DNA of 49,703 nucleotides from an uncultured virus (IMG/VR IMGVR_UViG_3300027672_001707) (IMGVR_UViG_3300027672_001707); one strand, 5' to 3'; counted from the stretch's first letter, positions 1 through 49,703 are shown. The notes: generated by a model not told the origin, from the sequence alone. Made by a program: numbers and translations.

Positions 1-1
1 A

Positions 2-1099
2 GCAAGTGCAACAACTCCGGAAGAGAAACAGTTTTGGGATAAACGACAGTTAGTTAAAAAGATTAACTTGAACAGTTTATATGGTGCGATTCTTAATCCA
101 GGTTGTAGATTCTTTGATAAACGTATTGGACAAAGTACTACATTGTGTGGCAGAAGTATTGCAAAACACATGGACGCATATGTTAATGAATGTTTAACAG
201 GCGTGTATGATCATAGAGGTGAAACTATTATATATGGTGACACAGACTCTGCATACTTTAGTGCATGGCCCGTTCTTAAAGAACGTGTTGAGAAAGGTGA
301 ATTAGAGTGGAACAAAGATACTTGTACTGCTTTATATGATTCTATTAGCGACAAAGTTAACGAAAGTTTTCCAGGCTTTATGAAGAAGGCTTTTAATGCA
401 CCTAGGGAAAATGGAGAGATTATTGTTGGTGGTAGAGAAGTATGTGCAACCAAAGGTTTGTTTATTACAAAGAAACGTTATGCATTACTTATATACGACA
501 ACGAAGGATATCGCACAGATAAAGACAGTCCGGGAAAGATTAAAGCAATGGGACTTGACCTTAAACGGTCAGATACACCTAAGATTGTACAAGACTTTCT
601 TAGTAACATCTTAACAGGAGTGTTAACTGGCGATGATAGAGATACTGCACTTGAGAAAGTAAAGTTGTTTAAAGAAGAATTCATGCAAAAGCAAGGTTGG
701 GAAAAAGGTAGCCCAAGACGTGCAAATAACATGACAAAATTCCAAGCACTTGAACAGAGGCAAGGAAGAGCAAATATGCCAGGACACGTCAGAGCTAGTA
801 TGAACTGGAATAGATTGCGAAAGATGAACAGTGACAGATATAGTACCGAGATCAAAGACGGTCACAAAGTTATTGTTTGTAAAATGAAGGCAAATCCACT
901 AGGATACACTAGTGTGGCTTATCCAGTTGATGAACCGCATTTGCCACAATGGTTTAAAGAATTACCGTTTGATGATAGTGCAATGGAAAGCACTGTAATT
1001 GACAGTAAGATTAACAACCTATTAGACGTATTGGGGTGGGACTTGACGCTAGATTCCAATACTAACACTAAATTTAATGATTTGTTTAGTTTTGAATAA
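2..1099 (+). CDS. gp43: Family B DNA polymerase, C-terminal part (5' truncated by window edge)
   Basis: Frame is open from base 2 (ASATTPEEKQFWDKRQLVKKINLNSLYG). PolB motifs KxxxNSxYG, YGDTDS and KKRY are present; the protein ends in FNDLFSFE. Confidence 0.95.
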   Translation, partial: ASATTPEEKQFWDKRQLVKKINLNSLYGAILNPGCRFFDKRIGQSTTLCGRSIAKHMDAYVNECLTGVYDHRGETIIYGDTDSAYFSAWPVLKERVEKGELEWNKDTCTALYDSISDKVNESFPGFMKKAFNAPRENGEIIVGGREVCATKGLFITKKRYALLIYDNEGYRTDKDSPGKIKAMGLDLKRSDTPKIVQDFLSNILTGVLTGDDRDTALEKVKLFKEEFMQKQGWEKGSPRRANNMTKFQALEQRQGRANMPGHVRASMNWNRLRKMNSDRYSTEIKDGHKVIVCKMKANPLGYTSVAYPVDEPHLPQWFKELPFDDSAMESTVIDSKINNLLDVLGWDLTLDSNTNTKFNDLFSFE

Positions 1100-1106
1100 A
1101 AAGAAC

Positions 1107-1135
1107 TTGACTTTGAACCTAAATACACATATAAT
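1107..1135 (+). promoter_or_regulatory. sigma70-like promoter with embedded CTAAATA late-type box
   Basis: TTGACT-17nt-TATAAT upstream of the clamp gene; the spacer contains GAACCTAAATA (1115-1125). Confidence 0.65.
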
Positions 1136-1149
1136 TATATTATTAACTG

Positions 1150-1896
1150 ATGGAGAATAAATCTATGAAAGACTATCTAAACGATATTGTTCAGCATACA
1201 CACAGCCTAGGCTTTATTGACTTGGTAAAAATTGAAGGTAGTGATGTTGCAACAACACTAGAAGGACTTGCAGATGACAGAAGTGTTATCGTACAAGCCA
1301 AATTTAAATCGCCGTACGCAGAGTTTATGGGTACGTTCGGTATGCCTAATTTAAGTAAATTAGCAATACTACTTGGTATTCAAGAGTATAAAGCAGATGC
1401 TAAGATTACAATTAGCAAACAAGAACGCAACGGAACAGATGTTCCAGTTGGGTTATACTTTGAAAATGTTAGGGGCGACTTTAAGAACGACTATCGCTTT
1501 ATGACAAGTGAAGTAATTAACGACAAACTTAAAACTGTAAAGTTTAAGGGTGTTAAGTGGGACGTTGAAATTAAGCCAAGTATGGCGGCAGTACAACGTT
1601 TAAAAATGCAGGCACAAGTGCATAGTGAAGAAACAACTTTCATCGCTAGAACAGAAGATGGCAACTTAAAGTTTTACTTTGGTGACCATAGCACACACGC
1701 AGGTAACTTTGTATTCCAACCAGATATTACTGGTTCGTTGAAGCACGGTTGGCAGTGGCCCATTAACCAAGTAATTAGTATTTTGAGCCTCCCAGGTGAA
1801 ATTACTATGCGATTCTCTGATGAGGGTGCTAGTATGATTTCAGTTGATTCTGGACAGATTCAATACGATTATATCCTTCCAGCACAATCTAAATAA
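1150..1896 (+). CDS. gp45: Sliding clamp (gp45/PCNA-like DNA polymerase processivity factor)
   Basis: 248 aa, directly after the polymerase. Clamp-like size and beta-rich pattern, FGMPNLSKL motif and YDYILPA terminus. Confidence 0.7.
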   Translation: MENKSMKDYLNDIVQHTHSLGFIDLVKIEGSDVATTLEGLADDRSVIVQAKFKSPYAEFMGTFGMPNLSKLAILLGIQEYKADAKITISKQERNGTDVPVGLYFENVRGDFKNDYRFMTSEVINDKLKTVKFKGVKWDVEIKPSMAAVQRLKMQAQVHSEETTFIARTEDGNLKFYFGDHSTHAGNFVFQPDITGSLKHGWQWPINQVISILSLPGEITMRFSDEGASMISVDSGQIQYDYILPAQSK

Positions 1897-1907
1897 AGGG
1901 GAAGTCA

Positions 1908-3371
1908 ATGAAGACTAACCTTACAGATGCACAAAATGACTACGCAGTATTTCTGCCAGCATTAAGTACATTCTACGCACTCTTTGTAGGCAGACAACGT
2001 AGGCACGAATATATTGATTATAATCGTGTTCCTAGTTTTCTTCCACACGGTGTTGAAAGTATGAACTGGTTGGCACCAGAAGGTCTATGGAAATACAAAT
2101 GGTCATTGCACTCGGCTGGTCATGCCAGTCTAGACTTGGAAAAGGATATGTATCGTGAAGATATGTACAGAGACAGGAACCGAGAACACAGTTGGTTACT
2201 AGGAGACTCAGGTGGTTTCCAAATTGGTAAAGGCAAGTGGGAAGGTGACTGGAGAGCAAATAGCGGTTGTGCTCAAGCACAAAAGAAACGTGATGGTGTT
2301 CTAAAGTGGATGGACAAGTTCATGGACTATGGAATGATTTTAGATATTCCGGCATGGGTAGGACGTAGTCCTGAAGGTGCAGAAAAAAGTAAAATTAGTT
2401 CATATCAAGAAGCAGTTGAAGGCACACAATTTAATAACGAATACTTTATTAAAAACCGTAATGGTAACTGTAAGTTCTTAAATGTACTACAAGGTGAAAA
2501 CTTTGCACAAGCCGATGATTGGTATCAGCAAATGAAGAAGTACAGTGATCACCGATTGTACCCAGATACACATTTTAACGGTTGGGCAATGGGCGGACAG
2601 AATATGTGCGACTTGCATCTAGCATTGAAACGTGTAATTGAACTAAGGTTTGACGGTTTACTTGAAAAAGGTAAACAAGATGTTATGCACTTCTTAGGAA
2701 CTAGTAAACTTGAATGGGCACTAGTACTAACTGCAATACAACGTGGTATTCGTAAGAACCATAATGAGAACTTCACAGTAACATTTGATTGTGCAAGTCC
2801 GTTCTTATGTACTGCAAATGGTCAAGTCTATACAGGACATAGAACAGTACAAGATGAAAAGTGGAGTTATATGATGTCGCCGGCACCAGATGACAAAGCA
2901 TATAGTACTGACACTAGACCCTACGATGATTTAGCAACAGACTTCTTTAATAAACAAGGAATGAACTGGATGCCTACTCCTATTACACAAGGACTAAAAG
3001 TAAATGACGTTTGTATTTACAGTCCAACAGATGTTAATAGAATGGGTGTATCGACTAAAACTAGTTGGGATTCGTTTGCATATGCACTTATGATGAACCA
3101 TAATGTATATACACACATTAATAGTGTACAAGAAGCAAATAGACAGTATGACGGTGGTAACTATCCTAATATGCTTGTTAACGATACATTCGATAAACAA
3201 GAAGTTAAAGATGTTATTGCTAGAATATTTGAACTTGATAACAAAGACCAAGCACTTGCATTAGTAGATGAACACACTAAACTATGGATGAAGGTCGTTG
3301 GAACACGTGGAGCAGTTGGTAAGAAAACTATTAACAGTTCTGCACAATTTAACAGTTTGTTTGAGGTATAA
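1908..3371 (+). CDS. dpdA: TGT-family transglycosylase, DpdA-like (7-deazaguanine insertion into DNA)
   Basis: TGT motifs LGDSGGFQ, MILDIP, VLQG, MHFLG and TFDCAS; lies beside replication genes, with folE, queD, queE and yhhQ in the window. Confidence 0.8.
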   Translation: MKTNLTDAQNDYAVFLPALSTFYALFVGRQRRHEYIDYNRVPSFLPHGVESMNWLAPEGLWKYKWSLHSAGHASLDLEKDMYREDMYRDRNREHSWLLGDSGGFQIGKGKWEGDWRANSGCAQAQKKRDGVLKWMDKFMDYGMILDIPAWVGRSPEGAEKSKISSYQEAVEGTQFNNEYFIKNRNGNCKFLNVLQGENFAQADDWYQQMKKYSDHRLYPDTHFNGWAMGGQNMCDLHLALKRVIELRFDGLLEKGKQDVMHFLGTSKLEWALVLTAIQRGIRKNHNENFTVTFDCASPFLCTANGQVYTGHRTVQDEKWSYMMSPAPDDKAYSTDTRPYDDLATDFFNKQGMNWMPTPITQGLKVNDVCIYSPTDVNRMGVSTKTSWDSFAYALMMNHNVYTHINSVQEANRQYDGGNYPNMLVNDTFDKQEVKDVIARIFELDNKDQALALVDEHTKLWMKVVGTRGAVGKKTINSSAQFNSLFEV

Positions 3372-4247
3372 ATGAAAAGTCTTATAGTAGGTATGGGTAT
3401 TGGGCAACTATACATGAAGGTACTAACAGAAATGGGTATCGATGTTGTAACAGTTGACCCAAATAGACCTGCTGATTTTAAGACTATTCAAGATGTACCA
3501 ATTGATATGTACGACACTGTACATATCTGTACGCCAAATGAAACCCACGAAGAACTTGCAAGGTTTATCGCTCCCTGGTGTCATTTAATGTTTATTGAAA
3601 AGCCTGGATTATCTACTTCGAAAGCATGGTCAGATTTGCACTATGACTTTCCAGAGTGTAGAATATCTATGGTAAAGAATAATCAGTTTAGACACAACAT
3701 AGATGAACTTATTAATATGGCAAGAACAAGTCGTGTAGTTGACATTCATTGGCAAAACAAAAACAGAGTACCTAATCCGGGTAGTTGGTTTACAACAAAA
3801 GAATTAGCATATGGCGGAGTAAGTAGAGATTTACTTCCACACTTGTTAAGCCTTTATCAAGTATTCAATCCTAGTTATGCTAATACTCTTCCATCAGATA
3901 AAATAGCAAGAACTAATTGGAATCTTAAAGGATTACTTGATACAGATTATGGCACAGTTGATCCCGATGGAGTATATGATGTAGATGATGAAGCAGGTAT
4001 GGGATATAAGACAAAGTTTTGTCAATACAACTTACTCGCTAATTGGAAAACAGACTTATACGATGATGTCGGGATTAACTTTGAAATACTTGGTCATATA
4101 GAACGTGTAGAATTAGGCTTATGTCCTGAAGAAGCATACAAAAGAATGATTGACATTGGACTAGAAAACCTGCATAATAATGAATATTGGGAAGATCAAT
4201 TTACAAAGGATATGTGGATACATAAACAAATGGAAGAACTATGCTAG
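3372..4247 (+). CDS. Gfo/Idh/MocA family NAD(P)-dependent oxidoreductase
   Basis: Rossmann IVGMGIG, ICTPNETH, IEKP and GGVSRDLLPH motifs. Confidence 0.85.
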   Translation: MKSLIVGMGIGQLYMKVLTEMGIDVVTVDPNRPADFKTIQDVPIDMYDTVHICTPNETHEELARFIAPWCHLMFIEKPGLSTSKAWSDLHYDFPECRISMVKNNQFRHNIDELINMARTSRVVDIHWQNKNRVPNPGSWFTTKELAYGGVSRDLLPHLLSLYQVFNPSYANTLPSDKIARTNWNLKGLLDTDYGTVDPDGVYDVDDEAGMGYKTKFCQYNLLANWKTDLYDDVGINFEILGHIERVELGLCPEEAYKRMIDIGLENLHNNEYWEDQFTKDMWIHKQMEELC

Positions 4248-5227
4248 TAAAACTATTACAAACAACAGGCAATGGAAAGTTCGAAGAAATCGAATGGAAC
4301 AAACCTAATGTAGGAAATGAAGAAATTGAAGTTATGGCTTTAATGACTGGCATTTGTCGTAGTGACATTGATATGATGAATGGTAACTTTGGTCCATTGC
4401 CTTTAAATATGCAAGGACATGAAGGACTAGGTCAAGTTACAAAAATTGGTAAAGAGATTACAGACACTAAGGTAGGCGACATTGTTGCTACTAGAGGTGA
4501 ACCTGCATATGCAGATTATTACAACGTTAGACATAACGAATATGTAGTTGTGCCAGATGCTGATCCTAAATACATTATAGAGCCTGTGGCTTGTGGTATT
4601 AATATAGTTACAAGTAACTTAGACAAGTTAAACTATATGTCAGGTATGGCAAAGTTTAAAGGACAACGACAACGTATTTTAATTATAGGCAGTGGCTTTT
4701 TAGCAACAGTTGTTTACACAAAATTAAAAGTATTACGTTTAGCAGATGATGTTGATGTGCTAGGTTCTCATAATAGAAAGTTTTGGGAAGATAGATTAAT
4801 ATCAGAACCTAACGGCAAGTATGATGTAGTGATAGATTTGAAAGATGATAGCACACTTGTATTTGATGGCGATATAATTAATGAGAATGCATTGATTATA
4901 CTAGCGGCAGAGAAAAAAGGAATTACTACTACATTTGGTAACTTGTTATGGAAAAATGCAAGTATGGACTTTCCAAGTCCTAGAAACCCAAACTTTCATA
5001 GTAGTATGGGAGATGCAGTTTCCTTAATTAGTACAGGTATCTTAAACATAGATGGCTTTTGGACAAAAAGTTATGATAGAGATATGGAATGGGAACAAGC
5101 ATTTGTTGACGGCAACAATCGTCCAGAAGGATACAGTAGAGGCTACATTACTTGGAATAAGCATATGTACAAACTGTATGAAAAAACCAGAGCTCAACGT
5201 ATAGTTGACGAAACAGAGAGTAAATAG
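4241..5227 (+). CDS. MDR family (Zn-type alcohol/sugar dehydrogenase-like) oxidoreductase
   Basis: GICRSD, GHEGLG, KVGDIV, EPVAC and IIGSGFLA motifs; lacks the four-Cys structural Zn loop. Confidence 0.85.
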   Translation: MLVKLLQTTGNGKFEEIEWNKPNVGNEEIEVMALMTGICRSDIDMMNGNFGPLPLNMQGHEGLGQVTKIGKEITDTKVGDIVATRGEPAYADYYNVRHNEYVVVPDADPKYIIEPVACGINIVTSNLDKLNYMSGMAKFKGQRQRILIIGSGFLATVVYTKLKVLRLADDVDVLGSHNRKFWEDRLISEPNGKYDVVIDLKDDSTLVFDGDIINENALIILAAEKKGITTTFGNLLWKNASMDFPSPRNPNFHSSMGDAVSLISTGILNIDGFWTKSYDRDMEWEQAFVDGNNRPEGYSRGYITWNKHMYKLYEKTRAQRIVDETESK

Positions 5228-5773
5228 ATGAAACAAATGATGCGAACGTATGCTACACTAAAAGGTGGCGAAGTTACAACTGATAAAGCAAAGTTCTTTA
5301 TGAACAAAGAAGTTGAAAAGACTCCTATGTACGGTGAAAAGACATTGTTTGTATGCGGTATACAAGACTTAAATAGAACTATTGAACACGCAACCAATCA
5401 TGATATTAAACACATCTATTTAGGCACAGGCACAACATTTAAACCAGTAACAAACGGTGACTGGACTGATTGGAATAATTACATCTCAGGATTGCTTAAA
5501 GCAGACTTATGGGTTACATTAGATTTTGATCTAATGGAATATGGTAAAGATATTTTAGAAATGGGTTGGGTTGAAGATAGACGCTTCATTCCTATGCAAA
5601 GTCTAAAACTTGGCTATTGGCAACAATGGAACCATAATACAACTATAAAGTTTGATGACACAGACTTTAATGCCACAAATCCTGGTGTATGGTGTGTTCC
5701 TATGGAAGATGTTATTAATCGTAAAACATTTTCAGATTGGGACAAGTACGTTGGCGACACATTTATTGAATAA
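5228..5773 (+). CDS. Hypothetical protein in the dpdA operon
   Basis: 181 aa ORF abutting the dehydrogenase gene; no recognised motif. Confidence 0.7.
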   Translation: MKQMMRTYATLKGGEVTTDKAKFFMNKEVEKTPMYGEKTLFVCGIQDLNRTIEHATNHDIKHIYLGTGTTFKPVTNGDWTDWNNYISGLLKADLWVTLDFDLMEYGKDILEMGWVEDRRFIPMQSLKLGYWQQWNHNTTIKFDDTDFNATNPGVWCVPMEDVINRKTFSDWDKYVGDTFIE

Positions 5774-5790
5774 CCTTAGGAGGGTATAAT

Positions 5791-5964
5791 ATGATAGCAA
5801 CAACTGATGAACTACGCAAAGAACATAAGGCACTTAAAAAACAAGTAGCGGACGCAGAAAAACTCCGTGAAGGCGACCGAGGTTGGAGAGGCAAAGAAGA
5901 TTTGATTGCTTTAAAACTAAAAAAATTACACATTAAAGAGCAAATTGCTAAAAGTAAGTCTTGA
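5791..5964 (+). CDS. Small coiled-coil protein, DUF465/YdcH-like (not in ORF track)
   Basis: 57 aa MIATTDELRKEHKALKKQV...LKLKKLHIKEQIAKSKS with strong RBS AGGAGG upstream. Confidence 0.7.
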   Translation: MIATTDELRKEHKALKKQVADAEKLREGDRGWRGKEDLIALKLKKLHIKEQIAKSKS

Positions 5965-5989
5965 CATTCGAAAACAACTATACTATAAT
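5961..5989 (+). promoter_or_regulatory. sigma70 consensus promoter upstream of dpdL-like gene
   Basis: Perfect TTGACA-17nt-TATAAT. Confidence 0.8.
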
Positions 5990-6008
5990 AATATAGAAAG
6001 TAACAACA

Positions 6009-6470
6009 ATGGGAAGATACATAGACGATATGATTAGCGACATGAGAGCGGCGGCTATACAAGACGCACAAAAAAAGCAAATTGAATCCGCTAGTAAAAT
6101 GATCTGGGTTACATTTAAGAAGGAAGGTATACACAAATACCCTGCCGCATTAGATGATCCTAAACTAGCAACAGGAGATGAATATGATGTTAGTTTTTTA
6201 GGCTATCCTCATAGACATATTTTTCATTTTAAAGTGGCAATAGAAGTATTCCACGACGACAGAGATATTGAATTTATTCAATTCAAACGTTGGCTTGAAA
6301 AATTATATGCAGAAAAAACATTAGAGTTAGATTACAAATCTTGTGAAATGATGTCTGATGATTTATTTGGCATGATACAATCCCGTTACCCTGAACGTAC
6401 TGTAGAAATTGAAGTAAGTGAGGACGGGGAAAACGGATCTTTAGCGAAATATGAGTATACAAGGAATTAA
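6009..6470 (+). CDS. dpdL: QueD-paralog T-fold protein, DpdL-like (putative 7-carboxy-7-deazaguanine decarboxylase)
   Basis: LGYPHRHIF matches LxxxHRHxF, which replaces the QueD CxxxHGH motif. Also EGIH, IEF, SCE and VSEDGENG T-fold motifs. A true queD is encoded separately. Confidence 0.7.
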   Translation: MGRYIDDMISDMRAAAIQDAQKKQIESASKMIWVTFKKEGIHKYPAALDDPKLATGDEYDVSFLGYPHRHIFHFKVAIEVFHDDRDIEFIQFKRWLEKLYAEKTLELDYKSCEMMSDDLFGMIQSRYPERTVEIEVSEDGENGSLAKYEYTRN

Positions 6471-6475
6471 GAAAA

Positions 6476-6694
6476 ATGAAGCTCAGCAACACGGAGCAAC
6501 TATTTGATCGACTGGATCAATATAAGCGGTTTTGCGTCGATAACGGATATCCGTTTAACGAAGCAGACCTTGGTCGAAACAACAGCCCATGGGGGCATAT
6601 GCAGAAAAGCATTGCTAACAAGCGCCGTCCTTATAATCAATGGATTAGAGATGGCAAGGCTATGAGATCTCAAGGGAGGGTAATCCGGAAGTAA
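6476..6694 (+). CDS. Hypothetical protein
   Basis: 72 aa ORF translationally coupled to the next gene. Confidence 0.65.
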   Translation: MKLSNTEQLFDRLDQYKRFCVDNGYPFNEADLGRNNSPWGHMQKSIANKRRPYNQWIRDGKAMRSQGRVIRK

Positions 6695-7074
6695 TGAGAG
6701 AATTTATCTTTGAATCGTGGAATACTATTATGGATCATAACAAGAATCCATTAAGAGCTATTCCCGATTTACAAGTTAGACATATGGTGATGCAAATACT
6801 CGCATTTATGTGGTCAACTGTATTTGCAATCATTATTGTCAACAACATATGGGTTTTTATGTATAGTGCAATCGGACACGCATTATTTGTAGGAGCAGTA
6901 GTTGTTACCGTTGCCACATTTAGAGTAGCAGAAAAAATTCCAAATGCGTTTAAATTTAAAAATGGATATCATTCTTACGGTAGAGGTAGAGGTTCTATTA
7001 TATTCCGTGATAAGAATGGTATTGCTCAAAAAGTTCCACTAGATCCAAATGATCCTGGTGGAGAACATGAATAG
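6694..7074 (+). CDS. Hypothetical membrane protein
   Basis: Two hydrophobic segments; NPLRAIPD...RHMVMQILAFMWS. Confidence 0.7.
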   Translation: MREFIFESWNTIMDHNKNPLRAIPDLQVRHMVMQILAFMWSTVFAIIIVNNIWVFMYSAIGHALFVGAVVVTVATFRVAEKIPNAFKFKNGYHSYGRGRGSIIFRDKNGIAQKVPLDPNDPGGEHE

Positions 7075-7081
7075 GATAAAA

Positions 7082-8176
7082 ATGAAAACAGTATATATAG
7101 TAGACTTAGAGCCAGTCGAAACACGTTACACGGCTCAGTGGAAGAAACATTTACCTAAACAAATGTCTGAGTACTTTGGTACAGAGGATTATAACGTAGA
7201 AGTTATTAGTGGTGGAGATGTTCCACAGACTACTACACCTGGTGCATTTTTAAACTTTGCAGGAACTAACAGTTACAAAAGTCAACAGATGTTGCAAATT
7301 GCTGAACTAGTTGCAAGTGGTAAAGTTAAAGACGGCGATTACTTCTTGTACACTGATGCATGGAACCCTACAGTAATACAGTTAAAGTATATGGCAGAAC
7401 TACTAGGTATCAATATTAAAATTGGTGGTATGTGGCACGCCGGTAGTTATGATCCAGCAGACTTCTTAGGAAGATTGATTGGTGCTAAACCTTGGGTACG
7501 TTACGCAGAAGCAAGTATGTTCGAATGTTATGACCATAATTACTTTGCTACACGATTCCATGTAGACTTGTTTGCACAAAGTTTCTTAACTGATACAAAG
7601 GATATTGATCAGAATTTAGAAGTAGGTAAGATGCAGATTGTTGGTTGGCCCATGGAGTATCTAACAGATACACTGCAACCGTTTGCTGGTGCTAAAAAAG
7701 AAAACATTATATTGTTTCCGCACAGAGTAGCACCTGAGAAGAATCCAGAGATCTTTGCTAAACTAAAAGAACTATTACCAGACTATGAATTTATTGTATG
7801 TCAGGATAAGCAGTTAAGCAAAGACGAATACCACGAACTACTCGGTAAAGCAAAGATTGTGTTTAGTGCTAACTTGCAAGAAACATTAGGTATCAGTGCT
7901 TACGAAGGTAGTTTAGTTGATACATTACCATTAGTACCTAATAGATTAAGTTACTTTGAAATGTATCCAGATGAATTCAAATATGCAAGTGCTTTAACAG
8001 TTAATTTAAAAGGTTTTGAAAAGAGTCCTACTGAAGTCGTAGACAAGATTATTGATATGATTGAGAACTATGACAAGTATGTTGAAACAAACAACTTACT
8101 AAAAGAACGACTTAAAGACTTCTTTGATGGTACCAAATTGTATCAGGCTATCAAGGCTAGTGTCGATGGAATTTAA
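7082..8176 (+). CDS. GT-B (GT4-like) glycosyltransferase, QTMAN/GTDC1/DUF3524-like C-terminal motifs
   Basis: FPHRVAPEKNPE, SANLQETLGISAYEG (ExxG-x4-E) and PNRLSYFEMY; likely start ATG 7082. Confidence 0.8.
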   Translation: MKTVYIVDLEPVETRYTAQWKKHLPKQMSEYFGTEDYNVEVISGGDVPQTTTPGAFLNFAGTNSYKSQQMLQIAELVASGKVKDGDYFLYTDAWNPTVIQLKYMAELLGINIKIGGMWHAGSYDPADFLGRLIGAKPWVRYAEASMFECYDHNYFATRFHVDLFAQSFLTDTKDIDQNLEVGKMQIVGWPMEYLTDTLQPFAGAKKENIILFPHRVAPEKNPEIFAKLKELLPDYEFIVCQDKQLSKDEYHELLGKAKIVFSANLQETLGISAYEGSLVDTLPLVPNRLSYFEMYPDEFKYASALTVNLKGFEKSPTEVVDKIIDMIENYDKYVETNNLLKERLKDFFDGTKLYQAIKASVDGI

Positions 8177-8540
8177 AGATATTCCATGGACAGACGTAAT
8201 AATTGATACACGAGATTTTACAGTCTTTAGAGATGCTTACCCTGTAACAGAAGGACATATCTTATTTGTTCCTAAATTACTCGAATGGTCATCTTTAGAA
8301 AAATGCTATAAAGCCGCTTATAATTGGGGATATGGTTGGGTAAAAGATGGTTACTGTGATGCTTATAACATTGGACAAAATGTTGGAGCAGAAGCAGGAC
8401 AAACTATTGAATACCCTCATGTACATTTAATCCCAAGACGTAAAGGCGATATGGAAGACCCAAGGGGTGGCGTAAGACACGTTATACCTGAGAAGGGCAA
8501 TTACAGGAAAGGAAGTTATGTTGAAACAAATAATAATTAA
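8166..8540 (+). CDS. HIT family nucleotide hydrolase
   Basis: FRDAYPVTEGHILFVPK, YNIGQNVGAEAGQT and YPHVHLIPR; likely start 8166. Confidence 0.9.
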   Translation: MEFKDIPWTDVIIDTRDFTVFRDAYPVTEGHILFVPKLLEWSSLEKCYKAAYNWGYGWVKDGYCDAYNIGQNVGAEAGQTIEYPHVHLIPRRKGDMEDPRGGVRHVIPEKGNYRKGSYVETNNN

Positions 8541-8721
8541 TGCGGCTAAGAAACACGCCGAAGCAGAAGTAGATTTGCATAAAGCCAATATTGAAGTATA
8601 TATGCAATCTGTGGTAGGCATCGGTGAACATAGTGATATTATCGAAACTGTTCAAAAAGAATTAGATAAAATGGCTACCGCTGACGACAGACTTGAAATG
8701 TTGAACAAATATTTTGGTTGA
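8518..8721 (+). CDS. Hypothetical protein (helical, VGIGEHSDI motif)
   Basis: 67 aa ORF overlapping the HIT gene end. Confidence 0.75.
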   Translation: MLKQIIINAAKKHAEAEVDLHKANIEVYMQSVVGIGEHSDIIETVQKELDKMATADDRLEMLNKYFG

Positions 8722-8755
8722 CTTATACTATAATAATGTAGTATACTATAATAAT
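8718..8755 (+). promoter_or_regulatory. Promoter region of folE with duplicated 14-mer
   Basis: TTGACT-18nt-TATACT; TATACTATAATAAT occurs at 8724 and 8742. Confidence 0.5.
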
Positions 8756-8790
8756 AAACACGACTCGCCGTGTATAACTAGGGGAATTAA

Positions 8791-9477
8791 ATGAGTATAA
8801 GTGAAGAAATTAAAAAAAGAATCCAGGCTGATAAAGGACGTTATTGGGCTGGAGATAACATTAGCAAGTATCTTGAAGATGGTGATACTGAGAAACTAAT
8901 CGAAGAACTTACACCTAAGTTCAGTAGTGTACTAGATAGTTTGCTTATTGATAGAGAAAATGATCCTAACAGTAACGACACTGGTAGACGTCTTGCTAAA
9001 ATGTATATTAACGAATTGATGAGTGGACGCTATTTTCCAAAGCCTAATGCAACTGCATTTCCACAAGAGATGGCAGATGCATACACAGGTATTTTGGTGG
9101 TTCGTAGTGAACTTAAAAGTGTCTGTTCTCATCACCACCAACCAGTAACTGGTGTCGCATACATAGGAATACTTGCGGCAGAGAAATTGATTGGGTTGAG
9201 CAAATACACTCGTATAGCTCAGTGGTGTGCAAGACGTGGCACACTGCAAGAAGAACTTTGTAATAATATCGCTAGAGAAATTATGAATGCAACTGGAAGT
9301 GAAGACGTGGGTGTTTACATTCAAGCAACACATGGTTGTTGTGAGAATCGTGGCATTATGGCACACAGTAGTTTAACACAAACTACAGTACTTAAAGGTG
9401 CATTTACAAATGACGCTGGTACAAAGCAAGAGTTCTTCGATAACATTAAACTACAACAGGAGTTTGCTCCTAGATAG
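8791..9477 (+). CDS. folE: GTP cyclohydrolase I
   Basis: SVCSHHHQP, IGLSKYTRI, LQEEL and HGCCENRG Zn and substrate motifs. Confidence 0.95.
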   Translation: MSISEEIKKRIQADKGRYWAGDNISKYLEDGDTEKLIEELTPKFSSVLDSLLIDRENDPNSNDTGRRLAKMYINELMSGRYFPKPNATAFPQEMADAYTGILVVRSELKSVCSHHHQPVTGVAYIGILAAEKLIGLSKYTRIAQWCARRGTLQEELCNNIAREIMNATGSEDVGVYIQATHGCCENRGIMAHSSLTQTTVLKGAFTNDAGTKQEFFDNIKLQQEFAPR

Positions 9478-9483
9478 GACTTT

Positions 9484-9687
9484 ATGACAAGTGTAGATGA
9501 TAGAGATAATGATGCAACGTTCGAAAACGAACAAAGTACTGTAACATTAACTTTAAAAGAATACGACAAGTTAAAAAGTAGTAAAGCATTTATTACAGAT
9601 AAAAGTTTAATATCCGTAATAGATAAAATTGAAGAACTGGTTAGAGCATTAAGAAAACATATCGTGAGGTCTGAATTTAATGACTAG
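9484..9687 (+). CDS. Hypothetical protein
   Basis: 67 aa ORF with RBS, in operon. Confidence 0.65.
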   Translation: MTSVDDRDNDATFENEQSTVTLTLKEYDKLKSSKAFITDKSLISVIDKIEELVRALRKHIVRSEFND

Positions 9688-9835
9688 TTCTAAACCAATA
9701 GTATACCATATATGTGATGATGGAACACTCTTAGAAAAGAAAGACTACGAGTGGTTACAACTTCATATGAAGAAACAAACCAACAGTCCTAAGTATAAAG
9801 TTAAGGACAAATTAAGCAAACGTACTAAACGATAA
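9680..9835 (+). CDS. Small basic hypothetical protein (not in ORF track)
   Basis: 51 aa MTSSKPIVYHICDDG...; overlaps the previous stop and is TAATG-coupled to the next ORF. Confidence 0.5.
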   Translation: MTSSKPIVYHICDDGTLLEKKDYEWLQLHMKKQTNSPKYKVKDKLSKRTKR

Positions 9836-9960
9836 TGACATTTAGTGACGGGATAGGTTTGTTCTTCCTAGGTATGGTAGTTACTGTTATAGTTCTATAC
9901 TTAATCCTATTTAAGTTTATGGACACAACGGATAAAGAGAATGACAATAGAACCGATTAA
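9835..9960 (+). CDS. Small single-TM protein (not in ORF track)
   Basis: 41 aa MTFSDGIGLFFLGMVVTVIVLYLILFKF... Confidence 0.5.
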   Translation: MTFSDGIGLFFLGMVVTVIVLYLILFKFMDTTDKENDNRTD

Positions 9961-10258
9961 AGAAAAACTTGACGATAAAATAGCAAAACTTAATAGCTCT
10001 AGAGTCTTCAAAAAGATTACACCTAAAGGAGACTTGTCGTGGTACATTAAGTGGGCGGCAAGTTTTTTTATACTAACTGCCGTTGCGGCTAGAAGTGTAG
10101 GTACAATACCTCTTATAGACTTATGGTTTAGTTTAATAGGAACAGTAGGATGGTTTTGGGTAGGTATGCTTTGGCATGACAGAGCCCTTACTATGCTAAA
10201 CGCAACATTAACAACATTATTAGTCGCAGGACTATTTCAACATTATTTCGGAGGATAG
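9941..10258 (+). CDS. Small 3-TM membrane protein (DUF6552-like)
   Basis: WYIKW...GWFWVGMLWHDRAL pattern, three hydrophobic helices. Confidence 0.65.
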   Translation: MTIEPIKEKLDDKIAKLNSSRVFKKITPKGDLSWYIKWAASFFILTAVAARSVGTIPLIDLWFSLIGTVGWFWVGMLWHDRALTMLNATLTTLLVAGLFQHYFGG

Positions 10259-10495
10259 ATGCCATCTATGCCAATACCAGAGAGAGTTTATGTTCCAGTT
10301 ACGGAACAACCAAAATCCCCCAAAGGGATAACACCTGCCCCAAAGGATCCAAGCATGGGCCATTTTTATGTCAGTTTGGTCAAATCGTTTTTAAGAATAG
10401 GCGCCGGAGGATCACTCCTCTACGGTAATCTTTTGGTGGCAGGTATCTTATTCATAATTGCCGAATTACTAGGCATATTAGAAGAACTAGTATAA
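10259..10495 (+). CDS. Small membrane protein
   Basis: Pro-rich N-terminus, HFYVSLVKSFLRI...AELLGILEELV. Confidence 0.7.
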   Translation: MPSMPIPERVYVPVTEQPKSPKGITPAPKDPSMGHFYVSLVKSFLRIGAGGSLLYGNLLVAGILFIIAELLGILEELV

Positions 10496-10983
10496 TGTTA
10501 AAAGATTACAAAGGACAAATAGACAACTTCTTCAGGTGGGTTAAAGGTGCCGAACTAGTTGAGCTACACGAAATTGACGTAACAGAAGATCCTGTACGTC
10601 CTAACCTAGACTTAGAGTTTAGAACAAGTTACGGACGTAAAATTTATGGATTGAAGTACGAAGATACTATTGAAGGAATTATTTGCATAGCCTATACAAA
10701 TGAAGTACCAACTACTGAAAAAGAATTGGAACTAATGAGTAAGACGGCTAGTTTAGAAAGTAACCCAACAATAGCAATAGCCTACACTGTATGGTCTCGT
10801 AAACGAGGTGCAGGAAGGGAAATTATTCTTAAACTAAAAGAATACATTTCAAAAGAGTTACCACACATTAAACGTGTAGTAACTTTATCACCATTGACAC
10901 CAATGGCAACACACTTTCATATTAAGAATGGTGCAAGGTTGATCGAAATTAATACAACCACGCAGAATTTCGAATACAAATAA
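10495..10983 (+). CDS. Hypothetical protein, possible GNAT fold
   Basis: YTVWSRKRGAGR resembles the acetyl-CoA binding motif A; FHIKNGA resembles the FY..xGF motif. Confidence 0.55.
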   Translation: MLKDYKGQIDNFFRWVKGAELVELHEIDVTEDPVRPNLDLEFRTSYGRKIYGLKYEDTIEGIICIAYTNEVPTTEKELELMSKTASLESNPTIAIAYTVWSRKRGAGREIILKLKEYISKELPHIKRVVTLSPLTPMATHFHIKNGARLIEINTTTQNFEYK

Positions 10984-11024
10984 TATGATTAATTATAACA
11001 TAACATACACCACGGAGGAAACTT

Positions 11025-11633
11025 ATGTTTAACTTTAAGAACGTAGACAAAACTATGTTGATGAAACTTGTAGCACTACACGTTATTGTGATTACAGTAT
11101 CAAATGCATTGGTCGGTATTCCAGTAGAGATATTTGGAGTAAAATTAACATGGGCGGCATTCACGTTCCCATTAGTAGTAATTGCAACAGACTTAACTGT
11201 TAGGTTACTAGGCAAAAGCATTGCAAGGCAAACTATTGCGGCGGCATATCCGTTAGCAATTATTGGATCTATAGCAGTTGTACTAGCCGAAGGTGCACCA
11301 GGATCTGTTGCATTAAGAATTGGCTTTGCAAGTGCTACTGCATACGCAGTAGGTACATTACTTGATGTATATGTATTCCAATACATCAGAGAAGGATTTA
11401 AGAACAATTGGTGGTTGGCACCTGCGGTATCAACTGTGGCGGCAAACATCATCGATACTTACACATTCTTTGCAGTTGCATTTAACAACGGTGCTGATGA
11501 ATATATGGCGGCAAATTGGATTGAGATTGCAGGTTCACAAGTTGTAATTAAAATTGCAGTAGGCTTAATCATATTCTTACCAGCATATGGTCTGTTACTC
11601 AAGCATCTACAAAAGAAATACAAGTTAAAATAA
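11025..11633 (+). CDS. yhhQ: Queuosine precursor (preQ0/preQ1) transporter, YhhQ/COG1738
   Basis: SNALV, TWAAFTFP...TDLTVRLLG, RIGFASATAY...LDVYVF, WWLAP and DTYTFFAVAF match the YhhQ pattern. Confidence 0.9.
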   Translation: MFNFKNVDKTMLMKLVALHVIVITVSNALVGIPVEIFGVKLTWAAFTFPLVVIATDLTVRLLGKSIARQTIAAAYPLAIIGSIAVVLAEGAPGSVALRIGFASATAYAVGTLLDVYVFQYIREGFKNNWWLAPAVSTVAANIIDTYTFFAVAFNNGADEYMAANWIEIAGSQVVIKIAVGLIIFLPAYGLLLKHLQKKYKLK

Positions 11634-11662
11634 CCTAAACAGTTATCGGATAACTTGGAACT

Positions 11663-11688
11663 AAAGCCACCTTCGGGTGGCTTTTTTT
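11663..11688 (+). terminator. Rho-independent terminator
   Basis: AAAGCCACC-TTCG-GGTGGCTTT hairpin with a UUCG loop followed by a T run. Confidence 0.9.
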
Positions 11689-11700
11689 ATGGGCCAAAGG

Positions 11701-11728
11701 TTGACAGATTAGCAAAATCCTGTATAAT
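11701..11728 (+). promoter_or_regulatory. Early-type sigma70-like promoter
   Basis: AAAGG-TTGACA-16nt-TATAAT. Confidence 0.75.
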
Positions 11729-11757
11729 ATAATATTAAAACAAGAAAAAGGAACCAT

Positions 11758-11985
11758 ATGTTAACAAGTTTAATGACAAGTTTTATGGTAAGATCTCGCC
11801 CCGACACTAAATTAAAGACTTTCAACGTTGATTATGTACGAGCTATTAGTAAGCAAGATGCAATCAATCGTCTTGACCAAACAATAGAAGCAAGAGGCGA
11901 CACAGTAATTGATGTGTTAGAACCCGGTGAACAAGCATATGGTATGTCTAAGAAGGATATACAAGCACTTTTTAGGCAAAAATAA
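11758..11985 (+). CDS. Hypothetical early protein
   Basis: 75 aa ORF behind promoter and AAGGA RBS. Confidence 0.65.
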   Translation: MLTSLMTSFMVRSRPDTKLKTFNVDYVRAISKQDAINRLDQTIEARGDTVIDVLEPGEQAYGMSKKDIQALFRQK

Positions 11986-12040
11986 TAAAAAAAAGATTAA
12001 AGAGCCTTGTTTTCATTGGGTTTTTTAATGCGTTATTAGG

Positions 12041-12083
12041 TTGACAGATAGGCTAGATGTGCTATTATAGTAATATAAGTTAA
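12041..12083 (+). promoter_or_regulatory. Repeated early promoter element
   Basis: TTGACA-16nt-TATTAT with TGn extension, followed by TATAAGTTAA and AAGGAG. Confidence 0.75.
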
Positions 12084-12102
12084 TTAATAAGGAGTAGCAA
12101 AT

Positions 12103-12297
12103 ATGTTTAATAAAGTAATGCAAACAACCGCGTATATACTAATTGTTTTAGGTATTATAGCAATGGCAGGATCAGGCGGTGATTGTGATGGAAAATGTGG
12201 TCCCGGAAACTCTATTACAGAAATGTTACAAATCGCGGCAGTTGGACTGGCAATGTTAGCCACTGGTGCAGTTATTTTAATCAAAGGAGATGCTTAA
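12103..12297 (+). CDS. Small two-TM membrane protein with CDGKC loop
   Basis: 64 aa, two hydrophobic helices flanking GSGGDCDGKCGPG. Confidence 0.7.
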   Translation: MFNKVMQTTAYILIVLGIIAMAGSGGDCDGKCGPGNSITEMLQIAAVGLAMLATGAVILIKGDA

Positions 12298-12554
12298 TGA
12301 ATACAGTAATTAAAAAAGAAGTAATGTCTATGTCTTTAACAGAACTTAATGCTCTTACTAGTTTTATTAACGAAGTTAAAGTACTTAATGCAAAAGCAAG
12401 TCTGTCAGTTGGTATGGACGTTTATATTGTACAGAAGACTAAGAAAACACTTGGTACAATTACTAAAATTAATCAAAAGAAATGTTTAGTTAAGACGCAC
12501 AGTGCTATTGGTACAACTTATACTGTTCCAATGTCAATGTTAGAGGCGGCTTAA
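12297..12554 (+). CDS. Hypothetical protein (SH3/KOW-like C-terminus)
   Basis: Start 12297 via TAATG overlap; LSVGMDV...GTITKINQKKCLV...YTVPMSML. Confidence 0.65.
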   Translation: MNTVIKKEVMSMSLTELNALTSFINEVKVLNAKASLSVGMDVYIVQKTKKTLGTITKINQKKCLVKTHSAIGTTYTVPMSMLEAA

Positions 12555-12649
12555 TGTTAAACGATTTAATATCGTTTATATGGAAGAGTGCAATAGCACT
12601 TTTCCTAGTTTGGTTTATATTTTTCTTAATTGGTTTAGGAGTAAGTTAA
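12554..12649 (+). CDS. 31-aa hydrophobic peptide (not in ORF track)
   Basis: MLNDLISFIWKSAIALFLVWFIFFLIGLGVS; TAATG-coupled at both ends. Confidence 0.55.
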   Translation: MLNDLISFIWKSAIALFLVWFIFFLIGLGVS

Positions 12650-15579
12650 TGAATAAAAAGACAGCAGTGTTAGGAATGGTTAGTATGTTGGCTCTTACCG
12701 CTTGTGGCGGTGGTGGAGGTGGAAGTATTAGTATCACTGCACCAACTCCAACTAATATTGGAACTGTTTCTTTTAATTCATTAATTTCCAATAGTATAGG
12801 AAATCTTGCAGTAATACAAACTGTTACCGAAGATGGTAAAGTAACTGCCCAGGAGGCAGTAGAAGTATTTGAATGGATGAACAATAATAGTATTGATGAA
12901 TCCGTATTAAAAAATTATACAGTTGAAATCGATGGTGTTGCAACTCCACTTGACCAAGCATGGAATAAACTTAAAGGTTACAAGAAAGTTTATTATGATG
13001 GTAAAGAAACCTTTTGGAAAGGTGTTGCTGATAGCGGAACATTTGATGATGAAACTGGTGCATATTTAGATGTAAAAGCCTTTGCACAAAATGAAGATAA
13101 GATTGACTTTGAAAAGGTTGGTACAGGTGAGATTGAAGTTGAAGATGTTAAAGATATTATTGCCCCTGTCGTAGAAGAACCAGTAGTTGAAGAGCCTATT
13201 GTAGAAGAGCCTATTGTAGAAGAGCCTATTGTAGAAGAGCCTATTGTAGAGGAACCAGTAGTTGAAGTAACTGAAGTTTCTAGAGAACAAGTTGCAAAAG
13301 AATTACAAAGCCAAGTAGTAGAGTCAACAGTAGCAGGTGATGTTAGTAAATCATTTAATGCTACAGTAGATTGCACTAATCAAATATTACAAGATGGCAC
13401 AACTCATACAGGAACTTGCGACAAGTATAGAGTTCAAACAAACATGAACGAAAACCTAATTAAGACGTGGAATGTAACATACAACATAACGTATAGTGAC
13501 AATAGTGTTAAGGCTATTACAGTTGTTGAAACTTCTACGCACATTGTTCCAGCAAGTCCTGTTATAACTTACGAGTACATTAAGAATGGTGATGCTCCTG
13601 TAGAAGAAGAAGTTGTTGAAGAAGAAGTTGTTGAAGAAGAAAACAACACATCAGTTTCATATGCAAATGTTGTATATACACATAGCGACTTGGGTACAGT
13701 AACTCCTGGTGCTATTAAAGATAATAACTTATATAGAACAGACGAGTTCTTTGGACTTGCAGACTTTGTTAACGATAACGTGCTGTCTACTATTAATGCA
13801 GATGCGGCATGGAGCAGAGGTTGGACAGGTAAAGGAAGTATTGTAGTTATTGCAGACAGTGGTGCTAACGTAAACCACACAGACTTAGATGGTAACATTG
13901 GACTTACTAAAAACTTCTTAGACAATAGTACAGATGTTTCGGACAGTAACGGACACGGTACACACGTTGCAGGTATTACAGGTGCAGAACTTGATGGTAA
14001 CGGAATAATTGGTGTAGCACCAGATGTTACTATGATGATTGCAAAAGTAACAGACAATACTGCATATAGTTTTTACAGGGCCAAAAAAGCCGCACAGTGG
14101 GGCAAGGATAACGGAGCAATAGCAATTAATGTTAGTGCCGAAGTTAGATTAGATAACGGATTTAAAAGAAGTCTTACATTAGATGGTAACGGACAATGGC
14201 ATAGTACACATTGGTATTATGGTGTAAATGGTTACAATGGTGCAAAAGACGAAGCAACAGGTTGGAAAACTGCATTAGGTGATGACATGGTATTAGTTAA
14301 AGCCGCAGGTAACCAAGGGTATGAATATAGTCCAGGTATGAACCAAATGGCTACTGCAACTGATAGCAATGGTAACTTAATACTAGATGGGCAAATGCTT
14401 GTAGTAGGTAGTTGGGATATTGCTAACAATCAGATATCAGGATTTAGTAACAAAGCAGGCACGGTATGTACAACTTATGTTAATGATGCTTGTACAGATG
14501 CCGCAAGTATAAGTGATTACTATATACTTGCACCGGGTACGAGTGTGTACAGTACAGATAATAATGGTACAGGGTATGTACATATGTCAGGTACTAGTAT
14601 GGCGGCTCCGGTAGTAACAGGTGCAGTTGCTATTGTTAATCAAATGTGGCCTCACATGAAAGGCAAGAACCTTGTAAGACTTCTTACAGAAACTGCTGAT
14701 AAAACTATTGCAAACTATAATGTAAACACACACGGACAAGGATTGTTAGATTTAGATAAAGCAACACAACCAGTTGGAGTAACAGGTATTCCTACCACTG
14801 GTAGAACAAATGGTAGTGTAAGTTCACTGTCAGGATATGTTTCAGGTAGCAGTGGTGCTATGTCAGAACTTGCTAGTGTAATGGTATTAGATAGTTATGA
14901 AAGAGATTTTTATGTAGACATGAGTACTTCATATAAAGTAGATACAAGAGCAAATAAATTTACACACACATTGGCGGCAACAAATATGTATGCAGGGTAT
15001 AGTAATTATGACCAACACTTGGCATTACCGCACATTGCATTAAATGATAATCCAGATCATCAGTGGACAATACAACCTGGATTCTTTAACGAAGCAAATT
15101 CGTTTTTAGGAAACAGTCAATCAGGTGTGTTTGGTAATTTAGATAATGCATACACAACTTATGCCAACTTCAATTACAATGCATCTTATAATGATGTTAA
15201 GGTATTTGGACAGTTTGGTTTAGGTTACACTAAAAATTCTTACAGTAATGAATGGAGTATGTTAAGTAAAGCAGGCGATATTTACAGTAGTACATGGAGT
15301 GCTGGTGTTGAAAAGAATGGTTGGGGTGCAAGTGTAAGTCAGCCAGTTACTATTGAAACTGCTAGTATGACGTATAATGTACCTACTAGTAGAGATATGG
15401 ATGGTAACGTAAACAATACAGAAACTAAAGTTAATATGAAAACAGACGAAAGAAACCTTGACTTTACTGCATATTACAAGTATAATATAGATACAGTAGA
15501 CTTCAAAGCATATGTTGAACAAAGAACAGGTGGATTTGCTGACACAAACTTAGGAGTACAAATTGCATACAAGTTTTAA
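12649..15579 (+). CDS. Lipoprotein S8 subtilisin-like protease with probable C-terminal outer-membrane beta-barrel (autotransporter-like)
   Basis: Lipobox LTAC followed by GGGGGG; catalytic triad IADSG / HGTHVAG / GTSMAAP plus AAGN; amphipathic beta C-terminus ending in YKF; AGGAG RBS before ATG 12649. Confidence 0.85.
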   Translation: MNKKTAVLGMVSMLALTACGGGGGGSISITAPTPTNIGTVSFNSLISNSIGNLAVIQTVTEDGKVTAQEAVEVFEWMNNNSIDESVLKNYTVEIDGVATPLDQAWNKLKGYKKVYYDGKETFWKGVADSGTFDDETGAYLDVKAFAQNEDKIDFEKVGTGEIEVEDVKDIIAPVVEEPVVEEPIVEEPIVEEPIVEEPIVEEPVVEVTEVSREQVAKELQSQVVESTVAGDVSKSFNATVDCTNQILQDGTTHTGTCDKYRVQTNMNENLIKTWNVTYNITYSDNSVKAITVVETSTHIVPASPVITYEYIKNGDAPVEEEVVEEEVVEEENNTSVSYANVVYTHSDLGTVTPGAIKDNNLYRTDEFFGLADFVNDNVLSTINADAAWSRGWTGKGSIVVIADSGANVNHTDLDGNIGLTKNFLDNSTDVSDSNGHGTHVAGITGAELDGNGIIGVAPDVTMMIAKVTDNTAYSFYRAKKAAQWGKDNGAIAINVSAEVRLDNGFKRSLTLDGNGQWHSTHWYYGVNGYNGAKDEATGWKTALGDDMVLVKAAGNQGYEYSPGMNQMATATDSNGNLILDGQMLVVGSWDIANNQISGFSNKAGTVCTTYVNDACTDAASISDYYILAPGTSVYSTDNNGTGYVHMSGTSMAAPVVTGAVAIVNQMWPHMKGKNLVRLLTETADKTIANYNVNTHGQGLLDLDKATQPVGVTGIPTTGRTNGSVSSLSGYVSGSSGAMSELASVMVLDSYERDFYVDMSTSYKVDTRANKFTHTLAATNMYAGYSNYDQHLALPHIALNDNPDHQWTIQPGFFNEANSFLGNSQSGVFGNLDNAYTTYANFNYNASYNDVKVFGQFGLGYTKNSYSNEWSMLSKAGDIYSSTWSAGVEKNGWGASVSQPVTIETASMTYNVPTSRDMDGNVNNTETKVNMKTDERNLDFTAYYKYNIDTVDFKAYVEQRTGGFADTNLGVQIAYKF
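13174..13263 (+). repeat. 15-bp coding tandem repeat (EEP[IV]V x6)
   Basis: Four identical GAAGAGCCTATTGTA units flanked by two GARGAACCAGTAGTT units. Confidence 0.95.
13600..13641 (+). repeat. Short coding repeat (VEEEV x3)
   Basis: GAAGAAGAAGTTGTT repeated. Confidence 0.85.
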
Positions 15580-15859
15580 AAAGCCAAATGATCAAACGTT
15601 AGAAGAATTAAGACTATCATTTAGAAACGGATTGTTTAGTAGTAAGTTAGATCCTATAGACGAAGTATATGATCCTGAATGGCAAGTTTACAGTTGGGAC
15701 GAAGGTAATGAAATTGAACCTATGCACCCACATGATGCTCTTTTAATGGAGTTAAAAGGAATGATAGTTGTTAACATGACAGAGAAACATGGCATGAGAC
15801 CAGCACATTTAAAATTGATCGAAAGAAAAGAACAGGAAGAAAGGTGGGCAAATAGATAG
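15563..15859 (+). CDS. Hypothetical protein
   Basis: 98 aa, TTG start with AGGAG upstream. Confidence 0.6.
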   Translation: MHTSFKKPNDQTLEELRLSFRNGLFSSKLDPIDEVYDPEWQVYSWDEGNEIEPMHPHDALLMELKGMIVVNMTEKHGMRPAHLKLIERKEQEERWANR

Positions 15860-15861
15860 TT

Positions 15862-16434
15862 ATGTTTAAAAAAATATTAATAGCAACAGTAATTGCAACA
15901 TTGACACTTTCAAGTCATGCTTGGGGGTTTAGTAACGAGTTTAATAGAGCAGAAACAATTGAATCAATGCAAAAAGGTGGAATGATTGTATTTGTAAGAC
16001 ACGCCTACGCACCTAAAGTAAAAGGTATTAACGAAGACAAGAGTAGTAAGGTATGTGGTAACCAAAGAAACTTAATGTCAGAAGGTATTAAACAATCAAA
16101 AGCAATTGGTGTATTCTTAAGAGAACATAATATTAAAATTGAGAAGGCATGGTCAAGTCCTATTTGTAGATGTTGGCAAACTGCCGAGTATGCCGGAATA
16201 GAATTTAAAAAGAATAAGTTGTTTGATTCACAAACAAAAGAGTTTGATAAGATTAGAGATTTAATAAAGAGTTGGGATGGTAAAGGAAACTTGTTCGTCT
16301 TTACACATTTCAAAGTAATGAACAGTGTTTTTCCAGGCTTCAAAGCAGACAGTGGACAAATGCTAGTAGTAGATACAAATCTAACTAGAATTGGAGTAAT
16401 TAGTACTCCATATGATTTGATGAACAAGCAGTAA
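15862..16434 (+). CDS. Exported histidine phosphatase family protein
   Basis: Signal peptide; FVRHA, SSPICRCWQTA and FTH motifs. Confidence 0.85.
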   Translation: MFKKILIATVIATLTLSSHAWGFSNEFNRAETIESMQKGGMIVFVRHAYAPKVKGINEDKSSKVCGNQRNLMSEGIKQSKAIGVFLREHNIKIEKAWSSPICRCWQTAEYAGIEFKKNKLFDSQTKEFDKIRDLIKSWDGKGNLFVFTHFKVMNSVFPGFKADSGQMLVVDTNLTRIGVISTPYDLMNKQ

Positions 16435-16443
16435 GGGATAGTA

Positions 16444-16944
16444 ATGTTTAAGAAGTTAATGACATGGTTAGGAAGATATAGAATTATAAATGATAGGCAA
16501 ACAGGTGAACCGTATTTAGAAAGGTATTACTTGTTCCTTAAGGATAGAAAGAACTTTCCTTTTAACATATTTTTACACAAGTTTGTAAAAAGTGATCCTG
16601 ATCATTTACATGACCATCCATGGGGTTATACTACATTTATTCTTAAAGGTGGCTATCACGAATGGGTACCAGTTATAGTACCTGAGACTGGAGCAGTTGT
16701 AGGATCAACAAGAGAATGGAGAGGTCCTGGATCTCTTATTAAAGCAACGGCAGATAGTATGCACAGAGTAGAACTAGAGCCAGGTATTACACCTTGGACT
16801 ATTTTTATTCCAGGTAAGAAAAGTAAGGACTGGGGTTTTATTCACCCAAAGAAAGTTGATCAAATGTTTGGAGATTTTAAAACTAAAACAGTAAAGTATG
16901 TTTGGACAGATCACAAAACGTATTTAGGCGAAGATAACATTTAA
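16444..16944 (+). CDS. Cupin-like protein
   Basis: LHDHPW...GGYHE...HRVEL metal-binding cupin pattern. Confidence 0.75.
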   Translation: MFKKLMTWLGRYRIINDRQTGEPYLERYYLFLKDRKNFPFNIFLHKFVKSDPDHLHDHPWGYTTFILKGGYHEWVPVIVPETGAVVGSTREWRGPGSLIKATADSMHRVELEPGITPWTIFIPGKKSKDWGFIHPKKVDQMFGDFKTKTVKYVWTDHKTYLGEDNI

Positions 16945-16953
16945 GGGGCAAAG

Positions 16954-17442
16954 ATGATAAAGAAACATATATATGATTGGCATGATGTAGAGAAGATGGT
17001 TACATCTATCATTACACAGATGTACAATGATGACTGGAGACCAGAATACATTGTAGGATTAACCAGGGGTGGATTAACACCTGCTATTATGATGAGTAAT
17101 AGAACTGGTATTCCTATGTACACATTAGATGTAAGGTTGCGTGACAGGGACGGTCTTTTTATTAAAACAGAAAGTAATACCTGGATGCCTCTAGACGCTT
17201 TTGCAGGTAAGAAGATATTGATTATCGATGATATCAATGACAGTGGTGCAACATTCAATTGGATTTGTGAAGATTGGGCTAAAGCCGTTGATGTCGGTGA
17301 AGTACAAAAAGTATGGGATAGTAATGTAAGATTTGCAGTACTAACCGAAAATAATTCAAGTGACTTTGGTTCCGTTAGGTATCAAGCACACGAAGTTAAT
17401 AAAGCCGAAGAAGATGTTTGGCTAGTTTATCCATGGGAATAG
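16954..17442 (+). CDS. Type I phosphoribosyltransferase (xanthine/guanine PRT-like)
   Basis: GLTRGG, ILIIDDINDSGAT PRPP loop and WLVYPWE terminus. Confidence 0.9.
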   Translation: MIKKHIYDWHDVEKMVTSIITQMYNDDWRPEYIVGLTRGGLTPAIMMSNRTGIPMYTLDVRLRDRDGLFIKTESNTWMPLDAFAGKKILIIDDINDSGATFNWICEDWAKAVDVGEVQKVWDSNVRFAVLTENNSSDFGSVRYQAHEVNKAEEDVWLVYPWE

Positions 17443-17454
17443 AGGAGAAATAAA

Positions 17455-17730
17455 ATGGCATTCGAATGGGACAGAATACACAAGCACGAAGATAATATTA
17501 TGAATGATATATTCGAACGTGTTAAAGAACGTGTAGAAGAATACTATAATGTTGACGACGTTGTTAATCTTACACAAGAACAAATTGATGAACTTGCAGT
17601 ATATACTGAAGAAGAACTTGACAAACATTCTGTTATGCAATGTGGGTTCACAGATGTAATTAACTATTGGGAAAGTACACAAGTTGCTATTCTCGAAGCG
17701 GACAATGATAATAATGTTGGAGAAGGTTAA
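17455..17730 (+). CDS. Acidic hypothetical protein
   Basis: 91 aa with GAGGAG RBS. Confidence 0.7.
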   Translation: MAFEWDRIHKHEDNIMNDIFERVKERVEEYYNVDDVVNLTQEQIDELAVYTEEELDKHSVMQCGFTDVINYWESTQVAILEADNDNNVGEG

Positions 17731-18713
17731 TGAGTTATACTAAAGAAACATTAATGGAACGTCTTAGGACAGGTGAAAGTATAGTAACCTTTACTAAACT
17801 AAATGGTGATCAACGCATTATGACTTGCACAACTGATCCTAAACTTATCCCCGAAGAAGCAATGCCAAAAGGTACTAAAGAAAAGAAAGAACCAAGTGCC
17901 AAACAGTTAGAGAATATTGGTGTATATGATATTAATGCAAAAGGTTGGCGTAGTTTTAAAGTTGCCAATGTTACAGATGTACAAACAACTGAAGAAGCAC
18001 ACGAAGAACTAATTGAAGTTATTAAGAAGCCAGTAAGGCATTATCGTATCAGGTTACATGGCTACGGTGGCGAAAGTGTTTATGCAAAGTTAACTAAAGA
18101 ACAATTTGAGTTCTGGAATAACTGGGACAAAAACAAAAAAGACAATGCATTTAATCCGAATCTCAATACACTAGAAGACTATGCAAATGATCCAGAAGAG
18201 TTTCGTAAGCATAATGATATGCCACAAGAAGCAGACTTTATGTGGGATCCAGAACATGAATGTCATATGGCATGGCATGAGAAAGACGATATTGAACATT
18301 CAAATGGTGTTGATACTAATGGTGTTCATATAGAAATTGACGAAGTAGACAGTGACAAGAGTTGGGGAACCGAATGGATCGAGACACTCGTTGAAAACGA
18401 ATCCTTAGATAAACTATTAGAACGTAATGGTAAAGAGATTAAAGTTGATTATATGGATTTAGATGCTCATGCAGATGAAAATGGCAACAACTATGTATTC
18501 TTCTTCATGAGTATTGAAAAAGGCACATTCCACGATGTCTATGTTAAAACCGAAGGTAAGCAACTTGATGTTAGTAAGATTGACATTAGTGCAACTGAAA
18601 TGCCTAATGGTGATACTATTATTACTACTATATCATATAACGGTGTTGAATTAGATAACGAATTTGGCGATACTACTGGTAAAGGATATGTTGGTTCTGT
18701 TTGGAATTATTAG
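17730..18713 (+). CDS. DUF2693/WYL-like SH3-barrel domain fused to an acidic unknown domain
   Basis: VTFTKLNGDQRIMTCT...YDINAKGWRSFK N-terminal domain. Confidence 0.7.
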   Translation: MSYTKETLMERLRTGESIVTFTKLNGDQRIMTCTTDPKLIPEEAMPKGTKEKKEPSAKQLENIGVYDINAKGWRSFKVANVTDVQTTEEAHEELIEVIKKPVRHYRIRLHGYGGESVYAKLTKEQFEFWNNWDKNKKDNAFNPNLNTLEDYANDPEEFRKHNDMPQEADFMWDPEHECHMAWHEKDDIEHSNGVDTNGVHIEIDEVDSDKSWGTEWIETLVENESLDKLLERNGKEIKVDYMDLDAHADENGNNYVFFFMSIEKGTFHDVYVKTEGKQLDVSKIDISATEMPNGDTIITTISYNGVELDNEFGDTTGKGYVGSVWNY

Positions 18714-18720
18714 AATTACC

Positions 18721-18749
18721 TTGACAACGAACCTAAATAGTAGTATAAT
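18721..18749 (+). promoter_or_regulatory. sigma70 promoter with embedded CTAAATA box upstream of queD-queE
   Basis: TTGACA-17nt-TATAAT; GAACCTAAATA at 18729-18739. Confidence 0.75.
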
Positions 18750-18775
18750 ATATATAAATTAAGGAGTATTAATAC

Positions 18776-19225
18776 ATGGGACAATATTTTAGCACAAAGC
18801 ATTACGGACATAACATTGGATTGTCGGCAGTATTTAGACAACCTAACGCAGACCATAGCCATTGTCATTTACTACATGGTTACAGTTTAGCATTTACATT
18901 TACTTTTGGCTGTAGCGAACTTGATAAAAAGAACTGGGCAGTAGACTTTGGGGGACTTAAACCTTTGAAGAAATGGTTAGAAGATAACTTTGATCACAAG
19001 ACAGCAATCGACAAAGACGATCCACACATGGACAAGTTTATGGAACTACAAGAACTTGACTTGGCAGAGATTGTAGTAATGGACGGTGTTGGTGCAGAGA
19101 AGTTTGCCGAACACGCCTTTAACTTTGCAGATAAACTTATCCGTGAAGCAACAAACAATAGATGTTATTGTGTAAAAGTTGAATGTGCCGAGCATGGTGC
19201 CAATAGTGCAATTTACAAAGGTTAA
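18776..19225 (+). CDS. queD: 6-carboxy-5,6,7,8-tetrahydropterin synthase
   Basis: CHLLHGY, VDFGGLK, FDHK, GAEKFA and E...NSA motifs. Confidence 0.9.
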   Translation: MGQYFSTKHYGHNIGLSAVFRQPNADHSHCHLLHGYSLAFTFTFGCSELDKKNWAVDFGGLKPLKKWLEDNFDHKTAIDKDDPHMDKFMELQELDLAEIVVMDGVGAEKFAEHAFNFADKLIREATNNRCYCVKVECAEHGANSAIYKG

Positions 19226-19230
19226 AAACA

Positions 19231-20136
19231 ATGGCAGTAACACAAGAAAAGAAGTATTACTATTCGGAGATATTTCATAGTATACAAGGCGAAGGGAATT
19301 ACACAGGTGTTCCTACTGCTTGGATACGTTTCTTCATGTGTAACTTACAGTGTAATGGATTTGGACAAATAGATCCTACAAAACCTGACACTTACGAATT
19401 ACCGTTTGAAGACTTTGATGTTGATAGTGTATCACGTGTAGAAGATTTACCTGTTTGGGATAAAGGTTGTGACAGTAGTTACACCTGGGCAAAGAAGTTT
19501 AAAAAACTAATGGGAGAAGAAACTCCCACAGTGTTAGCACAAAAGATTATTAACGTTATGAAAAATGAGAGCAATCCGGAAGGGTTGTTCCTACATCCTG
19601 TTACACAACAAAGACAGCACTTATGTATTACAGGTGGCGAACCTTTGATGGTTACTGGACAACGGGCGACAATTGGTATATATGAAGAACTTGAAAGACA
19701 AGGTAACTTGCCTGCTAGTATGACATTTGAAACAAATGGTACGCAAAAATTACTACCCGAGTTTGTTGAATGGGTAAACAGAATTGATATAGAAATATTC
19801 TTTTCTTGTAGTCCTAAACTATTTACAGTATCAGGTGAGAAACCTGAGAAGGCTATTAAGCCAGAAATAGTTAAGCAGTATAGAGAACTTTCTAGTAAAG
19901 GACAACTTAAATTTGTAGTTGGACACAAAGAAAGAGAGTGGGAAGAAATGGAACAAGCAATAGCAAAGTTTAAAGACGCTGGTGTTGATTGGCCCATTTG
20001 GGTTATGCCCACAGGTGCAAGGGAAGAAGAACAAACAACTACTGCAGGTGCAGTGGCTGAAAAGGCATTTAAACGTGGCTACAATGTAGCGGCAAGAGTA
20101 CACGTTTACTTGTTTGGAAATGCAATAGGAACATAA
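19231..20136 (+). CDS. queE: 7-carboxy-7-deazaguanine synthase (radical SAM)
   Basis: EIFHSIQGEG, CNLQC...GCDS, ITGGEPL, ETNGT, SPKL, LKFVV and RVH motifs. Confidence 0.92.
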   Translation: MAVTQEKKYYYSEIFHSIQGEGNYTGVPTAWIRFFMCNLQCNGFGQIDPTKPDTYELPFEDFDVDSVSRVEDLPVWDKGCDSSYTWAKKFKKLMGEETPTVLAQKIINVMKNESNPEGLFLHPVTQQRQHLCITGGEPLMVTGQRATIGIYEELERQGNLPASMTFETNGTQKLLPEFVEWVNRIDIEIFFSCSPKLFTVSGEKPEKAIKPEIVKQYRELSSKGQLKFVVGHKEREWEEMEQAIAKFKDAGVDWPIWVMPTGAREEEQTTTAGAVAEKAFKRGYNVAARVHVYLFGNAIGT

Positions 20137-20145
20137 GGATATAAA

Positions 20146-20361
20146 ATGCTTAAATACATACTACTATCGACTGTTATGCAATTAAATATAACATACCCAA
20201 GTGCAGACGTTTGTAATGCGGCACTAGAACACGTTCTAAAAAATGATAGTACGGCAATTTGTATACCGGCTGGAATCGACAAACACAACGACATGATGAA
20301 TAACTTCATGAAGATGGTACAAGAATTACAATCAACAGCCACAAAAGAAAGTAAGGAGTAA
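20146..20361 (+). CDS. Hypothetical protein
   Basis: 71 aa, two Cys residues, hydrophobic N-terminus. Confidence 0.6.
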   Translation: MLKYILLSTVMQLNITYPSADVCNAALEHVLKNDSTAICIPAGIDKHNDMMNNFMKMVQELQSTATKESKE

Positions 20362-20362
20362 T

Positions 20363-20740
20363 ATGGACATACTAAAAAAAATGTTTGGTAAGAAAGAAAA
20401 ACTGAAAGAAACAATTAAAGCACAGACTCCACAAGATAGTGCAAAAGCAAAAGCAGAAGCGACTAAAAATAAACAACCGTTTATTGAAGTTATTGGCTTA
20501 GACATCGATGCTGATAATCCTGTACAAGGTGCATTTGAATTAGATTGGAATGAATTCTTTGTAGCAGAGTTAAGAGCTAAAGGCTTCCAAGGTGTTGAAG
20601 ATGAAACAGTAGTAGACCAATGGTTCAACGCAGTATGCAAGAACGTTGCATTAAGCGAATATGAGAATATGGACGAACGGGGTAGAACTAGTTTTATTAA
20701 AACCACCGATATCGGTGACGGACGTAAAGAAATCAAATAG
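20363..20740 (+). CDS. Hypothetical phage protein
   Basis: 125 aa, GAFELDWN...VDQWF; AAGGAG RBS. Confidence 0.75.
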   Translation: MDILKKMFGKKEKLKETIKAQTPQDSAKAKAEATKNKQPFIEVIGLDIDADNPVQGAFELDWNEFFVAELRAKGFQGVEDETVVDQWFNAVCKNVALSEYENMDERGRTSFIKTTDIGDGRKEIK

Positions 20741-21093
20741 TGGGAACTTGCTTATCGGTGTTTATGGCACTGTCTATGCACGTTGGTTTAGAAGGCAGTT
20801 ATAACGCCCTACACCCACACGCAAGGTGTACTGTAGATGATAATATTGCAGGCATATTTTATAATTCAGAATATAAGGTAAGTGCATACGTTGGAAAAGA
20901 GTTCCGCTTTGATGAATTTCATTCATTGGAAGTAGGATTAGTTTCAGGATACGAATATGCAGATGTTGTTCCGATGATAAGATACAAAGTAGGTACATGG
21001 TTCATCTCTCCAGCATATGAGAAGTTAAAGTCTACTGGTGAAGAGAACTACGGAATAGTCCTAGGTTGGGAAATTGGCGGGAAATTAAAGTAA
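20740..21093 (+). CDS. Small outer-membrane beta-barrel-like protein (PagP-like pattern)
   Basis: SMH...YNALHP...GIFYNS...SAYVG...GLVSGY alternating beta pattern. Confidence 0.5.
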   Translation: MGTCLSVFMALSMHVGLEGSYNALHPHARCTVDDNIAGIFYNSEYKVSAYVGKEFRFDEFHSLEVGLVSGYEYADVVPMIRYKVGTWFISPAYEKLKSTGEENYGIVLGWEIGGKLK

Positions 21094-21804
21094 ATGATAT
21101 TTTATAATATAGGTGATGGTTACTCAAGTGGTTGTTGTACTGGCAACCTATATACAATATCACAAGATGATCCAAAGTATTTTGGTGCTAGAGATATAGA
21201 GCACCCGGATAACAAGCCTGGTAGTTTTATTACAAACTTGGCAGATATGTACAAAGCAAGACCAATTACTGTAGGCAGACATAATCTAACACTAGAAGTA
21301 ATGTTAGATAACTTAGAAAGATATGAAAGTGAAATAGCAGGTCATAATGATCAAATAACGGCTTTCATAGGTATACCGGATTTATACACATTTCATTCAG
21401 AGAATGAAGAACAGTTTAAATCGTTGTTTGGTGTTGATACTGATTACTCTACGTTTGTGGGTAAGCATTTACTACTAAATGGTACTGATAACTTAGGCGA
21501 ACTTACTCCAGCAGAGTTAAGCACATACCAAATGATGTGTGAGAAACGTAAGACTGTTGATGTTGCTAAGAAGATTGAGTACTTAGAAATGTTTATTCAG
21601 AGGATAAGTAATATTACACACAAAGTGATAGTTTATCGAACTACACATTTGGAAAGTTTAGATTTAAACTTACCTAACAACGTAACCTTCCTTAATGAAA
21701 GTATAGTTGAAATACTTTCCAAACAACACCAACCTCATAGACGGGGTTACTTTGATAAAGAAGCATACAAAACCTTACAACGGAGTTTCTTAAAATTATT
21801 ATGA
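21094..21804 (+). CDS. Hypothetical protein, degenerate SGNH-like N-terminus
   Basis: FYNIGDGYSSG resembles GDS(F/Y) block I but lacks the Ser. Confidence 0.55.
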   Translation: MIFYNIGDGYSSGCCTGNLYTISQDDPKYFGARDIEHPDNKPGSFITNLADMYKARPITVGRHNLTLEVMLDNLERYESEIAGHNDQITAFIGIPDLYTFHSENEEQFKSLFGVDTDYSTFVGKHLLLNGTDNLGELTPAELSTYQMMCEKRKTVDVAKKIEYLEMFIQRISNITHKVIVYRTTHLESLDLNLPNNVTFLNESIVEILSKQHQPHRRGYFDKEAYKTLQRSFLKLL

Positions 21805-22646
21805 ATAACAGAATATATGTAATCGGAGACAACTGGAACTTACCAGTTGCAAAGGCAAAAGAATTTTATGCAGATGATCGCTGGGCCAAAAAGAAGTTTA
21901 GCATAGATCCTAATGCAATGTATAACTCTTGGGTAGATGAGATAGCAAACAAGATTGACGGTTATGTCTACTATGTAGTTGACCATGATTTCAGTGTAGG
22001 AGGAACTATTGATGCCGCCATTGAAACTATAAACAATTATAAAGATGTAGACGACGAAGACCAAATCAATTACTTTATTATCAACTTACCTACTTCAAAA
22101 GGTAAGATAGATTTATTATCTTATAATCCACAAGAGCAACACGAACTTGAAAAGCATTTAAATAATGTATACAAAGGACACGCATCAAAGATTAAGTCTA
22201 GTTTAGATAAACTAAACCTTAGCAAGTCCAATGATAATGCTAATGCAGTGGCAAAAATAAAAAAATTCTCTGAGTTTGTAGAGGAAATGGCTGACTATAA
22301 TAACAGATTTGTGATTATGTCTGTTGAAATAGACAGACTAAAGACAGCAATACTTGGTGATAAGAATTCTGCAGAAGATGATTGGGTAAAATTCCCATTA
22401 ACTAACATAATGTTTGCAAATTTAAAAGATAATGACGCAGTTGCAGTTATAGATTATGCACTAACTAGAAATGAAACACTTAAATCTACTACTAAGAATA
22501 CAAACCGAATGCATTTTTCAAAAATTAAAGAAAATGGAACGGCTAGTATACTAAAAGTTAATCAATTTGACAAGCATGGACACAGAAACTTTGGTCAAAA
22601 GGTACTTTTATACTTGACAGATACAACAAAATTGTTTACAATATAA
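21801..22646 (+). CDS. Hypothetical protein, degenerate SGNH-like
   Basis: IYVIGDNW at N-terminus and HGHRNFG at C-terminus. Confidence 0.55.
   Translation: MNNRIYVIGDNWNLPVAKAKEFYADDRWAKKKFSIDPNAMYNSWVDEIANKIDGYVYYVVDHDFSVGGTIDAAIETINNYKDVDDEDQINYFIINLPTSKGKIDLLSYNPQEQHELEKHLNNVYKGHASKIKSSLDKLNLSKSNDNANAVAKIKKFSEFVEEMADYNNRFVIMSVEIDRLKTAILGDKNSAEDDWVKFPLTNIMFANLKDNDAVAVIDYALTRNETLKSTTKNTNRMHFSKIKENGTASILKVNQFDKHGHRNFGQKVLLYLTDTTKLFTI
22614..22642 (+). promoter_or_regulatory. sigma70-like promoter
   Basis: TTGACA-17nt-TACAAT, ending 7 nt before ATG 22650. Confidence 0.65.
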
Positions 22647-22649
22647 AGT

Positions 22650-22826
22650 ATGTACAAAAAAGTAATATTATTAATTACATTCATATCGTTACTATCTGCT
22701 TGTAGCACAACTGTTGCAGTTGTTGACACAGTTGCTAGTACGACTATCTACACTGCTAAAGCAGTTGTATCGACGACTGTGAATGTCGTAGATGCTATTA
22801 CACCAAATATTATCAATAAGGACTAA
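22650..22826 (+). CDS. Small lipoprotein (not in ORF track)
   Basis: 58 aa MYKKVILLITFISLLSAC-STTVAVVDTVASTTIYTAKAVVSTTVNVVDAITP; lipobox LSAC. Confidence 0.75.
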   Translation: MYKKVILLITFISLLSACSTTVAVVDTVASTTIYTAKAVVSTTVNVVDAITPNIINKD

Positions 22827-22827
22827 C

Positions 22828-23817
22828 ATGACAAAATATCTATTAGTAGACACTGCAAATACTTTCTTTAGAGCTCGTCACGTAGCATATCGAGGTACGT
22901 CAGCAGAAGAGAAATTAGGACTGGCAATGCACATTACTCTTAATGCGGTATTAAAAGCATATCAGAAGCAAGGTGCAGATCATGTTGTATTTTGTTTAGA
23001 AGGACGCAGTTGGCGTAAAGACTTCTATGAGCCTTATAAAAAGAATCGTGCAGTAGCACGTCAGGCTCTAACAGAAGCAGAACAAGAAGAAGATCAGTTA
23101 TTTTGGCAAGCCTTTGACGACCTTACAACATTCTTAAAAGATAAGACTAACTGTAGTGTATTACAATGTAAGATTGCAGAAGCAGACGATATAATTGCAC
23201 GTTGGGTATACAAGCACCCGGAAGATGAGCATTGTATTGTTAGTAGTGACACAGATTTTATACAGTTAATAACTGATAAGGTAACACAGTATAACGGTAT
23301 TACACAAGAATTACATACATTAAAAGGCATCTTTGATGACAAGGGTAAGTATGTAGTTGATAAGAAAACAAAGTTACCTAAAGCAATACCTGATCCCGAA
23401 TGGTTATTGTTTGAAAAATGTATGCGAGGCGATACAAGTGATAATGTGTTTAGTGCGTTCCCCGGTGTTCGTAAGAAAGGCACTAAGAACAAAGTAGGCT
23501 TACTTGAAGCATTTGAGGATCGTAAGAACAAAGGCTTTAATTGGAACAACATGATGTTACAACGATGGGTAGATCATCATGGTGTAGAGCATCGTGTATT
23601 AGATGATTACACTCGCAATGTACATTTGATAGACTTAACTGAGCAACCTCAAGATGTTAAAGATGTTGTAGATACGCACATCGATGAAACTGTGGCAATA
23701 AAAGAACACCCGATGGTAGGTGCAAAGTTCTTAAAGTTCTGTGGCAAATATGATTTACAGAAGTTAGCCGACAATGCTCAAAAGTATGCAGAATTTTTAC
23801 AGGCAGGATATAAATGA
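22828..23817 (+). CDS. rnh: T4-type RNase H / 5'-3' exonuclease (FEN family)
   Basis: LLVDTAN, SWRKDFY..YKKNR, EADDII, SSDTDF and GDTSDNV motifs; start 22828. Confidence 0.92.
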   Translation: MTKYLLVDTANTFFRARHVAYRGTSAEEKLGLAMHITLNAVLKAYQKQGADHVVFCLEGRSWRKDFYEPYKKNRAVARQALTEAEQEEDQLFWQAFDDLTTFLKDKTNCSVLQCKIAEADDIIARWVYKHPEDEHCIVSSDTDFIQLITDKVTQYNGITQELHTLKGIFDDKGKYVVDKKTKLPKAIPDPEWLLFEKCMRGDTSDNVFSAFPGVRKKGTKNKVGLLEAFEDRKNKGFNWNNMMLQRWVDHHGVEHRVLDDYTRNVHLIDLTEQPQDVKDVVDTHIDETVAIKEHPMVGAKFLKFCGKYDLQKLADNAQKYAEFLQAGYK

Positions 23818-24338
23818 GTTATAATTTAAAAACAATAATTGAAAAGAAATTTTGGATCATCGAAGCAGATGGTCAAAAGTGTGGAACACTTAGACAAGTA
23901 GGTAATGATACTAGTGACCAATATGAAGTTAGTTACAAAGACGGTATTGTTAGACAAGTAGATAAGTCTAGTTTAACTGTGGACTTTGGTATTAACATTG
24001 ATACTAACGTTATAAATGTAACTGTTCAGTCACCACAAGGCGAAGTAACACGAAATACAGACGAAAAACACGTTGCCGATGTACATGGGTATCCTAGTGC
24101 AAGTCAACCGTTCAATGAAGTATATGATGTTAGAAAGAAACTTCCATTATATTCTAAAAATGAAAAAAGTCAAAGTATGCATTGTGCAGGTTACTATGTT
24201 GTTAGGTACGAGAATGGTTGGACAAGAAGTTTTTGTCCAAAACTTGTAACCTTAGACAAATACGAGTTTATTGGCCCATTTAAAATAAAAGAAGATATGC
24301 TAACAACACTACGGAAAAAAAGTAGGGAAGATGATTAG
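23814..24338 (+). CDS. Hypothetical phage protein
   Basis: 174 aa, CAGYY...SFCPKL...GPFK. Confidence 0.75.
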   Translation: MSYNLKTIIEKKFWIIEADGQKCGTLRQVGNDTSDQYEVSYKDGIVRQVDKSSLTVDFGINIDTNVINVTVQSPQGEVTRNTDEKHVADVHGYPSASQPFNEVYDVRKKLPLYSKNEKSQSMHCAGYYVVRYENGWTRSFCPKLVTLDKYEFIGPFKIKEDMLTTLRKKSREDD

Positions 24339-24417
24339 TCTAGTATTAATCTTATTACTATCCTATGCCTTACCGGTGTTTATGTTATGGCGTATGAACC
24401 AGGAAGATCCCAAATGA
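24331..24417 (+). CDS. 28-aa single-TM peptide (not in ORF track)
   Basis: MISLVLILLLSYALPVFMLWRMNQEDPK; overlaps neighbours at both ends. Confidence 0.45.
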   Translation: MISLVLILLLSYALPVFMLWRMNQEDPK

Positions 24418-24635
24418 GTATACAACTATCAGAATTTGCACATCTAGTTTCTAGCAGTAGAGATATGCATAAAGATCAAGTATCAATCGATACAACACAA
24501 GCCAGCCTAATAGTAAATGACATTGTAGAACTACAAGATAAAGTAATATCTTTACAAAACAAAGTAATAACACTACTGGAGCAAGATGTAGCACCCACTA
24601 CAGGCGAAATGGACGGTGGAGTTTTTAACTCATAA
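24414..24635 (+). CDS. Hypothetical coiled-coil protein
   Basis: Start 24414 via ATGA overlap; ends MDGGVFNS. Confidence 0.65.
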   Translation: MSIQLSEFAHLVSSSRDMHKDQVSIDTTQASLIVNDIVELQDKVISLQNKVITLLEQDVAPTTGEMDGGVFNS

Positions 24636-24659
24636 TAGTAGCATTTAATATGTTCTTTG

Positions 24660-24667
24660 GATAAATA
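24660..24667 (+). promoter_or_regulatory. T4-like late promoter box
   Basis: GATAAATA in AT-rich intergenic DNA about 30 nt before the next start. Confidence 0.55.
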
Positions 24668-24698
24668 TATTTGTAATTAAATATATCGGAGAATATAA

Positions 24699-25001
24699 GT
24701 GAGTAGACCAAAGCCAGTAATTCTTATTGAAAAAGTCGACAAAGACTATAAAACGGATCAGATCCTTGCGAGTGAAGGTGTTTGGGCAGTATTTTATGAC
24801 CAAAAACCAATCAACTTAAAGAGTTTTAATGCGATGATTGGATACGCATCTCCAAAGTATAAGAAAGTTTCATTTTCAAACCCGGGCCATGCAATCAACC
24901 TAGCGAAAAAACTTAACGTACTATTCAAGTGCGACAAATTTACAGTAGTTTTAATGAACGCAGGCGTATGCATATATCCGGAATCAACAAACGAAGGCTA
25001 A
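24699..25001 (+). CDS. Hypothetical phage protein
   Basis: MSRPKP...YKKVSFSNPGHAINLAKKLN; GGAGA RBS. Confidence 0.75.
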   Translation: MSRPKPVILIEKVDKDYKTDQILASEGVWAVFYDQKPINLKSFNAMIGYASPKYKKVSFSNPGHAINLAKKLNVLFKCDKFTVVLMNAGVCIYPESTNEG

Positions 25002-25354
25002 CCGAAATACTGCTTAAAGAAGCAGTTGGTATAGACGAACCTCTAGATAAATTGTATCCAAAGATTTGGGCAAACTTTAGAGAAGATGGTGGGCTAAGGC
25101 TAACCAATAATGGCAGAGCATTCTTTGTTGCTAACTGCAATATCGAGTACACCACTTTAAAACTTAAACGACCAATACAGAACTTTAAGAATGTATTGTA
25201 TATGGATAAAGTAATTGAATGTCCATATTTCCTAGTTGGATCCTTATCCAACAATTTCCCTAAAATTGAACTATTCGGTGAAGAAGTAGCAACTATGCTG
25301 TCTTTATACGATGGCGACTTAGATTTGTATCTAGAAGCCAACAAACCCCTATAA
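24968..25354 (+). CDS. Hypothetical phage protein
   Basis: GGLRLT..G...LYDGDL; start uncertain. Confidence 0.65.
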   Translation: MHISGINKRRLTEILLKEAVGIDEPLDKLYPKIWANFREDGGLRLTNNGRAFFVANCNIEYTTLKLKRPIQNFKNVLYMDKVIECPYFLVGSLSNNFPKIELFGEEVATMLSLYDGDLDLYLEANKPL

Positions 25355-25468
25355 GTTTACACATAAACCCGCAGATCCCGTATACGACCCTTATATAAGC
25401 GATTAAACTACCATTTAACGGGTGTTTAAGGGCTCAAATACTTCATATAACACACGATTAATAAAAGG

Positions 25469-25510
25469 TTGACACATTGGCAATAGATGTTATTATAAAG
25501 TATAAGTTAA
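25469..25510 (+). promoter_or_regulatory. Repeated early promoter element
   Basis: AAAGG-TTGACA-16nt(AGATGT)-TATTAT-AAAG-TATAAGTTAA. Confidence 0.8.
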
Positions 25511-25530
25511 ATTAAACAAAGGAGATAAAA

Positions 25531-25734
25531 ATGGGAATGAGTAGTTATATATTTGATAACGTAGATAAGTTTTACGACATTGCAAATAAAGAAATTACAA
25601 ACTGTGAATCGTTTGATGAATTTACTAACAAAATGAAACACCATGAAGATTTACTTGCTGGTTCTTCTGATGCTGATAACGTTGAAGATGGACTTTATGA
25701 AGTATGGCAAGAAAAAATGTCAAAATACCTGTAA
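25531..25734 (+). CDS. Small acidic early protein
   Basis: 67 aa with AAGGAG RBS. Confidence 0.75.
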   Translation: MGMSSYIFDNVDKFYDIANKEITNCESFDEFTNKMKHHEDLLAGSSDADNVEDGLYEVWQEKMSKYL

Positions 25735-25741
25735 TTAGGTA

Positions 25742-25784
25742 TTGACACATTAACTGTTTGTGTTATAATAGTTATATAAGTTAA
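25742..25784 (+). promoter_or_regulatory. Repeated early promoter element
   Basis: TTGACA-16nt(TGT)-TATAAT...TATAAGTTAA. Confidence 0.8.
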
Positions 25785-25801
25785 ACAAAGGAGTTGAATA
25801 T

Positions 25802-26143
25802 ATGTATAAAGTTTTTCAAATTAGATTGTCAGATGCTGATGTTGATATGATCAATGAACATGGACATAATTCAGTTCCAAAGCAGAAGGCTAAAATGGAT
25901 ATGATTCTTGCAGAAGATATTAATGTTCCAGCCAGTCAAGCATTTAAAGATGGTTACTTTGAACACGTTGCAAATATTAATGCTAACGATTTAGAAGATG
26001 TATTTGAAGTTGGTAATATAGGCCCTGAAGAACAAATAGAAAGATTTAAACCAATGCATTCAATTAGTGTTGGAGATATTGTCATAGATGAAAGCGGTAA
26101 TAAATCTGTTGTTGCAAGTTTAGGATTTCAAAATGTTGCCTAA
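25802..26143 (+). CDS. YodL-like domain protein
   Basis: LEDVFEVGN...MHSISVGDIV...GF motif. Confidence 0.7.
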   Translation: MYKVFQIRLSDADVDMINEHGHNSVPKQKAKMDMILAEDINVPASQAFKDGYFEHVANINANDLEDVFEVGNIGPEEQIERFKPMHSISVGDIVIDESGNKSVVASLGFQNVA

Positions 26144-26148
26144 AAAGG

Positions 26149-26190
26149 TTGACAACAAGACAAAAGATGTTATTATAAAGTATAAACTAA
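26149..26190 (+). promoter_or_regulatory. Repeated early promoter element
   Basis: AAAGG-TTGACA-16nt(AGATGT)-TATTAT-AAAG-TATAAACTAA. Confidence 0.8.
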
Positions 26191-26215
26191 AAAAACGACA
26201 AATTAAGGAGATAAT

Positions 26216-27331
26216 ATGTCACAATTAACAGAAAATAGGACCGTAACAAGTATTGCCGCTAACAAGGCTATACTCAAAGCATTCGCTAAAAAGCGACCTG
26301 TGTTCCTTTGGGGACCTATGGGAATTGGTAAATCAGAACTGATGCAAGGCATTGTTGATTCTGGTGATATTGGAAACGCATTGCTAATTGACTTGCGTAT
26401 GGCACTAATGGAGCCAACTGATATTAAAGGTATTCCGTTTTACAATAAAGAATTAGGCGTTATGGATTGGGCACCACCGGTTGACCTTCCAAGTCCTGAG
26501 TTGGCTAAACAATATGATACAGTTGTATTGTTCTTAGACGAACTTAACTCTGCTCCGCAAAGTACACAGGCGGCGGCTTACCAATTAGTTCTTAATAACC
26601 GTGTTGGTAAATATCAACTTCCAAGTAACGTAGTTATTGTTGCCGCAGGTAACAGGGAGACTGATAAAGGTGTTACTTACAGGATGCCAGCACCGTTGGC
26701 AAACAGGTTCGTTCACTTAGAAATGCGTGTTGATTATGAGTCTTGGTTAAACTGGGCAATCAATAATAACATACATTCAGATGTTATTGGTCACATAACA
26801 GTTCACAAGCAGGACTTGTTTGACTTTGATCCACGTAGCTCAAGTCGTTCATTTGCAACTCCTCGTTCTTGGACATTCGTTAGTGACTTAATTGACGATG
26901 ATGACATGGACGAAGAAACATTAGCAAACCTAGTTTCAGGTGCAGTTGGTGAAGGCGTTGGTGTTAAGTTTATGGCTACTTTAAAGAACAGTGGCAAACT
27001 TCCTAACCCAAGTGATGTACTTGCAGGCAAGGTTAAGACACTGGATTCAAGTGTTGAAATCTCAGGTAGGTATTCACTTACTGTTTCTATGTGTTACGAA
27101 TTACGTGAAGCATACGAAAAAGAAGGTACAAAAGGTATTGAGAAATTCCACAAACTTGCAGATAACTTCTTTAGGTTTATGATGGATAACTTTGAAACTG
27201 AAATGGTTGTACTTGGTGCAAGGGCGGCATTGGTTACTTACAAGATACCATTACGACCTAAGTATTTAAAGAATTACAAAGAGTTTTATGACAGGTTTGG
27301 TAAGTATATCAAAGCCAGTCATAACGCCTAG
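26216..27331 (+). CDS. MoxR-like AAA+ ATPase
   Basis: Walker A GPMGIGKS, Walker B LFLDELN, AAGN, LANRF and TPRSW. Confidence 0.9.
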   Translation: MSQLTENRTVTSIAANKAILKAFAKKRPVFLWGPMGIGKSELMQGIVDSGDIGNALLIDLRMALMEPTDIKGIPFYNKELGVMDWAPPVDLPSPELAKQYDTVVLFLDELNSAPQSTQAAAYQLVLNNRVGKYQLPSNVVIVAAGNRETDKGVTYRMPAPLANRFVHLEMRVDYESWLNWAINNNIHSDVIGHITVHKQDLFDFDPRSSSRSFATPRSWTFVSDLIDDDDMDEETLANLVSGAVGEGVGVKFMATLKNSGKLPNPSDVLAGKVKTLDSSVEISGRYSLTVSMCYELREAYEKEGTKGIEKFHKLADNFFRFMMDNFETEMVVLGARAALVTYKIPLRPKYLKNYKEFYDRFGKYIKASHNA

Positions 27332-27351
27332 TTCTCCTGCTAGGTAATTTA

Positions 27352-27381
27352 GAAAGGGGTGTAAAAACCCCTTTCGCTTTT
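27352..27381 (+). terminator. Probable Rho-independent terminator
   Basis: GAAAGGGGT-GTAAAA-ACCCCTTTC stem followed by GCTTTT. Confidence 0.7.
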
Positions 27382-27504
27382 AAAAGAATAAGGTGGTTAT
27401 GAATAGTGAATACTAGTTTACGTTGTATTAAACCAGAGTCCGATCATCAGAGAACTAAGACTCGGCCACCTTTATTCCCTAAAAACTTAAAGATAAGTAA
27501 TTAT

Positions 27505-27747
27505 ATGACCGAAAAAGAAATAAAAAAATTACTTCACACTGTTGAAGATGATGACTGGATGCTTGTCATTAGTCCAAACGGACAATTAAAAACAGTAGTA
27601 ATGCCTAAGAACAAAGAGACAAAGGCATTCACTATGAAGCAGATCCTTGCAATAGCAGATTCGGGTATTGAAGAAGCAGTTCGTATGGAAATAGAAGACG
27701 AATTCCCCCAATTAATAGGACAAATATTTAAGAAAACCTTGCATTAA
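27505..27747 (+). CDS. Hypothetical protein
   Basis: Likely start ATG 27505 after GATAAGTA; ends KKTLH. Confidence 0.6.
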   Translation: MTEKEIKKLLHTVEDDDWMLVISPNGQLKTVVMPKNKETKAFTMKQILAIADSGIEEAVRMEIEDEFPQLIGQIFKKTLH

Positions 27748-27751
27748 GGTA

Positions 27752-27794
27752 TTGACAAATACTGTAAAGATGTTATTATAATAGTATAAGTTAA
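27752..27794 (+). promoter_or_regulatory. Repeated early promoter element
   Basis: GGTA-TTGACA-16nt(AGATGT)-TATTAT...TATAAGTTAA-ACAAAAGGAG. Confidence 0.8.
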
Positions 27795-27810
27795 ACAAAA
27801 GGAGTAATAT

Positions 27811-29118
27811 ATGTCGTTTCAAACTAATAAAAGCAGTGGTAAGTTTGTTTGTGAAACAGGCTTTGAAACTGATCCTAAATTAGATTTAGAAGTTAGAGAG
27901 AAATTAGTACAAGCTCGTGTTAGTTTGCTTATTAAACATCCATTCTTTGGAACACTTGCTACAAGGCTTGAACTTGTAAATGGTGACGATTGGTTGCCTA
28001 CGGCGGCAACAGACGGTAGACGTTTTTATTACAATACAAGATTTATAGATGCACTAACTGTTGGCGAGACTATGTTCTTATTTGGACACGAAGTGTTGCA
28101 CGTTGTTTATGACCACATGGGAAGGTTCCATGGACGTGATAAAAACTTGTCAAACATTGCCGCTGACTATTGTGTTAATGGCGACCTTGTTAAAAACTCA
28201 GTTGGTGAACCTATTAAACTTGTTGAAATGATACATGATAGAAAATATTATGATTGGTCATTTGAAGAAGTGTATGATGACTTATATGAAAACGCAGACA
28301 AAATTGATATTGAAGACCTTTTACAAAAAGTATTAGATGACCACCTTGAAGAAGATGGTAAAGGCAAAAAAGCCAATGATGCTTCTGAAGGTAATGGAGA
28401 TTCTAAAGGCGGCAAAAGTGTACGTCCTTCATTGTCAGACGAAGAGAAGCGTCAGATTAAAGAAGAGATGAAAGCGGCTGTAATGGGTGCGGCACAGAGT
28501 TCGGGTGCTAGTAATGTTCCTGCAGGTGTTAAACGACTTATAGAGTCTTGGACACAACCTAAAATGGATTGGCGTACATTGTTACAACAACAAATTGAAA
28601 GCACTATTAAAAGTGACTTTACTTTCCAAAAAATTAACAGACGTTCATGGCACATGGATGCAATACTACCAGGTATGAACAACGATGAAAAGATTGATGT
28701 TTGTATTGCACTTGATATGTCAGGTAGTATTAGTAATAGCATGACAAAAGACTTCTTAAGTGAAGTAAAAGGTATTATGGATGCTTACGAAGATTATAGC
28801 ATTAAGTTATGGTGCTTTGATACTTCTGTGTATGCTGAAGCAGATTTTGATCCGCATAACGGAGACGAACTAATTGATTACCAACCAGTTGGAGGCGGAG
28901 GTACAGACTTCGATTGTAATTGGGAATACATGAAAGAACACGGTATTGATCCTAAGAAACTAATTATGTTTACAGATGGTTACCCATTTGGAAGTTGGGG
29001 TGACGAATTGTATTGTGACACAGTATTCATTATACACGGTAATGAAAGCATTGTTCCTCCATTTGGAACTCATGCATATTATAACGAAGAACCAAAGAAA
29101 ACCAGAAAGGCGGCATAG
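27811..29118 (+). CDS. DUF2201-type metallopeptidase-like domain + VWA domain protein (MoxR partner)
   Basis: TAATDG, HEVLH (HExxH), MIDAS DMSGS, GGGGTDF and FTDG. Confidence 0.88.
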   Translation: MSFQTNKSSGKFVCETGFETDPKLDLEVREKLVQARVSLLIKHPFFGTLATRLELVNGDDWLPTAATDGRRFYYNTRFIDALTVGETMFLFGHEVLHVVYDHMGRFHGRDKNLSNIAADYCVNGDLVKNSVGEPIKLVEMIHDRKYYDWSFEEVYDDLYENADKIDIEDLLQKVLDDHLEEDGKGKKANDASEGNGDSKGGKSVRPSLSDEEKRQIKEEMKAAVMGAAQSSGASNVPAGVKRLIESWTQPKMDWRTLLQQQIESTIKSDFTFQKINRRSWHMDAILPGMNNDEKIDVCIALDMSGSISNSMTKDFLSEVKGIMDAYEDYSIKLWCFDTSVYAEADFDPHNGDELIDYQPVGGGGTDFDCNWEYMKEHGIDPKKLIMFTDGYPFGSWGDELYCDTVFIIHGNESIVPPFGTHAYYNEEPKKTRKAA

Positions 29119-29291
29119 TGAAGAAACCTAAATGTTCAGTTTGTGCAAAAGTATTCACACATAACAAGCCAACTACATTGATTGGTAAGTTAGGTATTAT
29201 ACCTGTACAATTTTGTAAGAAATGTTTTCCAAAAGTAATGGCACAAAAGACGACATTAAATTTGTCTGATTCTCGTAGAGCAATGGCATAA
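29118..29291 (+). CDS. Small zinc-ribbon protein (not in ORF track)
   Basis: 57 aa, GTG start, CSVC...CKKC; overlaps both neighbours by 1 nt. Confidence 0.65.
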   Translation: MKKPKCSVCAKVFTHNKPTTLIGKLGIIPVQFCKKCFPKVMAQKTTLNLSDSRRAMA

Positions 29292-29647
29292 TGAGAGACA
29301 TTAATCCTTTAAACGTTCTTAATCAACGTGAAGTAAGTATGATGCCAGAACACTTTACTCAAATAATCCACAAGTTTAATTATATGGGATTAGGTAAGAC
29401 CCATAACGATATCGTTGATAACATCAAACATTGGATATTTAATAATCTAGATGGCAGGTATACTGTATCAGATTATGGCAAGTCTACTAGTAAAGATGCC
29501 TGGGAAGAATTCGATGTCGATGATGAAATTGAAAACTTACACAATGATTGGAATACAAGCAAGTATGATGTAGAAGTTACAATTGGTTTTGAAGTACCAG
29601 AGGAATCTACATTCTTTTCTTTGGCTTATCAACTTCCGGTGGCGTAG
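29291..29647 (+). CDS. Hypothetical phage protein
   Basis: INPLNVL...WIFNNLDGRY...IGFE. Confidence 0.75.
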   Translation: MRDINPLNVLNQREVSMMPEHFTQIIHKFNYMGLGKTHNDIVDNIKHWIFNNLDGRYTVSDYGKSTSKDAWEEFDVDDEIENLHNDWNTSKYDVEVTIGFEVPEESTFFSLAYQLPVA

Positions 29648-30131
29648 ACTTAACTGCTTTATTAATAAAGTCAAGAATAGGTTTCCTATTCATAATACAA
29701 TAATTAGTTGCTCCGAGAATTCTTGTTATATATTCTTCAGGATGCAGTGACATAATGTTACTAGCAAAAAAATCATTTAGTTCTTGGAATTGTTGAAACT
29801 TATAAGATTGTAAACTATCGTAAGTTTGTTGAAACTCTTTAATAAGCATACCTTCCATTATTTGGTTAAGTTTCATCCAAGTATTGACTTCTGCAGATTG
29901 TTCTTTCATTAATGCTACAATATTATCGCTTGGATTAAGAAAGGTTGCAATAGAAGAGTGTTTATACTGTAAAGTATATAGGTATGTACACCCTCCAGAC
30001 ACATTGTAATAATATGTTGCCTGTGCTAAATTGTATACCATAGTTTTAGGCGGAGTAGTAAGACTGTATTCTTCGGCATTTACACTAGTAAAGGGCATAA
30101 GAATAATAAAAAGAGTAATAAAAAATTTCAT
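29607..30131 (-). CDS. Hypothetical exported protein
   Basis: Signal peptide MKFFITLFIILMPFTSVNA; lone minus-strand gene with its own TATAAATA box. Confidence 0.7.
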   Translation of the reverse strand: MKFFITLFIILMPFTSVNAEEYSLTTPPKTMVYNLAQATYYYNVSGGCTYLYTLQYKHSSIATFLNPSDNIVALMKEQSAEVNTWMKLNQIMEGMLIKEFQQTYDSLQSYKFQQFQELNDFFASNIMSLHPEEYITRILGATNYCIMNRKPILDFINKAVKSTPPEVDKPKKRM

Positions 30132-30147
30132 GGGCTTTTCCTGTGAA

Positions 30148-30155
30148 GATAAATA
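30148..30155 (+). promoter_or_regulatory. T4-like late promoter box
   Basis: GATAAATA upstream of 30198. Confidence 0.55.
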
Positions 30156-30173
30156 ATAATAGTAGTATATAAC

Positions 30174-30181
30174 TATTTATA
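30174..30181 (-). promoter_or_regulatory. T4 late promoter consensus on minus strand
   Basis: Reverse complement is TATAAATA, 43 nt upstream of the 30131 start. Confidence 0.55.
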
Positions 30182-30197
30182 CATAACGGAGAGAAAT

Positions 30198-30566
30198 ATG
30201 TCAAAAAAAGATAAAACAACTGGTATTAAGGTACCAACTGTTAAAACACCTGAGTCAACAACTCCAGTAGATGCGACAGCACCAATTGGATTAAGTGTTG
30301 GAGACTTAAAGAAGATGGTTCAAATTATTCAAATTTGTTCTAAACGTGGAGCCTTTGAAGCCAATGAAATGGCACAAGTAGGTTCAACATACACAAACCT
30401 AGTTAACTTCCTAGTTAGTACTGGAGCAATACCTAAAGCAGGTGATCCAGCCGCAACACCAGACACTGCACCCGCAGTAGATGTTGAAGCACCGACAGAA
30501 GCAACACCAAGTTCAACTGATACAATGACAGACCCGATTAGCAATAATCAATCTGCAGTATCTTAA
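30198..30566 (+). CDS. Hypothetical protein with Pro/Thr/Ala-rich tails
   Basis: Core LSVGDL...RGAFEANEM...Y. Confidence 0.75.
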   Translation: MSKKDKTTGIKVPTVKTPESTTPVDATAPIGLSVGDLKKMVQIIQICSKRGAFEANEMAQVGSTYTNLVNFLVSTGAIPKAGDPAATPDTAPAVDVEAPTEATPSSTDTMTDPISNNQSAVS

Positions 30567-30584
30567 TCATAAAAGGAGCAATCA

Positions 30585-31172
30585 ATGAAACATATTGGTA
30601 TACACAAGGACCGTAAGGTCGCAGTAATATTTAGAACAGTTCCTGGTGAAAAAGAAAACTGTCTAGTTACATACATCGATTCTTTACCAGAAATTCCTCG
30701 TAATGCAATCAACGAATGTTTAAAATCACGTGACGGACAAAATGCACCAGCATTTTCTGATGCAGTGTACAGATTTAAAACTGTAATCGGAGATGGTTTA
30801 CTTAATACTCTTAATGTAGGAAACTTAATGGTTAAGGTTCCAACTGTAGAAGTATTTTTAACACCAAACGATAAGTCGAGAGTACAACTATCAGAACTAA
30901 ATGCAGTTGTAGGAACCGACGAACCACAAACTCCAAATCCTACTAACCGTGATGTAAGAATGCCAGAGATGAGTGTAAACAATCCATCGGCACCACCATC
31001 AGCGGGCGGCAGTACTCCATTATCTGATGATCAAATTGCAGATAGTTTAAGAGCACAAGCGGCTACAATGCAAAAAGAAGCAACTCGTTTGTTAAAAGAA
31101 GCAGAAGAGTTAAAGCCATTACCGAAACGTGGAAGAGGGCGTCCAACAAAAGCGCCAACACCCGTAGCATAA
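30585..31172 (+). CDS. Hypothetical protein with C-terminal AT-hook
   Basis: Coiled segment followed by PKRGRGRPTK. Confidence 0.75.
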   Translation: MKHIGIHKDRKVAVIFRTVPGEKENCLVTYIDSLPEIPRNAINECLKSRDGQNAPAFSDAVYRFKTVIGDGLLNTLNVGNLMVKVPTVEVFLTPNDKSRVQLSELNAVVGTDEPQTPNPTNRDVRMPEMSVNNPSAPPSAGGSTPLSDDQIADSLRAQAATMQKEATRLLKEAEELKPLPKRGRGRPTKAPTPVA

Positions 31173-31184
31173 GGAGAGGTCACT

Positions 31185-31502
31185 TTGACCACATCAACTA
31201 TATGGTTATCTCAAATTATAAACCATTGGGAAGATTTGTTCGAGGGAGTTGAGTATCAGGATATTCCTATCCAGTACGTTCAACGAATGGTCATTCATCT
31301 TAAGAATGGGCAAGTCATAGATTTATATATAAAAGACATCGTGTCAAAGCACGGTGTTGATTATAGAGCTATGGAACAAGCACTAGACGACAAGATAGCC
31401 ACCATCGAAGATAAAATTAAGTATGTCGACTGGCATATTGACACATCTAAAGCCGCGGATATAATAGCCGAAGCAACAAATCAAACTCTTGGAGAATTAT
31501 AA
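31185..31502 (+). CDS. Hypothetical phage protein
   Basis: 105 aa with AAGGAG RBS. Confidence 0.7.
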   Translation: MTTSTIWLSQIINHWEDLFEGVEYQDIPIQYVQRMVIHLKNGQVIDLYIKDIVSKHGVDYRAMEQALDDKIATIEDKIKYVDWHIDTSKAADIIAEATNQTLGEL

Positions 31503-32171
31503 ATGACAGCCGAAGTTAAGATGATAAGTTACAGTAATCCTGTAAAAGAGTACACAGAATTAGACAGTGTACAAGACCTCATTGCCTTTTGTGCCAGGGT
31601 AAGTAATCCTGCAGGACAAATGAATAAAGAAACAAATGAGAAACTTATCAAGTATTTGATTAAACATAAGCATTGGTCACCATTAGAAATGGTTAGTGCT
31701 TGTTTAGAAATCAAAACAACTAGGGATATTGCACATCAAATTGTAAGGCACCGTAGTTTTTCATTCCAAGAATTTAGTCAACGTTATGCTGATCCTAAAG
31801 CACAAGGAGATATCTTTGAGTACAGTGAAGCACGTTTACAAGACACAAAGAATAGACAAAACAGTATTGCTACTGATGACAGAGATTTACAACATTGGTG
31901 GGACTCACAACAAAAGCACGTTGCAGAAGTTTCAAAGGTTGCATATGAGAATGCTATTGAAAAAGGCATTGCTAAAGAACAAGCTCGTAAGGTATTACCC
32001 GAAGGACTTACAAAGACAACATTATATATGAACGGTAGTTTACGTTCGTGGGTTCACTACATTGAATTGCGTAGTGCTAACGGAACACAAAAGGAACACA
32101 TGGAAGTCGCTATCGCTTGTGCGAAAGTTATTGCTAACATATTTCCTTTGATAAATGAAATAAATACTTAA
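31503..32171 (+). CDS. thyX: FAD-dependent thymidylate synthase
   Basis: ARVS, HWSPLE, RHRSFSFQEFSQRY, EQAR.VLP and TQKEH. Confidence 0.95.
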   Translation: MTAEVKMISYSNPVKEYTELDSVQDLIAFCARVSNPAGQMNKETNEKLIKYLIKHKHWSPLEMVSACLEIKTTRDIAHQIVRHRSFSFQEFSQRYADPKAQGDIFEYSEARLQDTKNRQNSIATDDRDLQHWWDSQQKHVAEVSKVAYENAIEKGIAKEQARKVLPEGLTKTTLYMNGSLRSWVHYIELRSANGTQKEHMEVAIACAKVIANIFPLINEINT

Positions 32172-32172
32172 G

Positions 32173-32700
32173 ATGAACCAGGAAGAACTCAACAAATATT
32201 TCTCTACAGAATGGACAGAAGAATTTGATAAGTATGCATTGTCGGGATATGATTTAGTACACAAATGTCGTAAAAGAGATTGGGTATTAGACGTAGGCTG
32301 TGGATTCAATCCGTTTAAAGGTTCCATTAAAAATTTAGTAGCCATTGACCCTGCTAATACAAAAGCAGATCAAGTTGTAACTTTAGAAGAGTTTGAATCG
32401 GATAAGTTATTCGATGTAGCATTTTGTTTAGGAAGTATTAACTTTGGAGACGACAAAAAGATTCGTAATCAAATTGAAAAACTTCTTACCCACATGAAAC
32501 CAAGTTGTAAGATTTTTTGGCGTTGCAATCCTGGTCGAAGTGACCATGGCAAGCCAAATACACATAAAGTACCGTTCTTTCATTGGAGCGAACAATGGCA
32601 TGAAACGTTTTGTAGAGACTACGGTTTTGAATTAGTTGAACTAGGTACAGAGATACCAGAACCGAATAAGAGAAGAATTTATGCAGAATGGAATAGATAA
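32173..32700 (+). CDS. Class I SAM-dependent methyltransferase-like protein
   Basis: VLDVGCG motif I, AID, FDVAFCLGSINF. Confidence 0.75.
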   Translation: MNQEELNKYFSTEWTEEFDKYALSGYDLVHKCRKRDWVLDVGCGFNPFKGSIKNLVAIDPANTKADQVVTLEEFESDKLFDVAFCLGSINFGDDKKIRNQIEKLLTHMKPSCKIFWRCNPGRSDHGKPNTHKVPFFHWSEQWHETFCRDYGFELVELGTEIPEPNKRRIYAEWNR

Positions 32701-33550
32701 TTACCAAGGTGAAGACCTTATAATCATTACAGGTGCTCCTGGTACAAGATGGAGTGCAAGTATCCAATCGATTACAAGTCATCCAGACATTAACCTTTCA
32801 GACCAAACAGATGACCGTACATACGAACGTACTGCATCATATGAAGATGGTAAGAAAGCAGGCATTGGTTGGCATCGTGGTGTATACTTTGGCCCGTGTC
32901 ATGAGTTTGGTAAAACGTTTGACAATTTAGAAGCATGGACAAAAGAAGAATTATTATTAGAATTTAAGAAAGCATTTAGTGATTGGGAAACCGGAATCAA
33001 GATTGTAAAAAGTCATTGGTTTGCATACGGACTTGACCATTTAAAGAAATGCTTTCCTAAGGCAAAGATTATTGCATACTATCTACCTGACGAACTATGT
33101 TTAAGATGGTGGCAAGTTGTAGGAGGGTTTGACATTGAATACCCGCACTACGATTGGTATGAAACAAATGAACGTATGTTACAACAAATCAAAATAGAAA
33201 ATGCGTGTTCAATAAAGTTTGCGGCAGAGACCGGAGCAAAATTTAAACGATACAAGTCACTCGCTGACTTGCATACTGACTTAGGTTTAGACCCTGGCCA
33301 GGTAAGTTACACAGATGTATGGGATAGAGATCCAAAGATTCAAACACTAGCAGAGCAATTAGGTGATGGTGATTGGGATTTGGATACTTCAGAAGGTAGA
33401 GATGCTTATACGAAACATATGTTAGACGATCGTACTAAAGCAACCATGACAATGGTATACAATCCAGATGTAGAGTATACCGATCATATTATTAATCAAA
33501 ACTTAATAGATTCTACCGTAAAAGTAATTAACAAATACGGACGAAAATAA
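32681..33550 (+). CDS. P-loop/sulfotransferase-like protein (paralog 1)
   Basis: IIITGAPGTRWS, IVKSH, FPKAKII pattern; aligns by eye with 34468..35205. Confidence 0.55.
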   Translation: MQNGIDNYQGEDLIIITGAPGTRWSASIQSITSHPDINLSDQTDDRTYERTASYEDGKKAGIGWHRGVYFGPCHEFGKTFDNLEAWTKEELLLEFKKAFSDWETGIKIVKSHWFAYGLDHLKKCFPKAKIIAYYLPDELCLRWWQVVGGFDIEYPHYDWYETNERMLQQIKIENACSIKFAAETGAKFKRYKSLADLHTDLGLDPGQVSYTDVWDRDPKIQTLAEQLGDGDWDLDTSEGRDAYTKHMLDDRTKATMTMVYNPDVEYTDHIINQNLIDSTVKVINKYGRK

Positions 33551-33551
33551 C

Positions 33552-33968
33552 ATGGCATATTCAGATAAGGTGATGGACCATTACGAAAACCCTCGTAATG
33601 TAGGTAGGTTCGATGACACAGACGGAAGCATTGGAACAGGAATGGTGGGAGCACCTGCTTGTGGTGATGTAATGCGTTTGCAAATTAAAGTTGATAAGAA
33701 TGGCATCATAGAAGATGCTAAATTTAAAACATATGGATGCGGTAGTGCTATTGCCAGCAGTAGTTTATTAACTACAATGGTAAAAGGAATGTCGTTAGGA
33801 CAAGCAGGTAAGATTACAAATACTGAACTTGCTACCGAACTTGCATTGCCTCCAGTAAAGATTCACTGTAGTGTGTTGGCAGAAGATGCCATCAAAGCCG
33901 CAGTGTTGGATTATCAAGGAAAGAATCCTGAGCAAGAAAAAACAGGCAATTATTATGAGATCAAGTAA
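33552..33968 (+). CDS. iscU: Fe-S cluster scaffold
   Basis: YSDKVMDHYENPRNVG, APACGD, GCGSAIAS and LPPVKIHC. Confidence 0.97.
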   Translation: MAYSDKVMDHYENPRNVGRFDDTDGSIGTGMVGAPACGDVMRLQIKVDKNGIIEDAKFKTYGCGSAIASSSLLTTMVKGMSLGQAGKITNTELATELALPPVKIHCSVLAEDAIKAAVLDYQGKNPEQEKTGNYYEIK

Positions 33969-34046
33969 ATGAAAGAACTACCTGAAAAGGGTTGGTTGTT
34001 TATTTTTTCTGTTATCATAGTTCTTGTCGTAACACAAATATTATAA
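33969..34046 (+). CDS. 25-aa single-TM peptide (not in ORF track)
   Basis: MKELPEKGWLFIFSVIIVLVVTQIL fills the gap between iscU and the next gene. Confidence 0.4.
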   Translation: MKELPEKGWLFIFSVIIVLVVTQIL

Positions 34047-34051
34047 GGAAC

Positions 34052-34468
34052 ATGATGGACTCAGTACTACTATTACCTGCCGCTTTATTTCCGGCAATAC
34101 CCTTAATGATGATATCTTTTGGTAACCGTTATACATCTTTGGCTACATTAATTCGTAAGATACACGACGAACTAATGTCTAAGAAGTTAAGTAAAAAGGA
34201 TAAAGCAACAAATAGATACTTAAAACAAATAACTGTACTACGAAAACGTTTAGGACTTAATAGGGCAACATCAACATTGGCGGCATTTGCATTTATATGC
34301 AACTTATTTGCTATGTACTTTGCTTTTATTAAGTCATTTTCTATATTCAGTCTATTGTTTACAAGTAGTTTAGTTATATTTGGATTAGCAATATTATTAT
34401 ATGCAGTTGAATTGCAATTCGCCACTAAAGCATTAGATACACACTTACAAGATTTAGAGGACTTATAA
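34052..34468 (+). CDS. DUF2721-like membrane protein
   Basis: PAALFPAIPL...NRY..LA.LIR..H...QI..LR.R; start 34052 after AAGGA. Confidence 0.75.
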   Translation: MMDSVLLLPAALFPAIPLMMISFGNRYTSLATLIRKIHDELMSKKLSKKDKATNRYLKQITVLRKRLGLNRATSTLAAFAFICNLFAMYFAFIKSFSIFSLLFTSSLVIFGLAILLYAVELQFATKALDTHLQDLEDL

Positions 34469-35205
34469 TGGACGAAAGTAAACTAGTATTTTTTACAGGT
34501 GCACCTGGTAGTAAATGGAGTGCAGTTGCACACATAATGGCACAAAGTAAAAAGTATCTATTCGATACCGGAGACTATGCTGAAGATAGACAGTACGCAC
34601 ACTACAACGATCCCGATATTATCCCACATCGTGGTAGTTATTTTGGTCCAGGTTTTCCATTCGGTGATAGTTTCGATGCATTGGATCGCTTATCTAAGAA
34701 AGAGATATTCGAAGAGATTGAAAGAGCATGGATCACTACCAACGACGGATACAAAATTATCAAGTGTCATCAATTTAGTATCGACTTACCTAAAATCTAT
34801 AAGATGTTCCCAAACAGTAAGTTTGTTATTGTTTATAGATCAGATGAAAAGTGCGAGGAAGGTTGGTTTGGGGCAGGTGGGTTTGATATTCCGTATCCTA
34901 GATACAAAGAAGGATACACTAACAAAGAAACAATGATTAAAGCAATGGCCCATGAGAATAGACACAATCTAATGTTTATTCATGAAAACAAATTAACTAT
35001 GAATGTATGTAATGAAGGCTATTGGAAGAATGTCTTTAATGTCGACACAGACGATAGTATAATTAAAAAGTATATTAGAATGGTCGAAGGTGTTCCGTTA
35101 ACATTGGATTCTAAAAAGTTAGAACTTAAAAACGAAGATGGTTATTCTATGATGGTTAGTAATCAGAAACTAGATACGTTTATAGCAACCATGGGTTTCG
35201 AATAA
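34468..35205 (+). CDS. P-loop/sulfotransferase-like protein (paralog 2)
   Basis: FFTGAPGSKWS, HRGSYFGP, IIKCH, FPNSKFVIVYR and GGFDIPYP. Confidence 0.55.
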   Translation: MDESKLVFFTGAPGSKWSAVAHIMAQSKKYLFDTGDYAEDRQYAHYNDPDIIPHRGSYFGPGFPFGDSFDALDRLSKKEIFEEIERAWITTNDGYKIIKCHQFSIDLPKIYKMFPNSKFVIVYRSDEKCEEGWFGAGGFDIPYPRYKEGYTNKETMIKAMAHENRHNLMFIHENKLTMNVCNEGYWKNVFNVDTDDSIIKKYIRMVEGVPLTLDSKKLELKNEDGYSMMVSNQKLDTFIATMGFE

Positions 35206-35899
35206 ACTTAATAACTTTATCAAAGTTATCATCATTAAAAGTTAAATTAAACTTATCACAGACCTTTTGGAAGTTTTCTTCAACAAAAAACTTATCCGGG
35301 TCTGTTATTATGACATCCTCTTCTGTAACATTACGACTGTAGTTGTCTACTACACGTTCTAAATGTTCAAGCATATTCATATAATTTCCCTCATATAAAT
35401 CAAAGAATGTTTTATCTGGATTCTCTGGATCAACATAATACTTGGCACTTGTTTGACAGAACCTTGCAAGTAGTCTAGACATATCTTTAGGTATAACTAC
35501 AATGTGTTTAGCAGGACCAAAAAACTCTTTAGTTTTATCCAAAGGTCCATGTAATGCATACATTAAATTAGAGGGAGACACACGTTGTTTCCAGTCGTTT
35601 ATGGGCTCATATTTGCCCGTACGCTGTGTTTGTCTGTTCGCCATATCAAGTACAGGGGGAACAGTATATTCGTCTAAACCATGTCCTTTAGAGCCATTAA
35701 AGCGTCTATTCCAATGATATATAGTAAAATTGTTATCAGTACCATGGAGATGATTTTCCCTATAAGGCTTCCATGGTTCTGTGCCATTAGCACTATGATT
35801 ATACCATTCAACATTATCGCAACTAGCCAATAGTCTGCCAATTTGATGTCCTTTTGCTCCCATTGGAGCACTTATTACAATTAGGTTATTTTCTGCCAT
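35180..35899 (-). CDS. Hypothetical protein, possibly sulfotransferase-like
   Basis: IVISAPMGAKGHQIGRLL N-terminal loop. Confidence 0.5.
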   Translation of the reverse strand: MAENNLIVISAPMGAKGHQIGRLLASCDNVEWYNHSANGTEPWKPYRENHLHGTDNNFTIYHWNRRFNGSKGHGLDEYTVPPVLDMANRQTQRTGKYEPINDWKQRVSPSNLMYALHGPLDKTKEFFGPAKHIVVIPKDMSRLLARFCQTSAKYYVDPENPDKTFFDLYEGNYMNMLEHLERVVDNYSRNVTEEDVIITDPDKFFVEENFQKVCDKFNLTFNDDNFDKVIKFIRNPWLL

Positions 35900-36596
35900 T
35901 ATAAAATAATACGTTCTTATGTTGTTCGACTAAGTCACCTGTTTTAAACCAATCATCATACACACAGATATTGCCTTTAACAGATAACTCGTTCCATTCA
36001 CTTATTTGGTAATCACAGTAGAATCTATCACCTAGTACAGGCATTGATCCCTTTAGATCCACTTTGCTTTCATATTCTTCTATCTTGCCTAAACTTCCAA
36101 ATACTGTATTGATTGCACAAGGACCTACTTCTGTCATTCCCCAGTTACACATAAACGTTGCACCTCTGTTAACAAACGCCTTAATAAGATGCCATGGAAC
36201 AATGTCACTGCCACAAGTTATCCAAACATTGGATAAGTCCATGTCCTTAAAGCCCTTTGTTTTCATAATTGCTTCGCCATGTGCAGGTATGATGTGTGTA
36301 TGCGTGTACTTGTGTACTTCTTTAACCCAACGATATGGATTAAAGTCATCAAATACAACTTCGGCTCCTAAACGAATTGCTGGTAAACTTTGTGCAAGTA
36401 GTCCGCCGGCGTGTGTAGTCTTACACACTGTATAAACTTTAGACTTGCTTGTAAGTCGCTGACTGTCTATAGCGGCTTCGTCACCTGCTTTTAGTTTAGC
36501 AACTGTTTGTTCTATAGGTTTAGGTTTGCCTGTTGTTCCGCTAGAACATATAGTCGTACCCTCGTTGATAATATCTTGTAACTTGTTGATTTCCAT
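35886..36596 (-). CDS. Minimal ANL-family adenylation (AMP-binding) enzyme
   Basis: SSGTTGKPK, WGMTE and FKTGDL...GRK; lacks the usual N- and C-terminal subdomains. Confidence 0.8.
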   Translation of the reverse strand: MEINKLQDIINEGTTICSSGTTGKPKPIEQTVAKLKAGDEAAIDSQRLTSKSKVYTVCKTTHAGGLLAQSLPAIRLGAEVVFDDFNPYRWVKEVHKYTHTHIIPAHGEAIMKTKGFKDMDLSNVWITCGSDIVPWHLIKAFVNRGATFMCNWGMTEVGPCAINTVFGSLGKIEEYESKVDLKGSMPVLGDRFYCDYQISEWNELSVKGNICVYDDWFKTGDLVEQHKNVLFYNGRK

Positions 36597-36608
36597 TCGT
36601 CACTCTTT

Positions 36609-36818
36609 TTATGCTTTTTGTAGGTTTACTGCCGATGATCCTCGTTGACCTTCTTCAACCTCAAACGATAATGTATCGCCTTCATTTAGTCCGTCCATTC
36701 CTGAACTTCTTACTGCTGAAGAATGTACAAATACATCCTTTTCTTTGTCGTCTCTTTCAATAAATCCGTAGCCTTTAACGCCATCGAACCATTTTACTTT
36801 TCCTGTTATTGTTGTCAT
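36609..36818 (-). CDS. cspA: Cold-shock protein
   Basis: GKVKWF..KGYGFI, DVFVH and AVNL. Confidence 0.95.
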
Positions 36819-37121
36819 TTATTCCTTTGTTTTTTGTTTGTTGTTTTCTTTGTTGATCTTTGTTCTTAAACTATCCCACGCTTTATGCGTAGGGACAAAG
36901 TCGTATAACTTCTCGTCATATTTTAATCTTAATTCTAATAACTTAAAGTCGAATAAGGGTGGACAGATTGCGTGTAGGATACTTGCTATACATAATACAA
37001 ACAAACTCCATGCTTCAATTAAACTTACTCTGGCGTGTTTAAAATATAACACTATCCCATTTGTACCTTTATTGCCACCATGTTTTTCTGCTTCTCTTAG
37101 ATGATTCCAATTAAACCACAT
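36819..37121 (-). CDS. Hypothetical protein (DUF6356-like)
   Basis: HL...YFKH...ILHAICPPLF. Confidence 0.6.
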   Translation of the reverse strand: MWFNWNHLREAEKHGGNKGTNGIVLYFKHARVSLIEAWSLFVLCIASILHAICPPLFDFKLLELRLKYDEKLYDFVPTHKAWDSLRTKINKENNKQKTKE

Positions 37122-37665
37122 TAGCTCGTACCTCCATGTACTTCTCTTTGTTTAGTTTCCACACACTTTGTCTTGTAAAGTATAACTCCATATCATTATG
37201 ATGTTCTACCATACCCAACACTTTTAAACGTTGGAACAATCTGTGTGTCTTATTCATTTTCCCACTAGCATCATTGTTCATGTTAGTAGTAATATAGATG
37301 TCTTTGTCTTCACCTATAAATTCTATTTGTTTAGGTAATATGTATCTCCAAGTTAAAGCATTCATATGATACTTGCTTAACCCTAGTCCATAGTTACCAG
37401 GAATCTGTACGCCTCTAAACATAACTCTCCAGGCGTTTTCGTTTACTTCAGGCAATGGGTGGCATCCTGCCAAACTTAATATGTCTCCATACCCTGCTTC
37501 TAATCCACCATGAGAAACACAATGCCATATACCGCCTTGTTGGCGTAGCCATTCGTATTTCATTGCTGAGAATGTATTGTTCATATACCCAAGTCCTTCA
37601 CACTTCTTACAGAAGTTACTTAGGCTTAAATCCATCTCTGGTGTTAATTCTTTAATTTGAAACAT
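37111..37665 (-). CDS. Hypothetical protein, possible GNAT fold
   Basis: ILSLAGCH...AWRVMFRG...YITTN; likely start ATG 37665. Confidence 0.55.
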   Translation of the reverse strand: MFQIKELTPEMDLSLSNFCKKCEGLGYMNNTFSAMKYEWLRQQGGIWHCVSHGGLEAGYGDILSLAGCHPLPEVNENAWRVMFRGVQIPGNYGLGLSKYHMNALTWRYILPKQIEFIGEDKDIYITTNMNNDASGKMNKTHRLFQRLKVLGMVEHHNDMELYFTRQSVWKLNKEKYMEVRANVV

Positions 37666-37760
37666 TAGTGAGTGTTGGGTGTTGCTTTGAATAGCGTATT
37701 GTCGCAAGTTTCTGTCTTGGTACTATCTCTATTTTCATCTCTACTATAGTGCGTGATCAT
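37665..37760 (-). CDS. 31-aa hydrophilic peptide (not in ORF track)
   Basis: MITHYSRDENRDSTKTETCDNTLFKATPNTH; starts 4 nt after the sufE stop and is TAATG-coupled to the next gene. Confidence 0.35.
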   Translation of the reverse strand: MITHYSRDENRDSTKTETCDNTLFKATPNTH

Positions 37761-37763
37761 AAT

Positions 37764-38165
37764 TTATAGTCTTTCTATCTTGCTTTGTATTACTCCGATT
37801 AGATTGTAGAGACCATTACGTCTCTGTGGTGTAACTAATTGTGTGAAGCCCAGAGGTTCTAGGTCTTCCATTTTCATACTGAGTGCTTCTTCTTTATTGC
37901 TACCTGTAAAGATATCACAAACTATTGTTGTTATTCCTTTAGGGATTAAAGCATCACTGTCGTAATAAATGTTTATACCATCTTCTTTCAGTCCTACTTC
38001 GACCCAGATCTTACTAATACATCCTGGGACTAATCTTTCATCAGTTCGCAATTCACTAGGGAGGGTTGTTGCTCGTCGAGCAAGGTCAACAAGATAAGAT
38101 AATCTTTCTTGTCCTTCTAACATGGATAAGTCGTCTGCCCAAGTCTTAATTTTTGATTGGATCAT
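37764..38165 (-). CDS. sufE: Cysteine desulfuration protein SufE
   Basis: VPGCISKIW, DSDALI.KG and TPQRRNGL. Confidence 0.92.
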   Translation of the reverse strand: MIQSKIKTWADDLSMLEGQERLSYLVDLARRATTLPSELRTDERLVPGCISKIWVEVGLKEDGINIYYDSDALIPKGITTIVCDIFTGSNKEEALSMKMEDLEPLGFTQLVTPQRRNGLYNLIGVIQSKIERL

Positions 38166-38514
38166 TTAACACCTGTGTCTCACCTTGTTCGAAAAAGTCT
38201 TCCTCACGCCAATCATCATAAAATTCTGCATTGGTATAATAAGGATTATTGAAAGCGGGATCATCTACACCGACTACACTTTTAACTTCTTGTATGTAAT
38301 GTTTAAGCATATTCTCAACACCCATTTTAAGTGTCATCATACTACTTGCACAGCCTGAACAACTTCCGCTCATTAGCATTGTTGCTTGTCCAGTTTCCAT
38401 ATCAAAGTCTTCGAGTGTAACAGTTCCACCATGTTGTGCTACATTAGGTTGTACATATTCTTCTACAACTTTTTTAATCTCAACTATTATTTCTTCTTTT
38501 GTTTTGTCTGTCAT
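38146..38514 (-). CDS. nfuA: NifU/NfuA C-terminal domain Fe-S carrier
   Basis: VQPNVAQHGG, MSGSCSGCASS and TLKMGVE. Confidence 0.9.
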   Translation of the reverse strand: MTDKTKEEIIVEIKKVVEEYVQPNVAQHGGTVTLEDFDMETGQATMLMSGSCSGCASSMMTLKMGVENMLKHYIQEVKSVVGVDDPAFNNPYYTNAEFYDDWREEDFFEQGETQVLNDPIKN

Positions 38515-38659
38515 GTTTTTTACTCTGTTGATTGATCGGGCGTTTACTTGATGGATTTGTTCCGTAAGTTTTAGTTAACTTACTAAACGATTCGTCGTCC
38601 ATTCCCGCGAATATTCCTTTCGGATCTCTTTGTTTTCGTTTGTCGTCGTTGTTACTCAT
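38480..38659 (-). CDS. 59-aa basic/hydrophilic peptide (not in ORF track)
   Basis: MSNNDDKRKQRDPKGIFAGMDDESFSKLTKTYG...; ATGA overlap with the upstream radical SAM stop. Confidence 0.45.
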   Translation of the reverse strand: MSNNDDKRKQRDPKGIFAGMDDESFSKLTKTYGTNPSSKRPINQQSKKHDRQNKRRNNS

Positions 38660-39762
38660 TCTTTCCTTTTTGGAATCTTACTGTCTGCACTAGATACACA
38701 CGAGTTTGAAATACAAGGCATCGGTTTATTAAATAACTTAAACCCTGTTTCGATATTTCCTAGTGGACTGTCACTGCAACTATAACTTCTCTTAATTGAG
38801 CCGTCTGGTTCTCTTATTATAATTCCTTGGAACCCTGCATTGCATTGCCAACCAGTAAATTTATTAAAATTAAACGCATTAAAGCGTTCTGCTTGATCCA
38901 TGTACCATTTCTTGCCTTTATTATCTTCAAACTCTACTTGAAAATGCTGAGGTACTGTTCCATTGTCCAATTTCATTTCTGGTAAAGGCTTCCAATTGGG
39001 CTTTGGTCTACTAACGTATTTATTTTTAATCTCAGTATATGCACGTTGTGGCATATCATTATACAGTTTTTGCTTCATTTCCTCTGTATAACCATCAACG
39101 ACTCTACTTGCAGTTGGATCACTCATAGGCTTTAAAGTTACGTTAATGTTCTGATTATGAAAGAACAATGCATTCTCATAATACTTGTCAAATACTTCTG
39201 GAACCATAACCATATTAATAGTTACTTGTACATCATGTTCTTGACATAGTATAAGTTTGTTTGCAAGGTCCTGCATTTTCTCAGGTGTGTCGACGTGTTC
39301 AACGTGTAGACTACAAGTAATACTAGCACGGTGAAACTTACTTGCGTAATCGACATACGTTTCAAACCACTTCATGTTACGACTACAATTACTAGTCATG
39401 TGTACACTTGTGTAGTTTGTATTGTGAGCATCGTCACTTAAATGTTTTAAAATATCTAAGTAACCAGGATGAAAAGTTGGCTCGCCTCCACTTAAACTAA
39501 AATGAAAACTATTAAAGCCATTGTCTCTTGCCTGTCTCTTAATTTCGTCAATAGTTGATAGACATAGTTCCGTAGGTCTATGGTCTTTTCTATCACTACG
39601 AGCATAGGGCCAACAATAAGAACATTTGTAGTTACAAAATCTTCCTAGTAGCCAACTAACTGTAAAAATATCTCTATGAAGTAAAGTACGTTGCCCAACA
39701 CTAACTAAATCGTCAAAGGGTATAGCACTAAAGTCATATTCACTTGTTTTTAAATCAGTCAT
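38656..39762 (-). CDS. Radical SAM protein with C-terminal SPASM/twitch-like domain
   Basis: CNYKCSYC, SGGEPT; C-terminal CNAG...DGSIKRSYSC...LGNI...CISNSC. Confidence 0.9.
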   Translation of the reverse strand: MTDLKTSEYDFSAIPFDDLVSVGQRTLLHRDIFTVSWLLGRFCNYKCSYCWPYARSDRKDHRPTELCLSTIDEIKRQARDNGFNSFHFSLSGGEPTFHPGYLDILKHLSDDAHNTNYTSVHMTSNCSRNMKWFETYVDYASKFHRASITCSLHVEHVDTPEKMQDLANKLILCQEHDVQVTINMVMVPEVFDKYYENALFFHNQNINVTLKPMSDPTASRVVDGYTEEMKQKLYNDMPQRAYTEIKNKYVSRPKPNWKPLPEMKLDNGTVPQHFQVEFEDNKGKKWYMDQAERFNAFNFNKFTGWQCNAGFQGIIIREPDGSIKRSYSCSDSPLGNIETGFKLFNKPMPCISNSCVSSADSKIPKRKE

Positions 39763-40105
39763 CTAATCTACTTTTTATTAAGTTTTTAATCATTACTCTG
39801 TCGTTTGCTGTAGAGAAGCCGCCTTCCTTACTTGTTTGTAAGAACGGTTTGCCACACATTTGTTTACAACTATCCATTGGAGCATCTGTAAAACTTTGTT
39901 CTATCATGTAACTTGCTTCACTACGATTAATTTCATCCATTGTGCCGTTTGAGATATGCAGTTGTTCTATTTTATCTCCAAGTAAATTTTTTAAGTCGAA
40001 CCACGGAGACTCGCCGCCGAAGTGACAACAAGGTCCAACATATCCATCTACTCTTAGGATAGGTGGCTGGTCATCTCTGTATTTACATTTAGGGTAAATA
40101 GGCAT
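39755..40105 (-). CDS. Stand-alone SPASM/twitch-like Fe-S domain
   Basis: PKC...VDGYVGPCCH...CKQMC; own AAGGAG RBS. Confidence 0.75.
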   Translation of the reverse strand: MPIYPKCKYRDDQPPILRVDGYVGPCCHFGGESPWFDLKNLLGDKIEQLHISNGTMDEINRSEASYMIEQSFTDAPMDSCKQMCGKPFLQTSKEGGFSTANDRVMIKNLIKSRLDD

Positions 40106-40808
40106 CTATCTCTCCTTTAATGTCGTTCCACTGTTTACTCTTTAATCTCATATGTTCTGGTGTTCTGCCATCTCCAACAAATATACGCAACGTGTTTGCC
40201 TTTAAGTCTTGTGCGAGTTTACAAACATCTAGTGTTTGGTGATAGTTGTGTTCGAATATAAGATGTCTTACATCTACTTCAGCATCACTATCTATTTCAT
40301 TTATACTCGTCTTTAAAGCCTTAAAGCCATCTATAACTGTATTCCACTTTGAGTTAATTCTATAAATCTTATTTGTATCTTCTAGTCCATCAATAGTAAA
40401 CTCAACTCTATCTCTACCTCGTAGTAGTTTACCTAGTTTACTCCACCAATCTTTAGAACGACCACTGCCGTTAGTATGTAAATTAATCCAAGGACGTTTA
40501 TCTAAAGTATTTAAGTAATGCACTTGTTCTAAAAACGATCCACTGTATATAGGATCTCCTAATGTAAGACTATATGTTATACGTTTAATATTATTCTCAG
40601 GACGAACTAACAGTTTAAAATTATCTAAACTCATATCCATAATAGGATACATAAGTTCACTCTCACCTGCATCATACTTTGCTTTAGTCTTTGTTCTAGA
40701 GCAACCAGGACATAAGCAGTTACATCTTGTGCTGGATTCTATTTGTATTCTAAACCCACCTTCCAAATATACTGAATTGTTAAGTCCTTCGTATCCTTCT
40801 TTAATCAT
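40089..40808 (-). CDS. Radical SAM core domain protein (no C-terminal SPASM)
   Basis: CNCLCPGC, LGDP, HTNG, FTIDGL and FEHN.HQ; likely start 40808. Confidence 0.88.
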   Translation of the reverse strand: MIKEGYEGLNNSVYLEGGFRIQIESSTRCNCLCPGCSRTKTKAKYDAGESELMYPIMDMSLDNFKLLVRPENNIKRITYSLTLGDPIYSGSFLEQVHYLNTLDKRPWINLHTNGSGRSKDWWSKLGKLLRGRDRVEFTIDGLEDTNKIYRINSKWNTVIDGFKALKTSINEIDSDAEVDVRHLIFEHNYHQTLDVCKLAQDLKANTLRIFVGDGRTPEHMRLKSKQWNDIKGEIDAYLP

Positions 40809-42129
40809 TGTCGAACAATCGTTTGTATCTAGGAGCAACATCGAGTATACTTTGGTTTCTTGATATGTCTAAATACTTTGTAAACTTCTTAAACTCAGGT
40901 AATGCATCAGAGTAATCTTCTGATTTACAATATTGTAACACACTATCTAGTATTTTGCAAGCCTTTTCTGTCTGTAAATCAGTAAACTCTCCTTCGAAAA
41001 TCTTCTTCCAACCTGTATAAAATAATTCTAATTCGTCTTTCATATCCTCAGGAAGTAACCTAATGTTAGCACGTCTGGGTCCATGTGCAACATGGTGAGT
41101 TATAACAGGTCTCTTTAATGTACTATTAATCTTCTTCCACCCACTAGCATTAACTTTCCATAACATAAACTCCGGCAAGTGCCATATATTGTTTACTGTT
41201 ACTGTATAAGCGATCCATGCCATTACGTTGCTGTTCTCTTGGCAGAACTTATCTAACTTATCTAAATTCTTCTTTGCTTGTTCCCATTTAATTGGATAAC
41301 GTTGATACTCTAGTACTTTGCCCATACCATCTATACTAGCACCAACTCTTACTTCTTTAAAATGTTTCCAATACTCTAATACTCTATCAGGCAATGCTGT
41401 CATGTTAGTATTGTATTCAATTAATATATTCTTAGCAACACCTTTCTTTACACACTTCTCTAGGAACTCGTAATGTCTTTCGATCATCATAGGTTCGCCG
41501 CCTGCCATATAAACGTGTCGAATATTATCTAAATTCTTTTCAATGTTATTCCAAAAACTAGTAGAGCCATGCCAACTATAATCATCAGTGTCTAGCCTAC
41601 CTTTTGCATTACGTTCAAGTTTAACATAACCATGTGTGTCTTGGAAGCCATCTTCTTTATGATAGTCTGTCCACTGTTCATACCAACTATGACTATCTGT
41701 TGGTCCACACATCCTACATTGTAGATTGCATAAGTTACCAAACCGTAAATCATAATAAACAACAGGAGAATTGCTAGTATCAATAGTTCCATCTTCTGAT
41801 GTCAACACTTGTGCTTGTCGTATATCAAATTCTTTCCATGTTTGCAATTCGTATTGACGTCTACTGTTAAGTCCTACGTCTTCTTCTTGCTTACAACGAG
41901 TACATTCGTCGCTCCACTTACCTTCAAGCATATTCTTTCGAACTGCTTTCATTAAGTCTGCATTACGAGCCTGCTTCATACTATGCTTACCTGCATTATA
42001 CGGAGTGCCGTCTTTATGTCTAACTACACCTTGATTCTTTGTTACGTTTGCTTGACAGCAAATACGAATGTCGCCATTATTTCTAATAGCCTGAAAGTTC
42101 CAAGGTATTGGACAAAATGTTTTACTCAT
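40801..42129 (-). CDS. Radical SAM protein with N-terminal twitch-like domain
   Basis: CPIPW...ICC...CTRC, then CNLQCRMC, AGGEP, YNTN and SIDG. Confidence 0.92.
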   Translation of the reverse strand: MSKTFCPIPWNFQAIRNNGDIRICCQANVTKNQGVVRHKDGTPYNAGKHSMKQARNADLMKAVRKNMLEGKWSDECTRCKQEEDVGLNSRRQYELQTWKEFDIRQAQVLTSEDGTIDTSNSPVVYYDLRFGNLCNLQCRMCGPTDSHSWYEQWTDYHKEDGFQDTHGYVKLERNAKGRLDTDDYSWHGSTSFWNNIEKNLDNIRHVYMAGGEPMMIERHYEFLEKCVKKGVAKNILIEYNTNMTALPDRVLEYWKHFKEVRVGASIDGMGKVLEYQRYPIKWEQAKKNLDKLDKFCQENSNVMAWIAYTVTVNNIWHLPEFMLWKVNASGWKKINSTLKRPVITHHVAHGPRRANIRLLPEDMKDELELFYTGWKKIFEGEFTDLQTEKACKILDSVLQYCKSEDYSDALPEFKKFTKYLDISRNQSILDVAPRYKRLFDND

Positions 42130-43220
42130 GCATTACTCCATAATTCCGCTGAACATTTTTCAACGCATCTTTTAATTCTTGGATTTGATTTATCATGTAT
42201 ACTGTTGTTAAAACTTTCGTCGAGGTCTTTCCAGTATGGATGATCAAAAACTTCTTGTATTGTATGTATATTTAAGTTATTCCAATCGATGCCATATTTG
42301 TCAATGTAATATTGATACTCTTTATGTTTAAAGTTCTTTGTTCTACCATATTTTCCACCAATATGACAACATTGATATATTCTACCATCGTAGTCTATTT
42401 GTATCATCTTACGTCTTTGCCATGGACAACGGACTGTACTTGTATCATAAAAGTTTTCAGTATCACTTACAATACTTTTTATATGAGTTTCTAAAACATT
42501 TCTTGTAGCCTTATCCATTGAATCTATTTCAATATGTTCTTTTTTCTTTGTTGCTTGTCCAGTTACCTTATAAGATTTATTATCTAAAGTTTCTTCAATT
42601 ACTCTTGTTTTATTCCTTGTTGCTTTCAAATAAAATCTTTGAAATCCTAATTCTTTTGCTAGTTGTCTTGCTTGTTCAACTTGATGTGTATTATGGTCGA
42701 ACTCTAAAAACTTCCATGTAGCAACACCTCCACCTGCCATAAATGCTGTTGCGTTATCTATAATTTTATTGTAATCTAAGTTACGTCTATATATTCCGTG
42801 TGTTTCAAAGTCTACTCCATCTATACCAAACTTAATATGCTCCGGTCTCCTATTAAGATGTGTGGATAATAACTTTCCTAACTTATACCACCAGTCTGTG
42901 TCATTATAAGATCCATTAGAATTAATCTCGATATTAGTTCCTGGAAACTCATTACAATAGTATTCCATAAACTCGTAACTCTGTGGGTGTATTAAACTAT
43001 CACCAAAGTTACCATCTAGTTCTAACTTCTTAAAGTTAGGTAATGTCTTTTTGTTAAGTATACTTTTAAATAATTCAAAGCTCATGTTTCCTGCTTTACC
43101 AAACTCTACATATGGATTAAGTTTTACTCCATCAATGTTTCTAGCACAATCTAAACACATGGCATTACAATTACTTGTAATTTCTAATTGTATTGATTCT
43201 AAATCTTGTAATTTAATCAT
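42126..43220 (-). CDS. Radical SAM protein with C-terminal SPASM-like domain
   Basis: CNAMCLDC, GNFGD, FGIDG and GRIYQCCH...CVEKC. Confidence 0.92.
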   Translation of the reverse strand: MIKLQDLESIQLEITSNCNAMCLDCARNIDGVKLNPYVEFGKAGNMSFELFKSILNKKTLPNFKKLELDGNFGDSLIHPQSYEFMEYYCNEFPGTNIEINSNGSYNDTDWWYKLGKLLSTHLNRRPEHIKFGIDGVDFETHGIYRRNLDYNKIIDNATAFMAGGGVATWKFLEFDHNTHQVEQARQLAKELGFQRFYLKATRNKTRVIEETLDNKSYKVTGQATKKKEHIEIDSMDKATRNVLETHIKSIVSDTENFYDTSTVRCPWQRRKMIQIDYDGRIYQCCHIGGKYGRTKNFKHKEYQYYIDKYGIDWNNLNIHTIQEVFDHPYWKDLDESFNNSIHDKSNPRIKRCVEKCSAELWSNA

Positions 43221-44724
43221 TACTAATGCCTAAGTGTTTTTTAATATGAACTGCAAGTTCAGGATAAACTTCTTCAAAGTTTTCTCCTCTACTTTCATCT
43301 AAAATGCGTGTACGTCTCCACATTTCAGGTAGTTCCTCTACTGTACTTCGTGCATTCATAAATTGTAACATACTATTCAATTGTTTGCAAGTGATTTCAT
43401 ATAAAGCATCAGGGCCATTGTCCCAATCTCTTGTAATCTTACCATGGTTTCTCATTTCATAATTACTGTTAGACATTTTATAGTCTCTAGGCTTACTATC
43501 ACACCATTCTTTAAACCAACCATTCATCCAATCAGTTATATACTTTGTTACATACTCTTTTGCAGGGTCTGGCAGACTAGTTACACAATAATATGCAGGA
43601 TTATGCACAGGGTGATATGTAAAGAAAGCACTTTGACTATATCGATTAAACTTAACAAAGTCTTGCTCTAAACAATACTCTATAATGTCTGTAACACTTA
43701 ACACATTTAATATTTGCCAGGTGTATGTTAACCAACACGTTACATTATCTTCTGTTTGGGTATCTAATTTTGTTATGTTCTCTTTTATCTGTGTCCACTT
43801 ACTTGGATACCTAACGTAGTCGTTTACTTTATCGATACCGTCTACACTTCCACCAATGTTAACCTGTCTAAAGTGTTTCCATTGATCTAATGCACGTTGT
43901 GGAATACTTGTAAAGTTTGTATTGTAATCGATCTCTAAGTCTTTTGCAGTACCATTATCGATATACTGTTGTAATACTTCGTACTGTTGATTAATGATTA
44001 AAGGTTCGCCTCCACTCATATATATTTGTTTTAAGTGAGGTGCATCTTTCTGAAGTATCTCTGCAACATCGATTCTGTCGCTCCAGCCATATGGACTCTT
44101 ACCAACTATTTTAGCTCGGCTACCTTGCATTTCTAAATTAACAGTGTGGTCATACGCTTTAAACTTTTTGTATCCTGTTGTCTTCATCCATTCAGTGTAC
44201 CATTGATGACTCTCAGTAGGCCCACACATACGACACTTCAAGTTACAAGTGTTATCTAAACGTAAGTCTAAGTCTAATAATGGATATTCCTCTGTGTCTA
44301 TGCTACCATCTTTGGCTGTATTCTCTATTGCATCGTCGATGTCAAACTCTTGCCAATACTTCTTTAAGTCAAGCCAACGTCGGCTGTTACTACCAGCATC
44401 ATCTTCTCTGTTACAACGAACGCAATGATCACTTCTCTTGCCTGCAATCATATCACGTCTTGTTTCTTTCATTACTTCGCTGTTACGACTATCGGCAATG
44501 CTAGTGTCTTCGATACGCATAGTAACACCGTCAGGGCCTTTACATTGTCCTCTGATGTTATTTTTTCTATTAGCCGCGGCTTGAACACACATACGATAGT
44601 CACCGTTGTTATTAACTCCTAGACTAACCCAGGGTATAGGACAAAAGCCTGAACAACCTTTATCTTTTATACTCTGTTCGTAATGTTCTGGATCTTTATA
44701 ATGTGTTCTGTCGAAGTGTTTCAT
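43213..44724 (-). CDS. Radical SAM protein with N-terminal twitch-like domain
   Basis: CPIPW...MCV...CVRC, then CNLKCRMC, SGGEP, YNTN and SVDG. Confidence 0.92.
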   Translation of the reverse strand: MKHFDRTHYKDPEHYEQSIKDKGCSGFCPIPWVSLGVNNNGDYRMCVQAAANRKNNIRGQCKGPDGVTMRIEDTSIADSRNSEVMKETRRDMIAGKRSDHCVRCNREDDAGSNSRRWLDLKKYWQEFDIDDAIENTAKDGSIDTEEYPLLDLDLRLDNTCNLKCRMCGPTESHQWYTEWMKTTGYKKFKAYDHTVNLEMQGSRAKIVGKSPYGWSDRIDVAEILQKDAPHLKQIYMSGGEPLIINQQYEVLQQYIDNGTAKDLEIDYNTNFTSIPQRALDQWKHFRQVNIGGSVDGIDKVNDYVRYPSKWTQIKENITKLDTQTEDNVTCWLTYTWQILNVLSVTDIIEYCLEQDFVKFNRYSQSAFFTYHPVHNPAYYCVTSLPDPAKEYVTKYITDWMNGWFKEWCDSKPRDYKMSNSNYEMRNHGKITRDWDNGPDALYEITCKQLNSMLQFMNARSTVEELPEMWRRTRILDESRGENFEEVYPELAVHIKKHLGISND

Positions 44725-45853
44725 AGTGTTCGCTTATATCATTGATATTTGTTTTTCTAATTCTATCTAGCATATCGTTATGTTCAAAGAACATAGCAAC
44801 TTCTTTTTCTGGTATGCCTTTTGCTTTTTTAGTAGTGTGATGTCTAACTGCTTTTAAAACTTTATCCATTGGCATACTATCGATTTTGTCTACTACAATT
44901 TGTTTGTATTCCTCAGGTAAATTAGATACCATTTGATAAGTGGGCCAAGTACAATCAATAATATTAAAGTTAATGTCTATACCATATTCTCGTTGCATAG
45001 TTTCTTTTATTTCTAACAACTCTGGATACCACTGATCAATAGTAAAACAGTCATAGACACTAAACACAATATTAGAACCAATGTTTCTAATGTTATTAAT
45101 CTTTTTAGGCATTAACATAATATTTTCTTTAATTTTATGCCAATTGGCGCCTGTTCTAATATAGTCGTATGTTTTGCCTGTGCCATCTAAACTTAATTGA
45201 ATCTTTGTTGTTTTAAATTGTTTAACTGCTTTAATCCAATTTTCATTTATGTTTGTTGCATTTGTTGTGTAACGCAAATTAATATTCTTTGCGTATCCAT
45301 TACTAATTGTCCACTCTAGTAATTTTTGTACTTGTGGATCAATAGTTGGTTCACCGCCTAATATTTTTAATACTTCTAAATCTCTAAAGGTTTCATCATT
45401 GCAAATACTTGGTAATAATTCCGATTCGTATTCAGGTATTGTCTCCATAAATTTTTTCAATTCAGGATGTTTTTTTGTTTCTTTATCGATTAAACTACTG
45501 TTACTAGAATGACACATTCTACATTTTAAGTTACATAAGTTTCCTGGTCTATAATCTAACCATTTAAGTTCAAACTTACTTGTATCTAATTTGTCAACTT
45601 CTAAATGTTTATTAAATGTTTCTCTATCACTTTCAAGACCCGCGTTTTCTAATTTGTGACAAAGTGTACAACCTTCATGCCATTCTCCGTTAAGCATTTT
45701 CTCCCTAACAGATTCTACCATTGGCGAGTTGTAATAATCTTCAGGACTTTCTGCTTTAGTCCATTTTTTAAAACTACAACACATTTTGTATTTGCCCATA
45801 CTTTCTTTATAGTATGTTGCTTGCCAAGGTGCTGAACAAATTGTATTTTTCAT
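44696..45853 (-). CDS. Radical SAM protein with N-terminal twitch-like domain
   Basis: CSAPW...MCC...CTLC, then CNLKCRMC, LGGEP, YTTN and SLDG. Confidence 0.92.
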   Translation of the reverse strand: MKNTICSAPWQATYYKESMGKYKMCCSFKKWTKAESPEDYYNSPMVESVREKMLNGEWHEGCTLCHKLENAGLESDRETFNKHLEVDKLDTSKFELKWLDYRPGNLCNLKCRMCHSSNSSLIDKETKKHPELKKFMETIPEYESELLPSICNDETFRDLEVLKILGGEPTIDPQVQKLLEWTISNGYAKNINLRYTTNATNINENWIKAVKQFKTTKIQLSLDGTGKTYDYIRTGANWHKIKENIMLMPKKINNIRNIGSNIVFSVYDCFTIDQWYPELLEIKETMQREYGIDINFNIIDCTWPTYQMVSNLPEEYKQIVVDKIDSMPMDKVLKAVRHHTTKKAKGIPEKEVAMFFEHNDMLDRIRKTNINDISEHYETLRQNTL

Positions 45854-46593
45854 TATTTTACCACCTTAATTACATCGTCGAACACAGGACGAGGGTATAC
45901 TTTTTCTACATTAACTGGCTTAAACGGAATTAGTTTTGTTTTATCTATTCTAGGATCGAAGTACTCGTGCTTTATACTAGCATCTTTTCCATACCCAACT
46001 CCCATTATAAATCTAAAGTCTAGGTTTTTAACATCACTATCGATATCGAATATCTCTTCCGCTCTAGTGTAATCTCTTTGTATGTTTTGACACATACCAG
46101 TTTGTATTCCTCTATTAGCCATTGCTAACATAATATAAGTAGACATAATACCTATTTCAATATTTTCTGTTTGCATTTGTCCTCGTTCACTACCAGCACG
46201 ATTTTGTATTTTTGCTTTTCTTTCTCTAGTGCCTACTTCCGGAAGTTCAAACGTGTCTAGGCCTCTTGTTGAGTCTGATTCGTATCTCGACTCTAAGTCT
46301 GCTACATATCTAGAACAAAATCCTATAAGCCACGGAGCAAGTACTTGAGGATTTCCTAGATCTTCTTCATCTGTTTTGTGTTCGTTTCGTTTACAAATAG
46401 TCATTATTTCTTTGCTTATCGCAGGATCATTATTCCTTAAAAGTCTTACTTGATAAGGAAACTGTAAATTTTTAGATGGTATATGTGCGAATACCTCCTG
46501 CAGAACGTCCACAAGTTCTTCCTCTGTTGGTATCTTATCTTCTTCCCAAGCAAACGTTGTGTGCCTGTTGTTTATTATATCAAGCCATTCCAT
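45853..46593 (-). CDS. Nitroreductase-family (FMN-binding) protein
   Basis: IINNRHT..F, PSKNLQFPY, APW, GI....MLA....GIQTG and MGVGY. Confidence 0.7.
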   Translation of the reverse strand: MEWLDIINNRHTTFAWEEDKIPTEEELVDVLQEVFAHIPSKNLQFPYQVRLLRNNDPAISKEIMTICKRNEHKTDEEDLGNPQVLAPWLIGFCSRYVADLESRYESDSTRGLDTFELPEVGTRERKAKIQNRAGSERGQMQTENIEIGIMSTYIMLAMANRGIQTGMCQNIQRDYTRAEEIFDIDSDVKNLDFRFIMGVGYGKDASIKHEYFDPRIDKTKLIPFKPVNVEKVYPRPVFDDVIKVVK

Positions 46594-47858
46594 TACATAT
46601 ACCTCTCTAGTTGTGGTACAAAATCTAACACATTTGTATTCCTAATTTTATCTAATGCTTTTGTATGTCTTACATACCTTGCCTTTTCGTACTCTACATC
46701 TAATTTTTGGTTTAATTCTGTTTTTAAAACTTTTAATTTCTTTTCAATATCGTTATTGTTAGCATAACGTTTAAGTAATATGTCTAACTTGCTTTGAATA
46801 ATTTGTTTATGATCTTCATCTAACCAACCAACACACAAATACATAGGATCAACTAACGGCAGTAAGTTAATTCCTTTAAACTTATCCCCGCCTGCTTCTT
46901 TGCCTATTTCATATAATTCACTATACCATTCGTCAATATTGAAAGCATTAGTAACTTGCATAACTGCATTAATGCCTTGCCATTGTAAATTCTTTATTTT
47001 AAATATGTCTTTAAAGTTTGTGATACACTTGTCGTAGTTAGAATTTGTTCTTAAGTATTCATTTAGCGATCCACTTGCGTCAAAACTTGTATTGATGGTT
47101 AACACCTTAAACTGTTCTAGCACAGGTCTTAACTTAATAGGATTAACTGTACCGTTAGTAAGCAGGTGTAAGTTTATACCTTTTGCATAACCTGTATCTG
47201 CCACACGTTGTAACATTCTAATAACACGTTTATCTACTAGTGTCTCTCCGCCAGACATTTTTAACCATTTAACATTATCTAAATCAAAATTACTCACGAT
47301 ATCAAAGTCATCACTTTCCCAGTCGATGCTGTTAACAATATCCATTGACTTTTTGTTTTGTGTAATGGTATCCCAATACCATTCTTTGCCTTGTATCTCT
47401 GGATTTGCTAAAACTTCTTTTTCAATCTTATCACTCCAAACAGTATTACAACTTCTGCATTTTAGATTGCATAGTTTACCAGGACGTAAATCAATATCTA
47501 ATGGCTTGTTATGTTTGTTGCCGTTTACAATATCTAACTCAAGTTCTTCAAAGTCTAGTTTATTTTCATAACGTTCGAGTAATTGTATTCTTTGACTTTC
47601 AGCGATGTTGTCTTTTTCTTCGTGTTCCTTACAATACCAACAAGCCTTGGGAAACTCTCCTTGCATAAAAGACTTTCTTGTGTCTTGCATCACCTCTCCA
47701 TTCCAAAACTCTTGGAAAGTGTCTTGCAAAGGCTTTGTTCCATCAAACCTGCCCACAATATCACTCATGCAACATAGTTTATGAGCTCTATTGTTTGCAT
47801 TAATGTATCCATGTACAAAGGGAGCCGGGCAGAAGTTTTTCTTATCTTTAAGCATCAA
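46593..47858 (-). CDS. Radical SAM protein with N-terminal twitch-like domain
   Basis: CPAPF...LCC...CWYC, then CNLKCRSC, SGGET, LTNGT and SFDA. Confidence 0.92.
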   Translation of the reverse strand: MMLKDKKNFCPAPFVHGYINANNRAHKLCCMSDIVGRFDGTKPLQDTFQEFWNGEVMQDTRKSFMQGEFPKACWYCKEHEEKDNIAESQRIQLLERYENKLDFEELELDIVNGNKHNKPLDIDLRPGKLCNLKCRSCNTVWSDKIEKEVLANPEIQGKEWYWDTITQNKKSMDIVNSIDWESDDFDIVSNFDLDNVKWLKMSGGETLVDKRVIRMLQRVADTGYAKGINLHLLTNGTVNPIKLRPVLEQFKVLTINTSFDASGSLNEYLRTNSNYDKCITNFKDIFKIKNLQWQGINAVMQVTNAFNIDEWYSELYEIGKEAGGDKFKGINLLPLVDPMYLCVGWLDEDHKQIIQSKLDILLKRYANNNDIEKKLKVLKTELNQKLDVEYEKARYVRHTKALDKIRNTNVLDFVPQLERYM

Positions 47859-48921
47859 TTGATCCGCATTTTGAAATACATCTGTTTATTCTAGGGTTTT
47901 CAGTTGCATCTGTTCTGTTATTAAAACTGTCTGTTAAGTCGTGCTGGAAGTATTGGTGATTTAATATATCCATTATTCCGTGTTCGTCTAAACTGTTCCA
48001 GTTAGTGTTGTATTTATTTGTATAATATTCATATTCTTTATAAATCTCAGTGCCAGGTTGTTGGTAATTATAGTACCCAGGTAAATGACAGCATTGATAT
48101 ATTCTGCCACTGTGTTCTACTTGAAATCCATAGTTCTTTTCCCTACGGAACCTACAATGTATTGTACTATCGTTAGCAAAGTCTTTAACACTTTTAATTT
48201 CTTTCTTTGCTTGTGCAACTATCTCTTGACTAATTGTACTGTTAACATTCTTACTCGTAGCACTAACACCCTTGTCTAAGTCTTGTAGACCCATTGCTTC
48301 ACGTATAATACTATGTCTTACTCTAGTATTTTTATATATAAACGCACTGAACCCCATTTCTTTACTCATACGTTTAGCATCTTCCAATTGGTGATCATTA
48401 TAATCAAAGCCAATCCATTTCCATTCAGCGTTGCCACCATTATCGATAAACGCTTTAGCATTTTCAAATACTTTGTTTAAGTCTACTCTTACTCTGTACC
48501 TGGCATGCATTTCTGGATCTATTCCATCGATGCCGAATGTAATACAACTTGTAGGATGAAAACGTTTCATTAAGTCGCCCAACTTTGTCCAAAACTCAGG
48601 CTTCTTGTAGCCTCCATTGGAATCAATGTATAACTTAATCTTAGATGCATCTTGTGTGTCAGCGATGTATTCCAATAATTCTAAACTGTGTGGGTGATAC
48701 ATACTGTCACCATAGTTGCCATCAATATTAAGTTTTCTTAAATTGGGCCATTTGATACCAAAAAGATTCTTCATATGGTCCATTGTTATTTGTCTACTAC
48801 CATGAGGAGTTATTCCACTGTTAACAAAGTGCTGTGTTCTTGCACAAGCAGGACATCTGGCATTACAAGCCGATGTAAACTCTATCATCATGTAGTTAAT
48901 TTTATCTATGTCTAAAGCCAT
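47848..48921 (-). CDS. Radical SAM protein with C-terminal SPASM-like domain (paralog of 42126..43220)
   Basis: CNARCPAC, GNYGD, FGIDG and GRIYQCCH...CISKC. Confidence 0.92.
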   Translation of the reverse strand: MALDIDKINYMMIEFTSACNARCPACARTQHFVNSGITPHGSRQITMDHMKNLFGIKWPNLRKLNIDGNYGDSMYHPHSLELLEYIADTQDASKIKLYIDSNGGYKKPEFWTKLGDLMKRFHPTSCITFGIDGIDPEMHARYRVRVDLNKVFENAKAFIDNGGNAEWKWIGFDYNDHQLEDAKRMSKEMGFSAFIYKNTRVRHSIIREAMGLQDLDKGVSATSKNVNSTISQEIVAQAKKEIKSVKDFANDSTIHCRFRREKNYGFQVEHSGRIYQCCHLPGYYNYQQPGTEIYKEYEYYTNKYNTNWNSLDEHGIMDILNHQYFQHDLTDSFNNRTDATENPRINRCISKCGSIDA

Positions 48922-49631
48922 TTATTAATATTCACTCGTTTGAATTGTTCTGTATCACGTATTATATTTGCCAACATTAATGCCATGCCTTTATGTTGTA
49001 TATGATTTAAATGATTATTAACGTCCATAGGAGTTACCTTTTTATCAGGATCCTTTTCATCAGCAGTACAAATATCAAATAATGTTGGATGTATTGTAAC
49101 AGCGTTTTTAAAGTTAAAGTCATTTAATGTTACATCTATATAATCAAAGTCAAAGCAAAAGAAGTTAATGAATTTAATATGTGGCATACTAGGATATAAT
49201 ACTGCATCAACATACTGTAATAAGTCGTATGCTTTAGCACATTCTCTACCTTCATCAATTAAATTATACTTAATCATATTAGAAACTGTGTCTTGCTTTG
49301 CTTTAAGTTCGGGAGCGAAAATAGGTGTTTTAAAGAACTCCTCATCACAAAGTGCCGGATCGTTCATACGCCAATCTCTTACATACTCTGGAGCATACAT
49401 TCTAAATGGATGGCTCCACCCTACTATACAATATTTAATATCATTATAATAGTCTTGGTTCTTTAAATCTTTTACTTGATCTAACTGTCTCCAAAAACCA
49501 GTGCCGCCAATTGCAGTGTTATGTATTGCAAACTGTGTTGGATCTATAGCACGGTCTAGCCAATTACGTTTAGTTTTAGTAAAAAAACTATCGCCAATAA
49601 TTCGAATTACAGGATTAGGTGTGTTACTCAT
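48912..49631 (-). CDS. SGNH/GDSL-like hydrolase or acyltransferase
   Basis: IIGDSF, NTAIGGTG and C-terminal NNHLN..QH. Confidence 0.7.
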   Translation of the reverse strand: MSNTPNPVIRIIGDSFFTKTKRNWLDRAIDPTQFAIHNTAIGGTGFWRQLDQVKDLKNQDYYNDIKYCIVGWSHPFRMYAPEYVRDWRMNDPALCDEEFFKTPIFAPELKAKQDTVSNMIKYNLIDEGRECAKAYDLLQYVDAVLYPSMPHIKFINFFCFDFDYIDVTLNDFNFKNAVTIHPTLFDICTADEKDPDKKVTPMDVNNHLNHIQHKGMALMLANIIRDTEQFKRVNINKWL

Positions 49632-49702
49632 TAAAGTTGTTTCTCTTTCATTGCTTTTTTAAACAAGGATATACCGTGATTAATCTTGTACTCATAAGAT
49701 TC
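49631..49702 (-). CDS. 3' end of an upstream gene (truncated by window edge)
   Basis: Open frame ...ESYEYKINHGISLFKKAMKEKQL ending in a TAATG overlap with the SGNH gene. Confidence 0.5.
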   Translation of the reverse strand, partial: ESYEYKINHGISLFKKAMKEKQL

Positions 49703-49703
49703 T

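Follow-up and report, generated by a model that had tools for sequence, protein, structure and literature searches.

The question raised by this locus of a giant phage is why a protein predicted to exchange bases in DNA should end in almost the same short hydrophobic peptide as the DNA polymerase encoded upstream of it, with a sliding clamp gene lying between the two. The window considered here is the whole stretch of 49,703 nt analysed from an uncultured virus, and all the features described below are on its plus strand. We propose that the best explanation as a whole, to which we assign a probability of about 70%, is a DpdA3-type enzyme with a clamp-docked tail that carries out replication-coupled base exchange.

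Two similar C-terminal tails around a clamp gene

The polymerase frame (2..1099) is open-ended, its 5' end being cut by the window edge, and encodes the last 365 residues of a family B DNA polymerase of the T4/RB69 type (Pfam PF00136, E 5.6e-17; phrog_1918, E 4.6e-76), whose nearest solved relatives are the RB69 gp43 chains (E 1e-25). The full protein, of 885 aa, is found in a 306,714-bp record (G002), which carries the polymerase, the clamp and the 487-aa protein at 100% identity. The frame ends in NTNTKFNDLFSFE, where F-N-D-L-F spans 1073..1087 and the stop codon 1097..1099; the terminal FNDLFSFE (1073..1096) is a putative clamp-binding peptide, as suggested by its sequence, its conservation and its likeness to the T4 gp43 ending EKASLDFLFG. 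The ORF of the 487-aa protein (1908..3371) ends in SSAQFNSLFEV, F-N-S-L-F occupying 3348..3362 (residues 481-485 of 487) and the stop codon 3369..3371. The original prediction that the two proteins end alike can be read directly in the sequence (FNSLF-EV and FNDLF-SFE), while the positions that it gave need a small correction: 1073-1099 comprises FNDLFSFE and the stop, the preceding T and K codons lying outside it at 1067..1072, and 3345-3371 is short by one residue, the A codon being at 3342..3344. Residues 466-487 of the 487-aa protein (3303..3368) have a pLDDT below 50 in the AF2 model, indicating a disordered 22-residue tail, and are associated with a conserved GTRGxxGKKxxN lead-in, in which G465, R467, G468, G471, K472 and N476 are invariant among 15 relatives.

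The likeness of the two tails exceeds chance. In a crude ORF set of the 306,714-bp record (391 ORFs, 97,117 residues), the pattern F[ND].LF occurs three times, and two of these occurrences are the termini of the polymerase and of the DpdA-like protein, against 0.048 expected over four terminal registers; the looser F..[LMF]F is present in the last 8 residues of 4 of the 391 ORFs, against 0.48 expected. The 5'-3' exonuclease of the window, an expected clamp client, is without such a tail. A 298-aa ORF of the same record, considered as a further candidate client and without a family match, ends in DNIFGGMFKLA.

The clamp ORF (1150..1896, 248 aa) sits between the polymerase gene and the gene of the 487-aa protein, and its relatives begin at the methionine at 1165. 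Its AF2 model (pLDDT 90.7, pTM 0.88) is matched best in Foldseek by PCNA chains (E 3.1e-11, TM 0.60-0.70), and three copies modelled together reach a pLDDT of 90. In sequence searches the product matches phrog_12062, of unknown function in PHROGs, with no Pfam or NCBIfam match, and its profile returned one irrelevant row (E 0.42) from the PDB sequences. It is therefore by its modelled fold, and by the fold only, that the product is a two-domain clamp of the PCNA/gp45 type, too diverged for sequence models; its earlier assignment as a clamp agrees with this.

Conservation of the tail and its modelled docking

The tail is conserved well beyond this locus. Both tails are complete in 96 of the 115 related IMG/VR loci compared, and in this close set [FY]xx[LMF]F is found in 96/96 polymerases and at the aligned site in 91/96 DpdA-like proteins. 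In one locus (L031), the aligned site of the DpdA-like protein has decayed to YNKHI and a fresh terminal FNNLF has appeared. In a divergent set of 79 loci, from which 76 DpdA-like tails and 67 polymerases were scored, a loose motif lies within the last 45 aa of 57/76 DpdA-like tails compared with 19/772 background windows, a 30-fold enrichment, and is present in 64/67 polymerases. Likewise, [LMF]F falls within 6 residues of the end in 31/108 full-length representatives of 50% clusters, against 12/391 phage-proteome ORFs. The motif persists in the disordered segment down to ~30% identity, with flanking residues that vary. For most of the 96 close and 79 divergent loci, the DpdA-like gene is part of the block that holds polymerase and clamp, and the clamp is at most 10 kb away in 72/79 of the divergent ones.

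Nevertheless, 19/76 divergent DpdA-like tails are without even the loose motif, and about 13 of them belong to one lineage ending in ..GMDADN... In most loci of this lineage, a clamp and a motif-bearing polymerase adjoin the DpdA-like gene, so that the tether would not be required by every member of the family. In Phosso, the DpdA-like protein is encoded far from the clamp gene and retains no more of the motif than a terminal GLF. When tail-less distant relatives were sought in IMG/VR, the queries P0136 and P0193 gave no match and P0129 returned one locus, of the main clade; the only locus near the tail-less group (L159) has neither clamp nor polymerase on its 12 kb.

The variants of the motif are in several cases common to both proteins of one locus. 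This is the case of xxFFEF in L183 (..SEVMDNFFEF in the polymerase, ..EEVMDTFFEF in the DpdA-like protein), of an MF ending in L030, L046 and L221, and of NNxDLFxW in Vibrio phage 2.275.O. At the statistical level, co-variation is weak. With permuted polymerase tails and 25 cluster representatives, the observed similarity was reached in 134/20,000 trials, rising to 1101/20,000 with 16 clusters and 2298/20,000 with 7, the coarse permutations (7 and 5 clusters) being underpowered; in the similarly underpowered tree test, polymerase position 4 changes four times, giving 3 independent pairs and a sign-test p of at least 0.25. The polymerase tail of the same locus is the best match to the DpdA tail in only one or two clusters. 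The alignment of tails called for in the original prediction thus upholds their conservation and the sharing of lineage variants, and lends little to formal co-variation.

It could be argued that the tails are alike without any shared function, the DpdA tail serving in self-regulation, oligomerisation or turnover, or being a relic. The consensus is indeed short and hydrophobic, co-variation is weak, one lineage manages without the motif, and the 187-aa 2OG-oxygenase-like ORF of the 306,714-bp record, considered as a clamp client and rejected, also ends in SFNIFFNK, probably by chance. We nonetheless judge this explanation improbable, since a motif in a disordered segment has been maintained amid variable flanks, has been regained at a new terminus in one locus, takes lineage variants common to the polymerase and is strongly enriched over background windows.

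The docking of the tail was modelled with three clamp copies and residues 440-487 of the 487-aa protein. The score of 0.62 (runs of 0.34, 0.64 and 0.62) compares with 0.02 for the best control, the pass mark being one reached by 116/157 solved complexes and 2/215 mismatched pairs. The runs share no less than 36% of their contacts, and the partner has a pLDDT of 42-50, which leaves its fold uncertain. In the model, tail residues 472-481 and 484-487 contact clamp residues 43-47, 128-135, 160-163, 204, 225-227 and 242-247, the lowest-error contacts being those of L484 and F485 with clamp residues 225-227, 242-244, 130-135 and 47. The FNSLF tail is accordingly modelled in the canonical PIP-type pocket of the clamp, the outcome anticipated when a model of the clamp trimer with the DpdA peptide was suggested. 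The passing score may also reflect memory of, or likeness to, solved PCNA-PIP and gp45-peptide complexes.

A slightly less probable alternative than the preceding one is that the shared tail binds another replisome partner (for instance the clamp loader, the helicase or the single-strand binding protein), with DpdA still coupled to the replisome. The complex model took in the clamp as sole partner, and an acidic extension follows the motif in 80/184 tails, 55 of these 80 ending in a second conserved, KL[DE]xLE-like element; in T4, other contacts within the replisome are made through acidic tails. What weighs against this alternative is the use of the canonical clamp pocket in the model, with controls near 0, the position of the clamp gene between or beside both genes in 72/79 divergent loci, and the resemblance of the motif to the LDFLF of T4 gp43 and ligase, which binds gp45 by ITC and in a crystal structure according to passages of PMC6212786. 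The clamp remains for us the preferred partner, and the tethering proposed in the original prediction is supported by tail conservation, the complex model and the PCNA/gp45 fold taken together, so that none of the three refuting conditions set out with it came out against it, binding being judged from the model.

A predicted DpdA3-type enzyme among 7-deazaguanine genes

The 487-aa protein is a predicted DNA guanine transglycosylase, TGT-fold and DpdA3-like, on the basis of its AF2 model (pLDDT 93.4) and of fold and homology searches. Foldseek relates the model to TGT (E 4.4e-7), and the VIA comparison gives a Z of 19.3 with an rmsd of 4.2 over 301 aligned residues, some 50 TGT entries falling in the range Z 17.8-19.3. 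Among 62 relatives, D100, S101, G103 and D294 are invariant (including the aspartates of DSGGFQ and FDCASP), and in alignments below threshold residues 97-219 correspond to TGT 101-235 and residues 293-325 to Pfam TGT 253-287; we take the invariant aspartates to be Asp102 and Asp280 of TGT. At threshold, the protein is matched by none of the models of Pfam, PHROGs, NCBIfam and PADLOC, Pfam TGT (PF01702) scoring 11 bits against a gathering threshold of 26.3. The same model matches 4/62 relatives (best E 0.042) and finds nothing in the 306,714-bp record at E <= 1, and the profile of the 487-aa protein reaches TGT among the PDB sequences only at E 1.6-1.8, amid unrelated rows.

The link to DpdA3 is provided by the phage PA5oct. 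A tblastn search relates the 487-aa protein to PA5oct QCG76197.1 (34% identity, E 7e-70, 85% of the query), which is filed under DpdA3 in Supplementary DS1 of Hutinet 2023 (PMC10516641). Neither the profile of the 487-aa protein nor Pfam TGT found anything in the CP220 genome (FN667788); with CP220, a founding member like phiST, beyond the reach of the profile, membership in DpdA3 hangs on one link. The family itself is large, 7,728 of 8,000 scored candidates from a 90%-identity cluster collection matching at E <= 1e-5 and 926 representatives of 50% clusters at E <= 0.001. It also supplies the missing DpdA of Vibrio phage 2.275.O, for which a 2019 survey had left DpdA blank.

The genomic context points in the same direction. 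Within the window, the 487-aa protein co-occurs with a DpdL homologue, a predicted 7-carboxy-7-deazaguanine decarboxylase (6009..6470; phrog_17812; 56% identity, E 1.6e-41, to PA5oct QCG76199.1, which is DpdL in DS1 of Hutinet 2023, PMC10516641), GTP cyclohydrolase I, or FolE (8791..9477; Pfam PF01227, E 2.6e-37; also present in the 306,714-bp record), a Vut_1/YhhQ-type transporter of the queuosine-precursor transporter family (11025..11633; Pfam PF02592, E 2.3e-25; 40% identity to YhhQ of Vibrio phage 2.275.O), a member of the QueD/6-pyruvoyl-tetrahydropterin synthase family (18776..19225; Pfam PF01242, E 1.4e-14) and a QueE-like radical SAM enzyme (19231..20136; phrog_2076, E 2.3e-54; 36% identity to PA5oct QueE). 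QueC is found in the 306,714-bp record, away from this gene set.

We consider it highly improbable that the protein is instead a tRNA-guanine transglycosylase, or serves a purpose unrelated to DNA, with a clamp contact irrelevant to its substrate. In favour of this reading, tRNA TGTs account for all of the closest solved structures, DpdA sequence models fail to recognise the protein and its profile does not reach the genome of CP220, whose DpdA3 is a founding one. Against it, the PA5oct homologue is filed as DpdA3 alongside FolE, QueD, QueE and DpdL, PA5oct DNA resists five restriction enzymes (G sites), pointing to modified G, the gene belongs to the polymerase-clamp block in most loci examined, and a polymerase-like tail makes little sense on a tRNA enzyme. 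The earlier argument for DNA rather than tRNA as the substrate is strengthened by this context.

Proposed replication-coupled base exchange and known systems

We propose that the DpdA tail, as modelled on the clamp, probably attaches DNA modification to the replication machinery. The 487-aa protein would be a DpdA3-type DNA guanine transglycosylase that incorporates a 7-deazaguanine base, synthesised by the phage itself, into phage DNA, the inserted base probably being 7-deazaguanine or CDG, the product of FolE, QueD, QueE and DpdL. Its catalytic TIM-barrel core would be followed by the disordered tail, which, like that of the polymerase, would enter the hydrophobic pocket that the interdomain connector and C-terminal strand make up in the clamp. 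The enzyme could be held on DNA either by clamps left on the new duplex or by a subunit still unoccupied in the trimer that the polymerase binds, and base exchange would then be replication-coupled and processive. The reality of the binding, the action of the enzyme just behind the fork and a gain in modification density are what we infer.

If this is true, the clamp tether would be a simple, testable reason for the complete guanine replacement described in CP220, phiST and immuto 2-6A, phages with a DpdA3; reconstitution of DpdA3, which failed in E. coli expression assays, may need the phage clamp and its loader to be supplied, and host defences or competing clients could interfere at the clamp pocket. 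PA5oct is a cultured, tractable relative in this respect. A broader proposition, which we hold to be doubtful in its entirety, is that clamp docking lets DpdA3 replace guanine completely and explains the failed E. coli assays, performed without the phage clamp; that the tail follows the lineage-specific clamp code of the polymerase (FNxLF, FFEF, MF, DLFxW) and so forms a clamp-client module of general use in the hypermodification of phage DNA; and that half of the family combines it with a second conserved element, the acidic KL[DE]xLE, recruiting a further partner.

The system described here resembles the DpdA3 subfamily of Hutinet 2023 (PMC10516641) by its homology to the PA5oct DpdA3 and by the same gene set of FolE, QueD, QueE and DpdL. 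In the main text of that study, the word 'clamp' occurs 0 times, the modification is called post-replicative, and no mechanism is given for complete G replacement with DpdA3; its discussion states that DpdA3 activity was never reconstituted and that modification reaches 0.1-30% of guanines with the other DpdA subfamilies (PMC10516641). We found no published account of a clamp-coupled DpdA in the literature, in agreement with the original prediction, which left one precedent unmentioned. The T4 alpha-glucosyltransferase associates with gp45 (Sommer 2004, as cited in passages of PMC13216743, where a pull-down confirmed it), and according to the same passages it was proposed to modify DNA together with replication. 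In this 2026 study, the passages attribute the share of T4 alpha-glucosylation mainly to expression and enzyme activity, clamp contact not being the chief determinant of the alpha/beta ratio (PMC13216743). As presented there, it is a phage DNA-modifying enzyme on the phage's own clamp, as predicted here; the passages of PMC13216743 define no polymerase-like peptide in it. It differs by its fold and by its reaction, glucosylation of 5-hmC instead of base exchange at G. This precedent makes the concept less novel, but not its application to DpdA.

In T4 and RB69, gp33 and gp55 are clients of the gp45 clamp through their tails. The two tails described here are comparable to those of the gp45 clients, being short hydrophobic peptides on flexible segments, with an xxLF core, whereas the client is a predicted base-exchange DNA modification enzyme, unlike gp43, ligase, gp33 and gp55. 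According to passages of PMC6212786, T4 gp43 (EKASLDFLFG) and T4 ligase (EPEGLDFLFD) bind gp45 via LDFLF peptides. The consensus differs from LDFLF, being FNxLF here and FFEF, MF or DLFxW in other lineages. In eukaryotes, DNMT1 and UNG2 are base-modifying and base-excising enzymes, respectively, which are carried by PCNA via PIP boxes and act on new DNA. The PIP box, Qxx[LIM]xx[FY][FY], differs from the present tails, and the enzymes are others, in another domain of life; the proposed DpdA3-type enzyme would nevertheless follow the same logic, that of an enzyme riding the clamp by a short peptide.

Similar C-termini flanking a clamp gene

The original prediction held that the DpdA-like enzyme encoded in the window is tethered to the sliding clamp by a polymerase-like C-terminal tail and modifies nascent DNA. 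Translation confirms the arrangement on which this idea was based, with FNxLF ends on both the polymerase and the TGT-fold protein and the clamp gene between them. The open-ended polymerase frame (2..1099) terminates in NTNTKFNDLFSFE, with F-N-D-L-F at 1073..1087 and the stop codon at 1097..1099, and the 487-residue ORF at 1908..3371 terminates in SSAQFNSLFEV, with F-N-S-L-F at 3348..3362 and the stop codon at 3369..3371; a 248-residue ORF (1150..1896) separates them. The ranges originally assigned to the two peptides each start one or two residues off and are otherwise correct.

The first gene encodes a T4/RB69-type family B polymerase (Pfam PF00136, E 5.6e-17; phrog_1918, E 4.6e-76), which among solved structures matches RB69 gp43 chains at E 1e-25. 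The product of 1150..1896 has no match in Pfam or NCBIfam, its PHROG carries no function annotation and its profile retrieved nothing relevant among PDB sequences. Its AlphaFold model, built with 15 relatives (pLDDT 90.7, pTM 0.88), is closest in Foldseek to PCNA and related clamps (E 3.1e-11, TM 0.60-0.70), and its supposed identity as a sliding clamp is thus borne out by predicted fold only. The DpdA-like enzyme has no match at threshold in Pfam, PHROGs, NCBIfam or PADLOC; Pfam TGT appears only as a sub-threshold match, scoring 11 bits where 26.3 are required and reaching 4 of 62 relatives (best E 0.042). The structure model obtained with these 62 relatives (pLDDT 93.4, pTM 0.92) resembles tRNA-guanine transglycosylases (Foldseek E 4.4e-7; by VIA, Z 19.3, rmsd 4.2 over 301 aligned residues). 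D100, S101 and G103, within GDSGGFQ, and D294, within FDCASP, are invariant in 62/62 sequences, and we take these to be the TGT catalytic motifs.

The chance occurrence of such ends was estimated from G002, a related IMG/VR record of 306,714 bp (CheckV completeness 87%) that encodes all three proteins at 100% identity, using a crude set of 391 ORFs and 97,117 residues. This set has three instances of F[ND].LF, two of these being the polymerase and DpdA-like termini, and in the four terminal registers 2 occurrences are observed for 0.048 expected. The looser F..[LMF]F lies in the last 8 residues of 4/391 ORFs, for 0.48 expected, the other two being a 2OG-oxygenase-like ORF and an unannotated 298-residue ORF. 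The latter (G002:C1:128921-129817; L053:8924-9817, minus strand) ends DNIFGGMFKLA, has no Pfam or PHROG match and, judging from this ending, could be a third clamp client. The 5'-3' exonuclease of the window is without such a C-terminal tail, which speaks against the tether.

Conservation and co-variation of the two tails

Residues 466-487 of the DpdA-like enzyme are predicted to be disordered (pLDDT < 50), and the expectation that their motif is conserved among homologues was upheld. Relatives at 51-100% identity were found at 115 IMG/VR loci, 96 of which have both tails complete; [FY]xx[LMF]F is present near the end of all 96 polymerases and at the aligned site of 91 DpdA-like proteins. The five exceptions are L031, L117, L118, L129 and L142, and at L031 the corresponding site has degenerated to YNKHI while a new FNNLF stands at a new C-terminus 38 residues downstream. 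A more divergent set of 79 loci, retrieved with the alignment A4 as query, has a clamp homologue at most 10 kb away in 72 loci, and the loose motif is present in 64 of 67 complete polymerases. It also lies in the last 45 residues of 57 of the 76 DpdA-like proteins whose tail is complete, while among windows of equal size drawn from the cores of the same proteins it occurs in 19 of 772. A terminal [LMF]F, at most 6 residues from the end, is found in 31 of 108 full-length 50%-cluster representatives versus 12 of 391 phage-proteome ORFs; with internal forms included, 20 of the 36 closest representatives bear the motif, 17 of the next 36 and 5 of the 36 most distant. Among named phages, the polymerase and DpdA tails end HFDSLFGW and SFNSLFDV followed by 30 acidic residues in PA5oct, NNTDLFDW and NNNDLFGW in Vibrio phage 2.275.O, and TFNDLFTF and VEGLF in Phosso.

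The position of the motif in the DpdA-like protein takes two common forms. It stands at most 5 residues from the end, as in the window, in 83 of 184 complete tails, and is followed by at least 15 mostly acidic residues in 80 (L036-L042, L084-L152 and others, including PA5oct, L001:5995-7617); 55 of these 80 finish with a second conserved element resembling KL[DE]xLE, the PA5oct protein ending EKLTELEQGLDN. Some 13 of the 19 divergent tails devoid of the motif belong to a lineage ending ITGMDADNxVSMDxxDx, and FxxLF is absent from its members at L164, L176, L178, L181, L182, L185, L186, L188, L192, L195, L207, L213, L218, L219 and L224. At most loci of this lineage the DpdA-like gene has as neighbours a clamp gene and the gene of a polymerase with an FxxLF or FxxMF end, which suggests that a tether would be dispensable for some family members.

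Co-variation of the two tails, a check proposed with the original prediction, is seen qualitatively, and formal tests gave it weak support. At the fourth motif position, the polymerase/DpdA pairs at the 96 loci are L/L (81), M/M (2), F/F (5), L/F (5) and L/H (3), so that every polymerase with a residue other than L is paired with an enzyme carrying the identical residue (7/7 loci). Both proteins carry xxFFEF in one clade of the divergent set (at L183, SEVMDNFFEF on the polymerase and EEVMDTFFEF on the enzyme) and DDLF/DIF in another clade, and both carry MF at L221. The tree shows four changes at the polymerase position, from which three independent pairs can be drawn; the enzyme follows the polymerase in two or three of these pairs and goes against it in none (sign test, p >= 0.25). 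When polymerase tails were shuffled among the representatives of 25 clusters, 134 of 20,000 permutations were at least as similar as the observed pairing; the corresponding numbers were 1101 for 16 clusters and 2298 for 7, the finer clusters being less independent. Only in one or two clusters did the enzyme tail match the polymerase tail of its own lineage better than all others, since a single consensus is common to most lineages. Since the formal signal is weak, the case rests on conservation instead.

Predicted docking of the tail on the clamp

As the original prediction had proposed, a clamp trimer was modelled with the tail, using three clamp copies, enzyme residues 440-487 and order-matched alignments of 15 rows each, and the tail was placed on the clamp. 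The complex scores were 0.34, 0.64 and 0.62 (median 0.62), the best of three controls reaching 0.02. In the benchmark for this score, 157 solved complexes and 215 mismatched pairs yielded 116 and 2 passes, respectively; these counts apply only roughly here, since the alignments were our own and the job involved several copies. Contact agreement between runs was at least 36% and partner pLDDT at least 42. In the model, tail residues 472-481 and 484-487 contact clamp residues 43-45, 47, 128, 130-135, 160-163, 204, 225-227 and 242-247, which belong to the interdomain connector, the C-terminal strand (with the invariant P244) and a strand of the N-terminal domain; this site is presumably the pocket used by PIP boxes on PCNA. 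Such complexes have already been solved, so that a pass by the model denotes likeness and is not proof of binding by this copy. The tether is supported as a prediction, and we put the probability of a clamp-tethered DpdA-like enzyme at about 70%.

At three loci with MF or FF on both tails (L030, L046 and L153), the C-terminal strand of the clamp also differs, reading YIIPMVTK, YIIPMLTK and YYIMALSK, respectively, versus the common YILPAQSK. These sequences hint at a three-way co-variation at the modelled contact site, in lineages too few for a formal test.

The 7-deazaguanine context and related systems

The window encodes FolE (8791..9477), a YhhQ/Vut_1 transporter (11025..11633), QueD (18776..19225) and a QueE-like enzyme (19231..20136; phrog_2076, E 2.3e-54), QueC being encoded elsewhere in G002. 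The DpdA-like protein matches PA5oct QCG76197.1 (E 7e-70, 34% identity), and the product of 6009..6470 is 56% identical to PA5oct QCG76199.1; these are classed as DpdA3 and DpdL, respectively, in Supplementary Data S1 of Hutinet 2023 (PMC10516641). No connection was found between the window protein family and the founding DpdA3 of CP220. Vibrio phage 2.275.O appears in a 2019 survey of 7-deazaguanine phages with FolE, QueD, QueE, QueC and YhhQ and no DpdA. Its protein AUS03049 (L002:5908-7698), annotated as hypothetical, is homologous to the window DpdA-like protein and is probably the missing transglycosylase.

Three ORFs lie between the DpdA-like and DpdL genes (3372..5773), one with weak likeness to GFO/IDH/MocA oxidoreductases, one Zn-ADH-like and one encoding an unassigned protein of 181 residues. 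They have no counterpart at the PA5oct locus and may perform further chemistry on the base or a sugar. A glycosyltransferase-like ORF (7049..8176, weak Pfam GT1 match), whose product is without a clamp-type tail, is a conserved companion, being 45% identical to EST35_0317, directly 3' of PA5oct DpdA3. Six or more radical-SAM ORFs form a series at 38659..49631 on the minus strand, and 13 radical-SAM matches occur in G002, an unusual feature in a phage. The NifU-like scaffold protein for iron-sulfur clusters encoded at 33552..33968 is consistent with these many genes. The window also encodes a 999-residue subtilase-domain protein (12580..15579) and ThyX (31503..32171).

The family closest to the window enzyme is DpdA3, for which Hutinet 2023 (PMC10516641) reports that guanine is completely replaced in CP220, phiST and immuto 2-6A and that attempts to obtain function in E. 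coli were unsuccessful. A clamp tether, if true, would explain in a testable way why DpdA3 is efficient, and would suggest how its activity might be reconstituted. A search outside subscription journals found no published account of a clamp-coupled DpdA: DpdA and sliding clamps are mentioned together only incidentally, and none of the papers listed links 7-deazaguanine to a sliding clamp in its title or abstract. The word 'clamp' has 0 occurrences in the main text of Hutinet 2023 (PMC10516641). In mechanism, the proposed docking most resembles the way in which gp45 clients dock in T4 and RB69; ITC and crystallography have shown that gp45 is bound by the T4 gp43 tail EKASLDFLFG and by the ligase loop LDFLF (PMC6212786). 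In concept, the closest system is T4 alpha-glucosyltransferase with gp45, the one phage precedent, whose pull-down is confirmed by a 2026 paper (PMC13216743); that paper also concluded, which counts against the present reading, that the alpha/beta ratio is mainly set by expression and activity rather than by clamp contact. Relative to these systems, what is new is a polymerase-type, putatively clamp-binding peptide on a DpdA enzyme.

Follow-up and report, generated by a model that had tools for sequence, protein, structure and literature searches.

A multi-gene radical SAM operon in an uncultured marine T4-like jumbo phage and its candidate substrates

Eight radical SAM genes of three architectures

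The window analysed here is a 49,703-nt stretch of DNA from the uncultured virus IMGVR_UViG_3300027672_001707. On its minus strand, between positions 38656 and 49631, the ORF listing and the Pfam and NCBIfam scores bore out the preliminary description, with eight intact radical SAM genes that carry CxxxCxxC and fall into three architectures. The starts and stops described there as overlapping or abutting proved to overlap at every junction from 49631 to 38656, by 1–41 nt each. In all eight genes, CxxxCxxC lies close to the beginning of the core. Six of them scored above the Pfam Radical_SAM (PF04055) gathering score of 29.5 bits, the exceptions being a 364-aa protein (19.0 bits) and a 421-aa protein (no Pfam match, but 241 bits on the NCBIfam model NF033640). 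On sequence grounds, the eight array genes are predicted to encode working radical SAM enzymes.

Four genes encode a 4-Cys, twitch-type domain N-terminal to the core: those for 421 aa (46593–47858; CNLKCRSC; 241.1 bits on NF033640; dN/dS 0.08–0.19), 385 aa (44696–45853; CNLKCRMC; 274.7 bits; Pfam Radical_SAM 41.3 bits), 503 aa (43213–44724; CNLKCRMC; 330.3 bits) and 442 aa (40801–42129; CNLQCRMC; 367.4 bits). Their range of 241–367 bits exceeds the NF033640 (N_Twi_rSAM) whole-protein cut-off of 170 bits over the full model, while the other four array genes, with 26.8–43.9 bits or no listed match, are non-members. Like the family, they have an N-terminal CX13GX4C...CX2C auxiliary motif followed by CNLxCRMC and GGEP. 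The reversed domain order pointed out earlier is therefore real in these four genes, but it already defines a curated NCBIfam family. NF033640 is a sequence definition only, and we found no characterised member with tested activity in the literature.

The 442-aa gene is the most conserved member of the array, with 1350 homologues at E<1e-5, of which the top 120 share 62–99% identity. Across 27 sequences, C6, C76, C79, C134, C138, C141 and G210-G211-E212 are invariant and C24 is nearly so; C6, C24, C76 and C79 thus precede the core cysteines C134/C138/C141. Pfam SPASM also matched residues 14–93 of a 436-aa paralogue encoded upstream. In the AF2 model of the 442-aa protein (pLDDT 91.6), the N-terminus forms the Cys-rich domain and the C-terminus is helical.

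In the three type-B genes, DGNYGD, DGNFGD or LGDP replaces GGEP and the Cys-rich part is C-terminal. The first encodes 357 aa (47848–48921; CNARCPAC, DGNYGD) and matched Pfam Radical_SAM at 32.5 bits and phrog_21308 at an E-value of 5.5e-25, with dN/dS of 0.05–0.07. The second, of 364 aa (42126–43220; CNAMCLDC, DGNFGD; dN/dS 0.09), fell below the Pfam cut-offs for both Radical_SAM and SPASM, and its top NCBIfam match, TIGR04317, reached 47.8 bits where the cut-off is 380. The third is split into a 250-aa core (40089–40841; CNCLCPGC, LGDP; Pfam Radical_SAM 37.4 bits) and a 116-aa Cys-rich ORF (39755–40105), the detached C-terminal auxiliary-cluster part. The latter has the same pattern, C...G....CC...CxxxC, as the C-termini of the 357- and 364-aa proteins, and 250 plus 116 aa approximate 364 aa. 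The two pieces are kept as separate ORFs in loci L012 and L013. The SPASM domain is a 7-Cys pattern that binds two auxiliary clusters and includes a CX2CX5CX3C block. Its Pfam cut-off (PF13186, 21.5 bits) was reached neither by type B (18.1 bits) nor by the 116-aa piece (16.9 bits); the type-B auxiliary part has just 4–5 Cys (CX13GX4CC...CX3C in the 364-aa protein) and lacks the full 7-Cys pattern.

The single type-C gene encodes 368 aa (38656–39762; CNYKCSYC, GGEP, C-terminal Cys-rich tail with four Cys; Pfam Radical_SAM 50.2 bits; dN/dS 0.05). Its identity is 92–95% in L012 and L013 and 68–70% in L015, L017, L018 and L019. Its stop is ATGA-coupled to a 59-aa ORF (38480–38659) that has counterparts at the same position in L012 and L013 (39–42% identity, E-values 2e-9 and 4e-8), with the common motifs GIFAG(M/L)D..(S/A)F and NKRRNS.

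Accessory genes, operon extent and promoter

Two accessory genes within the array, earlier labelled SGNH and nitroreductase, have weak assignments. The 239-aa SGNH-like protein (48912–49631) has a GDS motif within an N-terminal IIGDSF, and Foldseek with its AF2 model (pLDDT 59) placed GDSL/SGNH esterases on top at E-values of 1.7e-3 or worse and TM-scores up to 0.5, but it matched no Pfam, NCBIfam or PHROG family and hhalign against DUF6071 paralogues was unsupportive. The 246-aa protein (45853–46593) matched Pfam Nitroreductase (PF00881) with an E-value of 0.0077 and 16.9 bits, under the cut-off of 23.5, and its profile found four weak PDB matches (E 0.17–1.4), all in the nitroreductase superfamily. 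It showed no similarity to the YcaO-linked nitroreductase of the bacterial locus L077 (see below).

The minus-strand block continues with two genes whose earlier identification as nfuA and sufE is borne out by Pfam scores above the cut-offs: a 122-aa Nfu-type Fe-S carrier with a NifU C-terminal domain (38146–38514; Pfam NifU E 5.5e-22, 78.1 bits) and a 133-aa SufE sulfur acceptor (37764–38165; E 1.3e-27, 96.4 bits). These are followed by a 198-aa protein (37111–37707) that is 90–91% conserved with dN/dS of 0.05 and has no match in Pfam, NCBIfam, PHROGs or the PDB profile search; the GNAT-like gene proposed for the operon found no support in these same searches. Next come a 100-aa DUF6356-like protein (36819–37121; E 9.2e-5, 23.0 bits versus 24.4) and a 69-aa cold-shock-domain protein (36609–36818; Pfam CSD E 4.1e-24). 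The supposed adenylation gene does match Pfam AMP-binding (E 1.2e-15), but as a 236-aa core fragment of the ANL type (35886–36596), spanning just profile positions 170–331 of 384; it is 69–71% conserved in L012 and L013. The last gene of the strand block encodes a 239-aa protein (35180–35899) for which an ESM Atlas structure search returned sulfotransferase clusters at TM-scores of 0.54–0.64. The sulfotransferase-like label is a lead only, as this protein has no Pfam or NCBIfam match. The canonical sulfotransferase motif is a PKSGTT-type loop, which was not seen in its sequence. The Fe-S helpers accompanying the operon are NifU-like, SufE and DUF1289 proteins, and an IscU-type scaffold is encoded nearby on the facing plus strand (33552–33968; Pfam NifU_N E 3e-52, 176.5 bits).

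A near-identical 306.7-kb T4-like record extends the operon to 23 genes over about 20 kb on a single strand. As anticipated, the operon runs past the window edge, where the nearest records hold three more radical SAM genes upstream, making the array larger than first seen. Against G001 and G002, the SGNH-like protein alone falls below 99% identity among the operon proteins (93%). A T4-type Gp23 capsid gene in the 306.7-kb record (E 2e-99) and a family-B DNA polymerase gene in the window show that the source is a phage; we place it among the uncultured marine T4-like jumbo phages, with a genome of about 307 kb. All genes are under purifying selection, with dN/dS of 0.05–0.47 in 35 of 36 gene pairs (dS was not computable in one), and we saw no sign of the relaxed selection considered as a possibility at the outset. 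Together with conserved synteny, this upholds the earlier view of a phage multi-enzyme cluster. Contigs from the RNA libraries of three studies correspond to parts of the operon at 99–100% (two runs) or 90–95% (one run), a weak indication of transcription given possible DNA carry-over.

In a relative, the sequences at either end of the 306.7-kb record abut, so the operon is continuous with an island lying directly upstream. The island opens with tail-fibre-like and nucleotide-sugar genes and contains four more radical SAM genes; the tail-fibre-like, sugar and radical SAM genes are adjacent and on one strand. Radical SAM genes total 11 in the operon, 15 with the island and 17 in the genome; of NF033640, the window has four full-length members above the cut-off, the operon six and the genome eight. 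The sugar genes encode a phosphomannomutase, two UDP-Glc/GDP-Man-dehydrogenase-like proteins, DegT, a carbamoyltransferase and a heptose-1-P adenylyltransferase-like protein. No clear glycosyltransferase was found among 46 ORFs upstream in the phage island or among 91 ORFs in five related phage loci, and the sole GT1 match in the window (7049–8176) is sub-threshold. Gene content differs among close relatives. Also present in the window are genes of 7-deazaguanine chemistry: FolE, QueD, QueE and a YhhQ-type transporter.

A perfect TTGACA-N16-TATAAT lies about 30 nt before the first ATG of the operon, and there is none inside the operon on its own strand. Six further perfect matches in the window are all on the plus strand; four sit 44–60 nt before a plus-strand ORF start and the others about 65 and 490 nt upstream of one. 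The sequence TATAAATA occurs once, versus about eight expected occurrences. The operon promoter, a sigma-70-type consensus, is of the class that precedes the nucleotide-metabolism genes of the phage. This promoter suggests that the operon is probably transcribed early by the host RNA polymerase.

Relatives in bacteria and other phages

The N-twitch members of the operon are deeply diverged paralogues (18–36% identity) that fall into separate old clades interleaved with bacterial sequences, which sets the phage proteins apart within NF033640. Their bacterial relatives are mostly Bdellovibrionales. Of 63 bacterial loci examined, 13 encode a glycosyltransferase no more than about two ORFs away from an N-twitch gene, although these are not independent, as many represent the same orthologous locus sampled from related genomes. 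A carbamoyltransferase, cytidylyltransferase, RmlD/TylF or sulfotransferase lies nearby at five further loci, and at one locus a GT1–radical SAM fusion adjoins the N-twitch gene. Several bacterial arrays have no informative neighbour. A YcaO/peptide context was found once in the 63 loci, in Bdellovibrionales L077, where an N-twitch gene lies between an upstream 113-aa ORF and downstream YcaO and nitroreductase genes; the ORF, which repeats TSKPQNLK seven times and has Cys in its C-terminus, is a plausible precursor peptide. Genes of the Asp/Asn beta-hydroxylase family lie beside the arrays at L014 and at four of the 63 bacterial loci.

Marine T4-like phages that carry radical SAM cassettes together with Fe-S genes were already described in 2017 and 2020 (PMC5332604, PMC7029224). 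The former includes an environmental T4-like genome in which radical SAM and Fe-S genes number 12, and the latter describes pelagimyophage host-recognition islands, located between VrlC and gp14, in which radical SAM cassettes accompany tail fibres and LPS-type genes. Neither paper, in the accessible portions, assigns the radical SAM genes a function or an enzyme class. As far as those portions allow comparison, the present phage resembles theirs as a marine T4-like phage with an island behind tail-fibre-type genes, rfaE-like and UDP-glucose-dehydrogenase-like genes, radical SAM cassettes, Fe-S assembly genes and a content that varies between close relatives. It differs in its much larger genome (306.7 kb) and in the lack of a clear glycosyltransferase in the island. 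In agreement with the preliminary description, our PDB sequence and literature searches found no characterised function for such arrays.

Candidate substrates of the array

PDB sequence searches with the N-twitch and type-B proteins gave no match. At the level of structure, the modelled enzyme shares its core fold with anSME, CteB, SkfB, BtrN-type dehydrogenases, BlsE and MoaA (Z 11–12.4 over about 190–230 residues) at a structural-alignment identity of 12–17%. Characterised SPASM/twitch enzymes carry the auxiliary-cluster signature CX9-15GX4C, and the phage enzymes resemble them in having one auxiliary 4-Cys cluster domain with this signature. They differ in lacking the 7-Cys SPASM pattern and, in six of 11 cases in the operon, in placing the auxiliary domain before the core. 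The peptide-type neighbours (CteB, Z 12.4; anSME, 11.5; SkfB, 11.4) are tied with the sugar/nucleotide-type ones (BlsE, 11.5; viperin, 11.5; MoaA, 11.1), and the fold therefore favours neither substrate class.

Virion proteins, glycans or a small molecule had been proposed as targets. Among these, genomic context favours, without proving, a carbohydrate-type substrate. The evidence is the upstream sugar and tail-fibre-like genes, the glycosyltransferase neighbours in bacteria and, in the parts available, the published pelagimyophage islands (PMC7029224). It is weakened by the lack of a clear glycosyltransferase in the phage island, by the tied structural neighbours and by the YcaO cluster of L077. 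We place first, at slightly under an even chance, a pathway that tailors a carbohydrate-type substrate in several radical steps; that it is expressed early is suggested by the promoter alone.

Each enzyme would combine a SAM-cleaving [4Fe-4S] cluster with one 4-Cys auxiliary (twitch-type) cluster domain, N-terminal in the six NF033640 enzymes of the operon and C-terminal in the rest. Successive steps, each begun by hydrogen-atom abstraction, could be oxidations, epimerisations, deoxygenations or C-C bond formations, and the substrate might be a nucleotide sugar or a glycoconjugate of the envelope or virion. A PLP aminotransferase-like protein and the nitroreductase-fold, SGNH-like, ANL-fragment and sulfotransferase-fold proteins may supply non-radical steps. 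The phage Nfu, SufE, IscU and DUF1289 proteins would help to load at least 22 clusters.

Alternatively, the array could act in peptide or protein maturation, yielding a RiPP-like product or introducing cross-links, epimerisations or hydroxylations into virion proteins (tail fibres, for example), with each enzyme acting at its own residue. The top structural matches, which include CteB, SkfB, anSME, SuiB, ChlB and EpeE, are consistent with this, as are the N-twitch gene of L077 between its repeat ORF and YcaO/nitroreductase, the Asp/Asn beta-hydroxylase-family neighbours and the tail-fibre-like genes that open the island. A conserved ORF of 59–73 aa translationally coupled to the type-C gene would also fit a precursor, but the 59-aa ORF has no Cys and is missing from more distant phage loci, and the operon gaps hold no Cys-, Ser- or Thr-rich precursor. 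Moreover, no RiPP-recognition-type (RRE-type) domain was matched in Pfam or NCBIfam, the model pairs a Cys-rich N-terminus with a helical C-terminus, the operon has no protease or exporter, and a peptide context occurs at one of 63 bacterial loci versus 13 with glycosyltransferases. We consider peptide or protein maturation unlikely.

Less likely again is a nucleotide or DNA substrate, in which the enzymes would hypermodify phage DNA or make a nucleotide-derived small molecule. Thymidine hypermodification clusters combine PLP enzymes with flavoproteins and radical SAM enzymes. The operon shares its early-class promoter with the nucleotide genes, FolE, QueD, QueE and the YhhQ-type transporter are encoded in the window, and there are weak partial matches to viperin, MoaA and QueE models. 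However, the nucleotide-enzyme equivalogs all scored far under their cut-offs; for the viperin models NF038283 and TIGR04278 (cut-offs 180 and 450), the best score was 41.6 bits, over residues 34–128 of the 368-aa protein alone. Pfam and NCBIfam identified no DNA transferase, kinase or glycosylase in the operon, the same family is arrayed in bacterial chromosomes beside glycosyltransferases, and 11–15 radical steps far exceed the needs of any known base modification.

A borrowed cofactor pathway (MoaA, PqqE, NirJ/AhbC-D or a tungsten-cofactor maturase) serving as auxiliary metabolic genes, named earlier, for MoaA, PqqE and NirJ, as a possible outcome and hinted at by low-scoring partial NCBIfam matches such as TIGR04317 in the 364-aa protein, is effectively refuted by the equivalog scores, which reached at best 15–48 bits versus cut-offs of 231–650, and Pfam scans of the window and island found none of the partners MoaB-E, PqqA-D, Nir and Ahb.

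Returning to carbohydrate tailoring, a broader and more speculative proposal, which we regard as possible but doubtful, is that NF033640, with its type-B and type-C companions, would represent a class of radical enzymes that edit glycans or nucleotide sugars. In T4-like marine phages they would be deployed as cassette-shuffled arrays under early host-type promoters, and a dozen or more radical steps would rewrite a surface sugar structure of the infected cell or of the virion. If true, the array would act as a chemical factor that determines host range or excludes superinfecting phages, with Fe-S clusters supplied by the phage itself.

Radical SAM genes and their partners in the operon

The minus-strand ORFs of the window run without a break from position 49631 to 35180. 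The ORF listing, Pfam and NCBIfam bear out the preliminary description of eight CxxxCxxC genes with overlapping junctions. These lie on the minus strand at 48921-47848, 47858-46593, 45853-44696, 44724-43213, 43220-42126, 42129-40801, 40841-40089 and 39762-38656, and all junctions within 49631-38656 overlap by 1-41 nt. Six of the eight genes exceeded the gathering score of Pfam Radical_SAM. The 364-aa gene was sub-threshold on this model, and the 421-aa gene had no Pfam match, yet belongs over its full length to NCBIfam NF033640 (twitch domain-containing radical SAM protein).

The genes fall into three architectures. Four of them (421, 385, 503 and 442 aa), which we call N-twitch, scored 241-367 bits against NF033640, where the cut-off is 170. 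An alignment of 27 phage sequences shows no variation at C6, C76 and C79 and hardly any at C24, all N-terminal of the invariant C134/C138/C141 and G210-G211-E212. One auxiliary cluster is predicted to be bound by C6, C24, C76 and C79. The preliminary description had singled out this order, with the auxiliary Cys domain before the core, as the reverse of the usual one; these scores and the alignment show that it is real, but it is not new, being already a curated NCBIfam family. In type B (357, 364 and 250 aa, minus strand), DGNYGD, DGNFGD or LGDP replaces GGEP, and a C-terminal CX13GX4CC...CX3C motif is present except in the 250-aa gene. Type C (368 aa, minus strand) combines GGEP with a C-terminal four-Cys tail. 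The full seven-Cys SPASM pattern was absent from all three architectures, and SPASM matches of the type-B enzymes in Pfam were below cut-off. The C-terminal Cys part that the 250-aa gene (40089-40841, minus) lacks is supplied by a 116-aa Cys-rich ORF (39755-40105, minus), which overlaps it by 17 nt. Two relatives preserve this split (60-85% identity), and the core and the Cys-rich piece may form a two-piece enzyme.

The array is followed by genes for a NifU C-terminal domain and SufE (Pfam). Between them and the array, a basic 59-aa ORF (38480-38659, minus) begins at an ATGA that overlaps the type-C stop codon, and extends into the NifU start. It contains no Cys and has counterparts of 60 and 73 aa in two near phage relatives, with GIFAG(M/L)D..(S/A)F and NKRRNS in common. 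Facing the array is a Pfam-assigned IscU gene (33552-33968). Opposite the operon end, IscU and a DUF2721 protein lie between two unannotated paralogues (32681-33550 and 34468-35205, plus strand; 37% identity, E 3e-31). A fully self-sufficient support kit for radical SAM chemistry was not supported: the near-identical 306.7-kb record G002, estimated to be only 87% complete, gave no matches at E<=0.001 to PF01048 (MTA/SAH nucleosidase-type phosphorylase), PF00258 (flavodoxin) or PF00266 (class-V aminotransferase/cysteine desulfurase). The host would thus have to provide sulfur mobilisation, reduction and the removal of 5'-deoxyadenosine.

The AMP-binding (ANL) enzyme (35886-36596, minus) comprises only the central 236 aa, from P-loop to hinge. 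This short form is probably functional, because it is kept in relatives with dN/dS of 0.14-0.18. Alone among the operon genes, the SGNH-like gene at 48912-49631 (minus) differs clearly from the near-identical records G001 and G002, with 93% protein identity compared with 99-100% for the others; identity is only 52% in the near relative L013, which marks a local hotspot of change. A relationship of its product to DUF6071 was not supported (hhalign against DUF6071 paralogues, probability 1.2%).

An island of tail-fibre-like, sugar and radical SAM genes

G002 (306,714 bp) is 99.75% identical to the window across 18.9 kb and encodes a T4-type Gp23 capsid protein (E 2e-99); G001 has 98% of the window's sampled words in common. 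A family-B polymerase is located at the window start. Five plus-strand genes at 8791-9477, 11025-11633, 16954-17442, 18776-19225 and 19231-20136 encode a GTP cyclohydrolase I, a YhhQ/Vut_1-type transporter, a phosphoribosyltransferase, a QueD-like PTPS and a QueE-like radical SAM protein; they are of the 7-deazaguanine type and suggest preQ0-type base chemistry. A 999-aa subtilase-domain protein (12580-15579, plus; Pfam E 1e-31; phrog_3677 protease) lies amid phage metabolic genes. Further along the plus strand are an AAA/MoxR-type ATPase, a DUF2201 metallopeptidase plus VWA protein, and ThyX (26216-27331, 27811-29118 and 31503-32171); in L015 and L019, two distant relatives, this trio directly adjoins the conserved 442-aa radical SAM gene.

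As the preliminary description had anticipated, the operon runs past the window edge. Upstream are three further radical SAM genes (N-twitch of 434 aa, type B of 532 aa and N-twitch of 436 aa), then a 324-aa protein and an 86-aa DUF1289 protein. The whole strand block contains 23 ORFs of at least 60 aa and one of 59 aa over ~20.2 kb, including 11 radical SAM genes. The 324-aa protein fell in viral aminotransferase class I/II clusters of the ESM Atlas (score 0.99), an assignment that is a lead only, because 24-67% of cluster members bear the family label. PDB sequence searches with this protein, the 198-aa protein and the SGNH-like protein gave nothing useful. A 388-nt gap in the upstream part contained no plausible precursor-like ORF.

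In the related record G004, the final bases of G002 are followed by its first bases within ~460 bp, so the ends of the G002 record abut. The search for structural genes in the adjacent genome, proposed in the preliminary description, found them: the 40 kb before the operon encode, on the same strand, a 1606-aa virion protein and tail-fibre-like proteins of 725 and 490 aa. The same stretch contains several DUF6071 paralogues with SGNH-type motifs and four further radical SAM genes. Sugar-type genes of the island comprise a phosphomannomutase, two UDP-Glc/GDP-Man dehydrogenase-like genes, a DegT fragment, a carbamoyltransferase, a cupin and a heptose-1-P adenylyltransferase-like gene. Among the sugar and radical SAM genes is also a RuBisCO-large-subunit-like protein (L093:1816-2952, in DNA beyond the window edge, G002 ~288.5-289.7 kb; Pfam E 4e-35), conceivably for salvage of 5-deoxy- or methylthio-ribose from radical SAM by-products. 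In G002 coordinates the island covers ~287-306.7 kb together with 1-21.7 kb. Altogether, 17 radical SAM genes were counted in the genome: 15 in the island, plus QueE and one gene at ~107 kb outside it.

Conservation, exchange and transcription

The relaxed selection that the preliminary description had held to be incompatible with its proposal was not seen. Compared with orthologues in two relatives, dN/dS was 0.05-0.47 in 35 of 36 gene pairs, dS being not computable for the remaining pair. Among neighbouring operon genes dS ranged from 0.24 to 2.6, and gene content differs, with an extra N-twitch paralogue in one relative and the 364-aa gene missing from another. This spread and these differences fit cassette exchange. 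Distant relatives retain the 442-aa enzyme at 62-68% identity; any other radical SAM gene of theirs reaches only 22-41% against the window genes. The 368-aa enzyme is 68-70% identical in four of six distant loci. In a tree of 113 sequences, the window paralogues fall into separate old clades, several interleaved with bacterial sequences.

Megablast found no match to the region in 50,697 phage records, and tblastn with the 442-aa protein gave hits of only 22-28% identity, in four records. In protein databases, 1350 proteins matched the 442-aa enzyme at E<1e-5, and NF033640 has more than one thousand close relatives in marine metagenomes. Fourteen marine DNA runs contained at least half of the stretch's words.

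A perfect TTGACA-N16-TATAAT promoter lies ~30 nt ahead of the operon's first ATG, and three more perfect promoters in the same intergenic region point in the opposite direction. Perfect TTGACA-N15-19-TATAAT matches occur at 1160 (plus) and 1146, 1019 and 788 (minus) in the upstream piece L095. The window has six others, all on the plus strand (5961, 11701, 18721, 25742, 27752 and 31438), of which four are 44-60 nt before a plus-strand ORF start, for example that of QueD. Roughly estimated from base frequencies, chance would give ~0.1 perfect matches in 50 kb. Several of these promoters have the extended tail ...TG.TATAATA.TA.ATAAGT in common. Inside the operon, the operon strand contains no perfect TTGACA/TATAAT promoter, and in a generic promoter and terminator scan there shuffled sequences did at least as well. 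The T4 late motif TATAAATA occurred once against ~8 expected, and the TTGTCAACC motif showed no enrichment across the window (11 matches, 14.6 expected). From the promoter we infer that the operon would be transcribed early by host RNA polymerase as a single long unit. Contigs of RNA libraries from three studies match operon pieces at low depth, with identities of 99-100% (X16 and X17) and 90-95% (X19). They are compatible with transcription but may also reflect DNA carry-over, and stretches without cover are uninformative.

Candidate substrates of the array

The reading we favour, tentatively, is that the array carries out multi-step radical tailoring of a carbohydrate-type substrate. Sugar-nucleotide genes are adjacent, and a 2020 study describes islands of tail-fibre, LPS and radical SAM genes in pelagimyophages (PMC7029224). 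Neighbours in cellular genomes show a bias in the same direction. A scan of species-representative genomes yielded 151 relatives in 70 loci, mostly from Bdellovibrionales and other Oligoflexia-type MAGs, with 190 N-twitch ORFs in 64 loci (1-8 per locus). Neighbours were annotated for 63 loci, omitting L084 and six L073 ORFs as repeats. A glycosyltransferase lies beside the array in 13 of the 63, although these are not independent, since many represent a single orthologous locus (GT2 - two N-twitch - MFS). At another five there is a carbamoyltransferase, a CMP-sugar-type cytidylyltransferase, RmlD/TylF or a sulfotransferase. In a Brevinematales MAG (L063:7755-9965), a 736-aa GT4/GT1 glycosyltransferase-radical SAM fusion directly precedes an N-twitch gene, with GT2 and other radical SAM genes around it; the type-B enzymes showed no BLASTP similarity to this fusion. 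Asp/Asn beta-hydroxylase-family genes were found at four of the 63 loci, and, apart from L077 (below), the remaining loci, bare tandem arrays of 4-8 genes included, had uninformative neighbours. Against a carbohydrate-type substrate, neither the island of this phage nor any of five related phage loci showed a clear glycosyltransferase.

Structure did not favour any substrate. PDB sequence searches found nothing for the 442- and 364-aa proteins and weak core matches only for the 368-aa protein. Foldseek and VIA-align on the model of the 442-aa enzyme (pLDDT 91.6) recovered the radical SAM core only, with effectively tied Z scores (CteB 12.4; viperin, BlsE and anSME 11.5; SkfB 11.4; MoaA 11.1). 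The substrate class cannot be told from this predicted fold, and the tie counts against the carbohydrate-type reading.

Peptide or protein maturation appears unlikely. The neighbour survey has one peptide-type exception, which weakens the case for a carbohydrate. On a Bdellovibrionales chromosome (L077:9403-14274), a 113-aa ORF with seven TSKPQNLK repeats and the end ...GAPGCCNWGK precedes genes for an N-twitch enzyme, a protein of 277 aa, YcaO and a nitroreductase. This looks like a RiPP-type cluster with the 113-aa ORF as precursor peptide. BLASTP-type comparison found no similarity between its nitroreductase and the operon's nitroreductase-like protein.

That the array performs nucleotide or DNA chemistry we regard as improbable. 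Known cofactor pathways with their partners, the outcome that the preliminary description had set most directly against its proposal, are scarcely credible: MoaA, PqqE, NirJ/Ahb, viperin, QueE and tungsten-cofactor maturase models (NCBIfam) scored 15-48 bits against cut-offs of 180-650, and no partner genes were found in any Pfam scan of window and island.

Radical tailoring of a carbohydrate-type substrate stays our tentatively preferred reading. The array is a large further example of an uncharacterised kind already in print. A 2017 study reports 12 radical SAM genes, along with Fe-S genes, in an environmental T4-like genome (PMC5332604), and the 2020 study places radical SAM cassettes within a host-recognition island (PMC7029224). 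A search of the literature available without subscription turned up neither a characterised N-terminal-twitch enzyme nor functional work on radical SAM arrays of phages. The present analysis adds that the island is continuous across record ends, describes the promoter class, singles out the 442- and 368-aa enzymes as the more conserved ones, shows that the split of the type-B gene is conserved, and contributes a selection test and a counted neighbour survey with one peptide-type exception.

Seventeen radical SAM genes with their own Nfu, SufE and IscU represent, for a virus from sunlit ocean waters, an unusually heavy outlay on oxygen-sensitive chemistry. The well-conserved 442- and 368-aa enzymes are concrete candidates for expression. 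Once found, the substrate of NF033640 would add a new branch to radical SAM enzymology, and it would also explain why a recurrent, variable island adjoins the tail-fibre genes of abundant marine phages.
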